From the NCBI GenBank assembly GCA_963720545.1, contig OY970399.1, positions 2,560,001 through 2,624,000 on the forward strand: 64,000 nucleotides of DNA, in the 5' to 3' direction. The DNA comes from an uncultured Acidobacteriota bacterium (lineage in GTDB: Bacteria > Acidobacteriota > Vicinamibacteria > Fen-336). Within the stretch, counting starts at the first letter, position 1, and the number at the start of each line of letters is the position of its first letter. Below are positions 1 through 64,000 of the stretch, piece by piece. The position numbers and the translations under genes are program-made. The notes under the pieces are model-generated. The model saw nothing but the letters and a program-made list of their open reading frames with translations, ran no database searches and had not been told where the DNA came from.

Positions 1-5
1 AACGT

Positions 6-1103
6 TTGCCTAGAGCGGCCGGGCTCGGCGCCGCGCTGGCGTTGGCCCTGTCGGCTGTGCCGCTCGCGGCGCAGGAGGTTCCCGAGCAGCGGCCGGAGGA
101 CGTTCCCGCCGACAACAGGTTCGACCCCGGCCGCATGGTGTCAACGCTGGTCGTGCCGCGCACCCACGTCGAACGCTTCGCCGTGCCGGCTGTCGACGCG
201 CACAGCCACGCCTATGCCGAAACCGATGCCGCGGCGATCGCCGCCTGGGTCAAGCTGCAGGAACAGGTGAACGTCCGCACCACGTTCATCCTGACCGGCG
301 AGACGGGCGCTTCGTTCCGCGGCCTGGTGAAGGCGTACGCGACCGCGTACCCCGGCCGCTTCGTGATGTTCGCCGGCTTCGACAAGACCGGCGTGGAGGC
401 GCCGGACTACGGCGAGCGGCTGCGGCAGGGACTGCGCGCCGACGTGGCGGCGGGTGCTGCCGGCCTTGGTGAATTGAGCGACAAGGGTCTCGGCCTGGTG
501 CGCGTGGGCGAGACGCCGTACTACATCGACGATGCCCGCTTCGACGCGCTCTGGGACGAGGCGGGCAAGCTGGGCGTGCCCGTCTTCGTGCACGTGGCGG
601 AGCCGGCGGCGTTCTACGAGGCGCCGGACGAGAAGAACGAGCTGCGGCGCTCCGCCAACTGGTCGTTGTACGGCAGGGGCACGCCGGGTTTCACGGCCAT
701 GCTCGCGCGCTTCGAGTCGGTGATCTCGCGCCATCCGCACACCCGCTTCGTCGCGGTGCACGCCTTCAACCTCGCCAATGACCTGGCCGCGGTCGGCGCG
801 CTGCTCGAGCGGCACCCCAACGTGCAGGTCGACTTCGCGGCGCGCATGTGGGAGCTGGCGCGGCAGCCGTTCACCGCCCGCCGCTTCCTGGCGGCGCACG
901 CGGAGCGGATCCTGTTCGGCACGGACAACGACCCGGTGCTGCCGATGTACCTCGCGCACGTGCGGCAGATGGAGACCGAGGACGAATGGTTCTGGCCGGC
1001 CGACGCCGAGTGGTGGCGCGGCTACGGCATGGGCCTCGCGAAGGGCGTGCTCGCCAAGGTTTACGCGGGCAACGCCGACCAGCTGCTCGCTCGCCGCCGC
1101 TAG
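6..1103 (+). CDS. Secreted amidohydrolase-family (Amidohydro_2) metallohydrolase
   Basis: Signal peptide; DAHSH (HxH) motif, PVFVH, and C-terminal RILFGTD motif of the amidohydrolase TIM barrel. Start uncertain at the window edge. Confidence 0.8.
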   Translation: MPRAAGLGAALALALSAVPLAAQEVPEQRPEDVPADNRFDPGRMVSTLVVPRTHVERFAVPAVDAHSHAYAETDAAAIAAWVKLQEQVNVRTTFILTGETGASFRGLVKAYATAYPGRFVMFAGFDKTGVEAPDYGERLRQGLRADVAAGAAGLGELSDKGLGLVRVGETPYYIDDARFDALWDEAGKLGVPVFVHVAEPAAFYEAPDEKNELRRSANWSLYGRGTPGFTAMLARFESVISRHPHTRFVAVHAFNLANDLAAVGALLERHPNVQVDFAARMWELARQPFTARRFLAAHAERILFGTDNDPVLPMYLAHVRQMETEDEWFWPADAEWWRGYGMGLAKGVLAKVYAGNADQLLARRR

Positions 1104-4100
1104 CGTTCCTCGAGCCTGAGGACGGCACCCTTGTGGATCGCGGGCAGCGTGAACACGAGCCGGTCCGCCTGCGGGACGCCGGCGATCGTCACCGGCTCGC
1201 CGAGAAAGGGCAGCAGCCAGGCGGTGCCGCCGCTTCGCAGCGGTACGCTGACACGCACTTCCTGCGCCGGCGTCTGCACGGCACTGCGGCCGGGGGCGAG
1301 GCCCGCGAAATTGGCGAAGAACACGTGCGGCCGGCCGCCCACGCGCGCGATCTGGGTCGCGACCGACGGCGGTGCTTCGACGCGGATCGACGCATCGGCG
1401 GCGAGCGCCGCGACGAACTCGTCGGCTGCGGCCGGATCCGCCGTTGCGAAATTGTGCTGCAGCGCGTCGAGGTGCGCCTTGCCGGGACAAGCCGCGAAGC
1501 GCCGCACGCCCGCCGCGTCGTCGAAGCCGGTGGCATCGGCGCCGGTGACGACGAGGCGCGTGCCACGGGCGAGCTGCGCGCGCAACTCGCGCCGTTCGTC
1601 GCCGCCAAGCTCGCGCACGTCGGGCAGGATCAGGCTCGTGCCGCGAAAGGCCGCGAGCGTGCGCGGCGTGACGATCTGGAACTCCAGGTGCTTTTGCATC
1701 AACAGGACGACGATGCCCTGGTAGGAGCGCAGGAATGCCTCGGGGGAGTAGTTCCGCGTCGCGGGCGAGAAGTAGACGCCGACCGGATGGACGGGCTCGC
1801 GACCGCCGTAGAAAGTGCTCTCGTACCGTTCGAGCCATGCGAAGATGCGCCGGCGTGTGGGCGGATCGTTCGACCCCGACATCACGTGCGTGGCGGCGTC
1901 CCAGAAATTCGCACCCGCCATGACCACCGACATCGCGAGGTTCATCATCGGTTCCGGCGCTGCGATCTTCGGGTCCCCGTCCCAGGAGTAGTTGAGGATC
2001 CAGGTCGCCTTGCCCGCGGCGAAGGCGCGGAAGGACTGCATGCCCACCTGGTAGAGGAACCAGTCGAGCATCGTCCGCGACGTGGCCATGTGGTCGCCGC
2101 CGCCGGTCTCGTACTCGTGGGCGATGGCGTCGGCGACCCCGTACAACTGGTAGACGTCGGCGCCCACGACCACGGCCTCGCGCTCGATGCCGGGGTAGAT
2201 CTCGGGGATGGTCATGATCGCGGGGTTCACCGCTCGCGCGGTGCTCGCGATCTCGGCCACGAACTCGGTGATGGTGGCGATGCGGAAGTCGAGCCACTGG
2301 CGGAAGTTCTTGTCGCCGAAGTCGCCGAGCTTCAAGTCGCGGCGCGCATCGAGGCCGGTGCGCGCGCGGAAGGCCGCCACCGTCTGCTCGTCGAAACTGG
2401 CCCAGGAATCCTCCCAGCCCTCGAAGTGCGTCATCCAGTACGGGATGTCCACGTAGATGCCGTCGATCCCCGTGGCTGCGATCTGGCGCACGCGCTCCAT
2501 GTATAGCCGCCGCCACTCGGTTGCGTACGGTGAGATCCAGGCGTCTTCCTCGCCGGCGGCGATCCAGAAGGCGGCGCCGCTCGTGAACACGGCGGGTTCG
2601 CCGCCGAGCTTGCGCTGCAGCCAGTCGGGATGGTCCCTGGCGAGCGTGTGCGCGCTCTTCTCCGCATCGCTGGTGATGCACTCGGTGCCGGCGATGTAGA
2701 CGAACGCACGGTTGCCAGCCGCGTGCGCCCGGGCAGCAAGGTCCTTGATCGCCGCCAGTTTCTCCTCCGGGTGCAGGAAGCTTTCGTAGCGCCCGGTCAC
2801 GTCGTTGTCCACCTCGATGCCGAAGACGTGGTCGTCGGCCGCGGCGCGCACGATCGCCGCGGTCCTGGTCGCGTCGAGCGGGTAGGCGGCGATGCGGACC
2901 CGATGGGTCCAGTTCGCTGCGGGCTCGGGCCGGGCTTCGAGCAACAGCGCCTTCTCGAAAGCGACGCGCAGCCGCGCCGTCGGCCCCTGCACGCGGCCGA
3001 GCTCGCGGTTCGACACGTAGTCCGTGACGCGGTAGCGCGCCGCGGCTCGAGACCGCGCAGCTCGATCGCGCCCGTCGTGCCGCGGCGCGTAGAAGGCGTA
3101 GTAGCAGCGCGTCGCCCTTGCGGATCGCGTGCGCCTCGGGCCGGTCGAAGCCGATGTCGTAGAGCTCGCCGAGGTATTCGCCCTCGGGCAGCCGCTTGCT
3201 CGTCGTAGAGCTGCGATCCAGTTCGCCCACGGCTTCTCGCGCTCGGGCGTGAGCAGCAGCTTCGGGTCCTTCTCGCCGGGCGCGCCGGGCCAGGTGAAGT
3301 TGCGTGCCGACGACACCGCCGACGCCGAAGGTCGAGGCGAAGTCGTCGCCGCCGTCGCTCATCTCGACGTGATCGCCGAAGTACGGCGATGCCGTCGCCC
3401 AGTCAGCGCCTTCAGCGTCTTGCCCTTGAGCCGCACCTGCCAGGAGCTCTCCGGGTCGGAGGCGACCGTCATGTTCAGGAACGGCAGTCGTGAAGAACGA
3501 GTAGGCCGTGCCGCACGGGCAGATCTCGACCACGCGCATCGGGTCGCGCCTCGCGCGCGGCGTCTCCAGATCGCTTCGAAGAAGCCCGGCACACCTTCGA
3601 CCGAATCCTCCGGCGCTGCGTGGTGGTGCGCCGGGTTGTAGCAGGGCGGCGACGCCGTTGAGGTGCTGGCCGTCGATCTTGAGGCCATCGAAGCCCCAGT
3701 CGCGCGAGCGCCTTGCGCACGAAGCGCCGCGGCATCCGCGCGCACCGGCGCGTACGCCGGGCACAGGTAGATGCGCGTTCCACCAGCGTGATCTTGCGCG
3801 GCGTGCCGTCCGCGTTGCAGCAGCAGCCAGTCCGGGTGCTCGCGCTGCGGTGCGCGTGCCCGGATCCGCCGCGAGCGGCGCCCACCACAACTGCGCCTTG
3901 CAGCCCCGCGCGCGTGGATCTTCTCGACGAGCGCCTTCATGTCGGCGTCGCCGCGCGGGAACTTGCTCCGGATCGGGATCCCAGTCGCCCTCGCGCGGTC
4001 TGCCAGCCGTCGTCGAGCGACCGCCCAGCCGAAGCCGAGCTCGCCGGACGATCGGCAGCGTCGCCGTCGATCTGCTCGGCGGTGAAGTCGCGGCCGTAGC

Positions 4101-5018
4101 CCCAGGCGCACCAGATCGGCTCGAACGCGCCCGGCGGCGACTGCGGCAGGACGACGCCCTGCGCTTACCATCAGCCGCCGGTAATCGACGCAGCGTGCTT
4201 GAAGTAATCGCCGCTGATGCACAGCCACGAAACGTGCGTAACGTTTCGAAGCTGTCGCCGGGCTCGAGCGTCTGCGCGGCTTTCGCGGTCACTGCCAGCG
4301 CGAGCTCGCGCCGCCGCTGCGTGTCGCGCGGCACCGGCAGCGAGACGAGCTTCGGCGCGAGCTCGAGATGCCCGACCGCGAGGCCGATGTCGCGGCGCCA
4401 GACGTCGACGCACCGGCGTGCCGCCGCCGTAGTCGGACGCGTTCATGCCCATGGTAAGTTGTCGCTGCGATCGAAGCCACGACCGAGCGGTAGCACCCAG
4501 TCGGGCCGGCGCTCGTAGGAGCCGCTCTGGTACGACCAGAACGCGGGTTCGCGGTCGCCGGGTCGCGGCGCGAACACATAGGCGTTGCTGGTCCAGCCCC
4601 GCAAGACGACCGGTGTCGCGCCCTCGTTCTTGTAGCGAACCGTGAAAAGAGCCCAGCGCGGCCACTCGTCGTAGACGTCCACGAAGACGGTCTTGCGAAG
4701 CGGGCCGCAGCGACCGCTCACGGCCACGCGGCGGCCGGCGCCGAACACATCGGTGATCGGTTCTTCGGCCGCGTGCTCGAGCACGCAGCGGCGCAGCTCA
4801 CGGCCGGTCGTGAGCAGCGTCTCGGTTGCGGCGAACGGGCCGAGCACCTCGTCCCTGCCGGCGACCCTCGCGACGATGCGGGTCCGCATCGCCGCGTCGA
4901 ACTCGACGCGCACGCCGGCGCCGCGAACGACCGCCGAGTCGAGGGCGAGCGCCGGCCACGAGAAGCACAGCAACGCGTGCAGCACCACGGCTGCTTTCAG
5001 GGCTGAGCGTCGATCCAT
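1100..5018 (-). CDS. Large secreted glycoside hydrolase: alpha-galactosidase-like (GH36/27-like) N-half fused to a second putative GH catalytic domain plus GATase-like domain; multiply frameshifted at ~3050-4460
   Basis: Starts MDRRSALKAAVV (signal peptide) at 5018. Coherent fragments hop between frames: GMNASDYGGGTPV, KFPRGDADMKALVEKIHARG, DWGFDGLKIDGQHLN, VVEICPCG, VASDPESSWQVRLKGKTLKAL, GEYLGELYDIGFDRPEAH. Intact from ~3050 to the stop at 1100 (GIDGIYVDIPYW). Confidence 0.7.
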
Positions 5019-5941
5019 TCGATCCCCACCTCGGGAGTCAGGGCGACAACGTCTTCGTAGCGGAGCACCCCGCTCGCGGTGCCGAGCGCATTCGCCGCGC
5101 CGCAGGCGGCGGCGAGCCGCAGGCACGCCTCGGGCTCCAGTCCTCGCTGCAGGCCGACCGCGAGGCCGCCGAGAAAACAATCGCCTGAGCCCACCGCGTT
5201 GCGCACCGTGATGGCGGGCACGGTGATACGACAGCGACGCCCGTCCCAGAGCGCCACGGCGCCCTCCGCCCCCAGAGTCAGCACCACGCGCGCGGCACCG
5301 AGCGCGCCGATCGCGCCAACGGCGCCGAGCGCTGCCTCGAAGCGGTCGATGCCGCCGGCCAGCAGCGCCGCCGCTTCGTCGCGATTGGGTTTGACGAGAT
5401 GCGGCCCGGCGGCGACACCCAGGCGCAGCGGCGTGCCGCTCGTGTCGAGCAGGCAGCGCACCGCCTGGCTCTGCAGTTGCGCGATAAGGTCGTGGTAGGT
5501 GGCCTCGCCCAGGCGGGGCGGCAGGCTGCCGGACATCACCGCCACCGTTCCCTGGCGCGCGGCGGCGGCGAACACGTCGCGGAGACGCTCGCCGGCTTCG
5601 CCTTGCAGCTCCGGACCCGGTTCGAGGATTTCCGTGATGCGCCCCGCGGCGTCGCGAATTGCAAGGTTCGTCCGCAGCTCGCCGCCGGCGTCGATGCCGA
5701 GCGACTGCACGCCGCGCTCCGCCAGGAACCGCTCGAAGCGGGCGCGGCGCGCGGCATCGGCGTCCACCAGGCCGACGAGCTGTACCGCTTCGCCGAGGGC
5801 GGCGATCGTGAGCGCGACATGCAGGCCCTTGCCGCCCGGCCAGGCGGCGACGCTGCGCGCCCGGTTCACCTCGCCGAGCCGCAGTGCCTCGACCTCGATC
5901 AGCTTGTCGAGCGCCGCGTTGAAACCGGCGACCGCGATCAC
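4997..5941 (-). CDS. 1-phosphofructokinase-family hexose kinase (probable tagatose-6-phosphate kinase, LacC-like)
   Basis: N-terminal NAALDK, PGGKGLHVA, VKPNRDEA and NAVGSGDCF motifs; tagatose pathway context; GTG start overlaps the upstream stop. Confidence 0.85.
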   Translation of the reverse strand: MIAVAGFNAALDKLIEVEALRLGEVNRARSVAAWPGGKGLHVALTIAALGEAVQLVGLVDADAARRARFERFLAERGVQSLGIDAGGELRTNLAIRDAAGRITEILEPGPELQGEAGERLRDVFAAAARQGTVAVMSGSLPPRLGEATYHDLIAQLQSQAVRCLLDTSGTPLRLGVAAGPHLVKPNRDEAAALLAGGIDRFEAALGAVGAIGALGAARVVLTLGAEGAVALWDGRRCRITVPAITVRNAVGSGDCFLGGLAVGLQRGLEPEACLRLAAACGAANALGTASGVLRYEDVVALTPEVGIEWIDAQP

Positions 5942-6879
5942 GCGTGCGACCGCAGCAAGGCATCGACCTCGGCGGCACTTGCCTGGGTGGCGGTGCCGCC
6001 CGCGCCGCGCGTCGCTAGGGCGCCGCAGGCGCTCGCCCGGCGCAGGCACTCGCGAGTCGTGGCGCCGCGCAGGAAAGCATCGAGATAGCCGGCGTCGAAC
6101 GAGTCGCCGGCCCCGGTCGTGTCGACGACCTCGATCGGAAACGCCGGCACGTGCAGGACGGCGTCGCCCTCGAGCGTCATGGCGCCGCCGGCGCCGAGCT
6201 TCACGACGGTGCGCGTGCGGCCGTTTTGAAGCGCCCGCAGCCCCGCGGCGGCGTCGGTCGCGCCGCTCACGGCCCGGCACTCCACCTCGTTCGGAAAGAA
6301 GAGGTCCACCTCGCGCAGCGTCTCGACGAGGTCTCGCCCCCAGGTCTGAGCCGGGTCGAAGCCCGGATCGAGCGACGTCGTCAGTCCGAGATGGCGCGCG
6401 CGCCGGAACACGTCCTTGAAATCGGCGCGCATCCCGGATTGCAGGAAATACGACGAGGCGTGCAGGTGCGCGAACCCCGCGAACGCTGCGTCGGCGACGT
6501 CACGGCCGGTGAGCGCGCCAATCGAGCCCGGGAAGGAGACGAGCGCCCGGTCCGCCGGCGCCGAGATCGACACGGTCACGCCCGTCTTGATGCCGTCGTC
6601 GCGCACCACGCGCGCGACGTCGACCCCGGCGCCTGTCATCGTGGCGACGCAGAACTCGCCCCACGGGTCGCGCCCTACCTTGCCGAGAAACGCGACCTCG
6701 GCGCCGAGCCGCGCGAGACCCACGGCGCAGATCGCGGAGGCGCTGCCCAGCGTCATGACGAAGTCTTCCACCAGGACTTCCTTGCCGGGGGCGGGGAAGT
6801 CGCGGTAGCCCTGAAGGATGAAGTCCACGTTGATCTCGCCGACGACGAGCAGCTTCGCGTTGGCCGCGGACGGGCGCAC
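5938..6879 (-). CDS. PfkB/ribokinase-family carbohydrate kinase
   Basis: VVGEINVD, LGSASAICAVGLARLG, FPNEVE and DTTGAGDSF PfkB signatures; start approximate. Confidence 0.85.
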   Translation of the reverse strand: MRPSAANAKLLVVGEINVDFILQGYRDFPAPGKEVLVEDFVMTLGSASAICAVGLARLGAEVAFLGKVGRDPWGEFCVATMTGAGVDVARVVRDDGIKTGVTVSISAPADRALVSFPGSIGALTGRDVADAAFAGFAHLHASSYFLQSGMRADFKDVFRRARHLGLTTSLDPGFDPAQTWGRDLVETLREVDLFFPNEVECRAVSGATDAAAGLRALQNGRTRTVVKLGAGGAMTLEGDAVLHVPAFPIEVVDTTGAGDSFDAGYLDAFLRGATTRECLRRASACGALATRGAGGTATQASAAEVDALLRSHA

Positions 6880-6932
6880 GCTACGAGTCGCTGGCGAACG
6901 CGCGGCCGGGCGCTGGCAAAAACATAAGCATT

Positions 6933-6958
6933 GAAAGGTTAGTAAAGCAAAACGAAAG
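6933..6958 (-). promoter_or_regulatory. Candidate AgaR/DeoR operator in AT-rich internal promoter region
   Basis: Minus strand reads CTTTC-N6-CTTTA-N5-CTTTC (about one helical turn periodicity), resembling described AgaR CTTTC direct-repeat sites; AT-rich island in GC-rich DNA. Confidence 0.55.
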
Positions 6959-6986
6959 ACGCAACGTGCAACGACCGCACTCGCCG

Positions 6987-8219
6987 TCAGGTCCGGGAAT
7001 GGATCGGAAAGCTCTCGACGACGCGGCTGATGACGCCGTCGGAGGGGGAGTCCGGCCGCAGCCCCTCGTGCCGGCAGCGGAAAAATGCGAGCAACTGGCC
7101 GACCAACACGTCGAGGATCGGCAGGTCGCCATCCGCCAGCGCCGCGCCGCGGTCGAAGTCGACAACAAGGTCGCGAGCGCCCTGCGTGAGCCCGGCCGGT
7201 ACGCCCGCGCCGACGACGACGCGCCGCTGGCCGAGCCGCTTGTGTTCGAGCTCGCAGATCAGGTCGATCTCGTAGGCCCGCACCATCGGATCGGAAGAGA
7301 GGAACGCGACGACCAGGCTGTCGTCGTGGACCGCGGACATCGGTCCGTGTCGCAGCCCCAGGTAGGACTCGGCCATGGTGTGCACACGTCCGCCGGTCAT
7401 CTCGAGCATCTTCAGGGCCGCCTCGCGGGCGGCGCCGAGGCGGCAGCCGCTGCCCAGGTAGAGCACCGAGCGGAAGTCGCTGCGCGCGACCTCGCGGAGC
7501 GGCTCGGCGGCGCCGCTCAGGACGGCGGCGGCAGAGGCGGCCAGCACCGAAGCGTCGGCGGCGCCTTGCTGCGGGCCGCCGGGGATGCCAGACAGCAGCC
7601 GGGCCGCGAGCGTCATGTTGGTGAAGCTGCTGGTCATGGCCAGGCTCTTGTCGTTGGTGCTCTCGTCGAGGACAACGGTACGCACGCGCGGCGCCGCGCG
7701 GTAGTTGCTCGCGAGCGCGCCGTCGCGGCTGCAGGTGATGAGGAGCTGTGAGGCGCGCTCTTGCGCGAGCAGGTCGGTGACGACCGCGCGGCTCTCCGGG
7801 CTGTTGCCCGAACGCGCGAACGACACGACAAGAAAAGGTCCCGACGGCGGCAGGGAGCCGCGCGGGTGCGTCAGCAGCTGGCCGGCGTTCACCGCACTCA
7901 CCGGCACACCGAACGCTTCCTGCAGCGGCACGGCGACGCACTCGCCGGCGTAGAGCGAGCTGCCCGAGCCGGTGAGCACGATGCTGCCGCTCCGATCGCC
8001 GATCCCGGCCGCCTGCAGGGACTCCGCCACCAGCCCGCGGCACGCCCCAAGCCGGGCGGCGGTTCCGAGCCAGGTCGCCGGCTGCTGGCAGATCTCGCGC
8101 AGCGTATGGCCGTAGCCAAGCTCGATCTGCTCGTTCTGGGGCGCCGAAAGCAGCGCGCCGACCTCGCCGCTGCCGGTCAAGTGCTGCAGCCAGGACTCGA
8201 TGTCGGCCGGCGGGTTCAC
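6987..8219 (-). CDS. agaS: SIS-domain AgaS-like galactosamine-6-P deaminase/isomerase (tagatose-6-P ketose/aldose isomerase family)
   Basis: HTLREICQQP, LTGSGSS, VSFARSGNSPES, DKSLAMTSSFT, LGLRHGP and GVISRVVESFPI motifs; GGAG RBS before GTG at 8219. Confidence 0.85.
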   Translation of the reverse strand: MNPPADIESWLQHLTGSGEVGALLSAPQNEQIELGYGHTLREICQQPATWLGTAARLGACRGLVAESLQAAGIGDRSGSIVLTGSGSSLYAGECVAVPLQEAFGVPVSAVNAGQLLTHPRGSLPPSGPFLVVSFARSGNSPESRAVVTDLLAQERASQLLITCSRDGALASNYRAAPRVRTVVLDESTNDKSLAMTSSFTNMTLAARLLSGIPGGPQQGAADASVLAASAAAVLSGAAEPLREVARSDFRSVLYLGSGCRLGAAREAALKMLEMTGGRVHTMAESYLGLRHGPMSAVHDDSLVVAFLSSDPMVRAYEIDLICELEHKRLGQRRVVVGAGVPAGLTQGARDLVVDFDRGAALADGDLPILDVLVGQLLAFFRCRHEGLRPDSPSDGVISRVVESFPIHSRT

Positions 8220-8352
8220 GCGTTCGCTCCAACCGGGCCTTGCCACTTGACAACCATCGCGGCAACCCTCAGATAATATAAGGCAAGCATGTGTAATATC
8301 TCGCAATCAGACGAAGGATACAAGTGACGGTCCGCACCCCGAGCGGCCGGCA

Positions 8353-9180
8353 TTGAGCCGCGCCAGCGGCGCCCGCCGGCGCAGGCCGCCGCCGGCCGCC
8401 GCGCCGCCGGAGAAGCTCTTCGTCGAGGAGCGCCGCCGACAGATCATCGAGCAGATCGAGGCGAAACAGCGCGTCACCGTCGAGCAGTTGACCGACCGTT
8501 TCGCCGTTTCGGCCGTCACCATCCGCGGCGACCTCGACGCGCTCGCACAGGCGGGCGCCGTGGTCCGCTCGCACGGCGGCGCGCTGCGGCGCCGGGAGGG
8601 CGACGACATCCCGCTCGCCGTCAAAGCGACGCAGCACCATGAGGAGAAGGTCCGCATCGCCCAGGCCGCGGTGCGCGAGATCAACGACGGCGAGACCATC
8701 ATGCTCGACTCCGGCACCTCGACCGCCGAAATCGCGCGCCAGATCCGCACCCTGAAACTGCGCTCGCTGAACGTGATCACCAACGCCCTCAACGTCGCGA
8801 TGGACCTAGCCAACCTGCCGCACGTGCGGCTCATCATGCTGGGCGGAATGCTGCGGCACATGTCCTACTCGCTTGCCGGCCCGCAGGCGGAGCAGGTGCT
8901 GCGCGGCCTGCACGCGGACCGCTTGTTCCTCGGGGTCGACAGCCTAGACCCCGAGATTGGCCTGATGACACCCGATGTCCTCGAAGCGCAGTTGAACGCG
9001 CTCATGATCCAGGTCTCGCGCGAGGTGATCGCGGTGACCGATTCCTCGAAGTTCCAGCGCCGCAGCCTGTCAGTGATCGCCAGCATCGACAAACTGCACA
9101 AGCTGATCACTGACACCGGCGCGAGTCCGCAGATGGTGGCGGCTCTGCGCGCGCGTGGCGTCAAAGTGATTCTCGTCTGA
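8353..9180 (+). CDS. agaR: DeoR/GlpR-family transcriptional regulator (AgaR-like)
   Basis: EERRRQI...FAVSAVTIRGDL HTH, RSHGGA, LDSGTST and ITNALN motifs; divergent from agaS. Confidence 0.8.
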   Translation: MSRASGARRRRPPPAAAPPEKLFVEERRRQIIEQIEAKQRVTVEQLTDRFAVSAVTIRGDLDALAQAGAVVRSHGGALRRREGDDIPLAVKATQHHEEKVRIAQAAVREINDGETIMLDSGTSTAEIARQIRTLKLRSLNVITNALNVAMDLANLPHVRLIMLGGMLRHMSYSLAGPQAEQVLRGLHADRLFLGVDSLDPEIGLMTPDVLEAQLNALMIQVSREVIAVTDSSKFQRRSLSVIASIDKLHKLITDTGASPQMVAALRARGVKVILV

Positions 9181-9185
9181 GCCGC

Positions 9186-10181
9186 ATGCGAAGCGGCCCT
9201 GGGTCGTCGCCGCGCCGCCAATCGCGGCCACTCGGCATCGGCAAGCTGCGCGGGCTGCAACAATGCTCCACGGCCGGCGCGACTTTTTCCATACTGGCGC
9301 TCGACCACCGCCAGAACCTCAGGCGCGCGCTGCGTCCCGATGCACCGCAGGCGGTGAGCGACGACGAGCTCGTGGCGTTCAAGCGGGCGGCGGTGGCCGG
9401 CGTCGCCACGGCCGCCACAGCGGTCCTGCTCGACCCGGAGTTCGGCGCCGCGCAGGCGATCGCTGCCGGCAGCCTGCCGGGCGATCGCGGCCTGGTCGTC
9501 GCCGTCGAAGCGACTGGCTATGACGGAGAGCCCAGCGCGCGACGCAGCGCGATTCTGCCCGACTGGACGGTTGCCAAAGCCCGGCGGATGGGTGCAAGCG
9601 CGGTGAAGCTGCTCGTCTACTACCACCCCGCGGCGCCGACCGCGCCGCAGGTGGAGCAGCTGGTGCGCGACGTGGCCGCCGATTGTGCGCGCGAGGATCT
9701 GCCGCTGCTGCTCGAGCCGCTCAGCTATTCGCCTGATCCCGAGCGCCCGCGCTTGTCGGCCGCGGAGCGCGGCCAGGTCATCGTCACGACCGCGCGGCGC
9801 CTGGTGAGCACCGGGGTCGACATCCTCAAAGCCGAATTTCCCGGCGACGCCTCGAACGCGGACGGCTGGTTCGATGCCTGCCGCGAGCTCTCCGCGGCTA
9901 GCGCCGCCCCGTGGCTACTGCTTTCGGGATCCGTGGACTACGACACGTTCCTGGCCCAGGCCGAAGCGGCTTGCCGCGCGGGCGCTTCGGGCGTCGCCGT
10001 GGGGCGCAGTGTGTGGAGCGAGGCCACGGCGCTCGCCGCCGACGCGCGCGCTGCGTTCTTGCAGACGACCGCGCGCGAGCGCATGGCCCGGCTAACGGCC
10101 CTGTGCGTGTCGACGGCATGGCCGTGGACGGGGTTCTACCACCCGGCGTCGCTGCCGCCCCGCTGGTATGAGGATTACTGA
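9186..10181 (+). CDS. lacD: Class I tagatose-1,6-bisphosphate aldolase (LacD family)
   Basis: ILALDHRQNL, VLLDPEFG, AVKLLVYY, DILKAEFP, WLLLSGSV and GVAVGRSVW motifs. Confidence 0.85.
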   Translation: MRSGPGSSPRRQSRPLGIGKLRGLQQCSTAGATFSILALDHRQNLRRALRPDAPQAVSDDELVAFKRAAVAGVATAATAVLLDPEFGAAQAIAAGSLPGDRGLVVAVEATGYDGEPSARRSAILPDWTVAKARRMGASAVKLLVYYHPAAPTAPQVEQLVRDVAADCAREDLPLLLEPLSYSPDPERPRLSAAERGQVIVTTARRLVSTGVDILKAEFPGDASNADGWFDACRELSAASAAPWLLLSGSVDYDTFLAQAEAACRAGASGVAVGRSVWSEATALAADARAAFLQTTARERMARLTALCVSTAWPWTGFYHPASLPPRWYEDY

Positions 10182-10278
10182 GCGCCCGCCTCTGCCTCCG
10201 CGTAGCCTGTAGCGCGGGCGCGCTGCGTGCGCGCGACCTTACGATCGGCGCCGGCGGTCGTTTCCCAAGGGAGGTACG

Positions 10279-10686
10279 ATGCGGACCGGAATGTTGCTCG
10301 CGGCGCTGCTGACGATGGGCGGTGGCGTCGCAGCCGAGTCGTCCGAGGACGAGTTGCAGGTGCGGCAGTCGCTCTCCTCCTTCTACAGGGATGCCGCGCG
10401 CAACGACTTTCGCAACGCCGACCGATATGCGGCGCTCGACTGGACCCACGTCGATGCGCGCGGCGCACGCAGCCGCGGCCGCGATGCCGTGCTGGCGGCG
10501 CTGCGGCGGGAGATTGGCGGTGGCGTGCCGGTGATCGAGGAAACGACGGTGCGGTTTCCCACCCAGGAAGTTGCGGTCGCCACCGTCGTCGACAACGCCG
10601 GCCAGCGGCGCGTGCGCACCTTCGTGCTGGTGAAGCAGAAGGGCCGCTGGCGCATTACCCAGGATCAGGCCACCGAGGTTCAATGA
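10279..10686 (+). CDS. Secreted NTF2/SnoaL-like (DUF4440-type) protein
   Basis: GGAGG RBS, signal peptide, GRDAVLAAL and TFVLVKQKGRWRI pattern. Confidence 0.65.
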   Translation: MRTGMLLAALLTMGGGVAAESSEDELQVRQSLSSFYRDAARNDFRNADRYAALDWTHVDARGARSRGRDAVLAALRREIGGGVPVIEETTVRFPTQEVAVATVVDNAGQRRVRTFVLVKQKGRWRITQDQATEVQ

Positions 10687-10698
10687 AAGCGGGAGCGC

Positions 10699-12090
10699 AT
10701 GATTAGCCAGGCCGCAGCCGAACGCCGTCAGAACCGCGCACGTACGCTGCTCGCCAACCATTCGTGGCACGAGCTGCGCCGGATGCTTGCCGGGCTGCAC
10801 GCCGCCGACGTTGCCGACGTGATGGGCGCCTTCGAGGGCGATGACGAGCTGATCCTCTTCCGCCTGCTCGGTTCCGGCAAGGGCGACGTGTTCGCCTACC
10901 TGCCGCCCGATCGCCAGCGGCGCATCCTGCGCACCGTGCCCCCGCAGCAGCTCGCAGAGATCGTCGGCCAGATGCGGCCCGACGATCGCGCGCGCATGGT
11001 GGAGGTGCTGCCCAAGCCGATAGCGCACGCCATTCTCGGGCGGCTGCCCCCTTCCGAGCTGAAGGCGAGCCTGGCGCTCCTCAGCTATCCCGAGAACACC
11101 GCCGGCCGCTACATGACGCCGAACTTTGCGTCGGTCGCGCCCGGAATGACCGCTGCCGAAGCGCTGGAGCACGTCCGGCGCACCGGCCGCAACAAGGAGA
11201 CGCTGAACGTCGTCTACGTGGTGGATGAGCACGGCAAGCTGCTCGCGGGCGTGCGCCTCGGCTCGCTGGTGCTGGCGGCACCCGGCACGCTGGTCACCGA
11301 CACCGACGACTCGCCGCTGGTGGCGCTGCCCGACACCACACCGCGCGAGGAAGTGCTGCGCATCTTCGAACGCTACGACCGCGTCGCCCTGCCGGTGGTG
11401 GACGACGAGTTCCTGATGCTCGGCATCATCACCATCGACGACATCCTCGACGTCGCCGAGGCGCAAACGACCAAAGGCATTCACAAGATGGGCGGCCTCG
11501 AGGCGCTCGACATGCCCTACGAGACCGTCGGCTTCTGGGAGATGGCGCGCAAGCGCGGCGGCTGGCTCGCCGCCCTGTTCATCGGCGAGATGCTGACGGC
11601 CACTGCCATGAGCCACTACGAGCACGAGATCGCGCGCGCCGTGGTGCTCGCCTTGTTCGTGCCGCTCATCATCAGCAGCGGCGGCAACTCCGGCTCGCAG
11701 GCGGCCTCGCTCATCATCCGCGCGCTGGCGCTCGAGGAGCTGCGCATTCGCGACTGGCTGCGCGTCTGCCGCCGCGAGATCTTCTCCGGCTTGACGCTCG
11801 GCGCCGGGCTCGGCGTCATCGGCTTCGTGCGCATCGTGCTGTGGCAAAAGTTCGGCATCAACGACTACGGCCCGCACTACCTGCTGTTGGCAGCAGCGGT
11901 CGCGATGAGCCTCGTCGGCGTCGTCACGTTTGGCACGCTCTCGGGCAGCATGCTGCCGTTCCTGCTGCGGCGCTTCGGCTTCGATCCGGCCACCAGCTCG
12001 GCGCCGTTCGTTGCGACGCTCGTGGACGTCACCGGCCTCGTCATCTACTTCCAGGTGGCGGCGCTGATCCTGCGCGGCACCTTGTTGTGA
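10699..12090 (+). CDS. mgtE: Magnesium transporter MgtE
   Basis: PDDRAR, YPENTAGRYMT CBS pair, SSGGNSGSQ, DPATSSAPFVATLVDVTG. Confidence 0.95.
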   Translation: MISQAAAERRQNRARTLLANHSWHELRRMLAGLHAADVADVMGAFEGDDELILFRLLGSGKGDVFAYLPPDRQRRILRTVPPQQLAEIVGQMRPDDRARMVEVLPKPIAHAILGRLPPSELKASLALLSYPENTAGRYMTPNFASVAPGMTAAEALEHVRRTGRNKETLNVVYVVDEHGKLLAGVRLGSLVLAAPGTLVTDTDDSPLVALPDTTPREEVLRIFERYDRVALPVVDDEFLMLGIITIDDILDVAEAQTTKGIHKMGGLEALDMPYETVGFWEMARKRGGWLAALFIGEMLTATAMSHYEHEIARAVVLALFVPLIISSGGNSGSQAASLIIRALALEELRIRDWLRVCRREIFSGLTLGAGLGVIGFVRIVLWQKFGINDYGPHYLLLAAAVAMSLVGVVTFGTLSGSMLPFLLRRFGFDPATSSAPFVATLVDVTGLVIYFQVAALILRGTLL

Positions 12091-12100
12091 GCGCTTCGCT

Positions 12101-13048
12101 TTAGCGGAACTGCGCGAAGAATGCCGCGGCGGTGCGGTCGCGTTCCACGCGGTTGCGGAAGAGGGTGTGTCCGTCGTCGTCGAAGATCCGCACCGCGTAG
12201 CGGGAACCTTGCTTCGACAGCGCCCTGGCGAGCTCCAGCGTGTGCGTCACAGGCACTCCCTTATCGTCCGTGCCGTGCATCAGCAGCAGCGGCACGGTGA
12301 GCGCTTCGGGCCAGCGGCGGGCCGAGCGCGCCGCGACGATGCCGGCTCGGTTGGTCGCGAAGTCGCTTCCCCAGATCTGCGGGCCGAGAGCCGCAGCCCG
12401 TTCGTCGGAGTTCAGGTACTCATCCAGGTCGGTGATGGCGCCGAAGGTGGCCGCTGCGCGCGCCTTCAGCCCTGCGCGTATCGCGAGAAACGTCATGATG
12501 CCGCCGCGCGACTCGCCGTAGAGGAACAGCGCTTCGGTGTTGGCCGCGTGCAGTGCCGCGGCGGCAATGACGGCGTTGCCGATGTCGTGGACGTCGGCGC
12601 CGCCCATCTCGTCGTGGCCCGCCATGCCGTCGCTGCCGCGAAACATCGGCGCCAGCACCGTGAAGCCCGCCTCGGCGAGGCGGTGAAAGGTCGCCGCGAG
12701 ATGCGGCGCTTGTCCTTCGACCACGTAGCTGCCGCGCAGGAACACGATGAGCGGACGCAGTGCCGCCGGCGCCACCGCCGGGCGGTAGAGGTAGGCACTG
12801 ACCTCGAGGCCGTCGCTGCGGTATGTGAATCGCTCGAGGCGGTACTCGGTGTCGGCGCGCAACGCGTCGTACTCCGCACGCTCCGTCGAACGGTCAAGGC
12901 GTTCCACGGACTCCCACGCGGGCAGCCTCACTACCGCCGGCTGCTGCACGATCGTGCTGTCGGCTTCGTTGCCGGCCGCGCTCGCGCTGGCGCAGGACCA
13001 GAGAGCGAGCGACATGGCCAGGGCGGCGGCGCTGGTGCGCTGGTTCAT
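12101..13048 (-). CDS. Secreted alpha/beta hydrolase (S9 prolyl oligopeptidase-like)
   Basis: TYRSDGLEV, GESRGG nucleophile elbow, LLMHGTDD, GH catalytic His; ATG at 13048 overlaps the upstream stop. Confidence 0.8.
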   Translation of the reverse strand: MNQRTSAAALAMSLALWSCASASAAGNEADSTIVQQPAVVRLPAWESVERLDRSTERAEYDALRADTEYRLERFTYRSDGLEVSAYLYRPAVAPAALRPLIVFLRGSYVVEGQAPHLAATFHRLAEAGFTVLAPMFRGSDGMAGHDEMGGADVHDIGNAVIAAAALHAANTEALFLYGESRGGIMTFLAIRAGLKARAAATFGAITDLDEYLNSDERAAALGPQIWGSDFATNRAGIVAARSARRWPEALTVPLLLMHGTDDKGVPVTHTLELARALSKQGSRYAVRIFDDDGHTLFRNRVERDRTAAAFFAQFR

Positions 13049-14406
13049 GTCGTCTTGACGAGCGAAGCGCGCGATTGGTTCCCGCGCCATGCGTCGAGCA
13101 TGAGAATGCCGATGACGACCAGCGACCAGAAGACGGCGCGTCCCGGCGTCAGCGCCGGCTGCGTGAGGCGCGGCAGAATGTCGTTGAGCGACGCGCCGCC
13201 GATGCTCAGCGCGTCCCAGATCGGGGCCGGCCCCGCGCGATCGGCCAGCAGCAGGCGCGCGTCCGGCCGCGCGCTCATGTAGAGCGCGAGAGCCAGGCCC
13301 CAGGCGAGCAGCAGGTAGCGGCAGCGGGCGAGGCCGCCCCGCCACTCGGCCACGCGGCAGGCGGCCGCGATGGCCAGGAACGGCACCAGCGGCACGAGGA
13401 AGCGCGCCGGCGGACAAAAACCCGCCCACCAGGTGCGCCACAGCAGGACGGGCAGCACCAGCGAGACGGCGAGTGTCGCTGCCCAGAAGCGCGCGGCGCC
13501 GAGGCGGTGCCACCACGAAGCCGCGCCGGCGAGGCCGAGGATGAAGGCAGGTGCGATGGGCAGCAGCCCGAAGGCGCCATCCAGGAGCAGCCCGGGCAGG
13601 CTGAGCCACGGCGACGAGCGCTGGATCTTGCGCGGCACCTTCGAGCCGTAGAGGGACAGCGGTGACGGGTCGCCGAACACGCGGTAGTGGTGCAGCGCGT
13701 ACGCGGCCAGGAATGCCCCGACGACGCAGCCGAACGCAATCCGCTCACGGCCGCGCAGGCGCGCGAGGCCCATGAGCGCGAGCACGGCCATCGCCGGGAT
13801 CATCTTGACGTGCAGCAGCGGCAGCGCGCCGACGCAGGCCGCGGCCAGCACGGCACGTGCCATGCCGCGCGGGTGGAGCAGCAGCAGGAAGCCGCCGAAC
13901 ACCAGCAGCGCGGAGGGCGACTCCGTGTAGACGTGGAACCCGTAGAAGAAGAGCGGCGGGGAGGCGGCGAGAAGCCATGCCGTGAGCGCGGCATCGGCAT
14001 CGCCGGTCAGCTCGAGCGCGAAGCGGTGCACGAGCGCGATGAGCGCGGCGGCGCAAACCGCCATCAGCACCACGCACGCCGCCCTGCCGCCCGCGGCATA
14101 GAACGGCGCCAGCAGCAGCGGCAAGCCGACGCTGTGGGTCGAAATCGGCCGGCCGTCGGCGCGCCAGGTGCCATACGGCATCTCGCGCAGGTCGTGGGTG
14201 TACTCGAGATGGTCGCCGCGCCTGAAGTTATCGGCAAGGTCGAGGTCGTGCTCGCGCCACAGGCTCTGCGCGAGCAGCAGGTACTCCACCTCGTCGCCGC
14301 TCGCCGGCACCGCGCGGACATAGCGCAGCCCGAAGCCGAGGATGAAAACCAGTGGCAGCAGGAAGAACGCGAGGCGCGGCAGCGCCGGAACGCGCCCCTT
14401 AGGCAC
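13045..14406 (-). CDS. Polytopic membrane protein, GT-C-fold glycosyltransferase-like
   Basis: GDEVEYLLLAQSL...DLDLAD first loop, many TM helices, PARFLVP motif. Confidence 0.65.
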   Translation of the reverse strand: MPKGRVPALPRLAFFLLPLVFILGFGLRYVRAVPASGDEVEYLLLAQSLWREHDLDLADNFRRGDHLEYTHDLREMPYGTWRADGRPISTHSVGLPLLLAPFYAAGGRAACVVLMAVCAAALIALVHRFALELTGDADAALTAWLLAASPPLFFYGFHVYTESPSALLVFGGFLLLLHPRGMARAVLAAACVGALPLLHVKMIPAMAVLALMGLARLRGRERIAFGCVVGAFLAAYALHHYRVFGDPSPLSLYGSKVPRKIQRSSPWLSLPGLLLDGAFGLLPIAPAFILGLAGAASWWHRLGAARFWAATLAVSLVLPVLLWRTWWAGFCPPARFLVPLVPFLAIAAACRVAEWRGGLARCRYLLLAWGLALALYMSARPDARLLLADRAGPAPIWDALSIGGASLNDILPRLTQPALTPGRAVFWSLVVIGILMLDAWRGNQSRASLVKTT

Positions 14407-15466
14407 GCACGAGCGTGGCGCCCCAGCTCATGCCGGCGCCGAATGCCACCATCAGGACCAGGTCGTTCCGCTGGATGCGCCCCGCGCGCACCGCCTCGTC
14501 CCAGAGCAGCGGGATGGTGGCGGCGGTGGTGTTCCCGTAACGCTCGATGTTGTGGATCATCTTGCTGTCGGGAATGCCGAGCGCCAGCTGGCAATGCTCG
14601 TTGATGCGCTTGTTCGCCTGGTGCATCAGCACGATCGCGAGGTCGTCGACGCCGATCGCGTTCCGCTCCAGCACAGCCCGCGCGCTCGCGACCATGCTGG
14701 TGGTGGCGATGCGGAACACGTGGCGCCCGTCCATCACCGGGATGTGGTCGCCGCGCTCGATCTGCTCGTTGTCGATGTAGGGCCGGCGCCTGAATCCGGC
14801 GCCAGGAACGTACAGCTTGTCGTAGTCCGCGCCCTCGGTGTGCAGGTCGTGGTCGACGATGCCGCGGCCGTCCGACGCGTCGCTGGCGCGCACCACCACC
14901 GCGGCGCCGCCATCGCCGAACAGCACCGTGAGGTGGCGGAAGCGCGTGTTCCACTCCCACTCCTGCGGCGTCGGCGCGGTTTGTGACTCCGAATACAGGT
15001 AGCGCCAGTTCTCCTTGCTGAAGGGCATGAAGCCGCTGTGCACTTCCGCGCCGACGACCAGCACCGTTTTCGCGAGGCCAGAGCGCACGTGCGCATCGGC
15101 GAGCTGCAGGGCATACAGGAAGCCGACGCATTGCTGGCGGATGTCGAAGCAGGGAACCTGCCGTAATCCGAGCTCGGCCTGAAGCAGGGCGCCGTTCCCT
15201 GGAAAGAGGTGGTCCGGCGTCATGGTCGCGAACACCACGAGGTCCACCTCTTCGGGCGCGACCCCGGCCGACTCGAGCGCCTGGCGCGCCGCCGCGGCGC
15301 CGAGCGCCAGGGAGCCGGTGCCTTCCTCAACGTAATGGCGCTGCACCACACCGCTGCGCTCGCGGATCCAGGAATCGCTCGTCTCCATGACGCGGGCGAG
15401 CATGTCGTTGGTCACCGCGCGCGGCGGGATCGCGGCGCCGCTGCCGGCGATGAGGGATCGGGACAT
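14399..15466 (-). CDS. fabH: 3-oxoacyl-ACP synthase III (FabH family)
   Basis: ETSDSWIRERSG, DIRQQCVGF (catalytic Cys), LFGDGGAA, HQAN, YGNTTAATIP, FGAG. Confidence 0.9.
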   Translation of the reverse strand: MSRSLIAGSGAAIPPRAVTNDMLARVMETSDSWIRERSGVVQRHYVEEGTGSLALGAAAARQALESAGVAPEEVDLVVFATMTPDHLFPGNGALLQAELGLRQVPCFDIRQQCVGFLYALQLADAHVRSGLAKTVLVVGAEVHSGFMPFSKENWRYLYSESQTAPTPQEWEWNTRFRHLTVLFGDGGAAVVVRASDASDGRGIVDHDLHTEGADYDKLYVPGAGFRRRPYIDNEQIERGDHIPVMDGRHVFRIATTSMVASARAVLERNAIGVDDLAIVLMHQANKRINEHCQLALGIPDSKMIHNIERYGNTTAATIPLLWDEAVRAGRIQRNDLVLMVAFGAGMSWGATLVRA

Positions 15467-15496
15467 CGCTCCCGATTGTAGGCTAACGTCGTTGAC

Positions 15497-15943
15497 GTGC
15501 TCGAAGTTGGCGACGCCGCACCCGATTTCGAAGTGGGCGGCAGTTCACTCCACGCTGTGGCGGCACAGGGCGACGGCGCGGTGGTCTTCTTCTATCCCAA
15601 GGCGTTCACTCCCGGTTGAACGTCCGAGGCCGGCGAGTTTCGCCGGCGATTCCCGCACCTTGCCGAAGCCGGCATGGCGGTGGTGGGCGTATCCTCCGAC
15701 ACGCAGGAGGTGGCGGACCGGTTCGCCGCCAGCCTGGAGCTGCCGTACCCTCTGGTCGGCAACCAGGACGGCTCGGTCGGCGCCGCATACGGCGTAAAGT
15801 GGCCCGTCATCGGTTTCTTCCGCCGGGCCAGCTTCGTGATCGGGCGGGACGGTGTGATCGAGGCCGCTTTGAGGCAGGAATCGAAGCCGCTGACCCACGC
15901 CAACTGGGCCCTCGACAAGGTGCGACGGCGCACCAAAGCCTGA
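15497..15943 (+). CDS. Peroxiredoxin (BCP/PrxQ type) with in-frame UGA at the peroxidatic Cys; probable selenoprotein
   Basis: GTG at 15497 gives MLEVGDAAPDF...VVFFYPKAFTPG-TGA(15617-15619)-TSEA, continuing in frame into the 15674..15943 ORF (VVGVSSD...LPYPLVG...RASFVIGRDG). Confidence 0.85.
15629..15647 (+). promoter_or_regulatory. SECIS-like hairpin
   Basis: GCCGGCGA-GTT-TCGCCGGC perfect 8-bp stem starting 9 nt after the UGA, with G in the apical loop 17 nt after the UGA. Confidence 0.6.
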
Positions 15944-15982
15944 CCCGGCTGGAATTAACATCGAGGGCTCGCGAAAGCGCCC

Positions 15983-17635
15983 GTGTTTACAGACCTCTCC
16001 ACCACCCCGATTTCGGAAACGATCCGCCAGATTTCCGCCGGCCGCAAGACCGGGGATCTCACGGTCAGTTCGGGACGTGACGTCAAGACCATCTTCTTCG
16101 ACCACGGCCGCGTGGTGTTCGCGGGCAGCAACGTCAAGGCCGACCGACTCGGCGAATCGCTGATGTCGCAGGGCCGCGTGGTCCGCGAGGACGTCGAGAA
16201 GGCGCTCGTGGTCATGGCCAACAGCGGCCGCAAGCGCCACTTCGGCGAGGCGCTGGTGGAAGCGGGGGTCCTCGACCGCCGTGAACTCGGCGGCTCGGTG
16301 GCGCGCCAGGTGACGCAGATCGTGCTGTCGCTGTTCGAGCTCGAATCGGGCCAGTCGATCTTCGAGGAGCGGCGCTGTCCCATCCCGCTCGAGTTCATGG
16401 TGAGCCTGTCGGTGCACCGCATTCTCTACGTCGGCATCCGCCAGATGAAGAACGCGGCGTTCGTGCAGAACGGCATCGGCGAGCTCGACCGCCGCGTAAT
16501 CCTCTCGGCGGCGCCGCCGTTCCGCTTCGGCACGCGCAAGTGCGGCGCCGAGGAGCTCGAGATCCTCGACCAGGCGACGAAGCCGGTGACCGTGCGGCGC
16601 CTGGCGTGGGCGCCCGGCGGCATCGTGGCCTCACGCCTGCGCAGCGTGTATGCGTTCATCGCTTCGGGCGTGCTCGATTCGGTGGGCGGCGACGAGTCCG
16701 AGCAGCAGCCGGTGATCCAGATGGAAACCAGCACCTTCCTGTTGTCGGCGCTGCGCAGCCGCCCCGACCCGACCTTCCGCGAGGCGATCAACGAGGAAGT
16801 GGAGCAGGAGCTGGCGCGTTCGGACAAGTTCGACCGCGAGAGCTGGCTCAACCTGTCGAAGACCGCCCCGAAGGACGAACTCGTCAAGGCGCTCGAGGAA
16901 AAGATGGAGCGCTACCACCAGCTGCTGGAAGCGGTGGGCGACGACGAGGAGCTGAAGCGCGACATCGAGATGATCCTCGGACGCGCCTCCGCGATGCTGC
17001 GGCTCGCGCGCCAGACCGCTGCCGCCGAAGGGCCGCAGACGCTCGCTTTCCGCCCCCCGCCGGGGGTGGCCCCGGTTCACGCAGGCGGTGAAATCCCGCC
17101 TGGCGCGCCGCCCGATACGCCGCCCGCCGCGCCCTCGGAGCAGGGTTCGACTCCGGCTCCGGCAGTGCCGCGGGCGACGGCCAACATGCAGCGGGTGACC
17201 ACCGGCTCCACCGGCGTCGGCGCGAGCGCCTTCCAGGGCGCCGCGTTTGCCGACCACCTGCTGCTCGAGGCGCAGGCGCGCATGGTGGTGAACGATTTCG
17301 TGAACGCGGCCCGCGTGTACGAGAAACTGGTCGACCACATGCCCGAAGTGCCCGGCTATCACGCGCGCTATGCCATCGCCCTGTCGCGCCACCCGGCGAG
17401 CGCCAAGCGCGCCGAACGCGAGTTCCTCGAGGCGATCCGCCTCGACCCCGACAATGCCGACTTCCGCTACCAGCTCGGCTTGTACTACAAGAGGATGAAG
17501 CAGCGCTCCCGCGCCCTCGCCGAGCTGCGCACTGCGGTGCGCCTGGACGCCAAGCACCGCGGCGCCCGCCAGGAGCTGGAGGCGCTCTCACCCAAGGATT
17601 CGGTCCTCGACAACCTGCGCAAGCTCTTCAAGTAA
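15983..17635 (+). CDS. DUF4388-type N-terminal domain protein with C-terminal TPRs
   Basis: KTGDLTV...KTIFFDHGRVVFAGSN...RLGESL pattern; Pro-rich linker; AIRLDPDNADFRYQLG TPRs. Confidence 0.75.
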   Translation: MFTDLSTTPISETIRQISAGRKTGDLTVSSGRDVKTIFFDHGRVVFAGSNVKADRLGESLMSQGRVVREDVEKALVVMANSGRKRHFGEALVEAGVLDRRELGGSVARQVTQIVLSLFELESGQSIFEERRCPIPLEFMVSLSVHRILYVGIRQMKNAAFVQNGIGELDRRVILSAAPPFRFGTRKCGAEELEILDQATKPVTVRRLAWAPGGIVASRLRSVYAFIASGVLDSVGGDESEQQPVIQMETSTFLLSALRSRPDPTFREAINEEVEQELARSDKFDRESWLNLSKTAPKDELVKALEEKMERYHQLLEAVGDDEELKRDIEMILGRASAMLRLARQTAAAEGPQTLAFRPPPGVAPVHAGGEIPPGAPPDTPPAAPSEQGSTPAPAVPRATANMQRVTTGSTGVGASAFQGAAFADHLLLEAQARMVVNDFVNAARVYEKLVDHMPEVPGYHARYAIALSRHPASAKRAEREFLEAIRLDPDNADFRYQLGLYYKRMKQRSRALAELRTAVRLDAKHRGARQELEALSPKDSVLDNLRKLFK

Positions 17636-17674
17636 GGTGCGAGAATAGTCCTCGACTTTCGAGGGGGTTCATCC

Positions 17675-18058
17675 GTGAGGCTTCGTTCTGAACGCATCGG
17701 GATCGTCGCGCTGCTCGCGGCCGCGGCGCCCCTGTTGAGCTGCGGCACGATTCACGACCGCTTCCGCGAGTGCGAGGAAGTGAACGTGACCATGAGCGTC
17801 AGCCACCAGGTGCTCACGGGTGCCAACGTGATCGCCGAGAACGAGACGGTCAGCGCCGGCAACTTCCTCGCGCCGGGCGCCGCGCGCGTCTTCGGGGTGT
17901 GCGTCGAGCGCGGCGACCGCAAGCGCTTCATCGCCTTCCGCAACGGCGTCAGCGAGTTCCAGGTCACCTGCGTCGCGACCTTCAGCGACGACCAGGCGCT
18001 GACGGCGCACCCCAGGGTCGAGCTCGGCCCCACCGAGCTCGCGTGTCAGGACTGGTAG
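17675..18058 (+). CDS. Hypothetical lipoprotein
   Basis: Lipobox LLSC after hydrophobic stretch; four further Cys; GAGGGGG RBS. Confidence 0.6.
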   Translation: MRLRSERIGIVALLAAAAPLLSCGTIHDRFRECEEVNVTMSVSHQVLTGANVIAENETVSAGNFLAPGAARVFGVCVERGDRKRFIAFRNGVSEFQVTCVATFSDDQALTAHPRVELGPTELACQDW

Positions 18059-18062
18059 CGCC

Positions 18063-19325
18063 TCAGATCCACTTGACGAACCAGGTCCACGCGCCCACGC
18101 CGAGGAAGCGGGCCTGGAACCAGGTCGTGGGAATCGGCACCGCGGTCAGGACCGGGAAGAACAGCAAGAACAACGCGACGACCAGCACCACGTAGCCGCG
18201 CGCCACGGCCCGCAGGCGGCCGTCCCACAAGAAGTCGAGCGCCGCGCCGAGCGCCAGGCACGCATAGGGGATCGCCTCCAGGAGGTAGTGCGAGTAGTTG
18301 AGGGTGCGCGGCGAAATGCCCCACGGCAGGTACATGCAGAAGAACCCGGCGCCAGCGAACAGCAGCGCGGCGTTGCGCTTCCACAGGCCGGTGACGAACG
18401 CCCAGGCGCTGATCGGCACCGATAGCCACCACACCGCCGGGTTGCCGACGGCGAAGATGCCGTAGACCCAGCCGTCGATTTCCTTGTAGTAGTACCAGGT
18501 CGGCCGATACAGCCATGGCCACGTCTGCCAGTTGCTGAAGTAAGGGTGCGTCGCGTTGAGATGCGCGTGGTAGTTCCAGATGTCCTTCTGCAGGTGCCAC
18601 AACGTCGCAAGGCCGGCCTTGTGGATGTGGCCGCTCCAGTCGGGGATGGCGTAGTAGCTGCCGATGTAGATCGCAACCGGCAGCACCACGAACGCGAGCG
18701 CCGCGAGCGCCAGTTCGCGCCAGCGGAGAAAACGCTTCCTGCGCACCACCAGCAGCACCAGGCCGACGAAGCCCCAGGCCCACAGGCTGGTCCAGCGGGT
18801 GGCGAGCGCCAGACCCAGCACCGCGCCGAGCCCGATCATGGAACGCGCGGGCAACGGCTCCTCTTTCGCGGCGCGCACGCCGATGAGCACGGAGCCGAGC
18901 TGGAAGAGGATGGCGAAGATGTTGGTCATCGCGGTGCGGCTTTGCACCAGGTAGACGCCGTCCGCGAGCAGCAGCACGCTTGCCAGCAGCGCCGCGCGCT
19001 GCGACAGGAACTGGCGCGCGAGCAGGAAGAAGACCGGCGCCACCGCTATGCCGGCGAGTGCGGGCAGCAGGCGCCACGCCCACGGCTCGTAGCCGAAGAG
19101 GCGCACGCCGACGCCGATGAGGATCTTGGCCATCGGCGGGTGCACCCATTCGAGCGGCACGACGCCTTCGATGTACTGCTGCGCGGTCTTCGCGTGGTAG
19201 ACCTCGTCGAAGAACTCCTCGCCGGGGACGCCGAGGCGCGGCAAGCGGGTGAGCGCAGCCACCAGCGTGAGGACCAGCGCGATCAGCAGGTCGCGCCGCC
19301 GCGCCGCTGCCCGGTCGCCCTGCAC
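18063..19325 (-). CDS. Protein O-mannosyltransferase-like (GT39/PMT) glycosyltransferase
   Basis: FFDEVYH, EWVHPPMAK, AWRL, QSRTAM, HPYFS..TWPWLYRP, GNPAVWW motifs. Confidence 0.85.
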   Translation of the reverse strand: MQGDRAAARRRDLLIALVLTLVAALTRLPRLGVPGEEFFDEVYHAKTAQQYIEGVVPLEWVHPPMAKILIGVGVRLFGYEPWAWRLLPALAGIAVAPVFFLLARQFLSQRAALLASVLLLADGVYLVQSRTAMTNIFAILFQLGSVLIGVRAAKEEPLPARSMIGLGAVLGLALATRWTSLWAWGFVGLVLLVVRRKRFLRWRELALAALAFVVLPVAIYIGSYYAIPDWSGHIHKAGLATLWHLQKDIWNYHAHLNATHPYFSNWQTWPWLYRPTWYYYKEIDGWVYGIFAVGNPAVWWLSVPISAWAFVTGLWKRNAALLFAGAGFFCMYLPWGISPRTLNYSHYLLEAIPYACLALGAALDFLWDGRLRAVARGYVVLVVALFLLFFPVLTAVPIPTTWFQARFLGVGAWTWFVKWI

Positions 19326-19855
19326 TAGTTGTGGGATGGGACCGGCGCCGGTGTCAGGTCGGACTGCGCCGCTTTCGGGCCGACCCGGCGCGCCACCGGG
19401 CCTTCGGCCATCTTGATCCACTGCGAGGACGAGAGCCGCACGTAGATCTCGACGCGCGCATCCTTCCAATGCGAGTTGCCGAACATCGCCGCCGGCGGTT
19501 CGGGCGAGTGGTAGCGCGCCTCCGACTTGAACTCGAGGAGCAGCGACTGGCCAGCCTTCAGCGGCTTGCCGCCCTGCGTGACGAACTTGAAGTCGGAGCC
19601 CCACGCATCATCCGAGCCCGCCAGGCGGAAGGTGGCCATGGCGCGCACGAACTCGAGGTCGGTTTGGCCCTTGTTGCGGATGTTGACCCGCACCATCGGC
19701 GCGATGTACTGCTCGCCGGCGCTCGCCGGTTCAACGCCCCAGTAGCCGTCGAGGTCCGTAAATTCCACGAACAGGTTGGGGTCTTGAGCCCCGCCGCAGG
19801 CACTCGCACCGAGGCTGGCGGCGAGTATGACGCCGAGGACGGAGCGCTGGCTCAT
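19325..19855 (-). CDS. Hypothetical lipoprotein
   Basis: MSQRSVLGVILAASLGASAC lipobox; good codon usage. Confidence 0.65.
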   Translation of the reverse strand: MSQRSVLGVILAASLGASACGGAQDPNLFVEFTDLDGYWGVEPASAGEQYIAPMVRVNIRNKGQTDLEFVRAMATFRLAGSDDAWGSDFKFVTQGGKPLKAGQSLLLEFKSEARYHSPEPPAAMFGNSHWKDARVEIYVRLSSSQWIKMAEGPVARRVGPKAAQSDLTPAPVPSHN

Positions 19856-20694
19856 GGAGCGATTGTACCCGCGGAGCTGTAGCGAGTTCCGCGAATGAAT
19901 GCGGCCAGCTGGTCGTGCAGGGCCTCGAACGACGGCACCACGAACAGGCGGTCCTGCATCGCCGAGAACTGGTAGCTGGTAGAGGCGACGGTGTCGGCGT
20001 CGAACGGCAGCAACCGCACGTCCGGCGAGAACGCGTGCGGCAGCTCGCCGAAGCTCGAGAGCAGGCCCGCACCGTAGGCCTTGACGCCGCCTTGCTCCTC
20101 GACCAGCCCGAACTCGAGGGTGAACCAGTAGAGGCGGTCGAGGAACACCAGCTGCGCCTGGTTCGCGGTGCGCGCCGCGCGGCCGATGGTGACCGAGAGT
20201 GCCGCGAAATGCGGGTCGACGAACATCGGCATGTGGCCGAGGACCTCGTGGACGATGTCGGGCTCGGGCGTGTACTCGGGCCGCGAGGCGTGGCGAATGT
20301 ACTGCGTAGACGACATCACGCGGTCGGCGAGGCTGCCGAGGAATTCGGCGGGCTCGACCAGTCCCTCGATGGCGCGCACCGTGAACCCGCTCTGTGCTCG
20401 CAGCGCCGCGGAGAGGTCGGCAAGCTGCGGGATCGTGGTGCGCGGGATGCCGAGCACCTGGCGCGCGTGCTGGTAGCGCTGACACGCGTGCGTCGCGTGC
20501 AGGTCGGCGAGCTGCTCCGCGACCGTGCGCCAGGTGCCGTGCTCCTCGCCCGTGTAGACGAGCCGCGGCGGTTCCCGGCCCGCCATGCGGTGGTCGCGGC
20601 AACGCTGCGCGATTTCGTCGCGGCGGGCGCGATAGAGCGGATCGGAAGCTCCCGGATGGTCGATCCCGAGAACCGCGATGTTCTTCGCCGACAT
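19852..20694 (-). CDS. phhA: Phenylalanine 4-monooxygenase
   Basis: TQYIRH, YTPEPDIVHEVLGHMP (two Fe His), LYWFTLEFGL, KAYGAGLLSSFGEL (Fe Glu); GGAG RBS before ATG at 20694. Confidence 0.92.
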   Translation of the reverse strand: MSAKNIAVLGIDHPGASDPLYRARRDEIAQRCRDHRMAGREPPRLVYTGEEHGTWRTVAEQLADLHATHACQRYQHARQVLGIPRTTIPQLADLSAALRAQSGFTVRAIEGLVEPAEFLGSLADRVMSSTQYIRHASRPEYTPEPDIVHEVLGHMPMFVDPHFAALSVTIGRAARTANQAQLVFLDRLYWFTLEFGLVEEQGGVKAYGAGLLSSFGELPHAFSPDVRLLPFDADTVASTSYQFSAMQDRLFVVPSFEALHDQLAAFIRGTRYSSAGTIAP

Positions 20695-20722
20695 GTCTCG
20701 TCTCCTTGGTGAATGCACAAAA

Positions 20723-20758
20723 TGAAAAAGCCCGCGTCCCCTTTCGGGTTGCGGGCTT
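20723..20758 (-). terminator. Intrinsic terminator in the phhA leader (attenuator)
   Basis: Minus strand AAGCCCGC-AA-CCC-GAAA-GGG-GAC-GCGGGCTT-TTTCATTTT, ending ~30 nt before the phhA start. Confidence 0.85.
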
Positions 20759-20789
20759 GACCAGCGTTCGTCAGCTTCGTGAACCGCTG

Positions 20790-20858
20790 CTAGGCGCGCA
20801 CCCCGAGTGCGTATCGGTACGAATACGCGTAGAGGTGGCCGGCCGGCAGTTGTTTCAC
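20790..20858 (-). CDS. Tyr-rich leader peptide MKQLPAGHLYAYSYRYALGVRA (22 aa)
   Basis: GTG...TAG ORF with four alternating Tyr codons, between a TGgCATAAT -10 box (20868-20876) and the leader terminator. Confidence 0.8.
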   Translation of the reverse strand: MKQLPAGHLYAYSYRYALGVRA

Positions 20859-20887
20859 GAGGCGGGGATTATGCCACACCTCGAGGT

Positions 20888-20961
20888 CTTCCCGAGGAGC
20901 TCAACGCTTGCGCTGCGACCGAGGGATCTCAGTTGCAACCCACTGTGTCCGGACACAGTGG
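20888..20961 (+). repeat. Dispersed REP-like repeat (TTCCCGAGGAGCTCAACGCTTGCGCT...CCACTGTGTCCGGACACAGTGG)
   Basis: 22-bp perfect palindrome at 20940-20961; near-identical composite at 62681-62743. Confidence 0.85.
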
Positions 20962-20962
20962 C

Positions 20963-21298
20963 TCAGGGGTTCGGGGCGAGCAGCAGGGCCCCCAGGAGCT
21001 GTTCGACGCTGCGGCCTTCGCGGGCGGCTCGCTGGCGCAGTTCCTCGGCACGCACGGCGGGGAGCGTCACCTCGAACGTCGGTGCCGCTGCGGCCGTGGC
21101 GAGGTGCGCGGCGACCAGGCCGCGGAAATCGGCGCCGATTCTGGCATCGCCAAGCCGCAGCCGCGCTTCCGAGAGGCGGCCGGCGCCGAGCGAGCACAAC
21201 ACCGAGATCTCGCCATCGCCCGGATCGCCGCGCAGCGTGCGGCCCAGGGACATCTCGACGTCGACGAGGTTGAGGCGATGGCGGTCGAACAGGCCCAC
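20963..21298 (-). CDS. Hypothetical protein with C-terminal ribbon-helix-helix-like segment
   Basis: GGAGG RBS 7 nt before GTG at 21298; FEVTLP..AEELRQRAAREGRSVEQLL resembles CopG/Arc RHH. Confidence 0.5.
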   Translation of the reverse strand: MGLFDRHRLNLVDVEMSLGRTLRGDPGDGEISVLCSLGAGRLSEARLRLGDARIGADFRGLVAAHLATAAAAPTFEVTLPAVRAEELRQRAAREGRSVEQLLGALLLAPNP

Positions 21299-21323
21299 TT
21301 GCGATCCTCCGTGATGATGATGG

Positions 21324-21512
21324 CTAGCGGCCGTTGATGATCTCGCCGGTCTTGTATTCGAGCTGCTGGCTCGTATCGCGAACCACACCCGGGGTGTTCT
21401 GTTCAAGCGTCTTCCAGGCTTCCTGGGAAGTCACCGGCTGCTGTGCTTGTTGCTGACCCGGAATCCCGGCAAGCGCCGGATCACCGCCGATCGGCGGCAG
21501 GTTAGAACTCAT
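21324..21512 (-). CDS. Small Gln-rich hypothetical protein (62 aa)
   Basis: GAGGAG RBS; ATGA overlap with the upstream ORF. Confidence 0.55.
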   Translation of the reverse strand: MSSNLPPIGGDPALAGIPGQQQAQQPVTSQEAWKTLEQNTPGVVRDTSQQLEYKTGEIINGR

Positions 21513-21805
21513 TGCGGCTCCTCCGTTTCTCCATCAGTGACGACGCCTTTGACACGCAACTGGGCGGTCCACGCGGATTGCGCTGCAACCGCCAGTGCTT
21601 CCGCCAGGTCGCCTTCGGTCGCGCCCGACCCGCCGGTACGCGACATCCAGTGGGCCAGCAGCACGTTCGACCCGACCGAAGCGCGGCCGGCCGAGTCGGT
21701 CATGATGCGCAGCTCGAGGAGCGCGTGTTCGATCCTCGCGGCCCACGCCGCGAAAGCCTCTTCCGCGGCTTGCGGGGCGCCCTCCGTGGCTTCGTTGCGT
21801 GCCAT
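21509..21805 (-). CDS. Hypothetical protein (98 aa)
   Basis: TAAGGA RBS close to ATG at 21805; stop overlaps the next start. Confidence 0.5.
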   Translation of the reverse strand: MARNEATEGAPQAAEEAFAAWAARIEHALLELRIMTDSAGRASVGSNVLLAHWMSRTGGSGATEGDLAEALAVAAQSAWTAQLRVKGVVTDGETEEPQ

Positions 21806-21960
21806 TTCCTTACCGAATGCACGCGGCGCGCCGCCACCGAAAAGGGCTGGTTGCTGGCCAAACCGTCCTCGATAGGCACGCCTTCCCGCAAAAATGATGC
21901 GCCTCCGGATGGCACCCTGCGCAGCCTTGCGGGCTCCTCGAGAAGGATCAGGCGGTACTG

Positions 21961-22040
21961 CTACTGCGTCCGGACACAGTGGACTGCAACGGGGGTCCCT
22001 CGGTCGCAGCGCATGCGTTGCGCTCCTCGGGAAAACGGCC
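21961..22040 (-). repeat. Inverted copy of the REP-like repeat
   Basis: Reverse complement CCGTTTTCCCGAGGAGCGCAACGCATGCGCTGCGACCGAGGGACCCCCGTTGCAGTCCACTGTGTCCGGACGCAGT aligns with 20888-20961. Confidence 0.85.
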
Positions 22041-22106
22041 GGTGGAGGCGCAAGGGTTGAGCTCGTCGGGGAAACCGCGTGGGTCTGGCGGTAGAGTCGC
22101 CGTCGC

Positions 22107-22901
22107 ATGAAGCAGTATCTCGAGCTGTTGAAGGACGTGCTGGAGAACGGCACCGAGAAGAGCGACCGCACCGGCACCGGCACGCGCTCGGTATTCGGGC
22201 GGCAGATGCGCTTCGACCTCGCGCAGGGATTTCCTCTCGTCACCACCAAGAAACTGCACCTGCGCTCGATCGTGCACGAGCTGCTGTGGTTCCTGCGCGG
22301 GGAGACCAACGTCGCATCGCTGCACGCCAGCAACGTAACGATATGGGATGAATGGGCCGACTCGCAAGGCGAGCTGGGACCGGTTTACGGCAAGCAGTGG
22401 CGCCGCTGGCTGGCGCCCGACGGCCACGAGATCGACCAGGTCGCTTGGGTGCTCGACGAGATCCGCAAGAACCCCGACTCACGCCGCCTGATCGTCTCGG
22501 CGTGGAACGTTGCCGACCTGCCGCGCATGGCCCTGCAGCCGTGCCACGTACTCTTCCAGTTCTACGTCGCCGCGGGAAAGCTCAGCTGCCAGGTGTACCA
22601 GCGCTCGGGCGACATGTTCCTCGGCGTGCCGTTCAACATCGCAAGCTACGCGCTCTTCACCACGATGATGGCGCACGCCACCGGGCTGATGCCGGGCGAC
22701 CTGGTACACACGCTGGGCGACGCGCACCTCTATTCGAACCACTTCGAGCAGGCGCGCGAGCAGCTCTCCCGCACGCCGCGCCAGCTGCCGATCCTGCGCC
22801 TAAACGACGCGCCCCGCGACTTGTTCGCGATCGGCTACAACGACATCACAGTAGAAGGCTACGACCCACTGCCTGCGATCAAGGCCCCCGTCGCGGTCTA
22901 G
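22107..22901 (+). CDS. thyA: Thymidylate synthase
   Basis: [57 protein letters not shown]. Confidence 0.98.
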
Positions 22902-23056
22902 CAATTCCCGGTTATCCAGGCGCTTCAACGGCATAGGGCGCCTCTCTTTGCACCCAGACGACGTGACATTCGAGTCAGGCCACTAGCGGGATTGAATACG
23001 GTCCAGAAAACCCATCCTCTATTCGCGGCGGTGTCGTGCAGCACCCGCGGTTCCTC

Positions 23057-24124
23057 TTAGAAACGCTTCAACAGGTTCGTGAGCGTCGGTGTCGTCAGCG
23101 CGGCGAAGTAGTACCGGCGGCCGCCGGCGAGTTCGAGGGCCATCGACGCTTTCTTCGTGAGCGACGCGGCTGGCACCTGCACCACGATCTTGAGATCGTT
23201 GCCCGCCGGCTTCTGCGAGAAGAGCGAAACCGGCTGGCCGGCGAGTGTGACGAGCGCGACGCGTTCGGCGGCGCCGCCATGCAAGGTGAAGCGCAGCCAC
23301 ACCGAGGTGTCGCCCTTCAGCGCGTCGTCGAGCACCAGCGGCTTCTGTCCCGGCAGACCTTCGCGGCGATTGATGGCGACCGACTTCGCCGAAAGCAAGC
23401 CTTCGAAATCCATGGCCGGTGACGACGCAGGCTGTGCTGTCGGCTGCGGCGCGGGCGGCGCTGGTCGCGGCGTGAAGAGCGACGTGGGTGTGACCGCCGG
23501 AACAGGTGCACTGAGGGAGGGCCGCGCCGGCGGGGCGGTTGCTTGCGCCACCACCGGCGCCGGAGTGGGCGACGCAGAGCGGGACGGTGTCGGCACGGGC
23601 GTTGGCACCGGCGTCGGCAACGCGTTGGGTTGCGCCAGAATGGCAGGCGTCGGCGCGTGTGTCGGCACCGGTCTTTGTGGCGCCGGCCGTACCATCGCGC
23701 GAGCGAGCGGCTCCGCGGCGGGCTCGGGCTCCGCAGTCGCAAGCACGAGCCGCAGTTCGGAAGGCGCTCCCTGTGAGCTCGTGCGCAGCGCCAGTACCAG
23801 GACGCGGCCTTCGACGCTCACGTGCATCTCGGCGGAGAGAGGGTGGCGTGTGGGCTGCACGCGGATGATGCCTTCGGGTCGCGAGCCGAGCACCGCGATG
23901 CCCAGAGGGTCGACGGCGGTGGGCGGTTTCACCACCACGCGACGCAGCGACCGCGCCACCACGATGCGTGTGGCCTGGTTCAACGGGCACTCGATGCGCA
24001 GCGGCGAAGCCGCCGTGGCGGCGCCCGCGGCAATGGTGACGACGCGCGGCGCGGCATCCGCGGGCCGAAGTGGACCGAAGCCGATCGCCAGCGAAAGGGC
24101 AGCGAAAATTCCTGAGAACCGCAT
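23057..24124 (-). CDS. Secreted two-domain protein with Pro-rich linker; candidate VirB9/TraN-like core component
   Basis: Signal peptide, beta-rich N-domain (IECPLNQATRIVV), PTPVPTPVPTP linker, last gene of the T4SS-like operon. Assignment is mostly positional. Confidence 0.45.
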   Translation of the reverse strand: MRFSGIFAALSLAIGFGPLRPADAAPRVVTIAAGAATAASPLRIECPLNQATRIVVARSLRRVVVKPPTAVDPLGIAVLGSRPEGIIRVQPTRHPLSAEMHVSVEGRVLVLALRTSSQGAPSELRLVLATAEPEPAAEPLARAMVRPAPQRPVPTHAPTPAILAQPNALPTPVPTPVPTPSRSASPTPAPVVAQATAPPARPSLSAPVPAVTPTSLFTPRPAPPAPQPTAQPASSPAMDFEGLLSAKSVAINRREGLPGQKPLVLDDALKGDTSVWLRFTLHGGAAERVALVTLAGQPVSLFSQKPAGNDLKIVVQVPAASLTKKASMALELAGGRRYYFAALTTPTLTNLLKRF

Positions 24125-24127
24125 GCG

Positions 24128-25915
24128 CTACCCGGCGATAGTATCCGAGACGTCGACTCCCGACTCGTCGCGCTCCGCGAACCACGACTGGTCGGGGTTG
24201 GCGTAGGCGGCCTTCAGGTACAGCACGGCCGGGTCCCACACGCTTTCCCCATCGAACATCTTGACGATCGCCTGGTTGAGCTTGAGGCGGGTGAAGGCGC
24301 GCGGCGGGAACACGTGCTCGCGCTGCAGGCTGATCGAGGTGCTCTCGCCGAACGAACCGGCATCAGCAGACACGAAGCGGCCGTCGAACACCGAGTAGCT
24401 ACCCTGCGAGTTCTCGTTGCGGCTGCGGCTCAGCTTCTCGCGCTCCACCTCGCCGCACAGGTCGGCTGCTTGGCGTGCGGTGTAGTTGTCCTCGCAGCAC
24501 AGCCAGATCTTGGTGCGCAGGTTGGCGAGCAGCTGGTGGGTGACGTGCTCGTCGTGCAGCCTGGCCGTGAAGCTCTCGTAGCTCTGGGTGGCGAGGATCG
24601 AGCAGCAGCGCGCCTCGCGGCACTTGGAGAGAAAGTTGCCGTCGGCCGGTTGGGTCACGTAGCCGTCGTACTCGTCGGCCACGAAGAACACCATGCGGCC
24701 CGGATCCGCGCGCCGTTGGTCGCTGCGTGCCAGCCGTGCCAGCACGGCGTCGAAGAAGTTGAGCTTGGTCATGGTGCCGACGATCTGCGACACCGTCTTC
24801 AGCTCGCTGTACGGCACGCGCAGCGCCACGATGCGCCCTGCGGCGATCAGCTCCTCGAAGCCGGCGAAGTTCGCGGCCTCGGGCGCGGGCGCAAACACCT
24901 CGCGGATGCTGGGCACGTCGAAGAGCGAACACGCACCGTTGAGGGTCGCGGCGATCGAACTCTTCAGCTTCGGGTCGAGGCCGGCGTTCTTCTGCTTTTG
25001 CCAGAAATCGAGCGCCTGGTACTCGGCCGGGTCGCCTTGACCGTTGTGCACCCGGATCTCGGCAAGCGCCAGCCAGTCGGCGAACAGCGTCACCGACGTC
25101 GACAGGCGGTAGAGGTCGACCATGGTCGGCTCGCGGCCCTGCGCCAGGCGCACGATGCGAATCACCTGGGTCGCAAGATCCTTGGCCTCCTGGTGCCAGA
25201 ACGGATCCTGCGTCGACTTGCCCTGGATGTTCTGGATCATGTCGGCGATGTGGCCGCCGAGCGCCGGCGCCTCGAGGTCGGGACGGCCGACGATGTTGTA
25301 GCGCACCCCCGACTCGAGGCTGATCTCGTAGTAGTCGTCGCGGCGGCCAGCCTGCGCGCATTGCTCGCGCACGAAATCTGCATAGTTGCCTTTGGCGTCG
25401 ATGATGAGACCGCCGAGCTTGCGGTCCGGGTCGTTTGCGTGCAGGCGGATGAGCTGCGCGGTGTAGGGATACTGTGCCGCCGAGGTCTTCGCCGCGCCGG
25501 TGGCGCCGGTGACGAGGATGCCGGTGCACATGCCCTTCTCGGGCAGCACGCGCCAGCGCGGACGTCCGCAACGGGCGCCGTTCTTCTCGTGCTCTTCGCC
25601 GAGGACCAGCTGCACGACCGACGGATCGAACGGGTAAGGCGGGAGCGCGCTGCGCCGTCCACCGAGTCCTTGCGAGAGGCCGTGGATCGACAGCATGCGC
25701 ATGGCGGCGGTGACGAGCAACGCACCGAGCACGGGAAAGGGAAGCGCCGACGCCCAGGCGACGTAGCCCGCGGCGCGCGGTGCCGCTTCGAGCAACTGCG
25801 GATAGCCGCCGGCGGCCGCGAGCCCGGGTGCCAGCAGCGCGCTGAACGCGGCGCCGGCAAGCGCGCCGAGGAAGGCGATGCCGTGGGCGCCGCGCGCCGG
25901 CTCAGCGCCTGCCAT
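24128..25915 (-). CDS. Type IV coupling protein (VirD4/TraD-like ATPase)
   Basis: Two N-terminal TMs, ILVTGATGAAKT (variant Walker A), LIIDAKG, DPFW, FFVADEY Walker B, CREAR..ILATQS, LLANLRTKI. Confidence 0.85.
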   Translation of the reverse strand: MAGAEPARGAHGIAFLGALAGAAFSALLAPGLAAAGGYPQLLEAAPRAAGYVAWASALPFPVLGALLVTAAMRMLSIHGLSQGLGGRRSALPPYPFDPSVVQLVLGEEHEKNGARCGRPRWRVLPEKGMCTGILVTGATGAAKTSAAQYPYTAQLIRLHANDPDRKLGGLIIDAKGNYADFVREQCAQAGRRDDYYEISLESGVRYNIVGRPDLEAPALGGHIADMIQNIQGKSTQDPFWHQEAKDLATQVIRIVRLAQGREPTMVDLYRLSTSVTLFADWLALAEIRVHNGQGDPAEYQALDFWQKQKNAGLDPKLKSSIAATLNGACSLFDVPSIREVFAPAPEAANFAGFEELIAAGRIVALRVPYSELKTVSQIVGTMTKLNFFDAVLARLARSDQRRADPGRMVFFVADEYDGYVTQPADGNFLSKCREARCCSILATQSYESFTARLHDEHVTHQLLANLRTKIWLCCEDNYTARQAADLCGEVEREKLSRSRNENSQGSYSVFDGRFVSADAGSFGESTSISLQREHVFPPRAFTRLKLNQAIVKMFDGESVWDPAVLYLKAAYANPDQSWFAERDESGVDVSDTIAG

Positions 25916-26153
25916 GGCTCACGCTGCGCTCGCGCAATGCCAGCTTGCGGCCGCTGCCGCGCCACAGTGCCAGCTCCGCGACCCGCCGCGTCAGCCAATA
26001 CAAGACGATGGCCCACGACGCCGCCAGGCCGGTGCAAGCACCTGGGTTCTGGCGCACGAAATCGACATAGAGCGGTCCGCCGTCGAGCATCACAACAGGC
26101 CAGGCGATGCCGACGAGCACGAGCATCAGCGGCACCACCACCAGGCGGTTCAT
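25902..26153 (-). CDS. Small two-TM membrane protein in the T4SS-like operon
   Basis: Overlaps both neighbours; two hydrophobic segments. Confidence 0.6.
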   Translation of the reverse strand: MNRLVVVPLMLVLVGIAWPVVMLDGGPLYVDFVRQNPGACTGLAASWAIVLYWLTRRVAELALWRGSGRKLALRERSVSHGRR

Positions 26154-27274
26154 CGCACGTCCAGGTCGGCGTTCAGGCAGACGACGAATTTCTCGCCGGC
26201 GCGCGCTTCGATCACCTTGTCGGTGCGGTCCTCGCCCCAGGTGCGCTCGAAGAAGTCAAAGTCGCGGTCGACGTCGTCGGCGATCTCGCGCGCGGCGGTA
26301 CCGACGGCACCCGAAGTCTTGCGCGCGAGCCCGATGGACGCGGCTGCGCCGACGGCTCCCACCGCGCGCGCACCCCACTTCCGGTTGGTGCTCGCCTTGC
26401 GCAGCACCTTGCCCACGACACCCATGTCGCCGTCGGTGCCGAGCGCGAGGCCCTGGAGCCGCATGGTGAGTCCGTCCTGAACGAAGGCGTGGAACGCGAC
26501 CTGCACCCGGTTCGAATCGCGGGTGGCGATGGCCGAACCGACGAGGGTGGCGCCGGCGCGGATCACGACCTGTTCGCCGACGCGCACGTCATCCACGACG
26601 CGCGCCGCAACCGGCACCGGTGCGCCGCCGGTACGCACCGGATAGATCAGGGTCGCGGCGAAGCGCGTGCCGACGTTGACGACGCGCCGCGGCCCGTCCT
26701 CGGCGCGGTCGGCGGCGATCGTCAGGCTTGGGTCGTCCTGTTCGTCGAACAGCACCGCCTCGTCGCCGGCCTTGCGGGCGGGGCGCAGCCAGGCGACGGT
26801 GCCGGCAGGGCTCACGTCGGCGTCCACGACTTCGTCGGGCTGGGCGATGCCGGCAAGCGCGGAGGCCGCGCGTACCCGCGGGTTCGCTGGCGGCAGGGCA
26901 GCGCGCACCGGCGAACGGGCCGGCGCGTCGTCGGTCTTTTCTTCAGCAGCTTCCTCAGCCGCGGGCGCTGCCGGCGCCTGCGCTGGCGCCGGTGGCATGA
27001 AATCGCGGACGCCATTCGAGAGGCCCATCACCTGCACGGTGTTGGTCGCCGCGAAAGGCACGGTGGAGCGCGCGGCGCTGGCACCGCTGTTCATCACGAT
27101 TGCGGCGAGTGCCGCGGTGCCGAGGCCGGCGATCAGCTTCCACAGACGCGGCTTCGGCGCCGGCGCGCGGCCGTTGCTCTGGTCGCGCAGCGTCTTCATC
27201 GCCTCGGCGCAGCGCTGGTTCAGCACCTGCTCGTAGCGAGACGGCAGGCTCGCGGCTCTGGGTGCGGTGCTCAT
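26150..27274 (-). CDS. VirB10/TrbI (TraM)-like protein
   Basis: Single TM, Pro/Ala-rich linker, C-domain VIRAGATLVG...NRVQVAF...LGTDGDMGVVG...IEARAGEKFVV typical of TrbI. Confidence 0.7.
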   Translation of the reverse strand: MSTAPRAASLPSRYEQVLNQRCAEAMKTLRDQSNGRAPAPKPRLWKLIAGLGTAALAAIVMNSGASAARSTVPFAATNTVQVMGLSNGVRDFMPPAPAQAPAAPAAEEAAEEKTDDAPARSPVRAALPPANPRVRAASALAGIAQPDEVVDADVSPAGTVAWLRPARKAGDEAVLFDEQDDPSLTIAADRAEDGPRRVVNVGTRFAATLIYPVRTGGAPVPVAARVVDDVRVGEQVVIRAGATLVGSAIATRDSNRVQVAFHAFVQDGLTMRLQGLALGTDGDMGVVGKVLRKASTNRKWGARAVGAVGAAASIGLARKTSGAVGTAAREIADDVDRDFDFFERTWGEDRTDKVIEARAGEKFVVCLNADLDVR

Positions 27275-27939
27275 GGCTTCCTCTCCTCCAGTTCAGTGAC
27301 CGCAGTGGCCATGGCCTCGCCGCGCGGCTGCACGGCAGACACCACCAGGCCTTCGACGACGTCATTGCGCGACGCGCGGAACAGCTCGAGGTCGAGCTCG
27401 AACACCTGGCCTGCGGCCTCGTCGGACCCGACGATCTGGCGGCGACCCTTGACGTTGGCGCGCCACGGATAAGACTTGCGGTCGACCGCGATTTCGAGCG
27501 TCGACGGGTCGATCTGCGTGCGCCGCTTGAGCCCTTCGAGGATGGCAATTGCGCCCTGTTGGTGGCGGCTGCCGCGCATGGCGCTCTTATAGGCTTCGCC
27601 GAGTTCCGGCGTCATGCGGCGCGCGCACCAGGCCGCGTCGTTGACGGCGCTGAAGCTGTCGCCGCGCATGAAGAACACCGTGAACTCCGCGGCGAAGGCG
27701 TGGATCTCGCGCTCGTCGGGCTCGGCGTAGACCTGGTCGTTGACCCGCACCAGCTGCGGGATGCCGTCGCAGCCGATGCGCACCACCTCGCGTTCCTTGT
27801 GGGACTGCCGGTAGAGGTTGACCTGCGACATCAGATTGATGACCGCCATCACCGCGAGCGCGACGCCGTAGAGGCGTGCCCGCCGTTCGTGGCTCTGCCA
27901 GAAAGCGACCGCCGGATTGCCATTCATTTGCAACCTCAT
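27271..27939 (-). CDS. VirB8/TrbF (TraK)-like protein
   Basis: One N-terminal TM followed by VVRIGCDG (cf. VVxVDxxG), ~220 aa NTF2-like size, C-terminal NDVVEGLVV. Confidence 0.65.
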   Translation of the reverse strand: MRLQMNGNPAVAFWQSHERRARLYGVALAVMAVINLMSQVNLYRQSHKEREVVRIGCDGIPQLVRVNDQVYAEPDEREIHAFAAEFTVFFMRGDSFSAVNDAAWCARRMTPELGEAYKSAMRGSRHQQGAIAILEGLKRRTQIDPSTLEIAVDRKSYPWRANVKGRRQIVGSDEAAGQVFELDLELFRASRNDVVEGLVVSAVQPRGEAMATAVTELEERKP

Positions 27940-28883
27940 TTCATCGCCGAGCGGACGGCGCCGGACACCATCTTCGAAGCGACCACCGGAATGCTCGCCA
28001 CCGCGGAGAGGAACACGGCGTTCATGCTGAAGAGCACCAGCTGGTTATGGGTCCAGTCGCTGGCGCCGCGCAGCGGCTCGGCGGAAATCGGCGGCAGCCA
28101 GGCGTCCCACGGCAGCGCGCCGATCAGCCGCTCCACGACGCCGAGGAGCAGCGGCCAGATGCAGACCGCGACGTAGCTCTGGACGAAGCCCTTGAAGACC
28201 GGCCGGGTCTGCGGCAGCACCACGGTCCACACGACGTAAGGCGTCAGCACCCAGTAGAACGCGATCAGGAACGCGTAGGTCGCGAGCAGGATGTAGCGCA
28301 GGATGAAGATCCACAGCACGTTGGTCCCGAACAGGCTGGTCCAGAACGGTTGGCTGAACTGGAACACGCGCACCATCGCCTGTTGGCGCACCTGCGGATC
28401 CTGGATGCGATCGACCGACTCCTGGAAATCCTGCATCCAGTTCGCGTCGCGCGCGAGCCTCGGGATGAGCACCGAGAACAACGACTTCTCGCCGGTGGTC
28501 TGGTCGTAGAACATCCAGCCGGTCGTCGCCAGGTAGCGCACCGGTCCGCTTTCGAAGGTATAAGTGGTGAGGAGCCACGCGCAGACCAGCCCGCCGATAC
28601 AGCACTCCTTGGCCAGCGCCAGCCACGGCTGGCCTTGGTACGCGCGGAAGCCAAGCACCAGGCACAGCAGCACCAGCGCCGCGCCCGAGAAGGTGCGGCC
28701 CACCGCGGCGCCTTGAGCCATGAGCCCGGTGAGCGCGGGGTTGTTGGCCAGCACCGTGTTGCGCACGTCGAGCTCGGCGAAGCTTTTCAGCACCTCCTGA
28801 TCGACGCAGCCGCTGCTGCCAAGCGCCACACACAACGCGAGCAGCAGTCTACGAATGTGGCGCGTCTGCAGCGTCTTCCTCAT
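27936..28883 (-). CDS. VirB6/TrbL (TraJ)-like polytopic membrane protein
   Basis: Several TMs; YWVLTPYVVWTVVLPQTRPVFKGFVQSYVAVCIWP matches the VirB6 core pattern; N-terminal lipobox-like LGSSGC. Confidence 0.7.
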   Translation of the reverse strand: MRKTLQTRHIRRLLLALCVALGSSGCVDQEVLKSFAELDVRNTVLANNPALTGLMAQGAAVGRTFSGAALVLLCLVLGFRAYQGQPWLALAKECCIGGLVCAWLLTTYTFESGPVRYLATTGWMFYDQTTGEKSLFSVLIPRLARDANWMQDFQESVDRIQDPQVRQQAMVRVFQFSQPFWTSLFGTNVLWIFILRYILLATYAFLIAFYWVLTPYVVWTVVLPQTRPVFKGFVQSYVAVCIWPLLLGVVERLIGALPWDAWLPPISAEPLRGASDWTHNQLVLFSMNAVFLSAVASIPVVASKMVSGAVRSAMK

Positions 28884-29671
28884 CTGGCAGCGCCCGCCTT
28901 GCACGGCGCCACGGCGCAGGCGAATGCCGCGTACGCCGAGAAGCCGGCCGCGTCGGCCAGGCGGGTGTCCTGTAGTTCGCGGCCGATCTCGAGCGCCTCG
29001 ATCGCCAGGCGCTGCGACTGGATACTGGAGTTGTGCTGTGCCATGCGCCCGGATTCGGCCGCAAGCCAGGCGGCGTCGCGCAGCGCATCGCCAGGGGTGG
29101 CGCGCGCGCCGGTTGCGCTTGCCTTCTCGATCGAGGGCAGGATCGTGGCCCATTGCCCCGAGGCCTGTACGTGGCTCTTGACGATACCCTCGCTCAGCAG
29201 GCCGACGAGGCTCGTCAGCTGCTCACGGTCGAGATCGCCACGGGCGGGCGCGCCGAAGATCGCTTCCATGCCCGCGCGATCGAGGACCACGTCCTGGTCG
29301 GCGATCCGCACCCGGCGGATGAGTTCGGTGCGCGCCGACCAGGCCCAGCCCTTGTCGACGTCGAGATCGGCGAACTCGGTGGCCAGGCTGCGCACTTCCC
29401 CGAGCAGGATGCCGATGGGCCCGAGTACGCCGGGACGTGGATCCGCCTCCGGAAATGGAAACGCGACCTTCGTCAGGGTGTCGGCGATGCCTTTTTGCGC
29501 AACGCTCTGTTCGTGGAGGACGCCTTCCTCGGCAATCGTCTTGAGGAACCCGGCGAAGTTGGCGAGAGCGTTCAATACGCGCTTCAGGACCGCGCCCGGC
29601 TCGTCGGCACGCACCTCCGCGGCGAGGCCGACGACCAGAATTCCGGCCGCGATGCTGCGCGGCAGCTTCAC
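28880..29671 (-). CDS. Secreted helical protein (VirB5/TrbJ-like position)
   Basis: Signal peptide (VRA-DE), helical/coiled C-terminus, between virB4-like and virB6-like genes. Confidence 0.5.
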   Translation of the reverse strand: MKLPRSIAAGILVVGLAAEVRADEPGAVLKRVLNALANFAGFLKTIAEEGVLHEQSVAQKGIADTLTKVAFPFPEADPRPGVLGPIGILLGEVRSLATEFADLDVDKGWAWSARTELIRRVRIADQDVVLDRAGMEAIFGAPARGDLDREQLTSLVGLLSEGIVKSHVQASGQWATILPSIEKASATGARATPGDALRDAAWLAAESGRMAQHNSSIQSQRLAIEALEIGRELQDTRLADAAGFSAYAAFACAVAPCKAGAAR

Positions 29672-30381
29672 CTTCGGCTCCCGGCGAGCGCTGCGTATGG
29701 CGCGAAGGCCGCGGCCGCCGCGATGCGGCGACGCGACTGGATTTCCTGCTGGCGCAGGCTCAGGAGCGCCAGTTCGCTGCTGAGAGTCTCGCTCTGCTCG
29801 ATCATCACCCGCCCGATGCCGGCCATGCCGATCGCCATGTGCCGTTCCGCGAGGCCGGCGCCCTGGTCGTCGCCGCCGCGCGCGGTCTCGTGGGCGAGGT
29901 CGTCCCAGAATTCCTTCTGCTGGTGCGACTCCCTGACACGTGCGGCGACCACGTTCATGCCGAGGACGGCGCTCACGTCGAGCAGCTCGGCAACGTCGTT
30001 ACGGAAGGTGGGCGGCGCGCCGAAGAGGTTTTGCCAGGTGCTGCGGCTGAGCGGCGTGCCGGCGCCGAAGACGTCCGCGACCAGCTGCCGCGCGTCGCCG
30101 TCCAACTCGAACTGGCTCGCCGCCGCGCCCGCCTGGCCGGCCAGGCTCTCGGCGCCGCTGAAGCGCAGCTTCATTGGCTTCTTGGTCGACTCCGGGTAAA
30201 CGGCCTCGAGCTTGCGCTGGGTCGCGACGACGCTGTCCTTGATGTCCTTGAGCACGCCGGCCAGCACCTCCTGCACGCCGTTCATCGCGTTCTCGAAGTC
30301 GTCGTCGGCCGCGTACGCCGAACCCATGGCAAACATCGCCGCGGCGGCTACGTAGGTGACCGCCAGCGCCGTGCGCTTCAT
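29668..30381 (-). CDS. Secreted helical protein (VirB5/TrbJ-like position)
   Basis: Signal peptide (AYA-ADD), coiled-coil C-terminus; ATGA overlap with the virB4-like gene. Confidence 0.5.
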   Translation of the reverse strand: MKRTALAVTYVAAAAMFAMGSAYAADDDFENAMNGVQEVLAGVLKDIKDSVVATQRKLEAVYPESTKKPMKLRFSGAESLAGQAGAAASQFELDGDARQLVADVFGAGTPLSRSTWQNLFGAPPTFRNDVAELLDVSAVLGMNVVAARVRESHQQKEFWDDLAHETARGGDDQGAGLAERHMAIGMAGIGRVMIEQSETLSSELALLSLRQQEIQSRRRIAAAAAFAPYAALAGSRR

Positions 30382-32894
30382 GCAAGCTCCCTGGTCTCTG
30401 CGGCGAGGACGCGCAGGGTGGCGAGGAGGTCGAGCTCGGGGCGGCTCGCCTGAAGCGCCGCGATGCGTTCGCGGTCCTGCGGCGAGGAGGTGAAGAGCCA
30501 GCGCGACAGCGGATCGAGCGTGATGCGAACGACGTTGGAGATGTCGGCCTGGGTGAGCAGGAACTCGTGGAAGCGGTCGTTGCACGCCAGCCGGCGCACC
30601 TGCTCGGCCTGGCGGGCGCTCAACCGCAGGTGCTTTTCGATTGCGGCGACCGCTTCCTTACCAGGGCGGCCGACGAGCTTGGTGGCACAGTTGCCGAGGA
30701 TCGCCGCGCCGTAGCCGGATCGGGCGAAGTCCTCGATCTGCTGGGACAGCGCGATGGTCGACAATCCTTCCTTGCGGCCCATGCGCACCGAAGCGGCGAT
30801 GAACGGCGCGGCCATGGTGGTAAGCGCGCCGCCGGTGCCGGCATCGAGCAGCGCCCACGACTCGTCGAGCACCAGGAAGCTGCGTCCCTGCCTGCCGGAG
30901 GCGCGATGGCGGCGCGCCGCCGCGCGCCGGATCTCATAGATGACGAGCCGCAGCGCGATGAGCGCGAGGTCAGGGTGCTCGGCGAGCCGTCCGAAGTCGT
31001 AGCACACCGCGTGTACGTCGTCGCCGACGGCCAGGCGGTCGTTCGCCGCGAACATGCGCGCGAACTTGCCGTCGACGAACGAGCGCAACCGGTCGCCGAT
31101 TGCGCGGCTCGCCGGCGAGTCGCCCAGGTGGTGGCTCAGTTCGGCGAAGGTGCGGGTGCCTCCGTCGCTGCCTTCGGCATAGAGATCGAGGAGCGCGCGT
31201 TCGATGACCGCGTTCTTCTCCTCGAAGTCGCCGTCCTTCGCGGGGTCGAGCCGCAGCAGGTCGACGAGCAGCCATTGCAGGCGGCTGACGTGCTCCTCGC
31301 GGTCGTCGACCGCAGGATCGAAAGCAAGAATGTCGCAGCCGGGCGGCTCGTTGAAGCTGAACGGGATGTAGCGGCCGTCGTGCGGCCGCGCATCCATGAA
31401 GCGCTTGTAGCTCGCGCCATTGTCGATGATGAAGACGCGCGGCGCCGGGTGGCCGTGGCAGGCGGCCATCAGCTCGTAACCGGAGACGATCATCTGCACG
31501 GCGACGCTTTTGCCAGCACCCGAGGTGCCGGTGACCAGGATGTTGGCGTTCATCTGGGCGCGTGGATCGAAGGGATCGAAGAAGATCGCCGCCCGGTCGC
31601 GCGTCAGGAACGGCACGCCGCGTGTCGAGTCGCCGCTGCGGAAGTCGAACACCGGTTGCAGGTCCACCATCACCGGCGTCAGCGCCTTGCGCCGCCGTTC
31701 GAGCACCGGCGGCGCGCCGGGAGCGTGCGAAAGGAACAGCCGCCGCAGCAGGAACGTTTCGCGGTAGCCGCGCATCCCTTGGGTCGCGGCCATGGCTGCG
31801 AGCGCCTCCTGCACCGCCTCCTCGAGCGTCTCGACGGAATCCTCCATCAGCACCAGCTGCAGCGAGGTGCCGAACAGGCGCTGGGTAGACGAGAACATCT
31901 TGCGCATCGCTTCGTTGCTTTGCGCCGACACGGCGTCGGCGTGCGGGTCGGTGCGCGCGGTCTCCACCATGGCGGTGTGGCGCAGGCCCTCGGCCAGAGC
32001 CGCCTTACGCCGCAGCAGCGACAGCTCTTCGGCGCGCTCGGGAATGTCGATGCTGTAGACCAGGCGATAGCGGCCGCGGTTGAGGCGCAGCAGCGGCACG
32101 AGCAGTCCGGGTTCGGTGCGGTCGGGTAGGTCTTTCATTGAGAGGATAGCGACGAAGCGGTCGCCGACGCGCAGTCGGGTGCGCTCCACGACGATGTCGT
32201 CTTCGAGAAGCGGCGTCGTGACGCTCAGCGCCGGGGAATGGCTGGCGGCGGTGGGACTCAGGAGTTCATGCGCGACCGCGGCCATCTCGATGCCGCGGCA
32301 GCGGTGCAGCTCGAGGCCCTCCTGCGTCGACAGCGAACGGAACACGCGCCGCTCGAAGTGCGCCGCTTCCTGCAGCACCTCGTGCTCGAGGGCCGCCTCG
32401 CTCGCCACTCGCGGCTGTCCAGCGAAACGCCCGGCCATGGTGCGCAGCGAGGCGACGAGCGGTACCAGGCGCCGCCGGCGCAGGCTGGTAGGCCGGAAGG
32501 TTGCCGCCAGGTAGTGGCGGCGATCCTGCGCCACCACCGACTCGTCGCACGCGAGCAGGCCTTCGAGCCGTGAGCGCCGCAGCTCCTCGAGAAACCCAGC
32601 CGCTCCGCCGTCGTCGACGATCGGCGGCAGCGCCTTCGTCAGCATGCGCCGCGCCTGGTGCTGGTCGAGCAGGACGAAGAACTGGTAGCGCGTGCCTTCG
32701 GGCAGGCCGGACCAGGCGTTTTCGGCAAGCAGCGCCGCGGCGTTCATGGCATCGTCGTCGAGCGACGGCTCGTGGAACGCGTGCAGGCGGTAGACGACGG
32801 TGACGTCGCCGTCGCGGTGCCAGATGAGGTCGTGGTCGACGCTCAGGATGCTCAGTTCCTCGGCCAACGACCGTTCCAGGACCGCGCTTGCCAC
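30378..32894 (-). CDS. virB4: VirB4/TraG-like ATPase
   Basis: 838 aa; FFDPFD...NANILVTGTSGAGKS Walker A, FIIDNGASY, LVLDESW Walker B, RMGRKEG, LSQQIEDF, AILGNC. Confidence 0.9.
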   Translation of the reverse strand: MASAVLERSLAEELSILSVDHDLIWHRDGDVTVVYRLHAFHEPSLDDDAMNAAALLAENAWSGLPEGTRYQFFVLLDQHQARRMLTKALPPIVDDGGAAGFLEELRRSRLEGLLACDESVVAQDRRHYLAATFRPTSLRRRRLVPLVASLRTMAGRFAGQPRVASEAALEHEVLQEAAHFERRVFRSLSTQEGLELHRCRGIEMAAVAHELLSPTAASHSPALSVTTPLLEDDIVVERTRLRVGDRFVAILSMKDLPDRTEPGLLVPLLRLNRGRYRLVYSIDIPERAEELSLLRRKAALAEGLRHTAMVETARTDPHADAVSAQSNEAMRKMFSSTQRLFGTSLQLVLMEDSVETLEEAVQEALAAMAATQGMRGYRETFLLRRLFLSHAPGAPPVLERRRKALTPVMVDLQPVFDFRSGDSTRGVPFLTRDRAAIFFDPFDPRAQMNANILVTGTSGAGKSVAVQMIVSGYELMAACHGHPAPRVFIIDNGASYKRFMDARPHDGRYIPFSFNEPPGCDILAFDPAVDDREEHVSRLQWLLVDLLRLDPAKDGDFEEKNAVIERALLDLYAEGSDGGTRTFAELSHHLGDSPASRAIGDRLRSFVDGKFARMFAANDRLAVGDDVHAVCYDFGRLAEHPDLALIALRLVIYEIRRAAARRHRASGRQGRSFLVLDESWALLDAGTGGALTTMAAPFIAASVRMGRKEGLSTIALSQQIEDFARSGYGAAILGNCATKLVGRPGKEAVAAIEKHLRLSARQAEQVRRLACNDRFHEFLLTQADISNVVRITLDPLSRWLFTSSPQDRERIAALQASRPELDLLATLRVLAAETRELA

Positions 32895-32897
32895 GGC

Positions 32898-33413
32898 TCA
32901 GACCTCCATCTCGGTGGTGGAAGCGGCCGCCGCGCTGAAGACGATGGGCGCCAAAGGCGGCCAATGCCGCGTGGCGAGCCATGCGGCGGCCGCGAGCCCC
33001 GCACTGGCAGGCGGCAGCGCCGCGAACGACTCGTCGATGGTCGATGCGATCGCGAGGACGGTGTCCGCGCCAATGTAGACGGCGATCGCCCCCGCCGACC
33101 ACCGCGCGACGAGCCTGGGAGCGACACGCTCGAAGACGGCGTTCGCGTAGAAGCGCACCGCCGAAGGCACGTAGTGTTCGTCGTCGTGCCGTTCGATCCA
33201 TGCGAGCAGCAGCGCGAAACCACCCGAGACCGCCAGCTCGAAGGCAAACGACAGCGAGCCGAACAGGACGCTCCAGGTCCGGAACTGCCACTCGACCCCA
33301 TGGCACAGGCTGAAGAACGCCATCACCAGACCGCAGCTGCGGAAGGTGAGGACGTGGAACACCCGCAGCGAATCGTCGAGGTTGCGCAGCGGCTGCGACA
33401 CTCGCCTGGCCAT
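32898..33413 (-). CDS. VirB3/PrgI-like membrane protein
   Basis: Hydrophobic, N-terminal LRNLDDSLRVFHVLT (PrgI-like), lies between the pilin and virB4. Confidence 0.55.
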   Translation of the reverse strand: MARRVSQPLRNLDDSLRVFHVLTFRSCGLVMAFFSLCHGVEWQFRTWSVLFGSLSFAFELAVSGGFALLLAWIERHDDEHYVPSAVRFYANAVFERVAPRLVARWSAGAIAVYIGADTVLAIASTIDESFAALPPASAGLAAAAWLATRHWPPLAPIVFSAAAASTTEMEV

Positions 33414-33420
33414 CGCGCGG

Positions 33421-33708
33421 CTACTTCGTGTACGTCCGGAAGAGGGTGAGAAGCGCCGTGCCGCCGCCCGCGGCGAGTGCCAGGAACAAGGCGCCGACCA
33501 CGAAGTTGCGGATCTTCTCGCCGGAGTTGTGGGAGCCGAGGGCGATCGTGCCGCCGGCGATCAACCCGCCAAGGACCATCAGCGACGGCCCCCATTTCCG
33601 GCCAGCCTTGTCGATGCCCTCGGCAAGGTTGTCGAACGGGGCCGCCATCACGGCTCCGGCGGTCAGCAACAGCGCCAACACGGTCAGGATCACAATCTCT
33701 CGTCGCAT
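33421..33708 (-). CDS. VirB2/TrbC-like pilin
   Basis: 95 aa; signal peptide (VMA-AP) plus two hydrophobic helices separated by a short basic loop; AGGAGG RBS; first gene of the operon. Confidence 0.7.
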   Translation of the reverse strand: MRREIVILTVLALLLTAGAVMAAPFDNLAEGIDKAGRKWGPSLMVLGGLIAGGTIALGSHNSGEKIRNFVVGALFLALAAGGGTALLTLFRTYTK

Positions 33709-33730
33709 GCCTGCCTCCTGCACTGAGGGG

Positions 33731-33746
33731 AGCAATACAAAGACCG
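33731..33746 (-). promoter_or_regulatory. Candidate sigma-54 (-24/-12) promoter of the T4SS-like operon
   Basis: Minus strand CGGTCTTTGTATTGCT = GG-N10-GC with TTGCT; predicted +1 at ~33720 leaves a 12-nt leader containing AGGAGG. Confidence 0.55.
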
Positions 33747-33786
33747 CTCTCGAAACTTGGGAAAACAGCGAATTTTCGAGCGGGGG

Positions 33787-33835
33787 CCCGCAGAAATGAC
33801 AGCCGCGCAACTGTCCTGCGGGTCAGAGTTGCGGG
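33787..33835. promoter_or_regulatory. Candidate enhancer (bEBP binding) sites
   Basis: Inverted repeat CCCGCAG..GACAG / CTGTC-CTGCGGG plus an extra TGCGGGT copy, ~70-115 bp upstream of the predicted +1. Confidence 0.4.
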
Positions 33836-33864
33836 TTTGACCAGAGGTGTAAAGTTCGCCGCCT

Positions 33865-35532
33865 ATGCCGAACACAAGTGCGGAATCAGCCGCAGACCGC
33901 GGGCCTGAGGATGGTGACCGGAACCTGCTCAACCTCGCGCTCAGCACCGCTCAGCGCGAACTCTCGAGGACCGGCGATCCCGTGGTCGCCTTGTCCGAGT
34001 CGTTCAGCTACGCCCGCCGCGGCCTGGCCGCGCAAATCGCCGTGCTGCTGTACGTCCGGCAAAACGATCCGCTCGAACTCGACATCCTTTATTCCAGCGG
34101 CCTGACCTGGGAGCAGCAGCAGGCGTGCCGGGAGCGCCGCTCGATCGAGGGCGTCAGCCCGACCGTGATCCAGGAGGCGATCGACCGGCGCGCCGCCCTC
34201 TTCATCGCCAACTCGCAGGCGGCGGCCTCGCCCTCGCTCACTGCCTCCCTGTCGGGCGACCCGCGCAGCGTGCTGTGCGCGCCGATCCTCGACCCCTACA
34301 CAGGCGCGGTGATCGCCGTCCTCTACCTGCAGAACAAGGGTCTCGCCCAGGCCTTCGCGGACGACGACCGGGCCTGGCTCGCGAGCTATTCGATCGCGCT
34401 CGGCTGGGGCTTCGGGCTGCACCTCGCCACGCGGCGCAGGATTTCCGAACTCGAGGAGGAGAAAGGCCGCCTGCAGCAAGACCGAAGCGGCGCCCCGGAC
34501 ATCATCGGCGAGAGTTCCTCGACCCGCGGCCTGCTGTCACTGCTCGACGAAACCTTCATTCCGGCGACCGGCCGCGCCAACCCGCGGCCGATCCTCATCC
34601 TCGGCGACTCGGGAACCGGCAAGGAGCTCGTTGCCCGCTATCTTCATTACTATTCGCCGACGCGCGGCAAGGGGCCGTTCGTCGCCTACAACTGCGCCGG
34701 GCTGCGCGGTGACATGATGATGGCCCAGTCGGTGCTGTTCGGCCACCTGCGCGGCTCGTTCACGAGCGCGGTGCGCGACTCGCCGGGGCTGTTTCGCGGC
34801 GCCCACAAGGGCATCCTGTTCCTCGACGAAGTGGGGGAGCTGTCGCTCGACGCGCAGGCATTGCTGCTGCGCGTGCTCGAGGCTCGCACCGTGCACCCGA
34901 TCGGGCAGATCCAGCCGGAGCCGGTGGACGTGCAGCTGGTGATGGCCACGCATCGCGACCTGCCGGCTGAGGTGGCCGCCGGCCGGTTCCGCAACGACCT
35001 GTGGAGCCGCATCAGCGGACTCAAGATCCGCCTCGCGCCGCTCGGCACCAGCGAGCGCCGTGCCGACATCAGGCCGCTGCTCGCGCACTTCATCTCGCGC
35101 CACGAGAAGGACCTGAAGAAGAAGACCGCCGGCCTCACCACGCAGGCGTTTCGCGCCCTGATGTCGTACTCGTGGCCGAACAACGCGCGCGAGGTGGACA
35201 ACGTTTGCATGGCGCTCATCACTTATGCCAAGGCTGGCGCGCGCATCGACGTCGTCGACATCGAACGCACCTGCCCCGAAGTGATCCATGGCCCGCGCCA
35301 TCCAGACGCCGCCGCGTTCGCTGCCGATGACGCAACCTATGACGAAGGCTTCCTCATGTGGGAGACCGAGTTCCTGCGGCGGCGCATCGAACACCACGGC
35401 GGCAACATGCGCGACGCCGCGCGGGCGCTGGCGGTCTCCGACATGACCTTCCTGCGCTACCGCCGGCGCTGCGGCCTGGTGCGCAAGGAAGACGAGAGCC
35501 TAGAGGCGCGCGGGACGGAACATGCCCCATGA
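33865..35532 (+). CDS. GAF-domain sigma-54-dependent transcriptional activator (bEBP, Fis-type HTH)
   Basis: SVLCAPI GAF, GDSGTGKE Walker A, PFVAYNCA, LFGHLRGSFTSA (GAFTGA variant), LFLDEVG, FRNDL, YSWPNNARE, GGNMRDAARALAV HTH. Confidence 0.9.
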   Translation: MPNTSAESAADRGPEDGDRNLLNLALSTAQRELSRTGDPVVALSESFSYARRGLAAQIAVLLYVRQNDPLELDILYSSGLTWEQQQACRERRSIEGVSPTVIQEAIDRRAALFIANSQAAASPSLTASLSGDPRSVLCAPILDPYTGAVIAVLYLQNKGLAQAFADDDRAWLASYSIALGWGFGLHLATRRRISELEEEKGRLQQDRSGAPDIIGESSSTRGLLSLLDETFIPATGRANPRPILILGDSGTGKELVARYLHYYSPTRGKGPFVAYNCAGLRGDMMMAQSVLFGHLRGSFTSAVRDSPGLFRGAHKGILFLDEVGELSLDAQALLLRVLEARTVHPIGQIQPEPVDVQLVMATHRDLPAEVAAGRFRNDLWSRISGLKIRLAPLGTSERRADIRPLLAHFISRHEKDLKKKTAGLTTQAFRALMSYSWPNNAREVDNVCMALITYAKAGARIDVVDIERTCPEVIHGPRHPDAAAFAADDATYDEGFLMWETEFLRRRIEHHGGNMRDAARALAVSDMTFLRYRRRCGLVRKEDESLEARGTEHAP

Positions 35533-36880
35533 CGCCGACCACACCGAGGCGTACCGCTCGCTCTGCTACGGCGACTCGGTCTTCAAGGAACGTTACGAAG
35601 GCTGGGAGGAGATCGGCCTCGGCGGCCATGCGGTCGTGGCGCGGGTGCGCAGCCGCGTCCTCGACAAGGAAATAGCGCTCAAGATCTTCACCCCGCTGGC
35701 CGCCGCCGACCGCCCGCGCTTCCAGCGCGAAGCCAACAACGCCGCGGAAGTGAGCTCGCCGTTTATCGTGCGGCCGATGGGCGTGTTCGTCCGCGGCAGC
35801 CTCGGCTGGATCGAGATGGAGCTCGTCGACGGCCCCGACCTCGGCCGCGAGCTGGAGCGACGCGCTGCCGCCGCCGACCCGTTTTCACTCCTCGAAGCGC
35901 TCGACATCGCGATCGACGTGACCGCCGGCCTGGTGCACGCGCACCAGGCATCCTTGATTCACCGCGACATCAAACCGGCGAACATCTACCTGCCCGGCAG
36001 CCGGCGGCCCGCGGCGAAGCTCGGCGACTTCGGCATCGCCCGCCTTGCCGAGTCGATGAAGCTCACCAAGACCGACGTGTTTCGCGGAACTCCCGAATGG
36101 ACCTCGCCCGAAGGCGCCGACGGCAAGGCGCTGGAGGCGCCGCACGACGTCTACTGCCTGGGCCTCACGCTCTTCTCGCTCTTCACCAACAACGAGAAAG
36201 CCATTCCTTTGCCGCCGAACCCGACGCCGCAGGCGGTACTGCGTGCCCACCTGAAGCAGCAGCCGCGCCCCTTGCGTGCCGTGAACCCGGCCTTGCCGCG
36301 GCCCCTCGAGGAGCTACTGTCGCGCTGCCTCTTGAAACGCCCAGCGGAATCGCGCCCGGCAGCGACGAAGCTGCTCCAGGATCTTCAGGCGATTCGCGAC
36401 GAGGTGCAGCACGCGCCGCCGCACGCAAGCATCGTTCTGCGCTCAAATTCACGACGGGCGGGCTTCGCCGTGCCCACCGCCGCGGTTCTGCTTCTCGCCG
36501 CCGCGGGATACGTCGGGCTGCGCCGCCAACCAGCTGCGCCGCACCGGCCGATGCCCTCGCTTGCCGCGAGCCTCGGCGCCGGCACAGAAACTCCCGCAAG
36601 CGCGCCGCCGGCCCAGCCGAGCGGCGGCCTCACGGCATCCCTTGAAGGTGGCATGCTGCGTCTCTCTACCGGCGCCGACGCGCTGGGCGGCGTCGACCTC
36701 ACGCTCGCAAGCGGTGGCCGGACCTATGTCCACCACCTCAGCGAGCCGATCGATGCCCATGCCACGGCGTTTGTTCCGCTCGACGAGTTCGTGCCGGTGC
36801 CACCCGAAGGCGCCGCGTTTCACGAGGTCCACGTGACTGGCTCGGCTGGATTCGCCCCCCTCGTCGTGCTGATCCGCTAG
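35522..36880 (+). CDS. Membrane-anchored Hanks-type Ser/Thr protein kinase
   Basis: IGLGGHAVV, IALK, HRDIKPAN, KLGDFG, GTPEWTSPE, DVYCLG; one TM and a C-terminal extracytoplasmic domain; overlaps the activator stop by 11 nt. Confidence 0.92.
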   Translation: MPHDADHTEAYRSLCYGDSVFKERYEGWEEIGLGGHAVVARVRSRVLDKEIALKIFTPLAAADRPRFQREANNAAEVSSPFIVRPMGVFVRGSLGWIEMELVDGPDLGRELERRAAAADPFSLLEALDIAIDVTAGLVHAHQASLIHRDIKPANIYLPGSRRPAAKLGDFGIARLAESMKLTKTDVFRGTPEWTSPEGADGKALEAPHDVYCLGLTLFSLFTNNEKAIPLPPNPTPQAVLRAHLKQQPRPLRAVNPALPRPLEELLSRCLLKRPAESRPAATKLLQDLQAIRDEVQHAPPHASIVLRSNSRRAGFAVPTAAVLLLAAAGYVGLRRQPAAPHRPMPSLAASLGAGTETPASAPPAQPSGGLTASLEGGMLRLSTGADALGGVDLTLASGGRTYVHHLSEPIDAHATAFVPLDEFVPVPPEGAAFHEVHVTGSAGFAPLVVLIR

Positions 36881-37269
36881 GGTTGGCGCCCTCTCCGCAA
36901 GACCCACGTCAGGAACGCAGCGGCTGTCACGTCGTATGCAAGGCAGAAGGCAGGCCACCACTTCGGGACGCCAGGATTGTGCACCACGCGCGCGTGAACC
37001 AGGTCGAAGACACCGTGACCGGCGAGGCCGGCGACGACGAGCCATGGGTTTCGCTTGAAGCCGGCGACGGCGAGCAAGACGAAGGCGATCAGGGCGACCG
37101 ATTCGATGAGAAGCGCGCGCGCCGAGCCGCCCATAACCGCAAACAGCAGGTAATACGATGCGACGACGATAAGCACCGTCGAGTAGAACGAGCGCTCACG
37201 ATCGAGTCCGACCGCCCGTGCAAATGCGCCAACCAACACGGCGAGCACGACGCCAACCGTGAGTCCCAT
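36877..37269 (-). CDS. Small polytopic membrane protein of unknown function
   Basis: About four TMs; GHGVFDLVH...NPGVPKWWPAFCLAYD. Confidence 0.7.
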   Translation of the reverse strand: MGLTVGVVLAVLVGAFARAVGLDRERSFYSTVLIVVASYYLLFAVMGGSARALLIESVALIAFVLLAVAGFKRNPWLVVAGLAGHGVFDLVHARVVHNPGVPKWWPAFCLAYDVTAAAFLTWVLRRGRQP

Positions 37270-37307
37270 CGTTTCCACGGAATGGAGTCTACGGCGCTCC
37301 CCGAGCC

Positions 37308-37372
37308 CCGTCTTCCCGAGGAGTTCATCGCTTGCGCTGAACCTGGGCGAGCCACTGTGTCCGGACACAGTG
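37308..37372 (+). repeat. REP-like repeat copy
   Basis: CCGTCTTCCCGAGGAGTTCATCGCTTGCGCTG...CACTGTGTCCGGACACAGTG. Confidence 0.85.
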
Positions 37373-37471
37373 AGCTGGCGGGTCCTTCGCGCCAGCGCAA
37401 GCGCAAGTAGCGCTCAGGACTGCGGGGGACAGGGTAATGTCCGGAGTCACGATGGCTGAAGAGCTGAGAGC

Positions 37472-39205
37472 GTGAGAGGCGCGCGGAGTGGCGCGTTGTC
37501 GCTGCTTGCCGGTTGGGCGCTGTTTACTGCGGCCGCCGCGTGGGTGAAGCCGGCGTTTCGCGCCGACTCGGCGAGCTATTTTTCGTACGCACGGTCGCTC
37601 TTCTTCGATCATGACGTGGACTTCGCGAACGAGTGGCAGCACTACGGGTTTGCGCCGCTGCCGCGGACGGCCACCGGCCTGCCGGTCAATTACCACTCCG
37701 TCGGGCCAGCGCTCCTGTGGAGCCCGTTCTACGCGACCGCGCACGTTGCTGTTGCAGTGCTGCCGATGCTGGGCGCGGCCGATGGCTACTCCGCCGCGTA
37801 TCGGTGGTCGGCGGTTCTCGGCACCTTGTTCTTCACGGTGCTTGGACTCGCGGTCCTGTATCGCGTTGTGGCCGCGCGCGCCAGCAAGCTCGTCACATGG
37901 CTCGCTATTGCCGCTGCGTTTCTCGCGACGCCGTGGGCGTACTACGTGTTTCGCGTGCCGTGGATGGCGCACGGGTTGAGCGCCGCGGCCATGTGCTTCC
38001 TCATCGCGGGGTGGTGGCGGGTTTGTGAGCGTCCTGACGTCCGCAGCTGGGCGCTTTTGGGCGCAGTGGTTGGAGTTGTCGCCCTGTTGCGGCCGCAGAA
38101 TGTCGTGGTCGCGGCGGCGTTCCTGTTGCCGCTTTTCTGCGAGAACCTCCTCAGGAAGCGGGTTGGTCCGCTGGTTCCACTGGTGGCGGTGCCGGTGGCG
38201 TTCCTCGTTTTCATTCCGCAGATGCTCGTATGGCGCAGCCTCTTCGGGCGGTTCCTGACAATGCCGACCGGAACCGCCTTCTTCGACTGGTCGGCGCCCA
38301 ACCTGGTCAACGTGCTCCTCTCTGCAGACCGCGGGCTGCTCACCTGGACGCCGCTCGCGCCGCTCGCGCTCGTTGGACTCGCCATGATGCTGTTTCGCAA
38401 GGGCGAGCGCCTGTTCGCCGGGGCCGCCCTGCTGGCCGTCGGCGTTGCCGCATGGGTCAACGGCTCGGTGCTCGGTATGCATGGCCCGGAGTGGGCGGGG
38501 GCCGATGCCTTCGGCGCTCGCCGCTTCGACGTCGTGTTTCCGTTGTTCGCGTTCGGCATCGCCCGGCTGCTCGCCGCAGCGCAGCGTCGGCCGCTCCTTG
38601 CTCCCGCCACCGGCGTCGCACTGCTCGTGCTTTGGAACCTCGGCCTGGCGCGCAGCTACGAGGCTGGCGCTTTTCCCGAAGGTCCGGCGCCGTTCGAGCG
38701 GGTGGCTGCGACACAGGCCGGCGAAGTGCGCGGTGCCGGGCGCCGTTTCCTCGGTGCGGTGCTGGGCGAACGCGGCTCGGCGCTCGCATACAAGATGTTC
38801 GTTGGTGAGTACCTCTACTACGACCTCGCGCTCGATGGGCGCATCGACCTCGGCGAAGACTCGTCCGCGCGTTTCCTGCGCGGCGGGTTCGGCAACATCC
38901 GCCGCGGCGAGGAGCGCCGTTTCCGCTTTGCCCTCGGTCCGCGCAGCTGCCTCGCACTTCCGGTCGACGGCGCGCGCACGCTGCTCGCGCGCATCACCGC
39001 TCGGCGCGCGGCGGGTTCGGCCGTGGCGCAAGCGTCGCTACTGCTGAACGACCAGCCCGTCGGCATCCTGATGCTGGGCCCAGCGTGGGAAGAAACCACC
39101 GTGAGCCTCGCGTTGCGCTCGGGCGAGAACTACCTGTGCCTCTCGTCGCCGGGAGCGCCGCAGGACACAGCGGTCGCGGGCGTGGCCCTCGTGCAGCTGC
39201 CGTGA
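37472..39205 (+). CDS. GT-C-fold membrane glycosyltransferase-like protein
   Basis: ADSASYFSYARSLFFDHDVDFANE, GPALLWSPF, RGLLTWTP and FGARRF motifs; many TMs; soluble C-domain. Confidence 0.7.
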   Translation: MRGARSGALSLLAGWALFTAAAAWVKPAFRADSASYFSYARSLFFDHDVDFANEWQHYGFAPLPRTATGLPVNYHSVGPALLWSPFYATAHVAVAVLPMLGAADGYSAAYRWSAVLGTLFFTVLGLAVLYRVVAARASKLVTWLAIAAAFLATPWAYYVFRVPWMAHGLSAAAMCFLIAGWWRVCERPDVRSWALLGAVVGVVALLRPQNVVVAAAFLLPLFCENLLRKRVGPLVPLVAVPVAFLVFIPQMLVWRSLFGRFLTMPTGTAFFDWSAPNLVNVLLSADRGLLTWTPLAPLALVGLAMMLFRKGERLFAGAALLAVGVAAWVNGSVLGMHGPEWAGADAFGARRFDVVFPLFAFGIARLLAAAQRRPLLAPATGVALLVLWNLGLARSYEAGAFPEGPAPFERVAATQAGEVRGAGRRFLGAVLGERGSALAYKMFVGEYLYYDLALDGRIDLGEDSSARFLRGGFGNIRRGEERRFRFALGPRSCLALPVDGARTLLARITARRAAGSAVAQASLLLNDQPVGILMLGPAWEETTVSLALRSGENYLCLSSPGAPQDTAVAGVALVQLP

Positions 39206-39228
39206 CCACCCGCGCTAAGGTTTGACGC

Positions 39229-41892
39229 GTGAAGCCGAAGGCTCCCGCGAAGCCGCTGCAGAAGTATCGTGACAAGCGCTCGGCCGACCGCACCCCCGAA
39301 CCGTTTGGCGGCGACGTCGAAAAGGCGCCGGCACCGGTACCCGCTGCGCCGGCCACTGGACATCTTTTTTGCGTGCAGAAGCACGCGGCGCGGCGCCTGC
39401 ACTACGACTTCCGCCTCGAACTCGGCGGCGTGCTGCTGTCGTGGGCGGTGCCGAAGGGGCCGTCGTACGACGTCAACGAAAAGCGCCTGGCGATGGAAGT
39501 CGAGGATCATCCGGTCGAGTACGCCGACTTCGAGGGCGTGATTCCCGAGGGCAACTACGGCGCCGGTGCCGTGATCGTCTGGGACCGCGGCCTGTGGGTG
39601 CCGCTCGAGGATCCGCAGGAGGGGATGCGCAGCGGCAAGCTCTACTTCGAGCTGCGCGGCTACAAGCTGCGCGGCACCTGGCACTTGTTTCGCCTCAAGG
39701 GCCAGGGCCGCAGCAACACCTCGAAAGAGTGGATGCTGATCAAGAAGAGCGATGCCTGGTCGGGCGCGCGCGGCACGGCGATCGCGACCCAGGAATCGAT
39801 CTACTCGGGGCTGACGCTCGAAGAGCTGCAAAACGGCCACCGCCATGCCGAGGAGATTCGTGCCGAGCTCGAGAAGCTGAAGGCGCCGCGCCGCAAGCTG
39901 GCGCTCGCGAAGGCCGGGCTGATGCTCGCGGAAACCCGCGACGCGCCGTTCACGCGCAAGGACTGGATCTTCGAGCTGAAGTACGACGGCTACCGCATCC
40001 TCGCCGGCCGCGACGCGGACAAGGGCCAGCTCGTCTTCCGGCGCGGCTCGGATGCGTCCGCGACCTTCCCCGAGATCACGCGCGCGCTGAGCGGCCTGCC
40101 GTACGACGGCATCATCCTCGACGGCGAGGTGGTGGTGCTCGACGACCAGGCGCGGCCGAGCTTCCAGAGGCTGCAGCGCCGCGCGCTCCTGAAGCGCACC
40201 ACCGACATCGCGCGCGCCACCATCGACCTGCCGGCGACGCTGTTCGTCTTCGACCTGCTCGCCTTCGAAGACTTCGACCTGCGGCCGCTGCCGCTCGTGG
40301 AGCGCAAGCGCATCCTGCAGAAGCTGCTGCCGAAGGCCGGACCGCTGCGCTACACCGATCACGTCGAGGCGCAGGGCGAGGCCTTCTACGACGCGGTCAG
40401 CCGCATGGGCCTCGAGGGCATCATGGCGAAGAAGGCCGACTCCTCGTACCAGGCCGGCCGCTCGCCCAACTGGCTGAAGCTGCGCGTGGACAAGACCGGC
40501 GACTTCGTGGTGGTGGGCTACAGCAAGGGCGAGGGGTCGCGCGTCGGCTTCGGCGCGTTGCATGTCGCGGCCTACGACGACGGTGTGCTCGTCTACTGCG
40601 GGCGCGTCGGCTCCGGCTTCAACGACGCGCTGCTGCAATCGGTGCGCAAGGAGCTGGAAGACAACAAGCGACAGTCGCCGGCATGCAGCGGCAACGTTCC
40701 CAAGGGCAAGGACCACACCTGGGTCGAGCCGCTGGTGGTGTGCGAGGTGCGCTTCAAGGAGTACACCGGCGACGGCAACCTGCGCCAGCCCGTATTCCTG
40801 CGCTTCCGCGACGACAAGGCGCCTGAAGACTGCATCAAGGAGGATGCGCGCAAGACCGGTGCGCCGCCGCCCGGCGCACGCGAGGAAGACAGCGACGACG
40901 GCGATGGCGATGATCGCGAGAACGCAGACGCGCCCGTCAGTGCCGCCGCACCTGTGAAGCAGACGAAGGTGGTCCCGGCGCCGCCACAGGTGATCGTCGA
41001 GAAGAAGATCAACTACTCGAACCTCGACAAGGTGTTCTGGCCGGTCGAGAAATACACCAAGGGCGACCTCATCGAGTTCTACCGCGCGGTCTCGCCGTGG
41101 CTCCTGCCGTACCTGCGCGACCGGCCGCTGGTGCTGACGCGCTATCCCGACGGCATCGACGGCAAGTCGTTCTTTCAAAAGGATGCGCCCGGGTTCGTGC
41201 CCGGCTGGGTGCGCACCGAGCGCATCTGGAGCGAGAACGCCCAGCGCGAGATCGACTACTTCATCGCCGACGACGAGGAGACGCTCCTCTACCTCGCGAA
41301 CCTCGGCACCATCCCGCTGCACGTCTGGTCGAGCCGCATCAAGAGCCTGCCGCATCCCGACTGGTGCATCCTCGACCTCGACCCCAAGGGTGCGCCGTTC
41401 CAGGACGTCATCGCCGTGGCGCTCGCGATCCGCGACCTGGCGGAGGAGATCGAGCTCGACACCTACGTGAAGACCAGCGGCGCCACCGGCATCCACGTGC
41501 TGGTGCCGCTCGGCGAGCAGCTGACCTACGAACAGAGCAAGTCGCTCGGCGAGGTCATCGCGCGGGTGATCGTCGACCGCCTGCCGAAGATCGCGACCAT
41601 CACGCGCACCGTGGGGCAGCGCGGGGGCAAGGTGTACGTGGACTTCCTGCAAAACGGCCACGGCAAGACCATCGCCGGCCCGCTCAGCGTCAGGCCGCGT
41701 CCGGGGGCGACGGTGTCGACGATGCTGAAGTGGAGCGAGGTCAACAACAAGCTCGACCCCGACGCGTTCACCATCAGGACGGTGCCACCGCGGCTGCGCA
41801 AGCAGAAGACGGACCCGGTCATCGCGGTGTTGCGCGAGCCGGGCGACCTGCTGCGCGTGCTGTCCCGGCTTTCGGAGAAACTGAAGAAATGA
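39229..41892 (+). CDS. ligD: DNA ligase D (phosphoesterase-ligase-polymerase)
   Basis: QKHAARRLHYDFRLE, SWAVPKGPS, ELKYDGYR, EGIMAK, RQPVFLRFRDDK, LTRYPDG, PDWCILDLDP, KTSG..GIHV. Confidence 0.95.
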   Translation: MKPKAPAKPLQKYRDKRSADRTPEPFGGDVEKAPAPVPAAPATGHLFCVQKHAARRLHYDFRLELGGVLLSWAVPKGPSYDVNEKRLAMEVEDHPVEYADFEGVIPEGNYGAGAVIVWDRGLWVPLEDPQEGMRSGKLYFELRGYKLRGTWHLFRLKGQGRSNTSKEWMLIKKSDAWSGARGTAIATQESIYSGLTLEELQNGHRHAEEIRAELEKLKAPRRKLALAKAGLMLAETRDAPFTRKDWIFELKYDGYRILAGRDADKGQLVFRRGSDASATFPEITRALSGLPYDGIILDGEVVVLDDQARPSFQRLQRRALLKRTTDIARATIDLPATLFVFDLLAFEDFDLRPLPLVERKRILQKLLPKAGPLRYTDHVEAQGEAFYDAVSRMGLEGIMAKKADSSYQAGRSPNWLKLRVDKTGDFVVVGYSKGEGSRVGFGALHVAAYDDGVLVYCGRVGSGFNDALLQSVRKELEDNKRQSPACSGNVPKGKDHTWVEPLVVCEVRFKEYTGDGNLRQPVFLRFRDDKAPEDCIKEDARKTGAPPPGAREEDSDDGDGDDRENADAPVSAAAPVKQTKVVPAPPQVIVEKKINYSNLDKVFWPVEKYTKGDLIEFYRAVSPWLLPYLRDRPLVLTRYPDGIDGKSFFQKDAPGFVPGWVRTERIWSENAQREIDYFIADDEETLLYLANLGTIPLHVWSSRIKSLPHPDWCILDLDPKGAPFQDVIAVALAIRDLAEEIELDTYVKTSGATGIHVLVPLGEQLTYEQSKSLGEVIARVIVDRLPKIATITRTVGQRGGKVYVDFLQNGHGKTIAGPLSVRPRPGATVSTMLKWSEVNNKLDPDAFTIRTVPPRLRKQKTDPVIAVLREPGDLLRVLSRLSEKLKK

Positions 41893-42791
41893 CACCAGCC
41901 ATCGCGGCCCTCAAGGTCACCATTCTGTCGACGATGCTCTCCGGCGACCCGCGCGCCGGCGTCGGCGAGTGGGGGTTTGCGGCGCTCGTCGAGGCCGACG
42001 GCCATCGCCTGCTGATCGACACCGGCGCGCGGCCCGACACCGTCGCGAAGAACGCCGCCGAGCTCGGCATCGACTTGTCCACCGTCGAGGAGCTGGTGCT
42101 GACCCACAACCACTCCGACCACACCGGCGGGCTCATCACGCTGCGTCGCGAAGCCATGAGCCGCAATCCGCGCGCGCTGTCGCGGGCGCACGTCGGCCGC
42201 GGCATCTTCTATAGCCGGCCCGGCAAGGACGGCGCCGAAGACAACGGGCTGCTGGGCAAGAAGGCCGAGTACGAAGCGCTCGGCGGCACCTTCGTCGAGC
42301 ACGACGGACCGTACCAGCTGCTGCCGGGCGTCTGGCTCACCGGCCCGGTGCCGCGCCCCCATCCCGAAAAGAACTGGAGCGGCCTGCAGAAGCTGCGCGG
42401 CCCGTCAGGCGAAGTGGAAGACACGGTGCCGGAAGATTCGGCCGTCGTCATCGCAACCGCGAAAGGCCTGGTGGTGGTGAGCGGCTGCGGCCACGCCGGC
42501 ATCGTCAACACGCTCGAATATGCGGGCACCATCGTCCCCGGCGGCAAGGTGTACGCAGCGCTCGGAGGCTTCCACCTGTTCGCGGCCAGCGACGAACAAC
42601 TGCGCTGGACCGCGGAGCGCCTGGCGGCGCTCGGCGTCTCGCAGCTGCTCGGCGCGCACTGCACCGGCATCGAGGCCGTCTTCCGGATGCGCGAGCTCGC
42701 GAAGCTGAGCCGCAAGACCGCCGTGGTCGGCGCCGTCGGCGCCACCTTCACGTTGGCGGACGGGATCGAGCCGCTCGCCCTCGCGCGCTAG
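41889..42791 (+). CDS. MBL-fold metallo-hydrolase
   Basis: GEWGFA, LIDTG, THNHSDHTGG, SGCGHAG, GGFHL, AHCTG. Confidence 0.88.
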   Translation: MTPAIAALKVTILSTMLSGDPRAGVGEWGFAALVEADGHRLLIDTGARPDTVAKNAAELGIDLSTVEELVLTHNHSDHTGGLITLRREAMSRNPRALSRAHVGRGIFYSRPGKDGAEDNGLLGKKAEYEALGGTFVEHDGPYQLLPGVWLTGPVPRPHPEKNWSGLQKLRGPSGEVEDTVPEDSAVVIATAKGLVVVSGCGHAGIVNTLEYAGTIVPGGKVYAALGGFHLFAASDEQLRWTAERLAALGVSQLLGAHCTGIEAVFRMRELAKLSRKTAVVGAVGATFTLADGIEPLALAR

Positions 42792-42801
42792 GAGTGAAAA
42801 C

Positions 42802-43287
42802 CTAGATCCAACGCCGCACGTGGCTGCAGTAGATCTCGTAGGCCGCGCCGTACTTCTCCGTGAGGTACTCCTCTTCGGGTGCGATGACGTGGCGCCGCAT
42901 CACGAAAAGGACCAGCGGCAGCGCCAGCAGCGGCCACCAGCTGCCGAAGACGACCGATACGCCCGCGTAGATCAGGGTCAGGCCGGTGTACATCGGGTTG
43001 CGGGTGAAGCGGTACGGGCCTTCCGTCACCAGGGCCGAGACCGGCCGGTTGGGCACGATCGTCGTCTGGTTCGCGGTGAAGACGATGATCGCCGACAGGC
43101 AGAACGCCGTGCCGATGGTGATGAGCAGCGTGCCGAACGGCGAGCGGCCGGAACCCGGCGGCATGCTCCAGGGCACGCGGGTGTGCAGGTAAAGGAGAAG
43201 CGCCAGGGGCAGGGCATAGAGAAGGGGCGGCACGACACGGACGCGAGCCCCTCTCTGCGTCTGCGACGTCGACGGCGTCGTCGTCAT
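42802..43287 (-). CDS. Isoprenylcysteine carboxylmethyltransferase/PEMT-family membrane protein
   Basis: LVTEGPYRFTRNPMY and EEEYL..KYG..Y..Y..VRRWI motifs. Confidence 0.88.
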   Translation of the reverse strand: MTTTPSTSQTQRGARVRVVPPLLYALPLALLLYLHTRVPWSMPPGSGRSPFGTLLITIGTAFCLSAIIVFTANQTTIVPNRPVSALVTEGPYRFTRNPMYTGLTLIYAGVSVVFGSWWPLLALPLVLFVMRRHVIAPEEEYLTEKYGAAYEIYCSHVRRWI

Positions 43288-43294
43288 GCGGCCC

Positions 43295-45355
43295 CTATCT
43301 TACGTATCCCAGTGCTTTCAAGCGCTCCTCGAGGGCGGGGTCAGTGAGCTTTGCACGTGCGGCCGCCGGGCCGACGAAGTCGACGGCGAGCGGCGGGTGA
43401 AGCGCCTGTTCGCCGGCGCCGAGGGCAGCCTGCCAGGGTGCCTTTTCCCGGCCGCGCAGCTCGAAAGAGACCGTGGCAGCAGGGTTTTTCGGCCGCAGCA
43501 CGTAGTGGCGCGGCGCCGCGGCCGCCGCCAGGGTAATCGTCAGCGACCCGGCCTTGCCGTCAGCCGTGACCGTGTCGCCCCGGACGCTGCGCAGCACAGC
43601 CGTGGGATCGAATCCCCCCGGGGCGCTCGCTTTCAGGACCAGGCTCTCGGCACCTGCGGCGAAGCGCAGGTGGCGGCCTTCCAGCGTGTCCGCCGCCGCG
43701 CGCACCGCCGCACTGAGCGCCGCTGCCCGCGTTTCGCCGCCAGGCCACAGGTTCACCGCTTCGCCGGGATCGGTGCGGGTGTCGAAGAGCAGCGTGTCGT
43801 TGTCAGGGAGCAGGCGGCGGATCAGCTTCAGCCCTTTGGAATCACGCGCGGCAAAGGCGACGTCGTTGGGCGAGGCCAGCTCCGCGACCAGGATGTCCGC
43901 GTCCTGCGCCGGCTCGCGCACCAGGTCGCTCGCGAAGCTGCGACCCTGGAACGAAGGCGGCACCGCGACTCCCGCGATGTCGAGCAGCGTCGCCGCGAGC
44001 CGTTCGTTGCCGAGATTGCCCGTGAGTCGCCGTCCGGCGGAGCGCGCCCCCGGCAGCTTCAGCACCATCGGCACGTGCAGGATCTCGTCGAACAGGCTGT
44101 GCCCATGGCTGTAGAAGCCCTTCTCGCCGAAGTGCTCGCCGTGGTCGGCGGTCACCACCACCAGCGTGTCGTCGTAAAGGTCGAGGCGGCGCAGCACGTC
44201 GAGGAGCTGGCCGAGTGCTCGGTCGTTGTACGCGATCTCCGCGTCGTAGTACGCGGGCTCCTTGCCCTGCACCCCGGGCGGCACGCCGAAAAGCGCAGCG
44301 AACGGCGGCCGCGCGATGTGCGGGTAGTGCGCGTCGATCGAGTGCAGGTAGGCGAAGAAGCGCCGCTCGCGGTTCGCGGCGAGCCAGGCGCCGAAGCGCG
44401 CCGAAAGCAGCGCCGCATCGCCGTCCTCGGCGTTGACGTTGCGCTCGGCGTTGCCGGCTGCCAGCTGCGTGAACGAATCGAAGCCGCGGCCGAAGCCCCA
44501 CGCGCCGGTGTCGAGGATCGGGTTCGCGACCCACGCCGCCGTTGCGTAGCCGGCGCCGCGGAACGTCTCGGCCAGCGTCGCCGGCGCATCCGAGAGGCCA
44601 TCCGCGAGCGAGCGCGCGCCATGTCCTGATGGCTGTTCACCGGTGAAGAGACACCCGACCGAAGGCTTGGTCCAGCCGCCGCAGGCATAGGCGTGCTCGG
44701 CGACGACACCGTCGCGCGCAAGCGCATCGAGGTGCGGCGTCGTCGGTTTGCGGTAGCCGTAGGCGCCGACATGATCGGCGCGCAGGCAGTCGACGACGTA
44801 GAGGAGCACGTTCGGCACGTGCGCCGGCGCCCGCGCGAGGAGCGCGATGCTGGCGAGCGCCACGTTCGCCTTGCGACCCTCGACCGTGATGACGATGGCC
44901 ACCGCGCGCCGCACGGCGCCGCGCAGCGGCAGCCGCCAGTCGCGCCAGCCGCGCACGCCGCCCACCGGACCACCGCCGAGTGGATACAGCGTGCCGTCTT
45001 TGGTACGTGCGGCGATGCGTGCCTGCGCCTGGCGATCGTCGGGGCGCACCGCGATGCCGAGCGACAGGAAGTCGCCGAGCGGCGCCGCGAGCGGGATGGT
45101 GATGGTTGCAGGCGCATCGACCACCAGAGCCATCCGTTCGTCGCCGCCGCTCGCAACCGGGCGCAGCGACGCCGGCCCCGCCGACTCGACCTTGAACCCG
45201 GGGGGCGGCGCGCTGCTTGCAGCGCGTGCGCCGAGCGCGGGAAGCAGGCGCGTGCGCACCAGCGTCGGCGCGTCTTCTCTGGACGAGCAGGCGCCGAGGA
45301 CCGTGGCGCCCAGGCACGCGAGTGTCGCCAGGGCCTTGCGCCCCGGCGTCGTCAC
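43295..45355 (-). CDS. Sulfatase-like (alkaline phosphatase superfamily) lipoprotein
   Basis: Lipobox LGAC; PNVLLYVVDCLRADH, WTKPS, YDAEIAY.D, TADHGE, HVPM, ERLKALGY. Confidence 0.85.
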   Translation of the reverse strand: MTTPGRKALATLACLGATVLGACSSREDAPTLVRTRLLPALGARAASSAPPPGFKVESAGPASLRPVASGGDERMALVVDAPATITIPLAAPLGDFLSLGIAVRPDDRQAQARIAARTKDGTLYPLGGGPVGGVRGWRDWRLPLRGAVRRAVAIVITVEGRKANVALASIALLARAPAHVPNVLLYVVDCLRADHVGAYGYRKPTTPHLDALARDGVVAEHAYACGGWTKPSVGCLFTGEQPSGHGARSLADGLSDAPATLAETFRGAGYATAAWVANPILDTGAWGFGRGFDSFTQLAAGNAERNVNAEDGDAALLSARFGAWLAANRERRFFAYLHSIDAHYPHIARPPFAALFGVPPGVQGKEPAYYDAEIAYNDRALGQLLDVLRRLDLYDDTLVVVTADHGEHFGEKGFYSHGHSLFDEILHVPMVLKLPGARSAGRRLTGNLGNERLAATLLDIAGVAVPPSFQGRSFASDLVREPAQDADILVAELASPNDVAFAARDSKGLKLIRRLLPDNDTLLFDTRTDPGEAVNLWPGGETRAAALSAAVRAAADTLEGRHLRFAAGAESLVLKASAPGGFDPTAVLRSVRGDTVTADGKAGSLTITLAAAAAPRHYVLRPKNPAATVSFELRGREKAPWQAALGAGEQALHPPLAVDFVGPAAARAKLTDPALEERLKALGYVR

Positions 45356-46050
45356 GACAGCTCGATGAGCCGCGCGCCCAGCCTCGGCCCGGTGCCCGCG
45401 TCTTCGTGCTTGAAGAAGACGAACGCGTCCTGCCATGGCTGCACGCGGATCCGCTCGAGCCACATCCGCAGGTCGTCGTCGCTGTACTCCGGGCGCCGCA
45501 GGCGCAGGTAGCCGAAGCTCGCGGTCGGCACCAGGCCCACCGCGGCCGACTCTTCGTCGATGTCGGCGAGGCACAGCGCCGCGTCGTGGTCGCGCAGCAG
45601 CCCGAATACCTCGTCGTCGAACCACGTCGCATGCCGGAACTCGAACGCCGCGCGCCGGCCCTTCGGGATCTCGCGCAGGAAGCGGGCGAGGCGGTCGGCA
45701 TCCTTCATCAGGTTGGGCGGTGTCTGGAAGAACACGACGCCGAGGCGGTCGCCCATCGCCTGCGCCGTCTCGAGGAAATACTTGACCTCCGCGTCCACGT
45801 CCTTGAGGCGGCGCATGTGGGTGATCTTCTGCGACGCCTTCAGGACGAAGGTGAAGTTTTCAGGAACCTCGGCGCACCAGCTCTCGAGGAGCGCTGTCGT
45901 CGGCATCCGGTAGAAGGTGTTGTTCACCTCCACCGTGGGGAAACGCTCCGCGTAGTAGCGAAGCATTCCCGGCGGCTTCTGGTCGGGGGGATAGAAGGAC
46001 CCCTTCCATTCCTTGTAGCTCCACCCGCTGGTGCCGACGAGGATCCGCAT
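45352..46050 (-). CDS. DUF72-family protein
   Basis: VGTSGWSY.EW...FYP, VEVNNTFY, EFRHATW, YLRLR. Confidence 0.9.
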   Translation of the reverse strand: MRILVGTSGWSYKEWKGSFYPPDQKPPGMLRYYAERFPTVEVNNTFYRMPTTALLESWCAEVPENFTFVLKASQKITHMRRLKDVDAEVKYFLETAQAMGDRLGVVFFQTPPNLMKDADRLARFLREIPKGRRAAFEFRHATWFDDEVFGLLRDHDAALCLADIDEESAAVGLVPTASFGYLRLRRPEYSDDDLRMWLERIRVQPWQDAFVFFKHEDAGTGPRLGARLIELS

Positions 46051-46076
46051 GCGAACGGGACAACCCTACCGAACGA

Positions 46077-46718
46077 TCAGCGTCCGCGCAGCAGGCCCCC
46101 GAGAACGCTGGCGCCGATCGACGCCAGCCCGCCAAGCCCGGCGTCGCCGCCGCTCTCCTGACCGCCTTGCGGCGCGCCCGAGCCGAGGATCTGCGACAGG
46201 ATGTCCCCGCCGCCGCCCTGCGCCTGGCCCATCTGGCCGGCCGCGCCGCCCAGGATGTCGGTGATGCTGGTGCTGGCTGGCGTCTGCTTGTTGGCGCGGC
46301 TGAGGGCCGCGAGCACCAGCGGCGCCACCATCACCAGCAGCTTGCCGATGGTTGCCGCGTCGAGGCCCGACGCCTGGCCGATGCGGTTCTCCACCTGCTT
46401 GCGGTCGCTGCCGAGGATGTGGCCGAGGATGGCACCTCCCATGCCGCCGCCGCTCGATGTGCCGCCGCCGGCGCCCAGAAAGCCGCCGAGGTCGTCGAGC
46501 ACGCTGCCGTCATGGTCGCGGTCGAGTGCTTGTTCGAGCGCCGAGCGCCCCTGCGGGGAAGCGGCGTTGCGGTTGAGCGCCGAGACCAGCACCGGGATCG
46601 CCATGCTCATTGCGGTCGCCGCTTGCGACGGCTCGATGCCGAGCTTCGCGCCGATGTCGCGCGGGGTCTGGCCGCCGCCCAGGGCCTGGCCAAGGATTTC
46701 AAAGAGAGGTGATGACAC
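46077..46718 (-). CDS. DUF937-family protein
   Basis: ALDRDHDGSVLDDL, GGAILGHILG; AGGAGG RBS. Confidence 0.8.
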   Translation of the reverse strand: MSSPLFEILGQALGGGQTPRDIGAKLGIEPSQAATAMSMAIPVLVSALNRNAASPQGRSALEQALDRDHDGSVLDDLGGFLGAGGGTSSGGGMGGAILGHILGSDRKQVENRIGQASGLDAATIGKLLVMVAPLVLAALSRANKQTPASTSITDILGGAAGQMGQAQGGGGDILSQILGSGAPQGGQESGGDAGLGGLASIGASVLGGLLRGR

Positions 46719-46834
46719 TATGAGTCCTCCTGACGAGAAGCGTGCGAGCAGTATGAACCCCTCGGCAGCGCCGTCAAAGGCGCGCCTCCGCGCCGAAGGG
46801 TAAAATCACCACTGTCCAGGAGACACTCCCAGAA

Positions 46835-47983
46835 ATGCCGCTCACGCATCTCAGCGAAGAAGAGAAGATGTTCCGCGACCAGGTGCGCCAGTTCGCCGAG
46901 GCGCGGGTGCGGCCGCTGGTCCACAAGATGGACCAGGAGGCGCTGCTCGACCCCGGGCTCATCAAGGAGTGCTTCGCGCTCGGCCTCATGGGCGTCGAGA
47001 TCCCGGACGAGTTCCAGGGCGCCGGCGGCACCTTCTTCCTGTCGGTGCTGGCGGTCGAGGAGCTGGCGCGGGTGGACGCGTCGATCGCCGTGTTCGTCGA
47101 CGTGCAGAACACCCTCGTCAACAACGCGGTGCTGCGCTTCGGCAGCGAAGACCTCAAGAAGCGTTACTTTCCGCGCCTGGCGAGCGAGTGGGTCGGCGCC
47201 TATGCGCTGTCCGAGGCCGGCTCGGGCTCGGATGCGTTTGCGCTCGCGTGCCGGGCCGAGGACAAGGGCGATCACTGGCTGCTGAACGGCCAGAAGCTCT
47301 GGATCACGAATGCGGCCGAGGCCCAGGTCTTCATCGTCATGGCGAACGTGGACCCCGCGAAGGGCTACAAGGGAATCACCTCCTTCGTGGTCGAACGCTC
47401 GTTTCCCGGCTTCAGCGTTGGCAAGAAGGAAGACAAGCTCGGAATTCGTGCGTCGTCCACCTGCGAGCTGGTCCTCGACGGCTGCAAGGTGCCGAAGGAC
47501 AACATGCTCGGCGAGCTCGGCAAGGGTTACAAGATCGCGATCGAGACGCTCAACGAGGGCCGCATCGGCATCGGCGCGCAGATGGTGGGTGTGGCGCAGG
47601 GCGCCTACGAGCACGCGCTCGCCTATTCGCAGGAGCGGCGCCAGTTCGGCGAGCCGCTCGCGAGCTTCCAGGCGGTCTCGTTCCAGCTCGCCGACATGGC
47701 GCTGCAGATCGAGGCGGCGCGCCTGCTCACCTACAACGCGGCGCGGCTACGCGACGCCGGCTCGTCGTTCGTCAAGGAAGCCGCGATGGCCAAGCTGTTC
47801 GCATCGCGCACCGCCGAGTACGTCACCTCGAAGGCGGTCGAGATCTACGGCGGCTACGGCTTCACGCGCGAGTATCCGGTGGAGAAGTACTACCGCGACC
47901 AGAAGGTGGGCGCCATCTACGAAGGCACCTCGAACATGCAGCTGCTGGTCATCTCGAAGCAGATCCTCGGGAAAATGGCGTGA
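46835..47983 (+). CDS. Acyl-CoA dehydrogenase (short/branched chain type)
   Basis: YALSEAGSGSD, KLWITN, KEDKLGIRASST, GRIGIGAQ, RRQFG, GGYGF, IYEGTS. Confidence 0.93.
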   Translation: MPLTHLSEEEKMFRDQVRQFAEARVRPLVHKMDQEALLDPGLIKECFALGLMGVEIPDEFQGAGGTFFLSVLAVEELARVDASIAVFVDVQNTLVNNAVLRFGSEDLKKRYFPRLASEWVGAYALSEAGSGSDAFALACRAEDKGDHWLLNGQKLWITNAAEAQVFIVMANVDPAKGYKGITSFVVERSFPGFSVGKKEDKLGIRASSTCELVLDGCKVPKDNMLGELGKGYKIAIETLNEGRIGIGAQMVGVAQGAYEHALAYSQERRQFGEPLASFQAVSFQLADMALQIEAARLLTYNAARLRDAGSSFVKEAAMAKLFASRTAEYVTSKAVEIYGGYGFTREYPVEKYYRDQKVGAIYEGTSNMQLLVISKQILGKMA

Positions 47984-48591
47984 GCCTCACCGAGCTGCCG
48001 GTGCGCGAACTGCTCGACCGCTTCGCTTCGACCGAGCCGACCCCGGGCGGCGGCTCGGCCGCGGCGCTCGGCGGCGCCGTCGGCGCGAGCCTGGCGGCGA
48101 TGGTGTGCGCCATGCCGAAGACGCGGACCGGCGCGCCGGAGGAACGCGCGCGCCTCGATGCCGCCGGTGCTGTCGCTGCGGCCGCGACGCAGCGCCTGCG
48201 CGAGCTGGTGGACGAAGACACCGACGCCTACAACGGCGTGGTCGCCGCGTATCGCCTCGCGAAGGCGACGGACGCCGAGAAGGCGGCGCGCAAGCAGGCG
48301 ATCGCCGCCGCCATGCGTCGGGCCACCGACGTGCCGATGGCAACCGCGCGCCAGTGCCTTGCCGTCATGGAGTCGGCCGCGACCGCGGCCAGGGACGGCA
48401 ACCCCAACGCGACCTCCGACGCGCTCTCCGGCCAGGCCCTCGCCTGGGCGGGCCTCATGGGCGCGGCGCAGAACGTGCGCGCCAACGCCCCGTCCCTTGG
48501 CGATGCCGGGTCCGGCGCCGCGGACCTGGCAACCGTGAACGAGGTCCTGCAGGCAGGCCGCGCCCTGCTCGACGCCGCTCTCGCGGGTTAG
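47980..48591 (+). CDS. Formiminotetrahydrofolate cyclodeaminase-like protein (FTCD_C)
   Basis: PTPGGGSAAA, LVDEDT.AY, ATDVP, GNPNA.SD, NVRAN. Confidence 0.85.
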   Translation: MSLTELPVRELLDRFASTEPTPGGGSAAALGGAVGASLAAMVCAMPKTRTGAPEERARLDAAGAVAAAATQRLRELVDEDTDAYNGVVAAYRLAKATDAEKAARKQAIAAAMRRATDVPMATARQCLAVMESAATAARDGNPNATSDALSGQALAWAGLMGAAQNVRANAPSLGDAGSGAADLATVNEVLQAGRALLDAALAG

Positions 48592-48604
48592 TATTACCGC
48601 TTCG

Positions 48605-49312
48605 ATGACCGAAACCCCGGCCCCTCGCAAGAAGTCGATCGCGCGGGAATATCTCGAGTCGATCGTGGTTGCCATCATCCTGGCGCTCTTCATCCGCACT
48701 TTCGCGGTCCAGGCCTTCAAGATCCCAACCGGGTCCATGGAGACCAACCTGCTGGTGGGCGACCACCTGCTGGTCAACAAGGTGCTCTATTCGCCTTCGT
48801 TAGGCCGCTTCGAGGACCTGATGCTCGCGAAGAAGCCGATCCGCCGCGGGCACGTGGTCATCTTCAAGTACCCCGACGACCCCAACAAGGATTACGTCAA
48901 GCGGGTCATAGGTTTGCCGGGAGAGACGGTCGAGATCCGCGACAAGGCGGTGCTCATCGACGGCAAGCCCCTGGAAGAGCACTACACCCGCTTCGAGGAG
49001 CCGCCCCTGCGCCGGGACGACCCCGAATACGGGTTTCGGGCCGAAAGTGAGCGGGACAACTATGGGCCGGTCACGGTGCCCACGGGCCAGCTTTTCGTGA
49101 TGGGGGACAACCGCGACAACAGCCGCGACAGCCGATACTGGGGGTTCCTCCCGGAGGACCAGGTGAAGGGGCGGGCGGTCGTCGTGTACTGGTCGTACGA
49201 CGCGGACCGCGCCGAGTTTGCACCGTCCCGCGACACCGGCGCCTGGCTGCGGGATACGTTCACGGCTTTCGGCAAGACACGCTGGAGCCGTTTCTTCCAC
49301 CTCATCCGCTAG
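48605..49312 (+). CDS. lepB: Signal peptidase I
   Basis: IPTGSM (Ser), YVKRVIGLPGE (Lys), GDNRDNSRDSRYWG. Confidence 0.95.
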   Translation: MTETPAPRKKSIAREYLESIVVAIILALFIRTFAVQAFKIPTGSMETNLLVGDHLLVNKVLYSPSLGRFEDLMLAKKPIRRGHVVIFKYPDDPNKDYVKRVIGLPGETVEIRDKAVLIDGKPLEEHYTRFEEPPLRRDDPEYGFRAESERDNYGPVTVPTGQLFVMGDNRDNSRDSRYWGFLPEDQVKGRAVVVYWSYDADRAEFAPSRDTGAWLRDTFTAFGKTRWSRFFHLIR

Positions 49313-49326
49313 ACCGAGGAGGTTTC

Positions 49327-49698
49327 ATGTCGCAGTCGCAACGAGGCGAAGGCCGCCTGTCCAGCATCATCTGGCTTGTCGTCTTCGCAGCCATTGCGTG
49401 GGCCGCGTGGAACGTGGCACCCGCCTACATCGCCAACTTCTCCCTGACCGACAAGATGAACGAGATCGCGCGCACGCCGCGCGGGCCGAAGGCCGACCAG
49501 CAGGTGCAGGACCAGCTCGCCAAATACGTCCGCCAGGAGCGCCTCGACGCCTGGATCGACCTCGACATGTTCAAGGTGTCCACGGTCGAGACCAACCGCC
49601 AGATCACGCTCGAGTACGACCGCGAGGTGCAGATCCTTCCCGGCTTCAAGAAGGTGCTGCACTTCAACAACAAGGTGGAGCAGCCGCTGCTCTACTAG
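49327..49698 (+). CDS. DUF4845-like single-TM protein
   Basis: N-terminal QRG plus TM, PAY motif, YDREV...LHF; usual position after lepB; GGAGG RBS. Confidence 0.6.
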   Translation: MSQSQRGEGRLSSIIWLVVFAAIAWAAWNVAPAYIANFSLTDKMNEIARTPRGPKADQQVQDQLAKYVRQERLDAWIDLDMFKVSTVETNRQITLEYDREVQILPGFKKVLHFNNKVEQPLLY

Positions 49699-49707
49699 CG
49701 GGGCGCC

Positions 49708-51501
<1,794 letters not shown>

Positions 51502-51570
51502 ACCGTCATTCTAGTCGGCCTTGTGCGTATACTCCGCGCACCCTACCCAAAACCGGAGGAGTGCCAAATA

Positions 51571-52332
51571 ATGCGGACCCGCTCACTGCTCGCCTGCGTC
51601 CTCGCCCTCATCAGCGCCGCCTGCATCGAGGGCCGGCGCGTCATCCACGTGAACGCCAACGGCAGCGGCACCATCGTCGAGACCATGAAGCTGAGCGAAC
51701 AGGGCGCCGGCATGGAAGCCGCCTTCGCCCAGCTCGACTCCAAGTCCGCGGCCGACAAGCAGGCCGCGAGCGAAGCCAAGCTGAAGGAGCGCGCCGGGCT
51801 CATGGGGCCCGGGGTACGCTTCGTCTCGCTCAAGAAGAACGCCGCCGGCGCCGACGAGATCAGCTACGCCTTCGACAACGTCAACACGCTGGTGGTGGAC
51901 ATGAACCTCAGCTCGCCCGGCGGTTCCGAGGCGGTCGCGATCAAGCAGCCGCTGCGCTTCAACCTCGCCGGCAAGAAGCTCACCGTCACCATGCCGGAGA
52001 CCAAGGAGGACGCGGCCGCCGCAGCCGCACCGGAGAAGACCGCCGAGCAGGCAGCGCAGGAAGTGACGATGATGAAGGGCATGCTGAAGGGTATGAAGCT
52101 CTCGACCGCGGTCGAGGTGCCGGGCACCATCACCACCGCCAACGTGCCCTCGAGCGGATCGACCGCCACCATCATGTCGATGGACTTCGACGTCATGGCG
52201 AGCGACGACGAGAACATCAAGAAGTTCATGGCCGGAGCTTCCGACCCGGAGACCATGAACGCGAAGAAGATCCAGGGCGTGAAGGGACTGTCCTACCCCC
52301 CCGGTCCGCAGGTGGTTATCGACTTCAAGTAG
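51571..52332 (+). CDS. Hypothetical lipoprotein (LppM-like pattern)
   Basis: GGAGG RBS, lipobox SAAC, IHVNANGSGTI. Confidence 0.7.
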   Translation: MRTRSLLACVLALISAACIEGRRVIHVNANGSGTIVETMKLSEQGAGMEAAFAQLDSKSAADKQAASEAKLKERAGLMGPGVRFVSLKKNAAGADEISYAFDNVNTLVVDMNLSSPGGSEAVAIKQPLRFNLAGKKLTVTMPETKEDAAAAAAPEKTAEQAAQEVTMMKGMLKGMKLSTAVEVPGTITTANVPSSGSTATIMSMDFDVMASDDENIKKFMAGASDPETMNAKKIQGVKGLSYPPGPQVVIDFK

Positions 52333-52363
52333 CATGAAGCCTTCATTATCGGAGGCAGATTTC

Positions 52364-52948
52364 ATGCGTAAAGCGTTGTCGATCGCCGTCATGCTGGCTG
52401 GCCTGGCGCTGGTTTCGGCCTGCGCGAAAGGTCCGGCCGAGGCCGCCCTGAAGGCAGCCGACGCTGCCGTCGAGAGCGTCAAGGCCGACACCGAGCGGTT
52501 CGCTCCCGAGCAGTTCGCGGCACTCTCAGCCGAGAATGCGGCGGCGCACGAACTGTTCAACAAGGGCGATTACAAGGGCGCGTCCGAAGCGGCGCGCTCG
52601 ATTCCCGCCAAGGCGCAGGAAGTCCTGCAGGCGGCGCTCGCCCGCAAGGACGAACTGACCAAGACCTTCACCGAGATCCAGGGCGCGCTCCCCGGCATGA
52701 TCGCGGCACTCACCGCGCGCGTAACCGAGCTTGCCGGCAAGCCGCCGAAGGGCATGGAGCCCGCGGCGTTCACGGCTGCGACCGGCGCCGTCGCGACCTT
52801 GCCGCAGCGCTGGTCCGAGATCGCCGGCGCGTTCCAGGGCGGCGACGTGCTCGCGGCCGTCGACCGCGCCAAGGCCTTGAAAGCCGAGGTCGAGGGGCTG
52901 ATGACCCAGCTCGGAGTCTCTGCGGCGCCCGTCACACCCGCCGCCTGA
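52364..52948 (+). CDS. Helical lipoprotein (DUF4398-like)
   Basis: GGAGG RBS, lipobox VSAC, Ala-rich helices, ERFAPE. Confidence 0.65.
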   Translation: MRKALSIAVMLAGLALVSACAKGPAEAALKAADAAVESVKADTERFAPEQFAALSAENAAAHELFNKGDYKGASEAARSIPAKAQEVLQAALARKDELTKTFTEIQGALPGMIAALTARVTELAGKPPKGMEPAAFTAATGAVATLPQRWSEIAGAFQGGDVLAAVDRAKALKAEVEGLMTQLGVSAAPVTPAA

Positions 52949-52961
52949 AGCGCCCGTCACA

Positions 52962-52989
52962 GCGGCTCCCGCTCGCGGGAGCCGTTTTT
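52962..52989 (+). terminator. Intrinsic terminator
   Basis: GCGGCTCCCGC-TC-GCGGGAGCCGT followed by a T run. Confidence 0.8.
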
Positions 52990-53015
52990 CGCAAGCACTC
53001 CCGTACAATCGAAGC

Positions 53016-53849
53016 ATGAGGTCATCTCTGCGCCTGCTCGCCGGAGGCGCCGCGGCAGCCGTGCTCGCGGCTGCGCCGGCCGCGAGCGCAGCCACCGAAG
53101 TCGCGCGCCTGACACTCGTCGAAGGCACTGTCAGCGTGGCCGTGGGCGGCGCCGCCTTCGCGCCTGCCAAAGAAGGCACCGGCATCACCAACGGCACGAG
53201 AGTGCGCACCGGCCCACAGGCGCTTGCGCGTCTCGAGTTTCCCGTGATGTCGGTGACCGCAGGCGCCGACAGCGAGCTGAATGTTTCCGGCGCGGTGCTG
53301 TCACTCGAGCTGGCGCGCGGCCGCGCCGAGATCGCGAGCAAGCAGGCGGACATCGTCAAGGTGGTGGCGGCGCGCGGCGAGGTGCGCGGCGACGGCTGGG
53401 CCGTGGTCCGCCGCGAGGGCAATGCCGTGCAGGTGACGGTCGTGCAGGGCCGCTTCTTCGTCACCAGCAACGGCCACAACCTGGCGGTTGCCGGCGGCGC
53501 CGGCGCGGTGTTCACGGAAGGCGTGGCACCGCGCGCCGTCGAACTGCCGTCGCGACCGCAGGTGATCTTCCCCGGCGCCGACGCGGCGTACGTCGCGCAG
53601 GGCGAGCCGCTCGACGTGTCGTGGACGCCACCGGGCCGCTCGCACCTGCAGCTGCTCGCGATCGGGTCAGAAGAGGTGCTCATGGACCGCGACGTCGACG
53701 GTGCGAAGACGACTCTGAGCGTGCCGTGGCCCGGTCTTTACCGGTGGCGGGTCGCCGGCCGCGACGCGGCGGGCCTCGAGGGCGTGCCGTCCACCGAAGG
53801 ACTCATCTGCGTTCTCGATCGCCGGTTGGAGGGCAAATCCGGTCAATGA
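53016..53849 (+). CDS. Secreted FecR-domain protein
   Basis: Signal peptide; LVEGTV...GTRVRTG...ARLEF...VQVTVVQG; C-terminal GLYRWRV Ig/FN3-like. Confidence 0.7.
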   Translation: MRSSLRLLAGGAAAAVLAAAPAASAATEVARLTLVEGTVSVAVGGAAFAPAKEGTGITNGTRVRTGPQALARLEFPVMSVTAGADSELNVSGAVLSLELARGRAEIASKQADIVKVVAARGEVRGDGWAVVRREGNAVQVTVVQGRFFVTSNGHNLAVAGGAGAVFTEGVAPRAVELPSRPQVIFPGADAAYVAQGEPLDVSWTPPGRSHLQLLAIGSEEVLMDRDVDGAKTTLSVPWPGLYRWRVAGRDAAGLEGVPSTEGLICVLDRRLEGKSGQ

Positions 53850-55333
53850 AGGTAACGGCGACGACGAATAGCGGGGCGAAGACTCTGGGTGCGTTGCGGT
53901 CGTCGGGATATCGCAGCGAAAGCGTCAAGGACGAGATGCGGCGCAACCTGCGCCGCAAGCTGGCGGCGGGTGAGGCGCTCTTTCCCGGCGTGCTCGGCTA
54001 CGACGACTCGGTGGTGCCGCAGGTGGTGAACGCGATCCTCTCGCGCCACAACTTCATCCTGCTCGGCCTGCGCGGCCAGGCCAAGAGCCGGCTGCTGCGC
54101 AGCCTCACCAACCTGCTCGACGCCTCGGTGCCGGTGATCGCGGGGTGCGAGATCCACGACGATCCGCTGGCGCCTTTGTGCCGGCCGTGCCGCGACCGTG
54201 TCGCGGAGCGCGGCGACGCCACCGAGGTCTCGTGGCTCGGCCGCGACCAGCGCTTCGTCGAGAAGCTGGCGACGCCGGACGCGACCATCGCCGACATCAT
54301 CGGCGACGTCGACCCGATCCGCGCGGCGCGCGGCGGCCACGACCTCGGCAGCGAGCTGACCATGCACTACGGCCTCCTGCCGCGCGCGCATCGCGGCATC
54401 TTCGCCCTCAACGAGCTTCCCGACCTCGCGGCGCGCATCCAGGTGGGACTGTTCAACATCCTCCAGGAGGGCGACGTCCAGATAAAGGGCTATCCGGTGC
54501 GCCTGCCGATCGACGTCGTGATGGCGTTCACCGCCAACCCCGAGGACTACACGGCGCGCGGCAAGATCATCACGCCGCTCAAGGACCGCATCGGCAGCGA
54601 GGTCCGCACCCACTACGCCGGCACCCTCGAGCAGGGCGTCGCGATCACGCAGCAGGAAGCGTGGACCAACCGTGAGGTGGAGCTGCGCGTGCCGCGGCAG
54701 ATCCGCGAGGTGGTGGAGGGGGTGGCGTTCGCGGCGCGCCGCGAGAAGAAGATCGACAAGCGCAGCGGCGTCAGCCAGCGGCTGCCGATCTCGGCGCTCG
54801 AGAACGTGGTGTCGAACGCCGAGCGGCGCGCCTTGGTGCACAACGAGACTCCGGTGGTGCCGCGCGTCTCGGACATCTATGCCGCGGCACCCGCCCTCAC
54901 CGGCAAGTTCGAGCTCGAATACGAGGGCGAGCTGGTCGGCGCCGAGGCGGTGGCGCGCGACCTCATCCGCCAGGCGATCGGCGAGGTGTTCTCCGTCTAC
55001 ATGGGAGCGGCCGACCTGCGGCCGGTGATCGCGCACTTCGAGCAGGGCAGCTCGCTCAAGCTCGAAGCCGACCTGCCGTCGGCCGAACTGCTGCGGCGCT
55101 TCAGCGCGGTGCCCGGCCTGCTGCAGCGCATCTCGTTCCTCGGCGCGAGCGAAGCCGACCCGGCGCCGGTGTCCGCCGCCGCGGCCGAGTTCATCCTCGA
55201 GGGCCTGTGCGCCCAGAAGAAGATCGGCCGCAGCGACGAGCGCGGCTTCCAGGCGACCGAGCGCCCGGTGGAGATGGAAATCGACGTCGAGCGCCTCGAA
55301 CAGTTGCGGCGGATGAAGAAACAGGTCAACTAG
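53846..55333 (+). CDS. Magnesium chelatase ChlI-like AAA+ ATPase
   Basis: GLRGQAKS, EKLATPD, RGIFALNELPDL, TANPEDYTARG, PLKDRIGS. Confidence 0.88.
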   Translation: MKVTATTNSGAKTLGALRSSGYRSESVKDEMRRNLRRKLAAGEALFPGVLGYDDSVVPQVVNAILSRHNFILLGLRGQAKSRLLRSLTNLLDASVPVIAGCEIHDDPLAPLCRPCRDRVAERGDATEVSWLGRDQRFVEKLATPDATIADIIGDVDPIRAARGGHDLGSELTMHYGLLPRAHRGIFALNELPDLAARIQVGLFNILQEGDVQIKGYPVRLPIDVVMAFTANPEDYTARGKIITPLKDRIGSEVRTHYAGTLEQGVAITQQEAWTNREVELRVPRQIREVVEGVAFAARREKKIDKRSGVSQRLPISALENVVSNAERRALVHNETPVVPRVSDIYAAAPALTGKFELEYEGELVGAEAVARDLIRQAIGEVFSVYMGAADLRPVIAHFEQGSSLKLEADLPSAELLRRFSAVPGLLQRISFLGASEADPAPVSAAAAEFILEGLCAQKKIGRSDERGFQATERPVEMEIDVERLEQLRRMKKQVN

Positions 55334-55342
55334 GGCAAGCCC

Positions 55343-56566
55343 ATGGCCCGCGCCGTTTCCTATCACCGCTACATTTCGGAGCTTTGGGACGACCTCGACC
55401 TCGAGAGCCTGGTGGGTGAGCTGTCCGACCACCTGCTGCAGTCGGGCTTCGAGTACGACGGCGAGGACTTCGACCCCGGCGACGAGGCGGCGCTGCAGGA
55501 CGCGATCCTCGACGCCATCGTCCAGCGCGGGCTGCTCTCCGAGGAAGACCTGAACAAGCTGATGCGCGACCAGGACGCGCTGGGCCAGTTCCTGCACAAG
55601 ACCATCGAGCGCATGACCCGCGAGGGCTACCTGCGCCGCGCCGAGACGCAGCCGTTCAACGACCCGACCGCCGGGCGCGGCGGGCCCGGAACCGGTGCGC
55701 CGCTGCGCTTCGAGATGACCGAGAAGACCTCGGACTTCCTCGGCTACAAGGCGCTGCGCGACCTGCTCGGCAGCCTCGGCAAGTCGTCGTTCGGCCACCA
55801 CGAAACGCGCGACCTCGCGACCGGCGTCGAGGCCTCAGGCCCGACCAAGGTCTACGAGTTCGGCGACACCCTCAACCTCGACGTCAGCGGCACGCTCCTC
55901 TCCGCCATCGCGCGCGAAGGCCTGCGCGTGCCGCTGAACCTCGAATACCAGGACCTGCTGGTCCGCCAGACCGAGTACTTCTCGTCGTGCGCCACGGTGG
56001 TCATGCTCGACTGCTCGCACAGCATGATCCTCTACGGCGAGGACCGCTTCACGCCGGCGAAGAAGGTGGCGCTGGCGCTGTCGCACCTGCTGCGCACGCA
56101 GTTTCCCGGCGACAGCCTGCACCTGGTGCTGTTCCACGACTCGGCCGAGGAAGTGCCGCTCAGCAAGCTCGCCTCGGTGCGCGTCGGCCCGTACTACACC
56201 AACACCCGCGAGGGCCTGCGCCTGGCGCAGCGGATCCTGGCGCGCGAGCGCAAGGACATGAAGCAGATCGTGATGATCACCGACGGCAAGCCGTCGGCGC
56301 TCACCGAGGACGACGGGCGCATCTACCGCAACCCGTTCGGCCTCGACCCGCGGGTCGTCGCCCTCACCTTGAAGGAAGTGGCGAACTGCCGGCGCCAGGG
56401 CGTGCTGGTCAACACCTTCATGCTGGCGCGCGACCGCGACCTGGTCGCTTTCGTCCGCCGCGTCACCGCGATGTGCCGCGGCAAGGCGTACTTCACGACG
56501 CCCTACACGCTGGGGCAGTACGTCCTCATGGACTACATGAACAAGAAGACCCGCAAGGTGCACTGA
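55343..56566 (+). CDS. VWA-domain protein partner of the ATPase
   Basis: [28 protein letters not shown]. Confidence 0.88.
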
Positions 56567-56588
56567 AGCTGCGGCGCGACTTCGCTGC

Positions 56589-58199
56589 GTGCTAGCGTGC
56601 CGAGCCGTGGCCTTCAAGTCCATCAAGGTGACGCGCGGCGCGGCGTTTGCGTGTGCGGTGCTCGTCGCCGTGGGCGGTGTGCTCGTCCAGAACGCCAACC
56701 AGCGCAACCCACGGATAGTCCACGGCCGTTTCTCTCTGCCGGCGTTCGACGCCTGGGTGTATATCGCCATGGCCGAACACCCGTCGGTCTTCACCGCCAA
56801 GCCTTGGGGGTACCGGCCGCTGGGGCCCGCGATCGCCGGCCGGATCGGCCGCGGTCGGCCCACCGCCGGCTTCCGCACCCTCACGCTCGCCGGCATGTCC
56901 CTCGCCGGCATCGCCCTCTACTTCTACCTGCGGCGGCTCGGCTTCTCCCCCTGGCCCGCGACCGCCGGCATCGCGGCATTCGTGGCGTCGCCGCCGGTTG
57001 GCGAAATCATCGGTGCGCGCTTCCTGGTCGAGCCGCCCACCGTGGCCTTGTGGATCCTGTTCCTGTGGGCCGCGCAAGCGGCGGCGCCAGCCGGTGTGCT
57101 CGCGGCAATTGCCGTGCTCGGCGTCCTGTCGAAAGAGACGTTCGTTCTGCTGGTCCCGCATCTTCTGTTCGTCGACCCGGAGCGCCCATGGGCGTGGCGC
57201 CTGAAGCGGTTCGGCATCATCGCGGCGGCAGCGATGCTGGCGCGGCAGGCGCTCTTCCAGGTGTGGCCCGACTACACTGGCGGCGCGTTTGGCCCGGCGC
57301 GCCTCCTCGAGCTGCTGCGGGTCTCGGCGCTCGCATGGCGGAGCTGGCTGCCGCCGCTGACCATGGGCGGGTTGCTGGCCGTCGCGGCCGTGGGCCTGCT
57401 GCGTGCAGAGGGCCGGCAGTTCACACGGGACAACCTCTACCAGATCGCGGCGACGCTGGCGCTGCCGTTCGCTGCGCCGCTCGGTAGCGCGCTGCCCGGA
57501 TTTGGTCTCTCGGTCTACGGCGCCGATTTTCGTCGGCTCTCCGTATACGCGCTTCCCTGGGTGATCGCGCTCGCGCTGCTCGCGCTCGGCGCCCGCCGCC
57601 GCGCGCCGCCACCGTCTCCCTGGCCGCGAGCCCTGGGTGCAGCCGGCCTGGCCGCAGCGGCCGCCACCATCGTCATGACTGTCGCGTCGCTTGACCGGTA
57701 CCGCCGTGCCGACCTGTCCGGGCCGCGAGACGGCGCGTTGACGCTCGCGGCCTGCCGCGAAAGCTTGCGGGTCGCGCGGCTTCTCGAAGCGGGCCGCCCG
57801 TTCTCGTACGACTTCATGACCCAGGGGCTCGAAAGCTTCGCGGCCGAGCCAGCGCGCCTCGGCGAGGCGCGCTGGTTCCTGCGCGACGGCTTCGGCATCC
57901 GCGAAGAGAAAGCGACGGGCACCGCCGTGCTGCGCGAACCCGCGGCGAGCCTGCTGGTGCCGGTGCTGACGCCGAGGGACGTATTGCTGACGCTCGTGTT
58001 CACGGCGCCGCCGCAGGAACCGATTGGTGTCTCGCTCAACGGCCGCGAGCTGGGCAGCCTCAGCGCCGCGGACGCGAACGATCCCGCCGCCGCCGCGATC
58101 ACGCTGCCGAAGAGCGCCCTGTACCGCGGCGACAACGTGGTCACGCTGCTGCGCGGCGCGCAGCAGGCAGCCGCCATCCGCAAGCTATCGCTGCGTTAG
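56589..58199 (+). CDS. Polytopic membrane protein (GT-C-like)
   Basis: FDAWVYIAMA...PWGYRPL.P, many TMs, LSKET; start may be GTG at 56607. Confidence 0.6.
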   Translation: MLACRAVAFKSIKVTRGAAFACAVLVAVGGVLVQNANQRNPRIVHGRFSLPAFDAWVYIAMAEHPSVFTAKPWGYRPLGPAIAGRIGRGRPTAGFRTLTLAGMSLAGIALYFYLRRLGFSPWPATAGIAAFVASPPVGEIIGARFLVEPPTVALWILFLWAAQAAAPAGVLAAIAVLGVLSKETFVLLVPHLLFVDPERPWAWRLKRFGIIAAAAMLARQALFQVWPDYTGGAFGPARLLELLRVSALAWRSWLPPLTMGGLLAVAAVGLLRAEGRQFTRDNLYQIAATLALPFAAPLGSALPGFGLSVYGADFRRLSVYALPWVIALALLALGARRRAPPPSPWPRALGAAGLAAAAATIVMTVASLDRYRRADLSGPRDGALTLAACRESLRVARLLEAGRPFSYDFMTQGLESFAAEPARLGEARWFLRDGFGIREEKATGTAVLREPAASLLVPVLTPRDVLLTLVFTAPPQEPIGVSLNGRELGSLSAADANDPAAAAITLPKSALYRGDNVVTLLRGAQQAAAIRKLSLR

Positions 58200-58603
58200 C
58201 GCTTCTTCGCGCGCTTCCTGGCGGCTTGCAGCGCCCGCGGCTTGCCGGCGACAACCCGCTGCGCCTTCGGGCGCGGGTGCTTCGCTTCGTACACGCCCAG
58301 GGTGCCGCCGCCGGGAAGGCTCACCCTCGTCAGCAGGCCCCAGCGCAGGTCCTGCACCGGGCTGCACGAAACGCCGCGCTTGCCCATGTTCGTGAGGAAC
58401 GTCTTGATGTCGTCGCACAGCAGGTAGAACTCATGGACGTCGTTCTTGTCGCCAGGATGCACGGCGACTTCGGCGGGCGGCAAGCCAAAGATCAACCACC
58501 CATGGCCCGCGTCCACATGCGGCAACGTGAGCACGTCGCGCAGGAAGCTGCGATCCGCCTCGGGATCCTTGCTGTAGACGATCGAATGAGCGCCGACGAT
58601 CAT
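58196..58603 (-). CDS. VOC/glyoxalase-family protein
   Basis: GAHSIVYSKDPEADR.F, GWLIFGLPPAEVAVHP, WG...LPGGG.LG.YE; GGGAGG RBS. Confidence 0.85.
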   Translation of the reverse strand: MIVGAHSIVYSKDPEADRSFLRDVLTLPHVDAGHGWLIFGLPPAEVAVHPGDKNDVHEFYLLCDDIKTFLTNMGKRGVSCSPVQDLRWGLLTRVSLPGGGTLGVYEAKHPRPKAQRVVAGKPRALQAARKRAKKR

Positions 58604-58616
58604 TGTTCCTCCCTGC

Positions 58617-59814
58617 TCAGCGGCCAGCCGGGCATGGCCAGCCCTCCTTGACGATGTCGCCAGCGAGCTGTTCGCCGACGATGCGGTTGCCCTCCGCGTT
58701 CCAGTGCAGGTCGCGTGTGTAGTAGGCGGGCCGCGCGCCCGAATCGGCGGCATGCAGCGCATCGCGCGCGTCGAGGAGCGGCACGCCGAGCGGCGCCAGG
58801 ACCTGGCCGAGCCGCTCGACCACCGCTTCGCGCCGCCAGCGCCGGCCCCAGTCGTAACGCTCGCGGGTCAGGTCCCAGACGGCGTCGTTCACCTCGAAGC
58901 GCGCCGGCACGTAGAGCGTCATTAGCCGGGCATCGTGGGCGCGCACCTCCTGCGTCGAGCGCTCGCAGGATGGCGCCGGTGCGCTCCCACATGTCGGCCA
59001 CTTCCTTGTTGTTGGCTGGGCCGAACGGCCACAGCTCACGCGACGGATCCTTGCCGGCGCGCTGCACCAGGCCGAGGCTCGCCAGGAACTCGTGCAATCG
59101 CGGCGCCGAGTCGATGGTGCGGTCGGAGAGCAGGCGCAGCGCGAACGAGCCGCGCCACGGCGACGGCACCATCTGCTCCGGTGCCACCGGCGGCGGCTCC
59201 TTGAGCGGCAGGTTGGCGGGCACGATCTTCTCGCCGTCCACGTAGAACATCGGCTTGGGGCGGTTGGTGCCGAGGTTGTTGCGCGTGTTGTGGTAGAGAT
59301 CGTTCGAATAGAAGAAGAGCAGCACCAGATCGGCGCCGTAGCGGCTGCCTTCGTCGCGGTAGAACAGGTACTCCTGGTCGGTGCTGTAGCCGAGCGTGCC
59401 GCCGTTGATGACCTCGACCGGACCGCAGCCGCGGGCGTTCAGTGTGCGCTCGAGCACCGCGCGCGCGGTCTGGTCCTCCTCGGCGTAATACCCCTCGGCG
59501 AACGAGTCGCCGAGGATCAGGATGCGCCTGACACCTTGCGGCACGGGGTAGTCGCGCTCGGGGCCGCGCAGGCCCTTCGAGTTGAAGGCGATCTCGACGT
59601 CGTACTCGGCGCGCCGTATGCGCCGCTTCACTCCCGGGTTCTTGTCCCAGCCGAGCACCGGGTTGAACCGGCCCATCGGCTCCAGTTCGCCGTGAGGGTC
59701 GACGTAGACGCGCTTGATGTACCAGCGCGCGGCGCCTTCGAGGAGGGCTGCCACCAGGCCGAAAGAAACGACAAGCAGCAGCAAGTTGAGCGCGATGGCG
59801 CGCAGCCGGCTCAT
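58617..59814 (-). CDS. SGNH/GDSL hydrolase-like protein; apparent single-base frameshift near 58953
   Basis: ILGDSFAEG, VINGGTLGYSTDQ, NDL; the C-terminal DLHWN.EGN motif lies in the adjacent frame (ORF 58617..59039). Confidence 0.75.
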
Positions 59815-59902
59815 GTGCCGATCAAGTTAGCACACGGCGCGAAACCCGCGCCGCCGCTTAGAATCGCAGTCCTTGAACGGGACGAGCGCTTCACGCTGGA
59901 CG

Positions 59903-61837
59903 ATGCCGATCGCGCGCACGGCGCTCTGCGGCGCCATCGCCGCGCTTGCCTGGTGGCTCCCGCCGCTGCGCGCGGCGGCCGTTTCGCTCGAGCCCGCGGT
60001 TGGCCCGGGCCTTTTTCTCATCGGGCTCGCCGGCGGCATCGCAGCACTCCTGGGCCGGCCGGCGCGCGGCCTGCAAGCGCGCATCCTGCGCATCGGCGGA
60101 CGCCACGGGTTGTGGCTTTGCGCCGCCTTGTTCCTGCTGCCGCTCTGGAGCCAGTGGTCGAGCCAGCCGCCCAGTGCCGTGAGCGCGCATACGGCGCTCT
60201 TCGGCGTGCTGCCGTGGGGCGATGCGACCGGCCACTACGAAGGCGGCGTGCGCCTCCTGGAGGAAGGCGAGTTCCGCACCTACAGCGCGCGCCGCCCACT
60301 GCACGCCTGCTGGCTGGCATTCCGCCTCGCGCTCGGCCGCGGCAGTGTGCCCTTCGCACTCGCGTTCCAGGCGCTGCTGCTGGGCGCCGCGGCGTTCCTG
60401 CTGTCGCGGTCGCTGGCACTGCGCTTCGGCGCCTGGCCTTCGGTCGCAGTGCTCGGTGCTTGTTACGCGCTCTCGCGTGATTACACACCGGCGGTGCTCA
60501 CCGAACCGATCGGCATCGTCTTCGGCTGTCTTGCGGCCGCTATCCTGCTCACCGCCCGCGCGCGGCGCGACCTCGGCACGCTGGCGCTCGGATTCTTCGC
60601 GCTCGAGATGGGCTTGCGCGCCCGGCCCGGCGCGCAGTTCCTGCTGCCGGCGCTCGCCGTTTGGGGCGTCGCGGCGTTTCCCGGGCGGCGCCTCAAGGCA
60701 GCGGGGGTCGTGGCTGCGGTGTTCCTGGCGGGCAGCCTGCACACCATGCTGCTGAACCAGCTCTACAGTTCGGGCGAAGCCACCTTCACGAGTCACGTCG
60801 CGCGCACTCTTTACGGGCTCGCCCGCGGCGGCAACTACGAACAGGCCGATGCCGACCTTGGCGCCGATGACACAAGGCCTGAGGCCGAGCAGGCGAGCGG
60901 CGTGTGGCGAGCGGCATTCGCCGAGATCGCGTCGCACCCGTCGGTCTTCCTGGGGTCGCTCGGGCACAACGAGTCGCGCTTCCTCTCGAAGACGCCGGTG
61001 ACGCTGAGCCAGGCGCTGAGCCCGCGGTGGCTGCTGCAGACGGCCGACGAGCGCATGCGGCCGACGTCCGCCGAGATCCGCCGCGACTACTGGTGGGGCG
61101 GGGCGCTGCTGCTGCTGGCCGCGGCATTGGCGGTGCTGCACCTCGCGCGCCGCGACCGCGCCAGCGCACTCTTCTGGGCGCTGGCGGCGGCCGGGGTGCT
61201 GGCGTCGGCGCCGTTCATCTACAGCGACACCGGTTTTCGCGCGCTCGCCCCGAGCTACCCGTTCATCGCAGCGTTCCTCGCCCTGGGCGCCGTGTCGAGA
61301 GTACGAGCACACCCGCAGGCGCAATCGCTGGACCACGCGGAGCGGACGTTGGTGCGCGCGTCGGGCGGCATCGCGCTTGCCGTCGCGGTGGTGGCCGCTA
61401 TCGGCCCGATGGCCGTGCGGCCGTTGTGGCCGCGAATGTCGTCGGGTGGAGCAGCGGCGGTCGAGGCGCTCGTGGACCTGCGCACGGCGCCGCTCGTGGT
61501 GATTCGCAATCCGCTGGAGGCCGCCGACTACGGCCGGCTGCGCACGCTCGACCGCCCCGACTTCCTGCGCCTCGTGCGCTACGCCGACCTCAAGGGCGAG
61601 CTGGGCCCGCTCACCCAGCGGCGCCCGCCGTTCGCGGTGCTGTCCTGCTACGAGAAGCGCAGCACCCGTGTCCACGTCTACGTCGCGCCCATCGAGATGG
61701 CGCAGGCGGGCGGCGTCGTCGCCATCACGGCGACGCCCTTCCCCGGCGACGGCAGCGAACAGTTCGAAGAGATCACGTCCTGGCACGTCATCGACGGATT
61801 GGCAGCAGTTCGCGTCCAATCCGTCGATTTCCGTTAG
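59903..61837 (+). CDS. Polytopic membrane protein (GT-C-like)
   Basis: PWGDA..Y, RRPL, LTEP, RPG motifs; more than ten TMs; last ~15 codons come from a repeat. Confidence 0.65.
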   Translation: MPIARTALCGAIAALAWWLPPLRAAAVSLEPAVGPGLFLIGLAGGIAALLGRPARGLQARILRIGGRHGLWLCAALFLLPLWSQWSSQPPSAVSAHTALFGVLPWGDATGHYEGGVRLLEEGEFRTYSARRPLHACWLAFRLALGRGSVPFALAFQALLLGAAAFLLSRSLALRFGAWPSVAVLGACYALSRDYTPAVLTEPIGIVFGCLAAAILLTARARRDLGTLALGFFALEMGLRARPGAQFLLPALAVWGVAAFPGRRLKAAGVVAAVFLAGSLHTMLLNQLYSSGEATFTSHVARTLYGLARGGNYEQADADLGADDTRPEAEQASGVWRAAFAEIASHPSVFLGSLGHNESRFLSKTPVTLSQALSPRWLLQTADERMRPTSAEIRRDYWWGGALLLLAAALAVLHLARRDRASALFWALAAAGVLASAPFIYSDTGFRALAPSYPFIAAFLALGAVSRVRAHPQAQSLDHAERTLVRASGGIALAVAVVAAIGPMAVRPLWPRMSSGGAAAVEALVDLRTAPLVVIRNPLEAADYGRLRTLDRPDFLRLVRYADLKGELGPLTQRRPPFAVLSCYEKRSTRVHVYVAPIEMAQAGGVVAITATPFPGDGSEQFEEITSWHVIDGLAAVRVQSVDFR

Positions 61838-63124
61838 TCCGTTGGCCAGGCGCTTCGCTTCCGCATCCGTTTCGATCTGCTGCTACTGTGTCCGGACACA
61901 GTTGGTGGACTGCGTCCGGACGCAGTTGACTATGTGTGTTGGGGATCCCCGTTTTCCCGAGGAGCTCAACGCTTGCGCTCGTCATCGACGGATTGGCAGT
62001 CGTTCGCGTCCAATCCGTCGATTTCCGTTAGTCCGTTCCCCAGGCGCTTGCGTCCGTGGAAGACGAAGGCTAAGGACCAACCGTCCCCGATCTGCTGCTA
62101 CTGCGTCCGGACACAGTAGCGCGAGCTTGGAGGCACGAAGGTCTGAGTAGCCCATGTCGTTGGCCGCGCTGCGAAGGGCCCGCAGGCGACGCTGGAACTC
62201 GTTCCGGAACGAGTTCCACCATCATTCGAGCCGACCGCATCAAGGCTGATGCGTTTTGGTCCTGGGCTTGGTGGACTGCGTCCGGACGCAGTTGACTATG
62301 TGCGTTGAGGGATCCCCGTTTTCCCGAGGAGCTCAACGCTTGCGCTCGTCATCGACGGATTGGCAGTCGTTCGCGTCCAATCCGTCGATTTCCGTTAGTC
62401 CGTTCCCCAGGCGCTTGCGTCCGTGGAAGACGAAGGCTAAGGACCAACCGTCCCCGATCTGCTGCTACTGCGTCCGGACACAGTAGCGCGAGCTTGGAGG
62501 CACGAAGGTCTGAGTAGCCCATGTCGTTGGCCGCGCTGCGAAGGGCCCGCAGGACGCTGGAACTCGTTCCGGAACGAGTTCCACCATCATTCGAGCCGAC
62601 CGCATCAAGCCTGATGCGTTTTGGTCCTGGGCTTGGTGGACTGCGTCTGGACGCAGTTGACTATGTGCGTTGGGGATCGCCGTTTTCCCGAGGAGCTCAA
62701 CGCTTGCGCTGCGACCGAGGGATCCACTGTGTCCGGACACAGCAGCGCGGGCGCGGAAGCCCGCGAACTCCGATACGGCGTTCCAGCGTCGCGGGACTGA
62801 AGGCTTTGTGCGTCTAGCAGTCCATTGACTGCTAGACGGCTGGAAAGTGATGGGATCCCCTCAGGATTTTGGGGAGAGGCCGCGGCGAGCAACTGCGTCC
62901 GGACGCAGTTGACTGTGTGCTTGGTCGGGGGCGGCAAGCGGTGGATCCTGCGCGCCAGCGCAAGCGATGGAAGCGCTCGCTAATTCGGGCTGGAACGTCC
63001 CGCGCGGAGGACCACTCGCCGGCCGCGGTAACAGGAGATCGGAACGGACGCTGACGGCAAGCTCTTAGGAAACGGAGCAAAGGAAATCGACGGATTGGAC
63101 GGGAACGACCGCCAATCCGTCGAT
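61790..63124. repeat. Mosaic palindromic repeat array (BIME/MITE-like) with ~366-bp tandem units and ~55-bp terminal inverted repeats
   Basis: Units start at 61902, 62268 and 62633. Hairpin A at 61790, 61984, 62351 and (inverted) 63086. Eight ACTGYGTCCGGACRCAG palindromes. A 26-bp palindrome at 62193 and 62558. Confidence 0.9.
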
Positions 63125-64000
63125 TACGCGGGCTGGGCGACGCTTGTTTCCTTGCGGAACAGCAGCGAGTCGCCCTTGGTCTCGACCATGATGTGGTCGC
63201 CTTCGGAGAAGCTGCCCGAGAGCACTTCCACCGCCAGCGGGTTCTCGATCATCCGCTGGATGGTGCGCTTCAGGGGACGGGCGCCGAAGCTCGGGTCGTA
63301 GCCGTTCTCGATCAGGCGCTGGCGTGCGCCGTCCGAGAGCTGCAGCGTGATCTTGCGTTCGGCGAGCCGCTTCTGCAGGTCGCGCAGCTGGATGTCCACG
63401 ATGCGGCCGATCTCCTCGCTGCCGAGGCTCTTGAACGTGACGATCTCGTCGATGCGGTTCAGGAACTCGGGGCGGAAGGTGCGCTTCAGCGCCTCGAGCA
63501 GCATCTGCTTGTCCTCGCGCGTCTCCTGCTTCGCCATCTCGGCGACCAGGTCGGAGGCGACGTTGCTCGTCATGATGATCACGGTGTTGCGGAAGTCGAC
63601 CGTGCGGCCCTTGCCGTCGGTGAGACGGCCGTCCTCGAGCACCTGCAGCAGGATGTTGAAGACGTCGCCGTGGGCCTTCTCGATCTCGTCGAACAGCACC
63701 ACCGCGTACGGGCGGCGGCGGATCGCCTCGGTGAGCTGGCCGCCTTCGTCGTAGCCGACGTAGCCGGGCGGCGCGCCGACCAGGCGCGAGACCGAATGCT
63801 TCTCCATGTATTCGGTCATGTCGATGCGCACCAGCGCCTGCTCGTCGTTGAAGAGGAACTCAGCGAGCGCGCGCGCCAGCTCGGTCTTGCCGACACCAGT
63901 CGGCCCCATGAAGAGGAAGGACCCCATGGGCCGCTTCGGGTCGCCGAGGCCCGCGCGCGAACGCCGCACCGCATTGGCGACGAGCAGCAGCGCTTCGTCC
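63124..64000 (-). CDS. clpB: ATP-dependent chaperone ClpB, C-terminal part (runs off window)
   Basis: [68 protein letters not shown]. ClpC cannot be fully excluded without the N-terminal half. Confidence 0.85.

Follow-up and report, generated by a model that had tools for sequence, protein, structure and literature searches.

The window (the whole stretch of DNA analyzed, 64 kb) carries an eleven-gene T4SS operon that is probably a mating apparatus left stranded by a conjugative element, one belonging to a family not yet described. The operon lies on the minus strand (positions 23057–33708) of a genome that is represented by one contig and is 94.8% complete (G000). As an earlier note on this DNA had stated, its eleven co-oriented open frames abut or overlap and are all intact, with spacings of 3–7 nt or overlaps of 4–14 nt. 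The gene order is VirB2, VirB3, VirB4, two paralogous secreted proteins, VirB6, VirB8, VirB10, a small membrane protein, the coupling protein, and VirB9.

The VirB4 ATPase (838 amino acids, 30378–32894) has intact Walker A and B motifs and is present in a single copy in G000. It matches TIGR02746 (148.6 bits, E 1.8e-43) and TIGR00929 (124.2 bits, E 5.1e-36), both far below cut-off, and its profile matches solved VirB4/TrwK structures. The VirD4/TraD-like type IV coupling protein (T4CP, 24128–25915) passes the Pfam cut-offs for TrwB_AAD_bind and TraG-D_C, so that both proteins are what the earlier note took them to be. T4CP departs from its family consensus, and a Ser-to-Ala replacement in the Walker A loop is among the changes. 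VirB10/TrbI (26150–27274) was recognized with the ESM Atlas (0.95, TrbI in 28/30 matches) and with Pfam, whose TrbI cut-off was passed by both of the two homologues scanned. The last gene (23057–24124) had been described as a secreted protein with a proline linker. Its product consists of two β domains connected by a Pro-rich linker and has the fold of VirB9/TraK outer-membrane core proteins: T4SS core-complex chains fill Foldseek ranks 1–10 of the AF2 model (pLDDT 74.9; best Foldseek E 1.3e-6), and the model superposes on a chain from the core complex of X. citri with a VIA Z of 11.0 and an rmsd of 2.3 over 95 residues.

The remaining assignments combine gene position with weak family matches in homologues. 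The VirB2-like pilin (95 amino acids, 33421–33708) has no Pfam match itself and is identified partly by position; its homologues show weak TrbC/VirB2 matches in Pfam (E 0.18–0.58), and its family profile matches pilin-position ORFs of the VirB loci L088/L089 (E 1e-4 and 1.5e-3). The putative VirB3-like membrane protein (32898–33413) is assigned mostly by position, directly preceding VirB4 in homologous loci, and one homologue matches PrgI (E 0.021). The secreted helical proteins 1 (29668–30381) and 2 (28880–29671) are paralogues (hhalign 99.8%). Protein 1 may be VirB5/TrbJ-like, judging by position, and has 100 relatives in the representative library, 54 of which were scanned with Pfam and matched no T4SS family; protein 2 has no family assignment. 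The VirB6-like polytopic membrane protein (27936–28883) features an N-terminal, lipobox-like Gly-Cys motif (Leu-21, Gly-25, and Cys-26 are invariant across 14 sequences), and its homologues give weak matches to TrbL/VirB6 (E 0.006 and 0.04) and TraG_N. The VirB8-like bitopic protein (27271–27939, start possibly at 27927) has a family profile that matches ORFs at the VirB8 position in VirB loci (E 6e-5 to 0.01), one of these ORFs being Pfam VirB8, and one homologue matches DotI/IcmL (E 0.03). The small membrane protein between VirB10 and T4CP (25902–26153) has no family assignment but is conserved, with 12 homologous ORFs, some redundant, in homologous loci.

Two regulatory genes on the plus strand diverge from the operon, a GAF-AAA+ sigma-54 activator (33865–35532; Pfam Sigma54_activat, GAF_2) and an overlapping Ser/Thr protein kinase (35522–36880; Pfam Pkinase). 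Both travel with the operon: the activator is present in 19/23 metagenome loci that show the pilin, and the kinase gene follows it in homologous loci. A predicted sigma-54 (−24/−12) promoter lies upstream of the pilin gene (33732–33745, minus strand). Its pattern, GG-N8-TTGC at ≤70 nt from the first gene, was chosen after inspecting the loci and occurs in 15 of 17 loci, which are kin, versus 68 of 3369 G000 genes. To our knowledge, the control of a transfer operon by sigma-54 plus a kinase is unusual.

Of 58 family genomes, 5 have close VirB4 homologues, as does one Gemmatimonadota contig; T4CP homologues were found in 8 of the 58, one of these 8 belonging to another system. This patchy distribution speaks against the domesticated machine proposed in the earlier note. 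The flanks differ at every homologous locus, with integrases (L005, L037), integrase fragments (L082, L077), RepA and ParA (L009), or variable cargo nearby, and no att site was found in any locus. The operon position is conserved in no other genus, and synteny with thyA, suggested as a sign of conserved position, was seen at none of the homologous loci examined. G006 is truncated after VirB4, and G003 carries a 39-kb insertion. VirB9 is missing from G003 and loci L006, L021, L047, and L076; therefore, several "reference" elements are themselves degraded.

Homologous loci, which the domestication proposal had expected to lack a relaxase, carry a cognate one. Its HUH motifs are invariant across 64 sequences, and in a fold search, conjugative relaxases occupy all of ranks 1–28 (best E 9.4e-5). 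The family passes no Pfam or NCBIfam cut-off (MobQ 15 bits versus 200, MobP3 11 versus 150) and has no plasmid match. The relaxase cluster is co-located with the T4SS in two phyla. At the family level, relaxase, T4CP, and mating-pair-formation genes share one contig in G663 (C11), where the relaxase lies 15 kb from VirB4 and all eleven operon genes are present, and in G003 (C13), where it lies 10 kb from T4CP in a system that is split by the insertion and lacks VirB9. In G156, it lies 8 kb from a T4CP fragment on the same contig. Relaxase and T4SS are not always together in the relatives, which counts against stranding: four genomes have T4CP without a relaxase match (G181, G123, G096, G114), and three have the relaxase without a nearby T4SS of this type (G209, G165, G030).

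G000 itself has no relaxase detectable with PF03432, PF08751, PF03389, PF01076, or PF07514, whose positive controls matched. PF13814 was likewise silent, as was its control. Neither the profile of the cognate relaxase family nor a candidate oriT region matched in G000. The only two tyrosine recombinases in the genome are far from the operon and look like XerC/XerD by context; no large serine recombinase or element integrase was found, and no VirB11-like ATPase is encoded near the operon. The absence of relaxase, recombinase, and VirB11 noted from the window was upheld by these searches.

The left flank, by contrast with its earlier description as ordinary chromosome, holds traces of an exchange. 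The thyA gene (22107–22901, plus strand) is foreign to the family (0 of 58 relatives, 54 of which have thyX) and sits where relatives have the relaxase segment. G000 lacks thyX, and thyA is the only thymidylate synthase gene found there; folA, absent from 18 of 18 family relatives, is present in G000 away from the locus. Two minus-strand relics of the relaxase cluster remain, in the order and orientation seen in G003. One (21509–21805, third-position GC at the 1st percentile) is a shortened homologue of a gene, putatively of RHH type, found after the relaxase in G003, G060, and G663, and is the only genome-wide match (E 1.4e-6, residues 53–120 of 128). The other (20963–21298), with a weak RHH match, is homologous to, but shorter than, the final gene of the G003 cluster and again the only genome-wide match (E 3e-11, residues 2–108 of 176). 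Between relics and thyA lies a REP-like repeat (21960–22036, minus strand), with further copies at 20886–20962 and 37305–37372. We rejected this flanking repeat as a specific att site, as its palindromic core has 32 genome-wide copies; no target tRNA occurs within the window. Although the mobilization genes have decayed, the 13 operon and regulator genes and the promoter are intact, which counts against a stranded operon.

We propose that the operon represents the module for mating-pair formation and coupling in an undescribed family of conjugative elements of Vicinamibacteria, seen also in a Gemmatimonadota genome. In the complete element, the operon would be switched on by the sigma-54 activator, which the adjacent kinase probably tunes. 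VirB2, VirB3, VirB4, VirB6, and VirB8 would form the inner platform and pilus, and VirB9 and VirB10 the outer core, a linked VirB11 being absent. The coupling protein would receive the small HUH relaxase on oriT DNA, with the relaxase cluster 10–15 kb away. In the G000 lineage, thyA and the REP-like repeat probably replaced the radC-to-relaxase segment, and a second cluster gene was deleted; no integrase is left, and two genes of the cluster persist in shortened form. The acquired thyA, accompanied by folA at another site, has taken the place of thyX, and because of this replacement the neighborhood presumably cannot be lost as a block. Since none of the related elements examined showed a thyA, this gene may have arrived separately. 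The machine is probably still able to assemble, albeit without a cognate DNA substrate, and T4CP may be under relaxed constraint.

Variation among near-identical alleles bears on this reading and on its rivals. In six T4SS proteins, 76 of 2739 residues differ, against 17 of 2629 in six host proteins, making the T4SS proteins ∼4 times as variable; in one allele, a VirB4 residue that is otherwise invariant is broken. Two points weigh against stranding: proteins of the envelope often change more rapidly than housekeeping ones, and one-sided drift is confined to T4CP. Where T4CP differs, the family consensus is found in the other alleles (15:0 and 25:0), a pattern that also fits recombination with consensus-like alleles and to that extent counts against stranding. 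The same holds for the excess of synonymous operon SNPs among the matches listed (40/112), with 7 synonymous to 5 non-synonymous changes versus 0.28 expected (p 0.026). This excess would suit an exaptation in progress, in which the relaxase was lost and the sigma-54-controlled machine kept for a contact pilus or protein delivery, with T4CP retooled for protein substrates. We consider this possible, albeit unlikely. It would be consistent with the complete operon, including the VirB9 that several relatives lack, with the retained promoter and mostly host-like codon use, with the coverage of the operon region by runs from 4 studies (pieces near 99% identical), and with the concentration of changes in T4CP, the substrate-recognizing part. 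Five other genomes keep only the regulators plus VirB9, indicating that hosts do retain parts of the system, and PMC3548315 argues that many relaxase-less T4SSs were exapted. The high variability of the T4SS proteins with the broken VirB4 residue and the lack of a conserved position in other genera argue against exaptation, however, and an unsystematic look revealed no effector or immunity candidates adjoining the operon. A speculative extension, which we likewise consider unlikely, is that a further mating-pair class (no VirB11, VirB7, or VirB1; control by sigma-54 and kinase; a relaxase missed by profiles) spreads in soil Acidobacteriota and Gemmatimonadota and is domesticated stepwise. Here, the entire machine, kept in place by an essential thyA next to it, would be selected for a new function in delivering proteins or making contact, its T4CP being retooled, and the five reduced genomes would use regulators plus VirB9 to drive a new pair of Ig-lipoprotein and outer-membrane barrel.

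It appears quite improbable that the module belongs to a working conjugation network, either by helping incoming relaxase-bearing elements or because other strains hold the relaxase segment between VirB9 and thyA. Relatives with a relaxase but no nearby T4SS, the mosaic look of the T4CP alleles, the incompleteness of the genome, and near-identical thyA and VirB9 proteins recorded outside the assembly on different contigs (625,038 and 1,240,426 bp) would fit such a network. The missing relaxase and oriT matches in G000 do not, nor do the read contigs that bridge relic to thyA (X6, 21359–22148) and thyA to VirB9 (X1, 22623–23503; possibly the source sample). That the operon is an old, vertically inherited chromosomal secretion system, with the relaxase cluster as a chance neighbor in relatives, is already largely refuted, and we regard it as highly improbable. 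T4CP genomes without a relaxase match agree with it, as do 72,556 plasmids and the viral contigs, among which no close homologue was found, but the patchy, cross-phylum distribution, the differing flanks, the co-location of the relaxase cluster in two phyla, and the relics in G000 contradict it.

Little has been described of the gene-transfer machinery of Acidobacteriota, which are abundant in soil, and the family is a candidate conjugation route by which cargo for metal resistance and defence may pass across two phyla. Because its relaxase escapes the Pfam and NCBIfam cut-offs, some calls of "relaxase-less" T4SSs may be detection failures. The dated-looking series of loci (complete, split, truncated, relaxase-less, and VirB9-only) allows decay versus re-use of relaxase-less T4SSs to be tested.

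In a quick tree (F references, three T and two B references, and one long-branch reference each for MPF_G, I, FA, and FATA, whose NCBIfam scores are far below cut-off), VirB4 forms a long-stemmed clade of its own, separate from the F, T, and B references. The system resembles MPF_F in its best VirB4 model (TraC-F-type), in its best plasmid matches (mostly TraC, 21–27%), and in the F outer-membrane core being the best Foldseek match of the VirB9 fold. F conjugation systems also lack VirB11. However, the TraC-F-type score is 148.6 versus a cut-off of 567, TraN, TraU, TraW, TraH, TraF, and TraV match none of the eleven operon genes, and VirB4 falls outside the F clade (support 93, no resolution at the base of the tree), to which it may nevertheless be sister. 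With MPF_T (Ti and R388 VirB/D4, IncP Trb), the operon shares the VirB2-3-4-5-6-8 order, two genes at the TrbJ position, the TrbI-type VirB10, and the VirB9 fold, but it lacks linked VirB11, VirB7, and VirB1, places VirB9 after the coupling protein, and has a VirB4 outside the T clade (support 95; TIGR00929 124 versus a cut-off of 643). Other VirB systems of the class (L081, L087, L090) are separate and possess VirB11. MPF_B (Bacteroidota Tra, plasmid p5482) is likewise compact and without VirB11; the operon VirB4 scores above the Pfam cut-off for the TraG P-loop, and there are weak TraM and DUF4138 leads. Yet VirB4 lies outside the B clade (support 98, two references), Bacteroidetes Tra NCBIfam models match none of the proteins of the window, MobB has no match in G000, and the p5482 relaxase showed no relation to that of the relatives in the tests run, among which the profile comparison lacked a p5482 relaxase reference.

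The Myxococcus plasmids pYRE and MxC21-1 unnamed1 have comparable small pilin-like and VirB3-like genes, VirB4, a protein kinase, and three or four unannotated genes (DUF2381 in one), and the pYRE VirB4 is the best outside reference to the VirB4 family profile (E 1.4e-50). The other family profiles give no convincing match there, a sister relation of the VirB4 proteins lacks support, and a sigma-54 activator is not annotated. MOBless chromosomal T4SSs, as PMC3548315 describes them, are similarly chromosomal with relaxase and integrase absent nearby, whereas the relatives of our operon have a cognate relaxase family and the relics show its loss here. The relaxase of the relatives shares fold, catalytic tyrosine, and three-histidine motif with MOB_Q (R1162 MobA), MOB_F (TrwC), and MOB_V (MobM), but only 11–18% identity. 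With a VirB4 outside F, T, and B and with conserved regulators and sigma-54 site, the operon is, as the earlier note had surmised, a divergent T4SS with its own regulators, and apparently a subtype not previously described.

The genome that holds the window (G000) is a single contig of 4.09 Mb, 94.8% complete, in which the window occupies G000:C1:2560001-2624000. The earlier note was largely right about the operon, which consists of 11 minus-strand frames packed tightly into 23057-33708, either 3-7 nt apart or overlapping by 4-14 nt, with a GC content similar to that of the remainder of the window. Reads from runs of four studies cover all 30 bins of the region, and single contigs span 21359-22148 and 22623-23503 (X1, one of the runs, could be the source sample itself). 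VirB4 and the coupling protein (T4CP; 24128-25915, minus strand) were identified directly by profile. VirB10 reached 0.95 in the ESM Atlas, with TrbI in 28 of 30 matches, and two of its homologues exceed the Pfam cut-off for TrbI. The last gene of the operon (23057-24124, minus strand), left unnamed in the earlier note, folds in its predicted model as VirB9/TraK: Foldseek rows 1-10 are all chains of T4SS core complexes, and VIA gives Z 11.0 and an rmsd of 2.3 for 95 residues; its leads in the ESM Atlas all lie below 0.9. The pilin, VirB3, VirB6, and VirB8 assignments are putative, resting on weak matches of homologues plus gene position. The two secreted proteins are paralogues of each other; no family was found for them among the 54 scanned of 100 relatives, and the label VirB5/TrbJ is a guess from position alone. 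At its start, the VirB6-like protein (27936-28883) has an invariant Gly-Cys resembling a lipobox, which may substitute for a separate lipoprotein. No VirB11-like gene was found near the operon, and searching solved structures by sequence with the profiles of relaxase, VirB10, and VirB8 brought no meaningful match.

A GAF-AAA+ sigma-54 activator (33865-35532) and a Ser/Thr kinase (35522-36880) are transcribed divergently from the operon. Among 51 metagenome loci examined (L019-L069), the activator is present in 19 of the 23 that show the pilin, and three of the other four offer <900 nt upstream of the pilin. The pattern GG-N8-TTGC, a predicted sigma-54 site at 33732-33745 in the window, lies 37-54 nt before the first operon gene in 15 of 17 loci, compared with 68 of 3369 G000 genes; it was picked after ten of the 17 loci, which are kin, had been viewed. 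The strict sigma-54 consensus with two mismatches allowed missed the window site, and the looser pattern was defined afterwards. An RpoN-box gene is also present. We infer that the operon is under the control of this activator. The stretch between kinase and ligD (36877-39205) holds a small membrane gene and one resembling glycosyltransferases, with atypical codon use.

In the related genome G003, a relaxase cluster is found 10 kb past the T4CP gene. In it, radC and small genes are followed by a putative RHH gene, the gene for a 292-aa protein, and another putative RHH gene; a degenerate paralogue of the 292-aa protein and one more small gene close the cluster. The 292-aa protein, of which 406 homologues were found, has Tyr21 and His119/129/131/133 invariant in the 64 aligned and lies below every Pfam and NCBIfam cut-off. 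A fold search with its predicted model gave conjugative relaxases throughout ranks 1-28, which points to a relaxase. Counts of MOBless systems can be inflated by unknown relaxases, according to a published survey (PMC3548315). Longer degenerate relaxase paralogues, two genes downstream, occur at L110:20-1864 and L075:18494-19822 (E 1.6e-6 to the relaxase profile), and defence-like cargo (ThiF-JAB, a metallo-beta-lactamase fold, an SNF2 helicase, and DUF499) lies beside the G003 cluster at L075:789-17945 (G003:C13).

The relaxase and the T4SS share a contig in the relatives G003 and G663, and in G156 with a T4CP fragment only. The G663 relaxase match had been flagged with three TGA stops, yet one 209-aa frame is open across the catalytic motifs. 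Two protein pairs from other records, P0017 (VirB4) with P0157 (relaxase) and P0206 (VirB9) with P0114 (relaxase), are each recorded on contigs of equal size (65,162 and 6,053 bp, respectively), which suggests one contig per pair; they were not counted as co-location. The relaxase profile matches ten of 58 family genomes, three of them without this T4SS, and four genomes with the T4CP give no relaxase match. These missing co-occurrences, together with the absence of VirB9 from G003, speak against a tight relaxase–T4SS link.

Searches of G000 for the cognate relaxase family and five others found none, nor was an element integrase found there or a convincing match to the candidate oriT region of five relatives; a PF13814 search was uninformative, its own control being silent. 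G000 does retain shortened homologues of two genes of the G003 cluster, namely the second RHH gene at 21509-21805 (E 1.4e-6) and the last gene at 20963-21298 (E 3e-11), each the sole match genome-wide. Order and orientation of these relics relative to the T4CP gene are as in G003, and a REP-like repeat and thyA (22107-22901, plus strand) occupy the interval to VirB9, the place expected for the radC-to-relaxase segment. The small conserved element gene that neighbours radC has a homologue of 63% identity in G000, alone among housekeeping genes at G000:C1:1121177-1121464.

No other family genome carries thyA (0 of 58 relatives), and it is on no related locus; thyX is present in 54 of the 58, including all 25 others that are at least 90% complete. 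In G000, thyX was not found and its syntenic site is empty of it. The folA gene lies 645 kb away (G000:C1:1935214-1935741), and none of 18 family relatives has it; the G000 lineage uses thyA with folA and the family a two-domain thyX. Exchange of ThyA and ThyX through lateral transfer is known, as an earlier study describes (PMC2826268). We infer that the essential thyA pins its neighbourhood. In other assemblies, thyA and VirB9 are recorded on different contigs; across the junction at 22901-23057, near-identical left-flank and T4SS proteins are recorded on separate contigs in two record sets outside this assembly.

Five family genomes carry VirB9 (E 3.4e-75 or better) on contigs without other T4SS genes (L153:6750-12977, L154:6959-12996, L155:10307-17570, L156:1793-7018, and L157:1824-4728). 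The kinase and activator lie beside it on four of these, the fifth contig stopping at VirB9. A weakly FadL-like barrel follows VirB9 in all five, with an Ig-domain (Ig/PKD) lipoprotein between them in three, and the sigma-54 site is kept in one. Two of the modules are near the same pyruvate-kinase-like gene.

Five of 58 family genomes hold close VirB4 homologues; the 242 other class genomes sampled hold none, and nine of them have distant VirB4s only; T4CP matches occur in eight of the 58, one belonging to a different VirB system, and a complete T4SS set is found on one Gemmatimonadaceae contig. The surroundings of homologous operons differ at every locus: an integrase, a RelE-type pair, and metal-resistance cargo in the relative G181; an integrase at L037; RepA and ParA in G006, where the operon ends after VirB4; and, in G003, a 39-kb insertion splitting the operon between VirB6 and VirB8. 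The plasmids and viral contigs searched held no close homologue. The window contains no tRNA as a target, and a tRNA was seen at just one of 29 related loci, at a distance of 24 kb from the relaxase. Flanking repeats were ruled out as att sites, as they belong to a REP-like family that contains an 18-nt palindrome and has at least 32 copies genome-wide (in the window at 20886-20962, 21960-22036, and 37305-37372); at 61783-63133 this repeat forms a tandem array with units of ~366 nt.

The best explanation, which we hold to be reasonably probable, is a mating apparatus left stranded from an as yet undescribed family of conjugative elements. Comparison with near-identical alleles of other assemblies showed differences at 76 of 2739 residues in six T4SS proteins and at 17 of 2629 in six host proteins, the host sum omitting a truncated fabH fragment (10 of 166; 27 of 2795 if included) and both sums omitting thyA, activator, and kinase. 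At T4CP positions where they differ from the window, the other alleles have the family consensus residue by 15:0 and 25:0, in a consensus set dominated by one genus, and no other gene shows this one-sided pattern. It would fit retooling, recombination, or a constraint relaxed once the substrate was lost; two alleles (P0348 and P0349) differ in which consensus residues they carry, suggestive of a mosaic. Re-use of the machine, for which all 13 frames and the promoter being intact and an operon SNP ratio of 7 synonymous to 5 non-synonymous (p 0.026) argue, as they do for continued selection, seems rather improbable; the flanks show 8:4 and the regulators 0:5 (all among the matches listed, 40 of 112). 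A helper role or a strain-variable relaxase is more doubtful still, and an old, vertically inherited system appears very unlikely. The earlier proposal of a domesticated machine, in its strong form, found no support.

The proposal of a divergent subtype gained support from a quick tree built on 38 ATPase domains, 19 of them from this family. The family VirB4 clade (support 100, stem 1.53) belongs to none of the groups T (95), B (98), and F (93), on an unresolved base; G, I, FA, and FATA had one long-branch reference each and C none, and the R388 and pCF10 references were cut at a fallback position. No published description of this system was found in the literature searched, whose scope excluded subscription papers and supplements with possible classification tables. 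Acidobacterial T4SSs examined in the survey cited above were assigned to MPF_T (PMC3548315). Two Myxococcus plasmids typed as non-mobilizable (L137:19240-32113 and L141:6604-16537) carry compact T4SS-like sets ending in a protein kinase; such kinase-associated loci are alike in layout, and their relation to this family is without support. The operon would work like a compact VirB/D4 conjugation machine, but it fails defining tests of MPF_T, MPF_F, and MPF_B.
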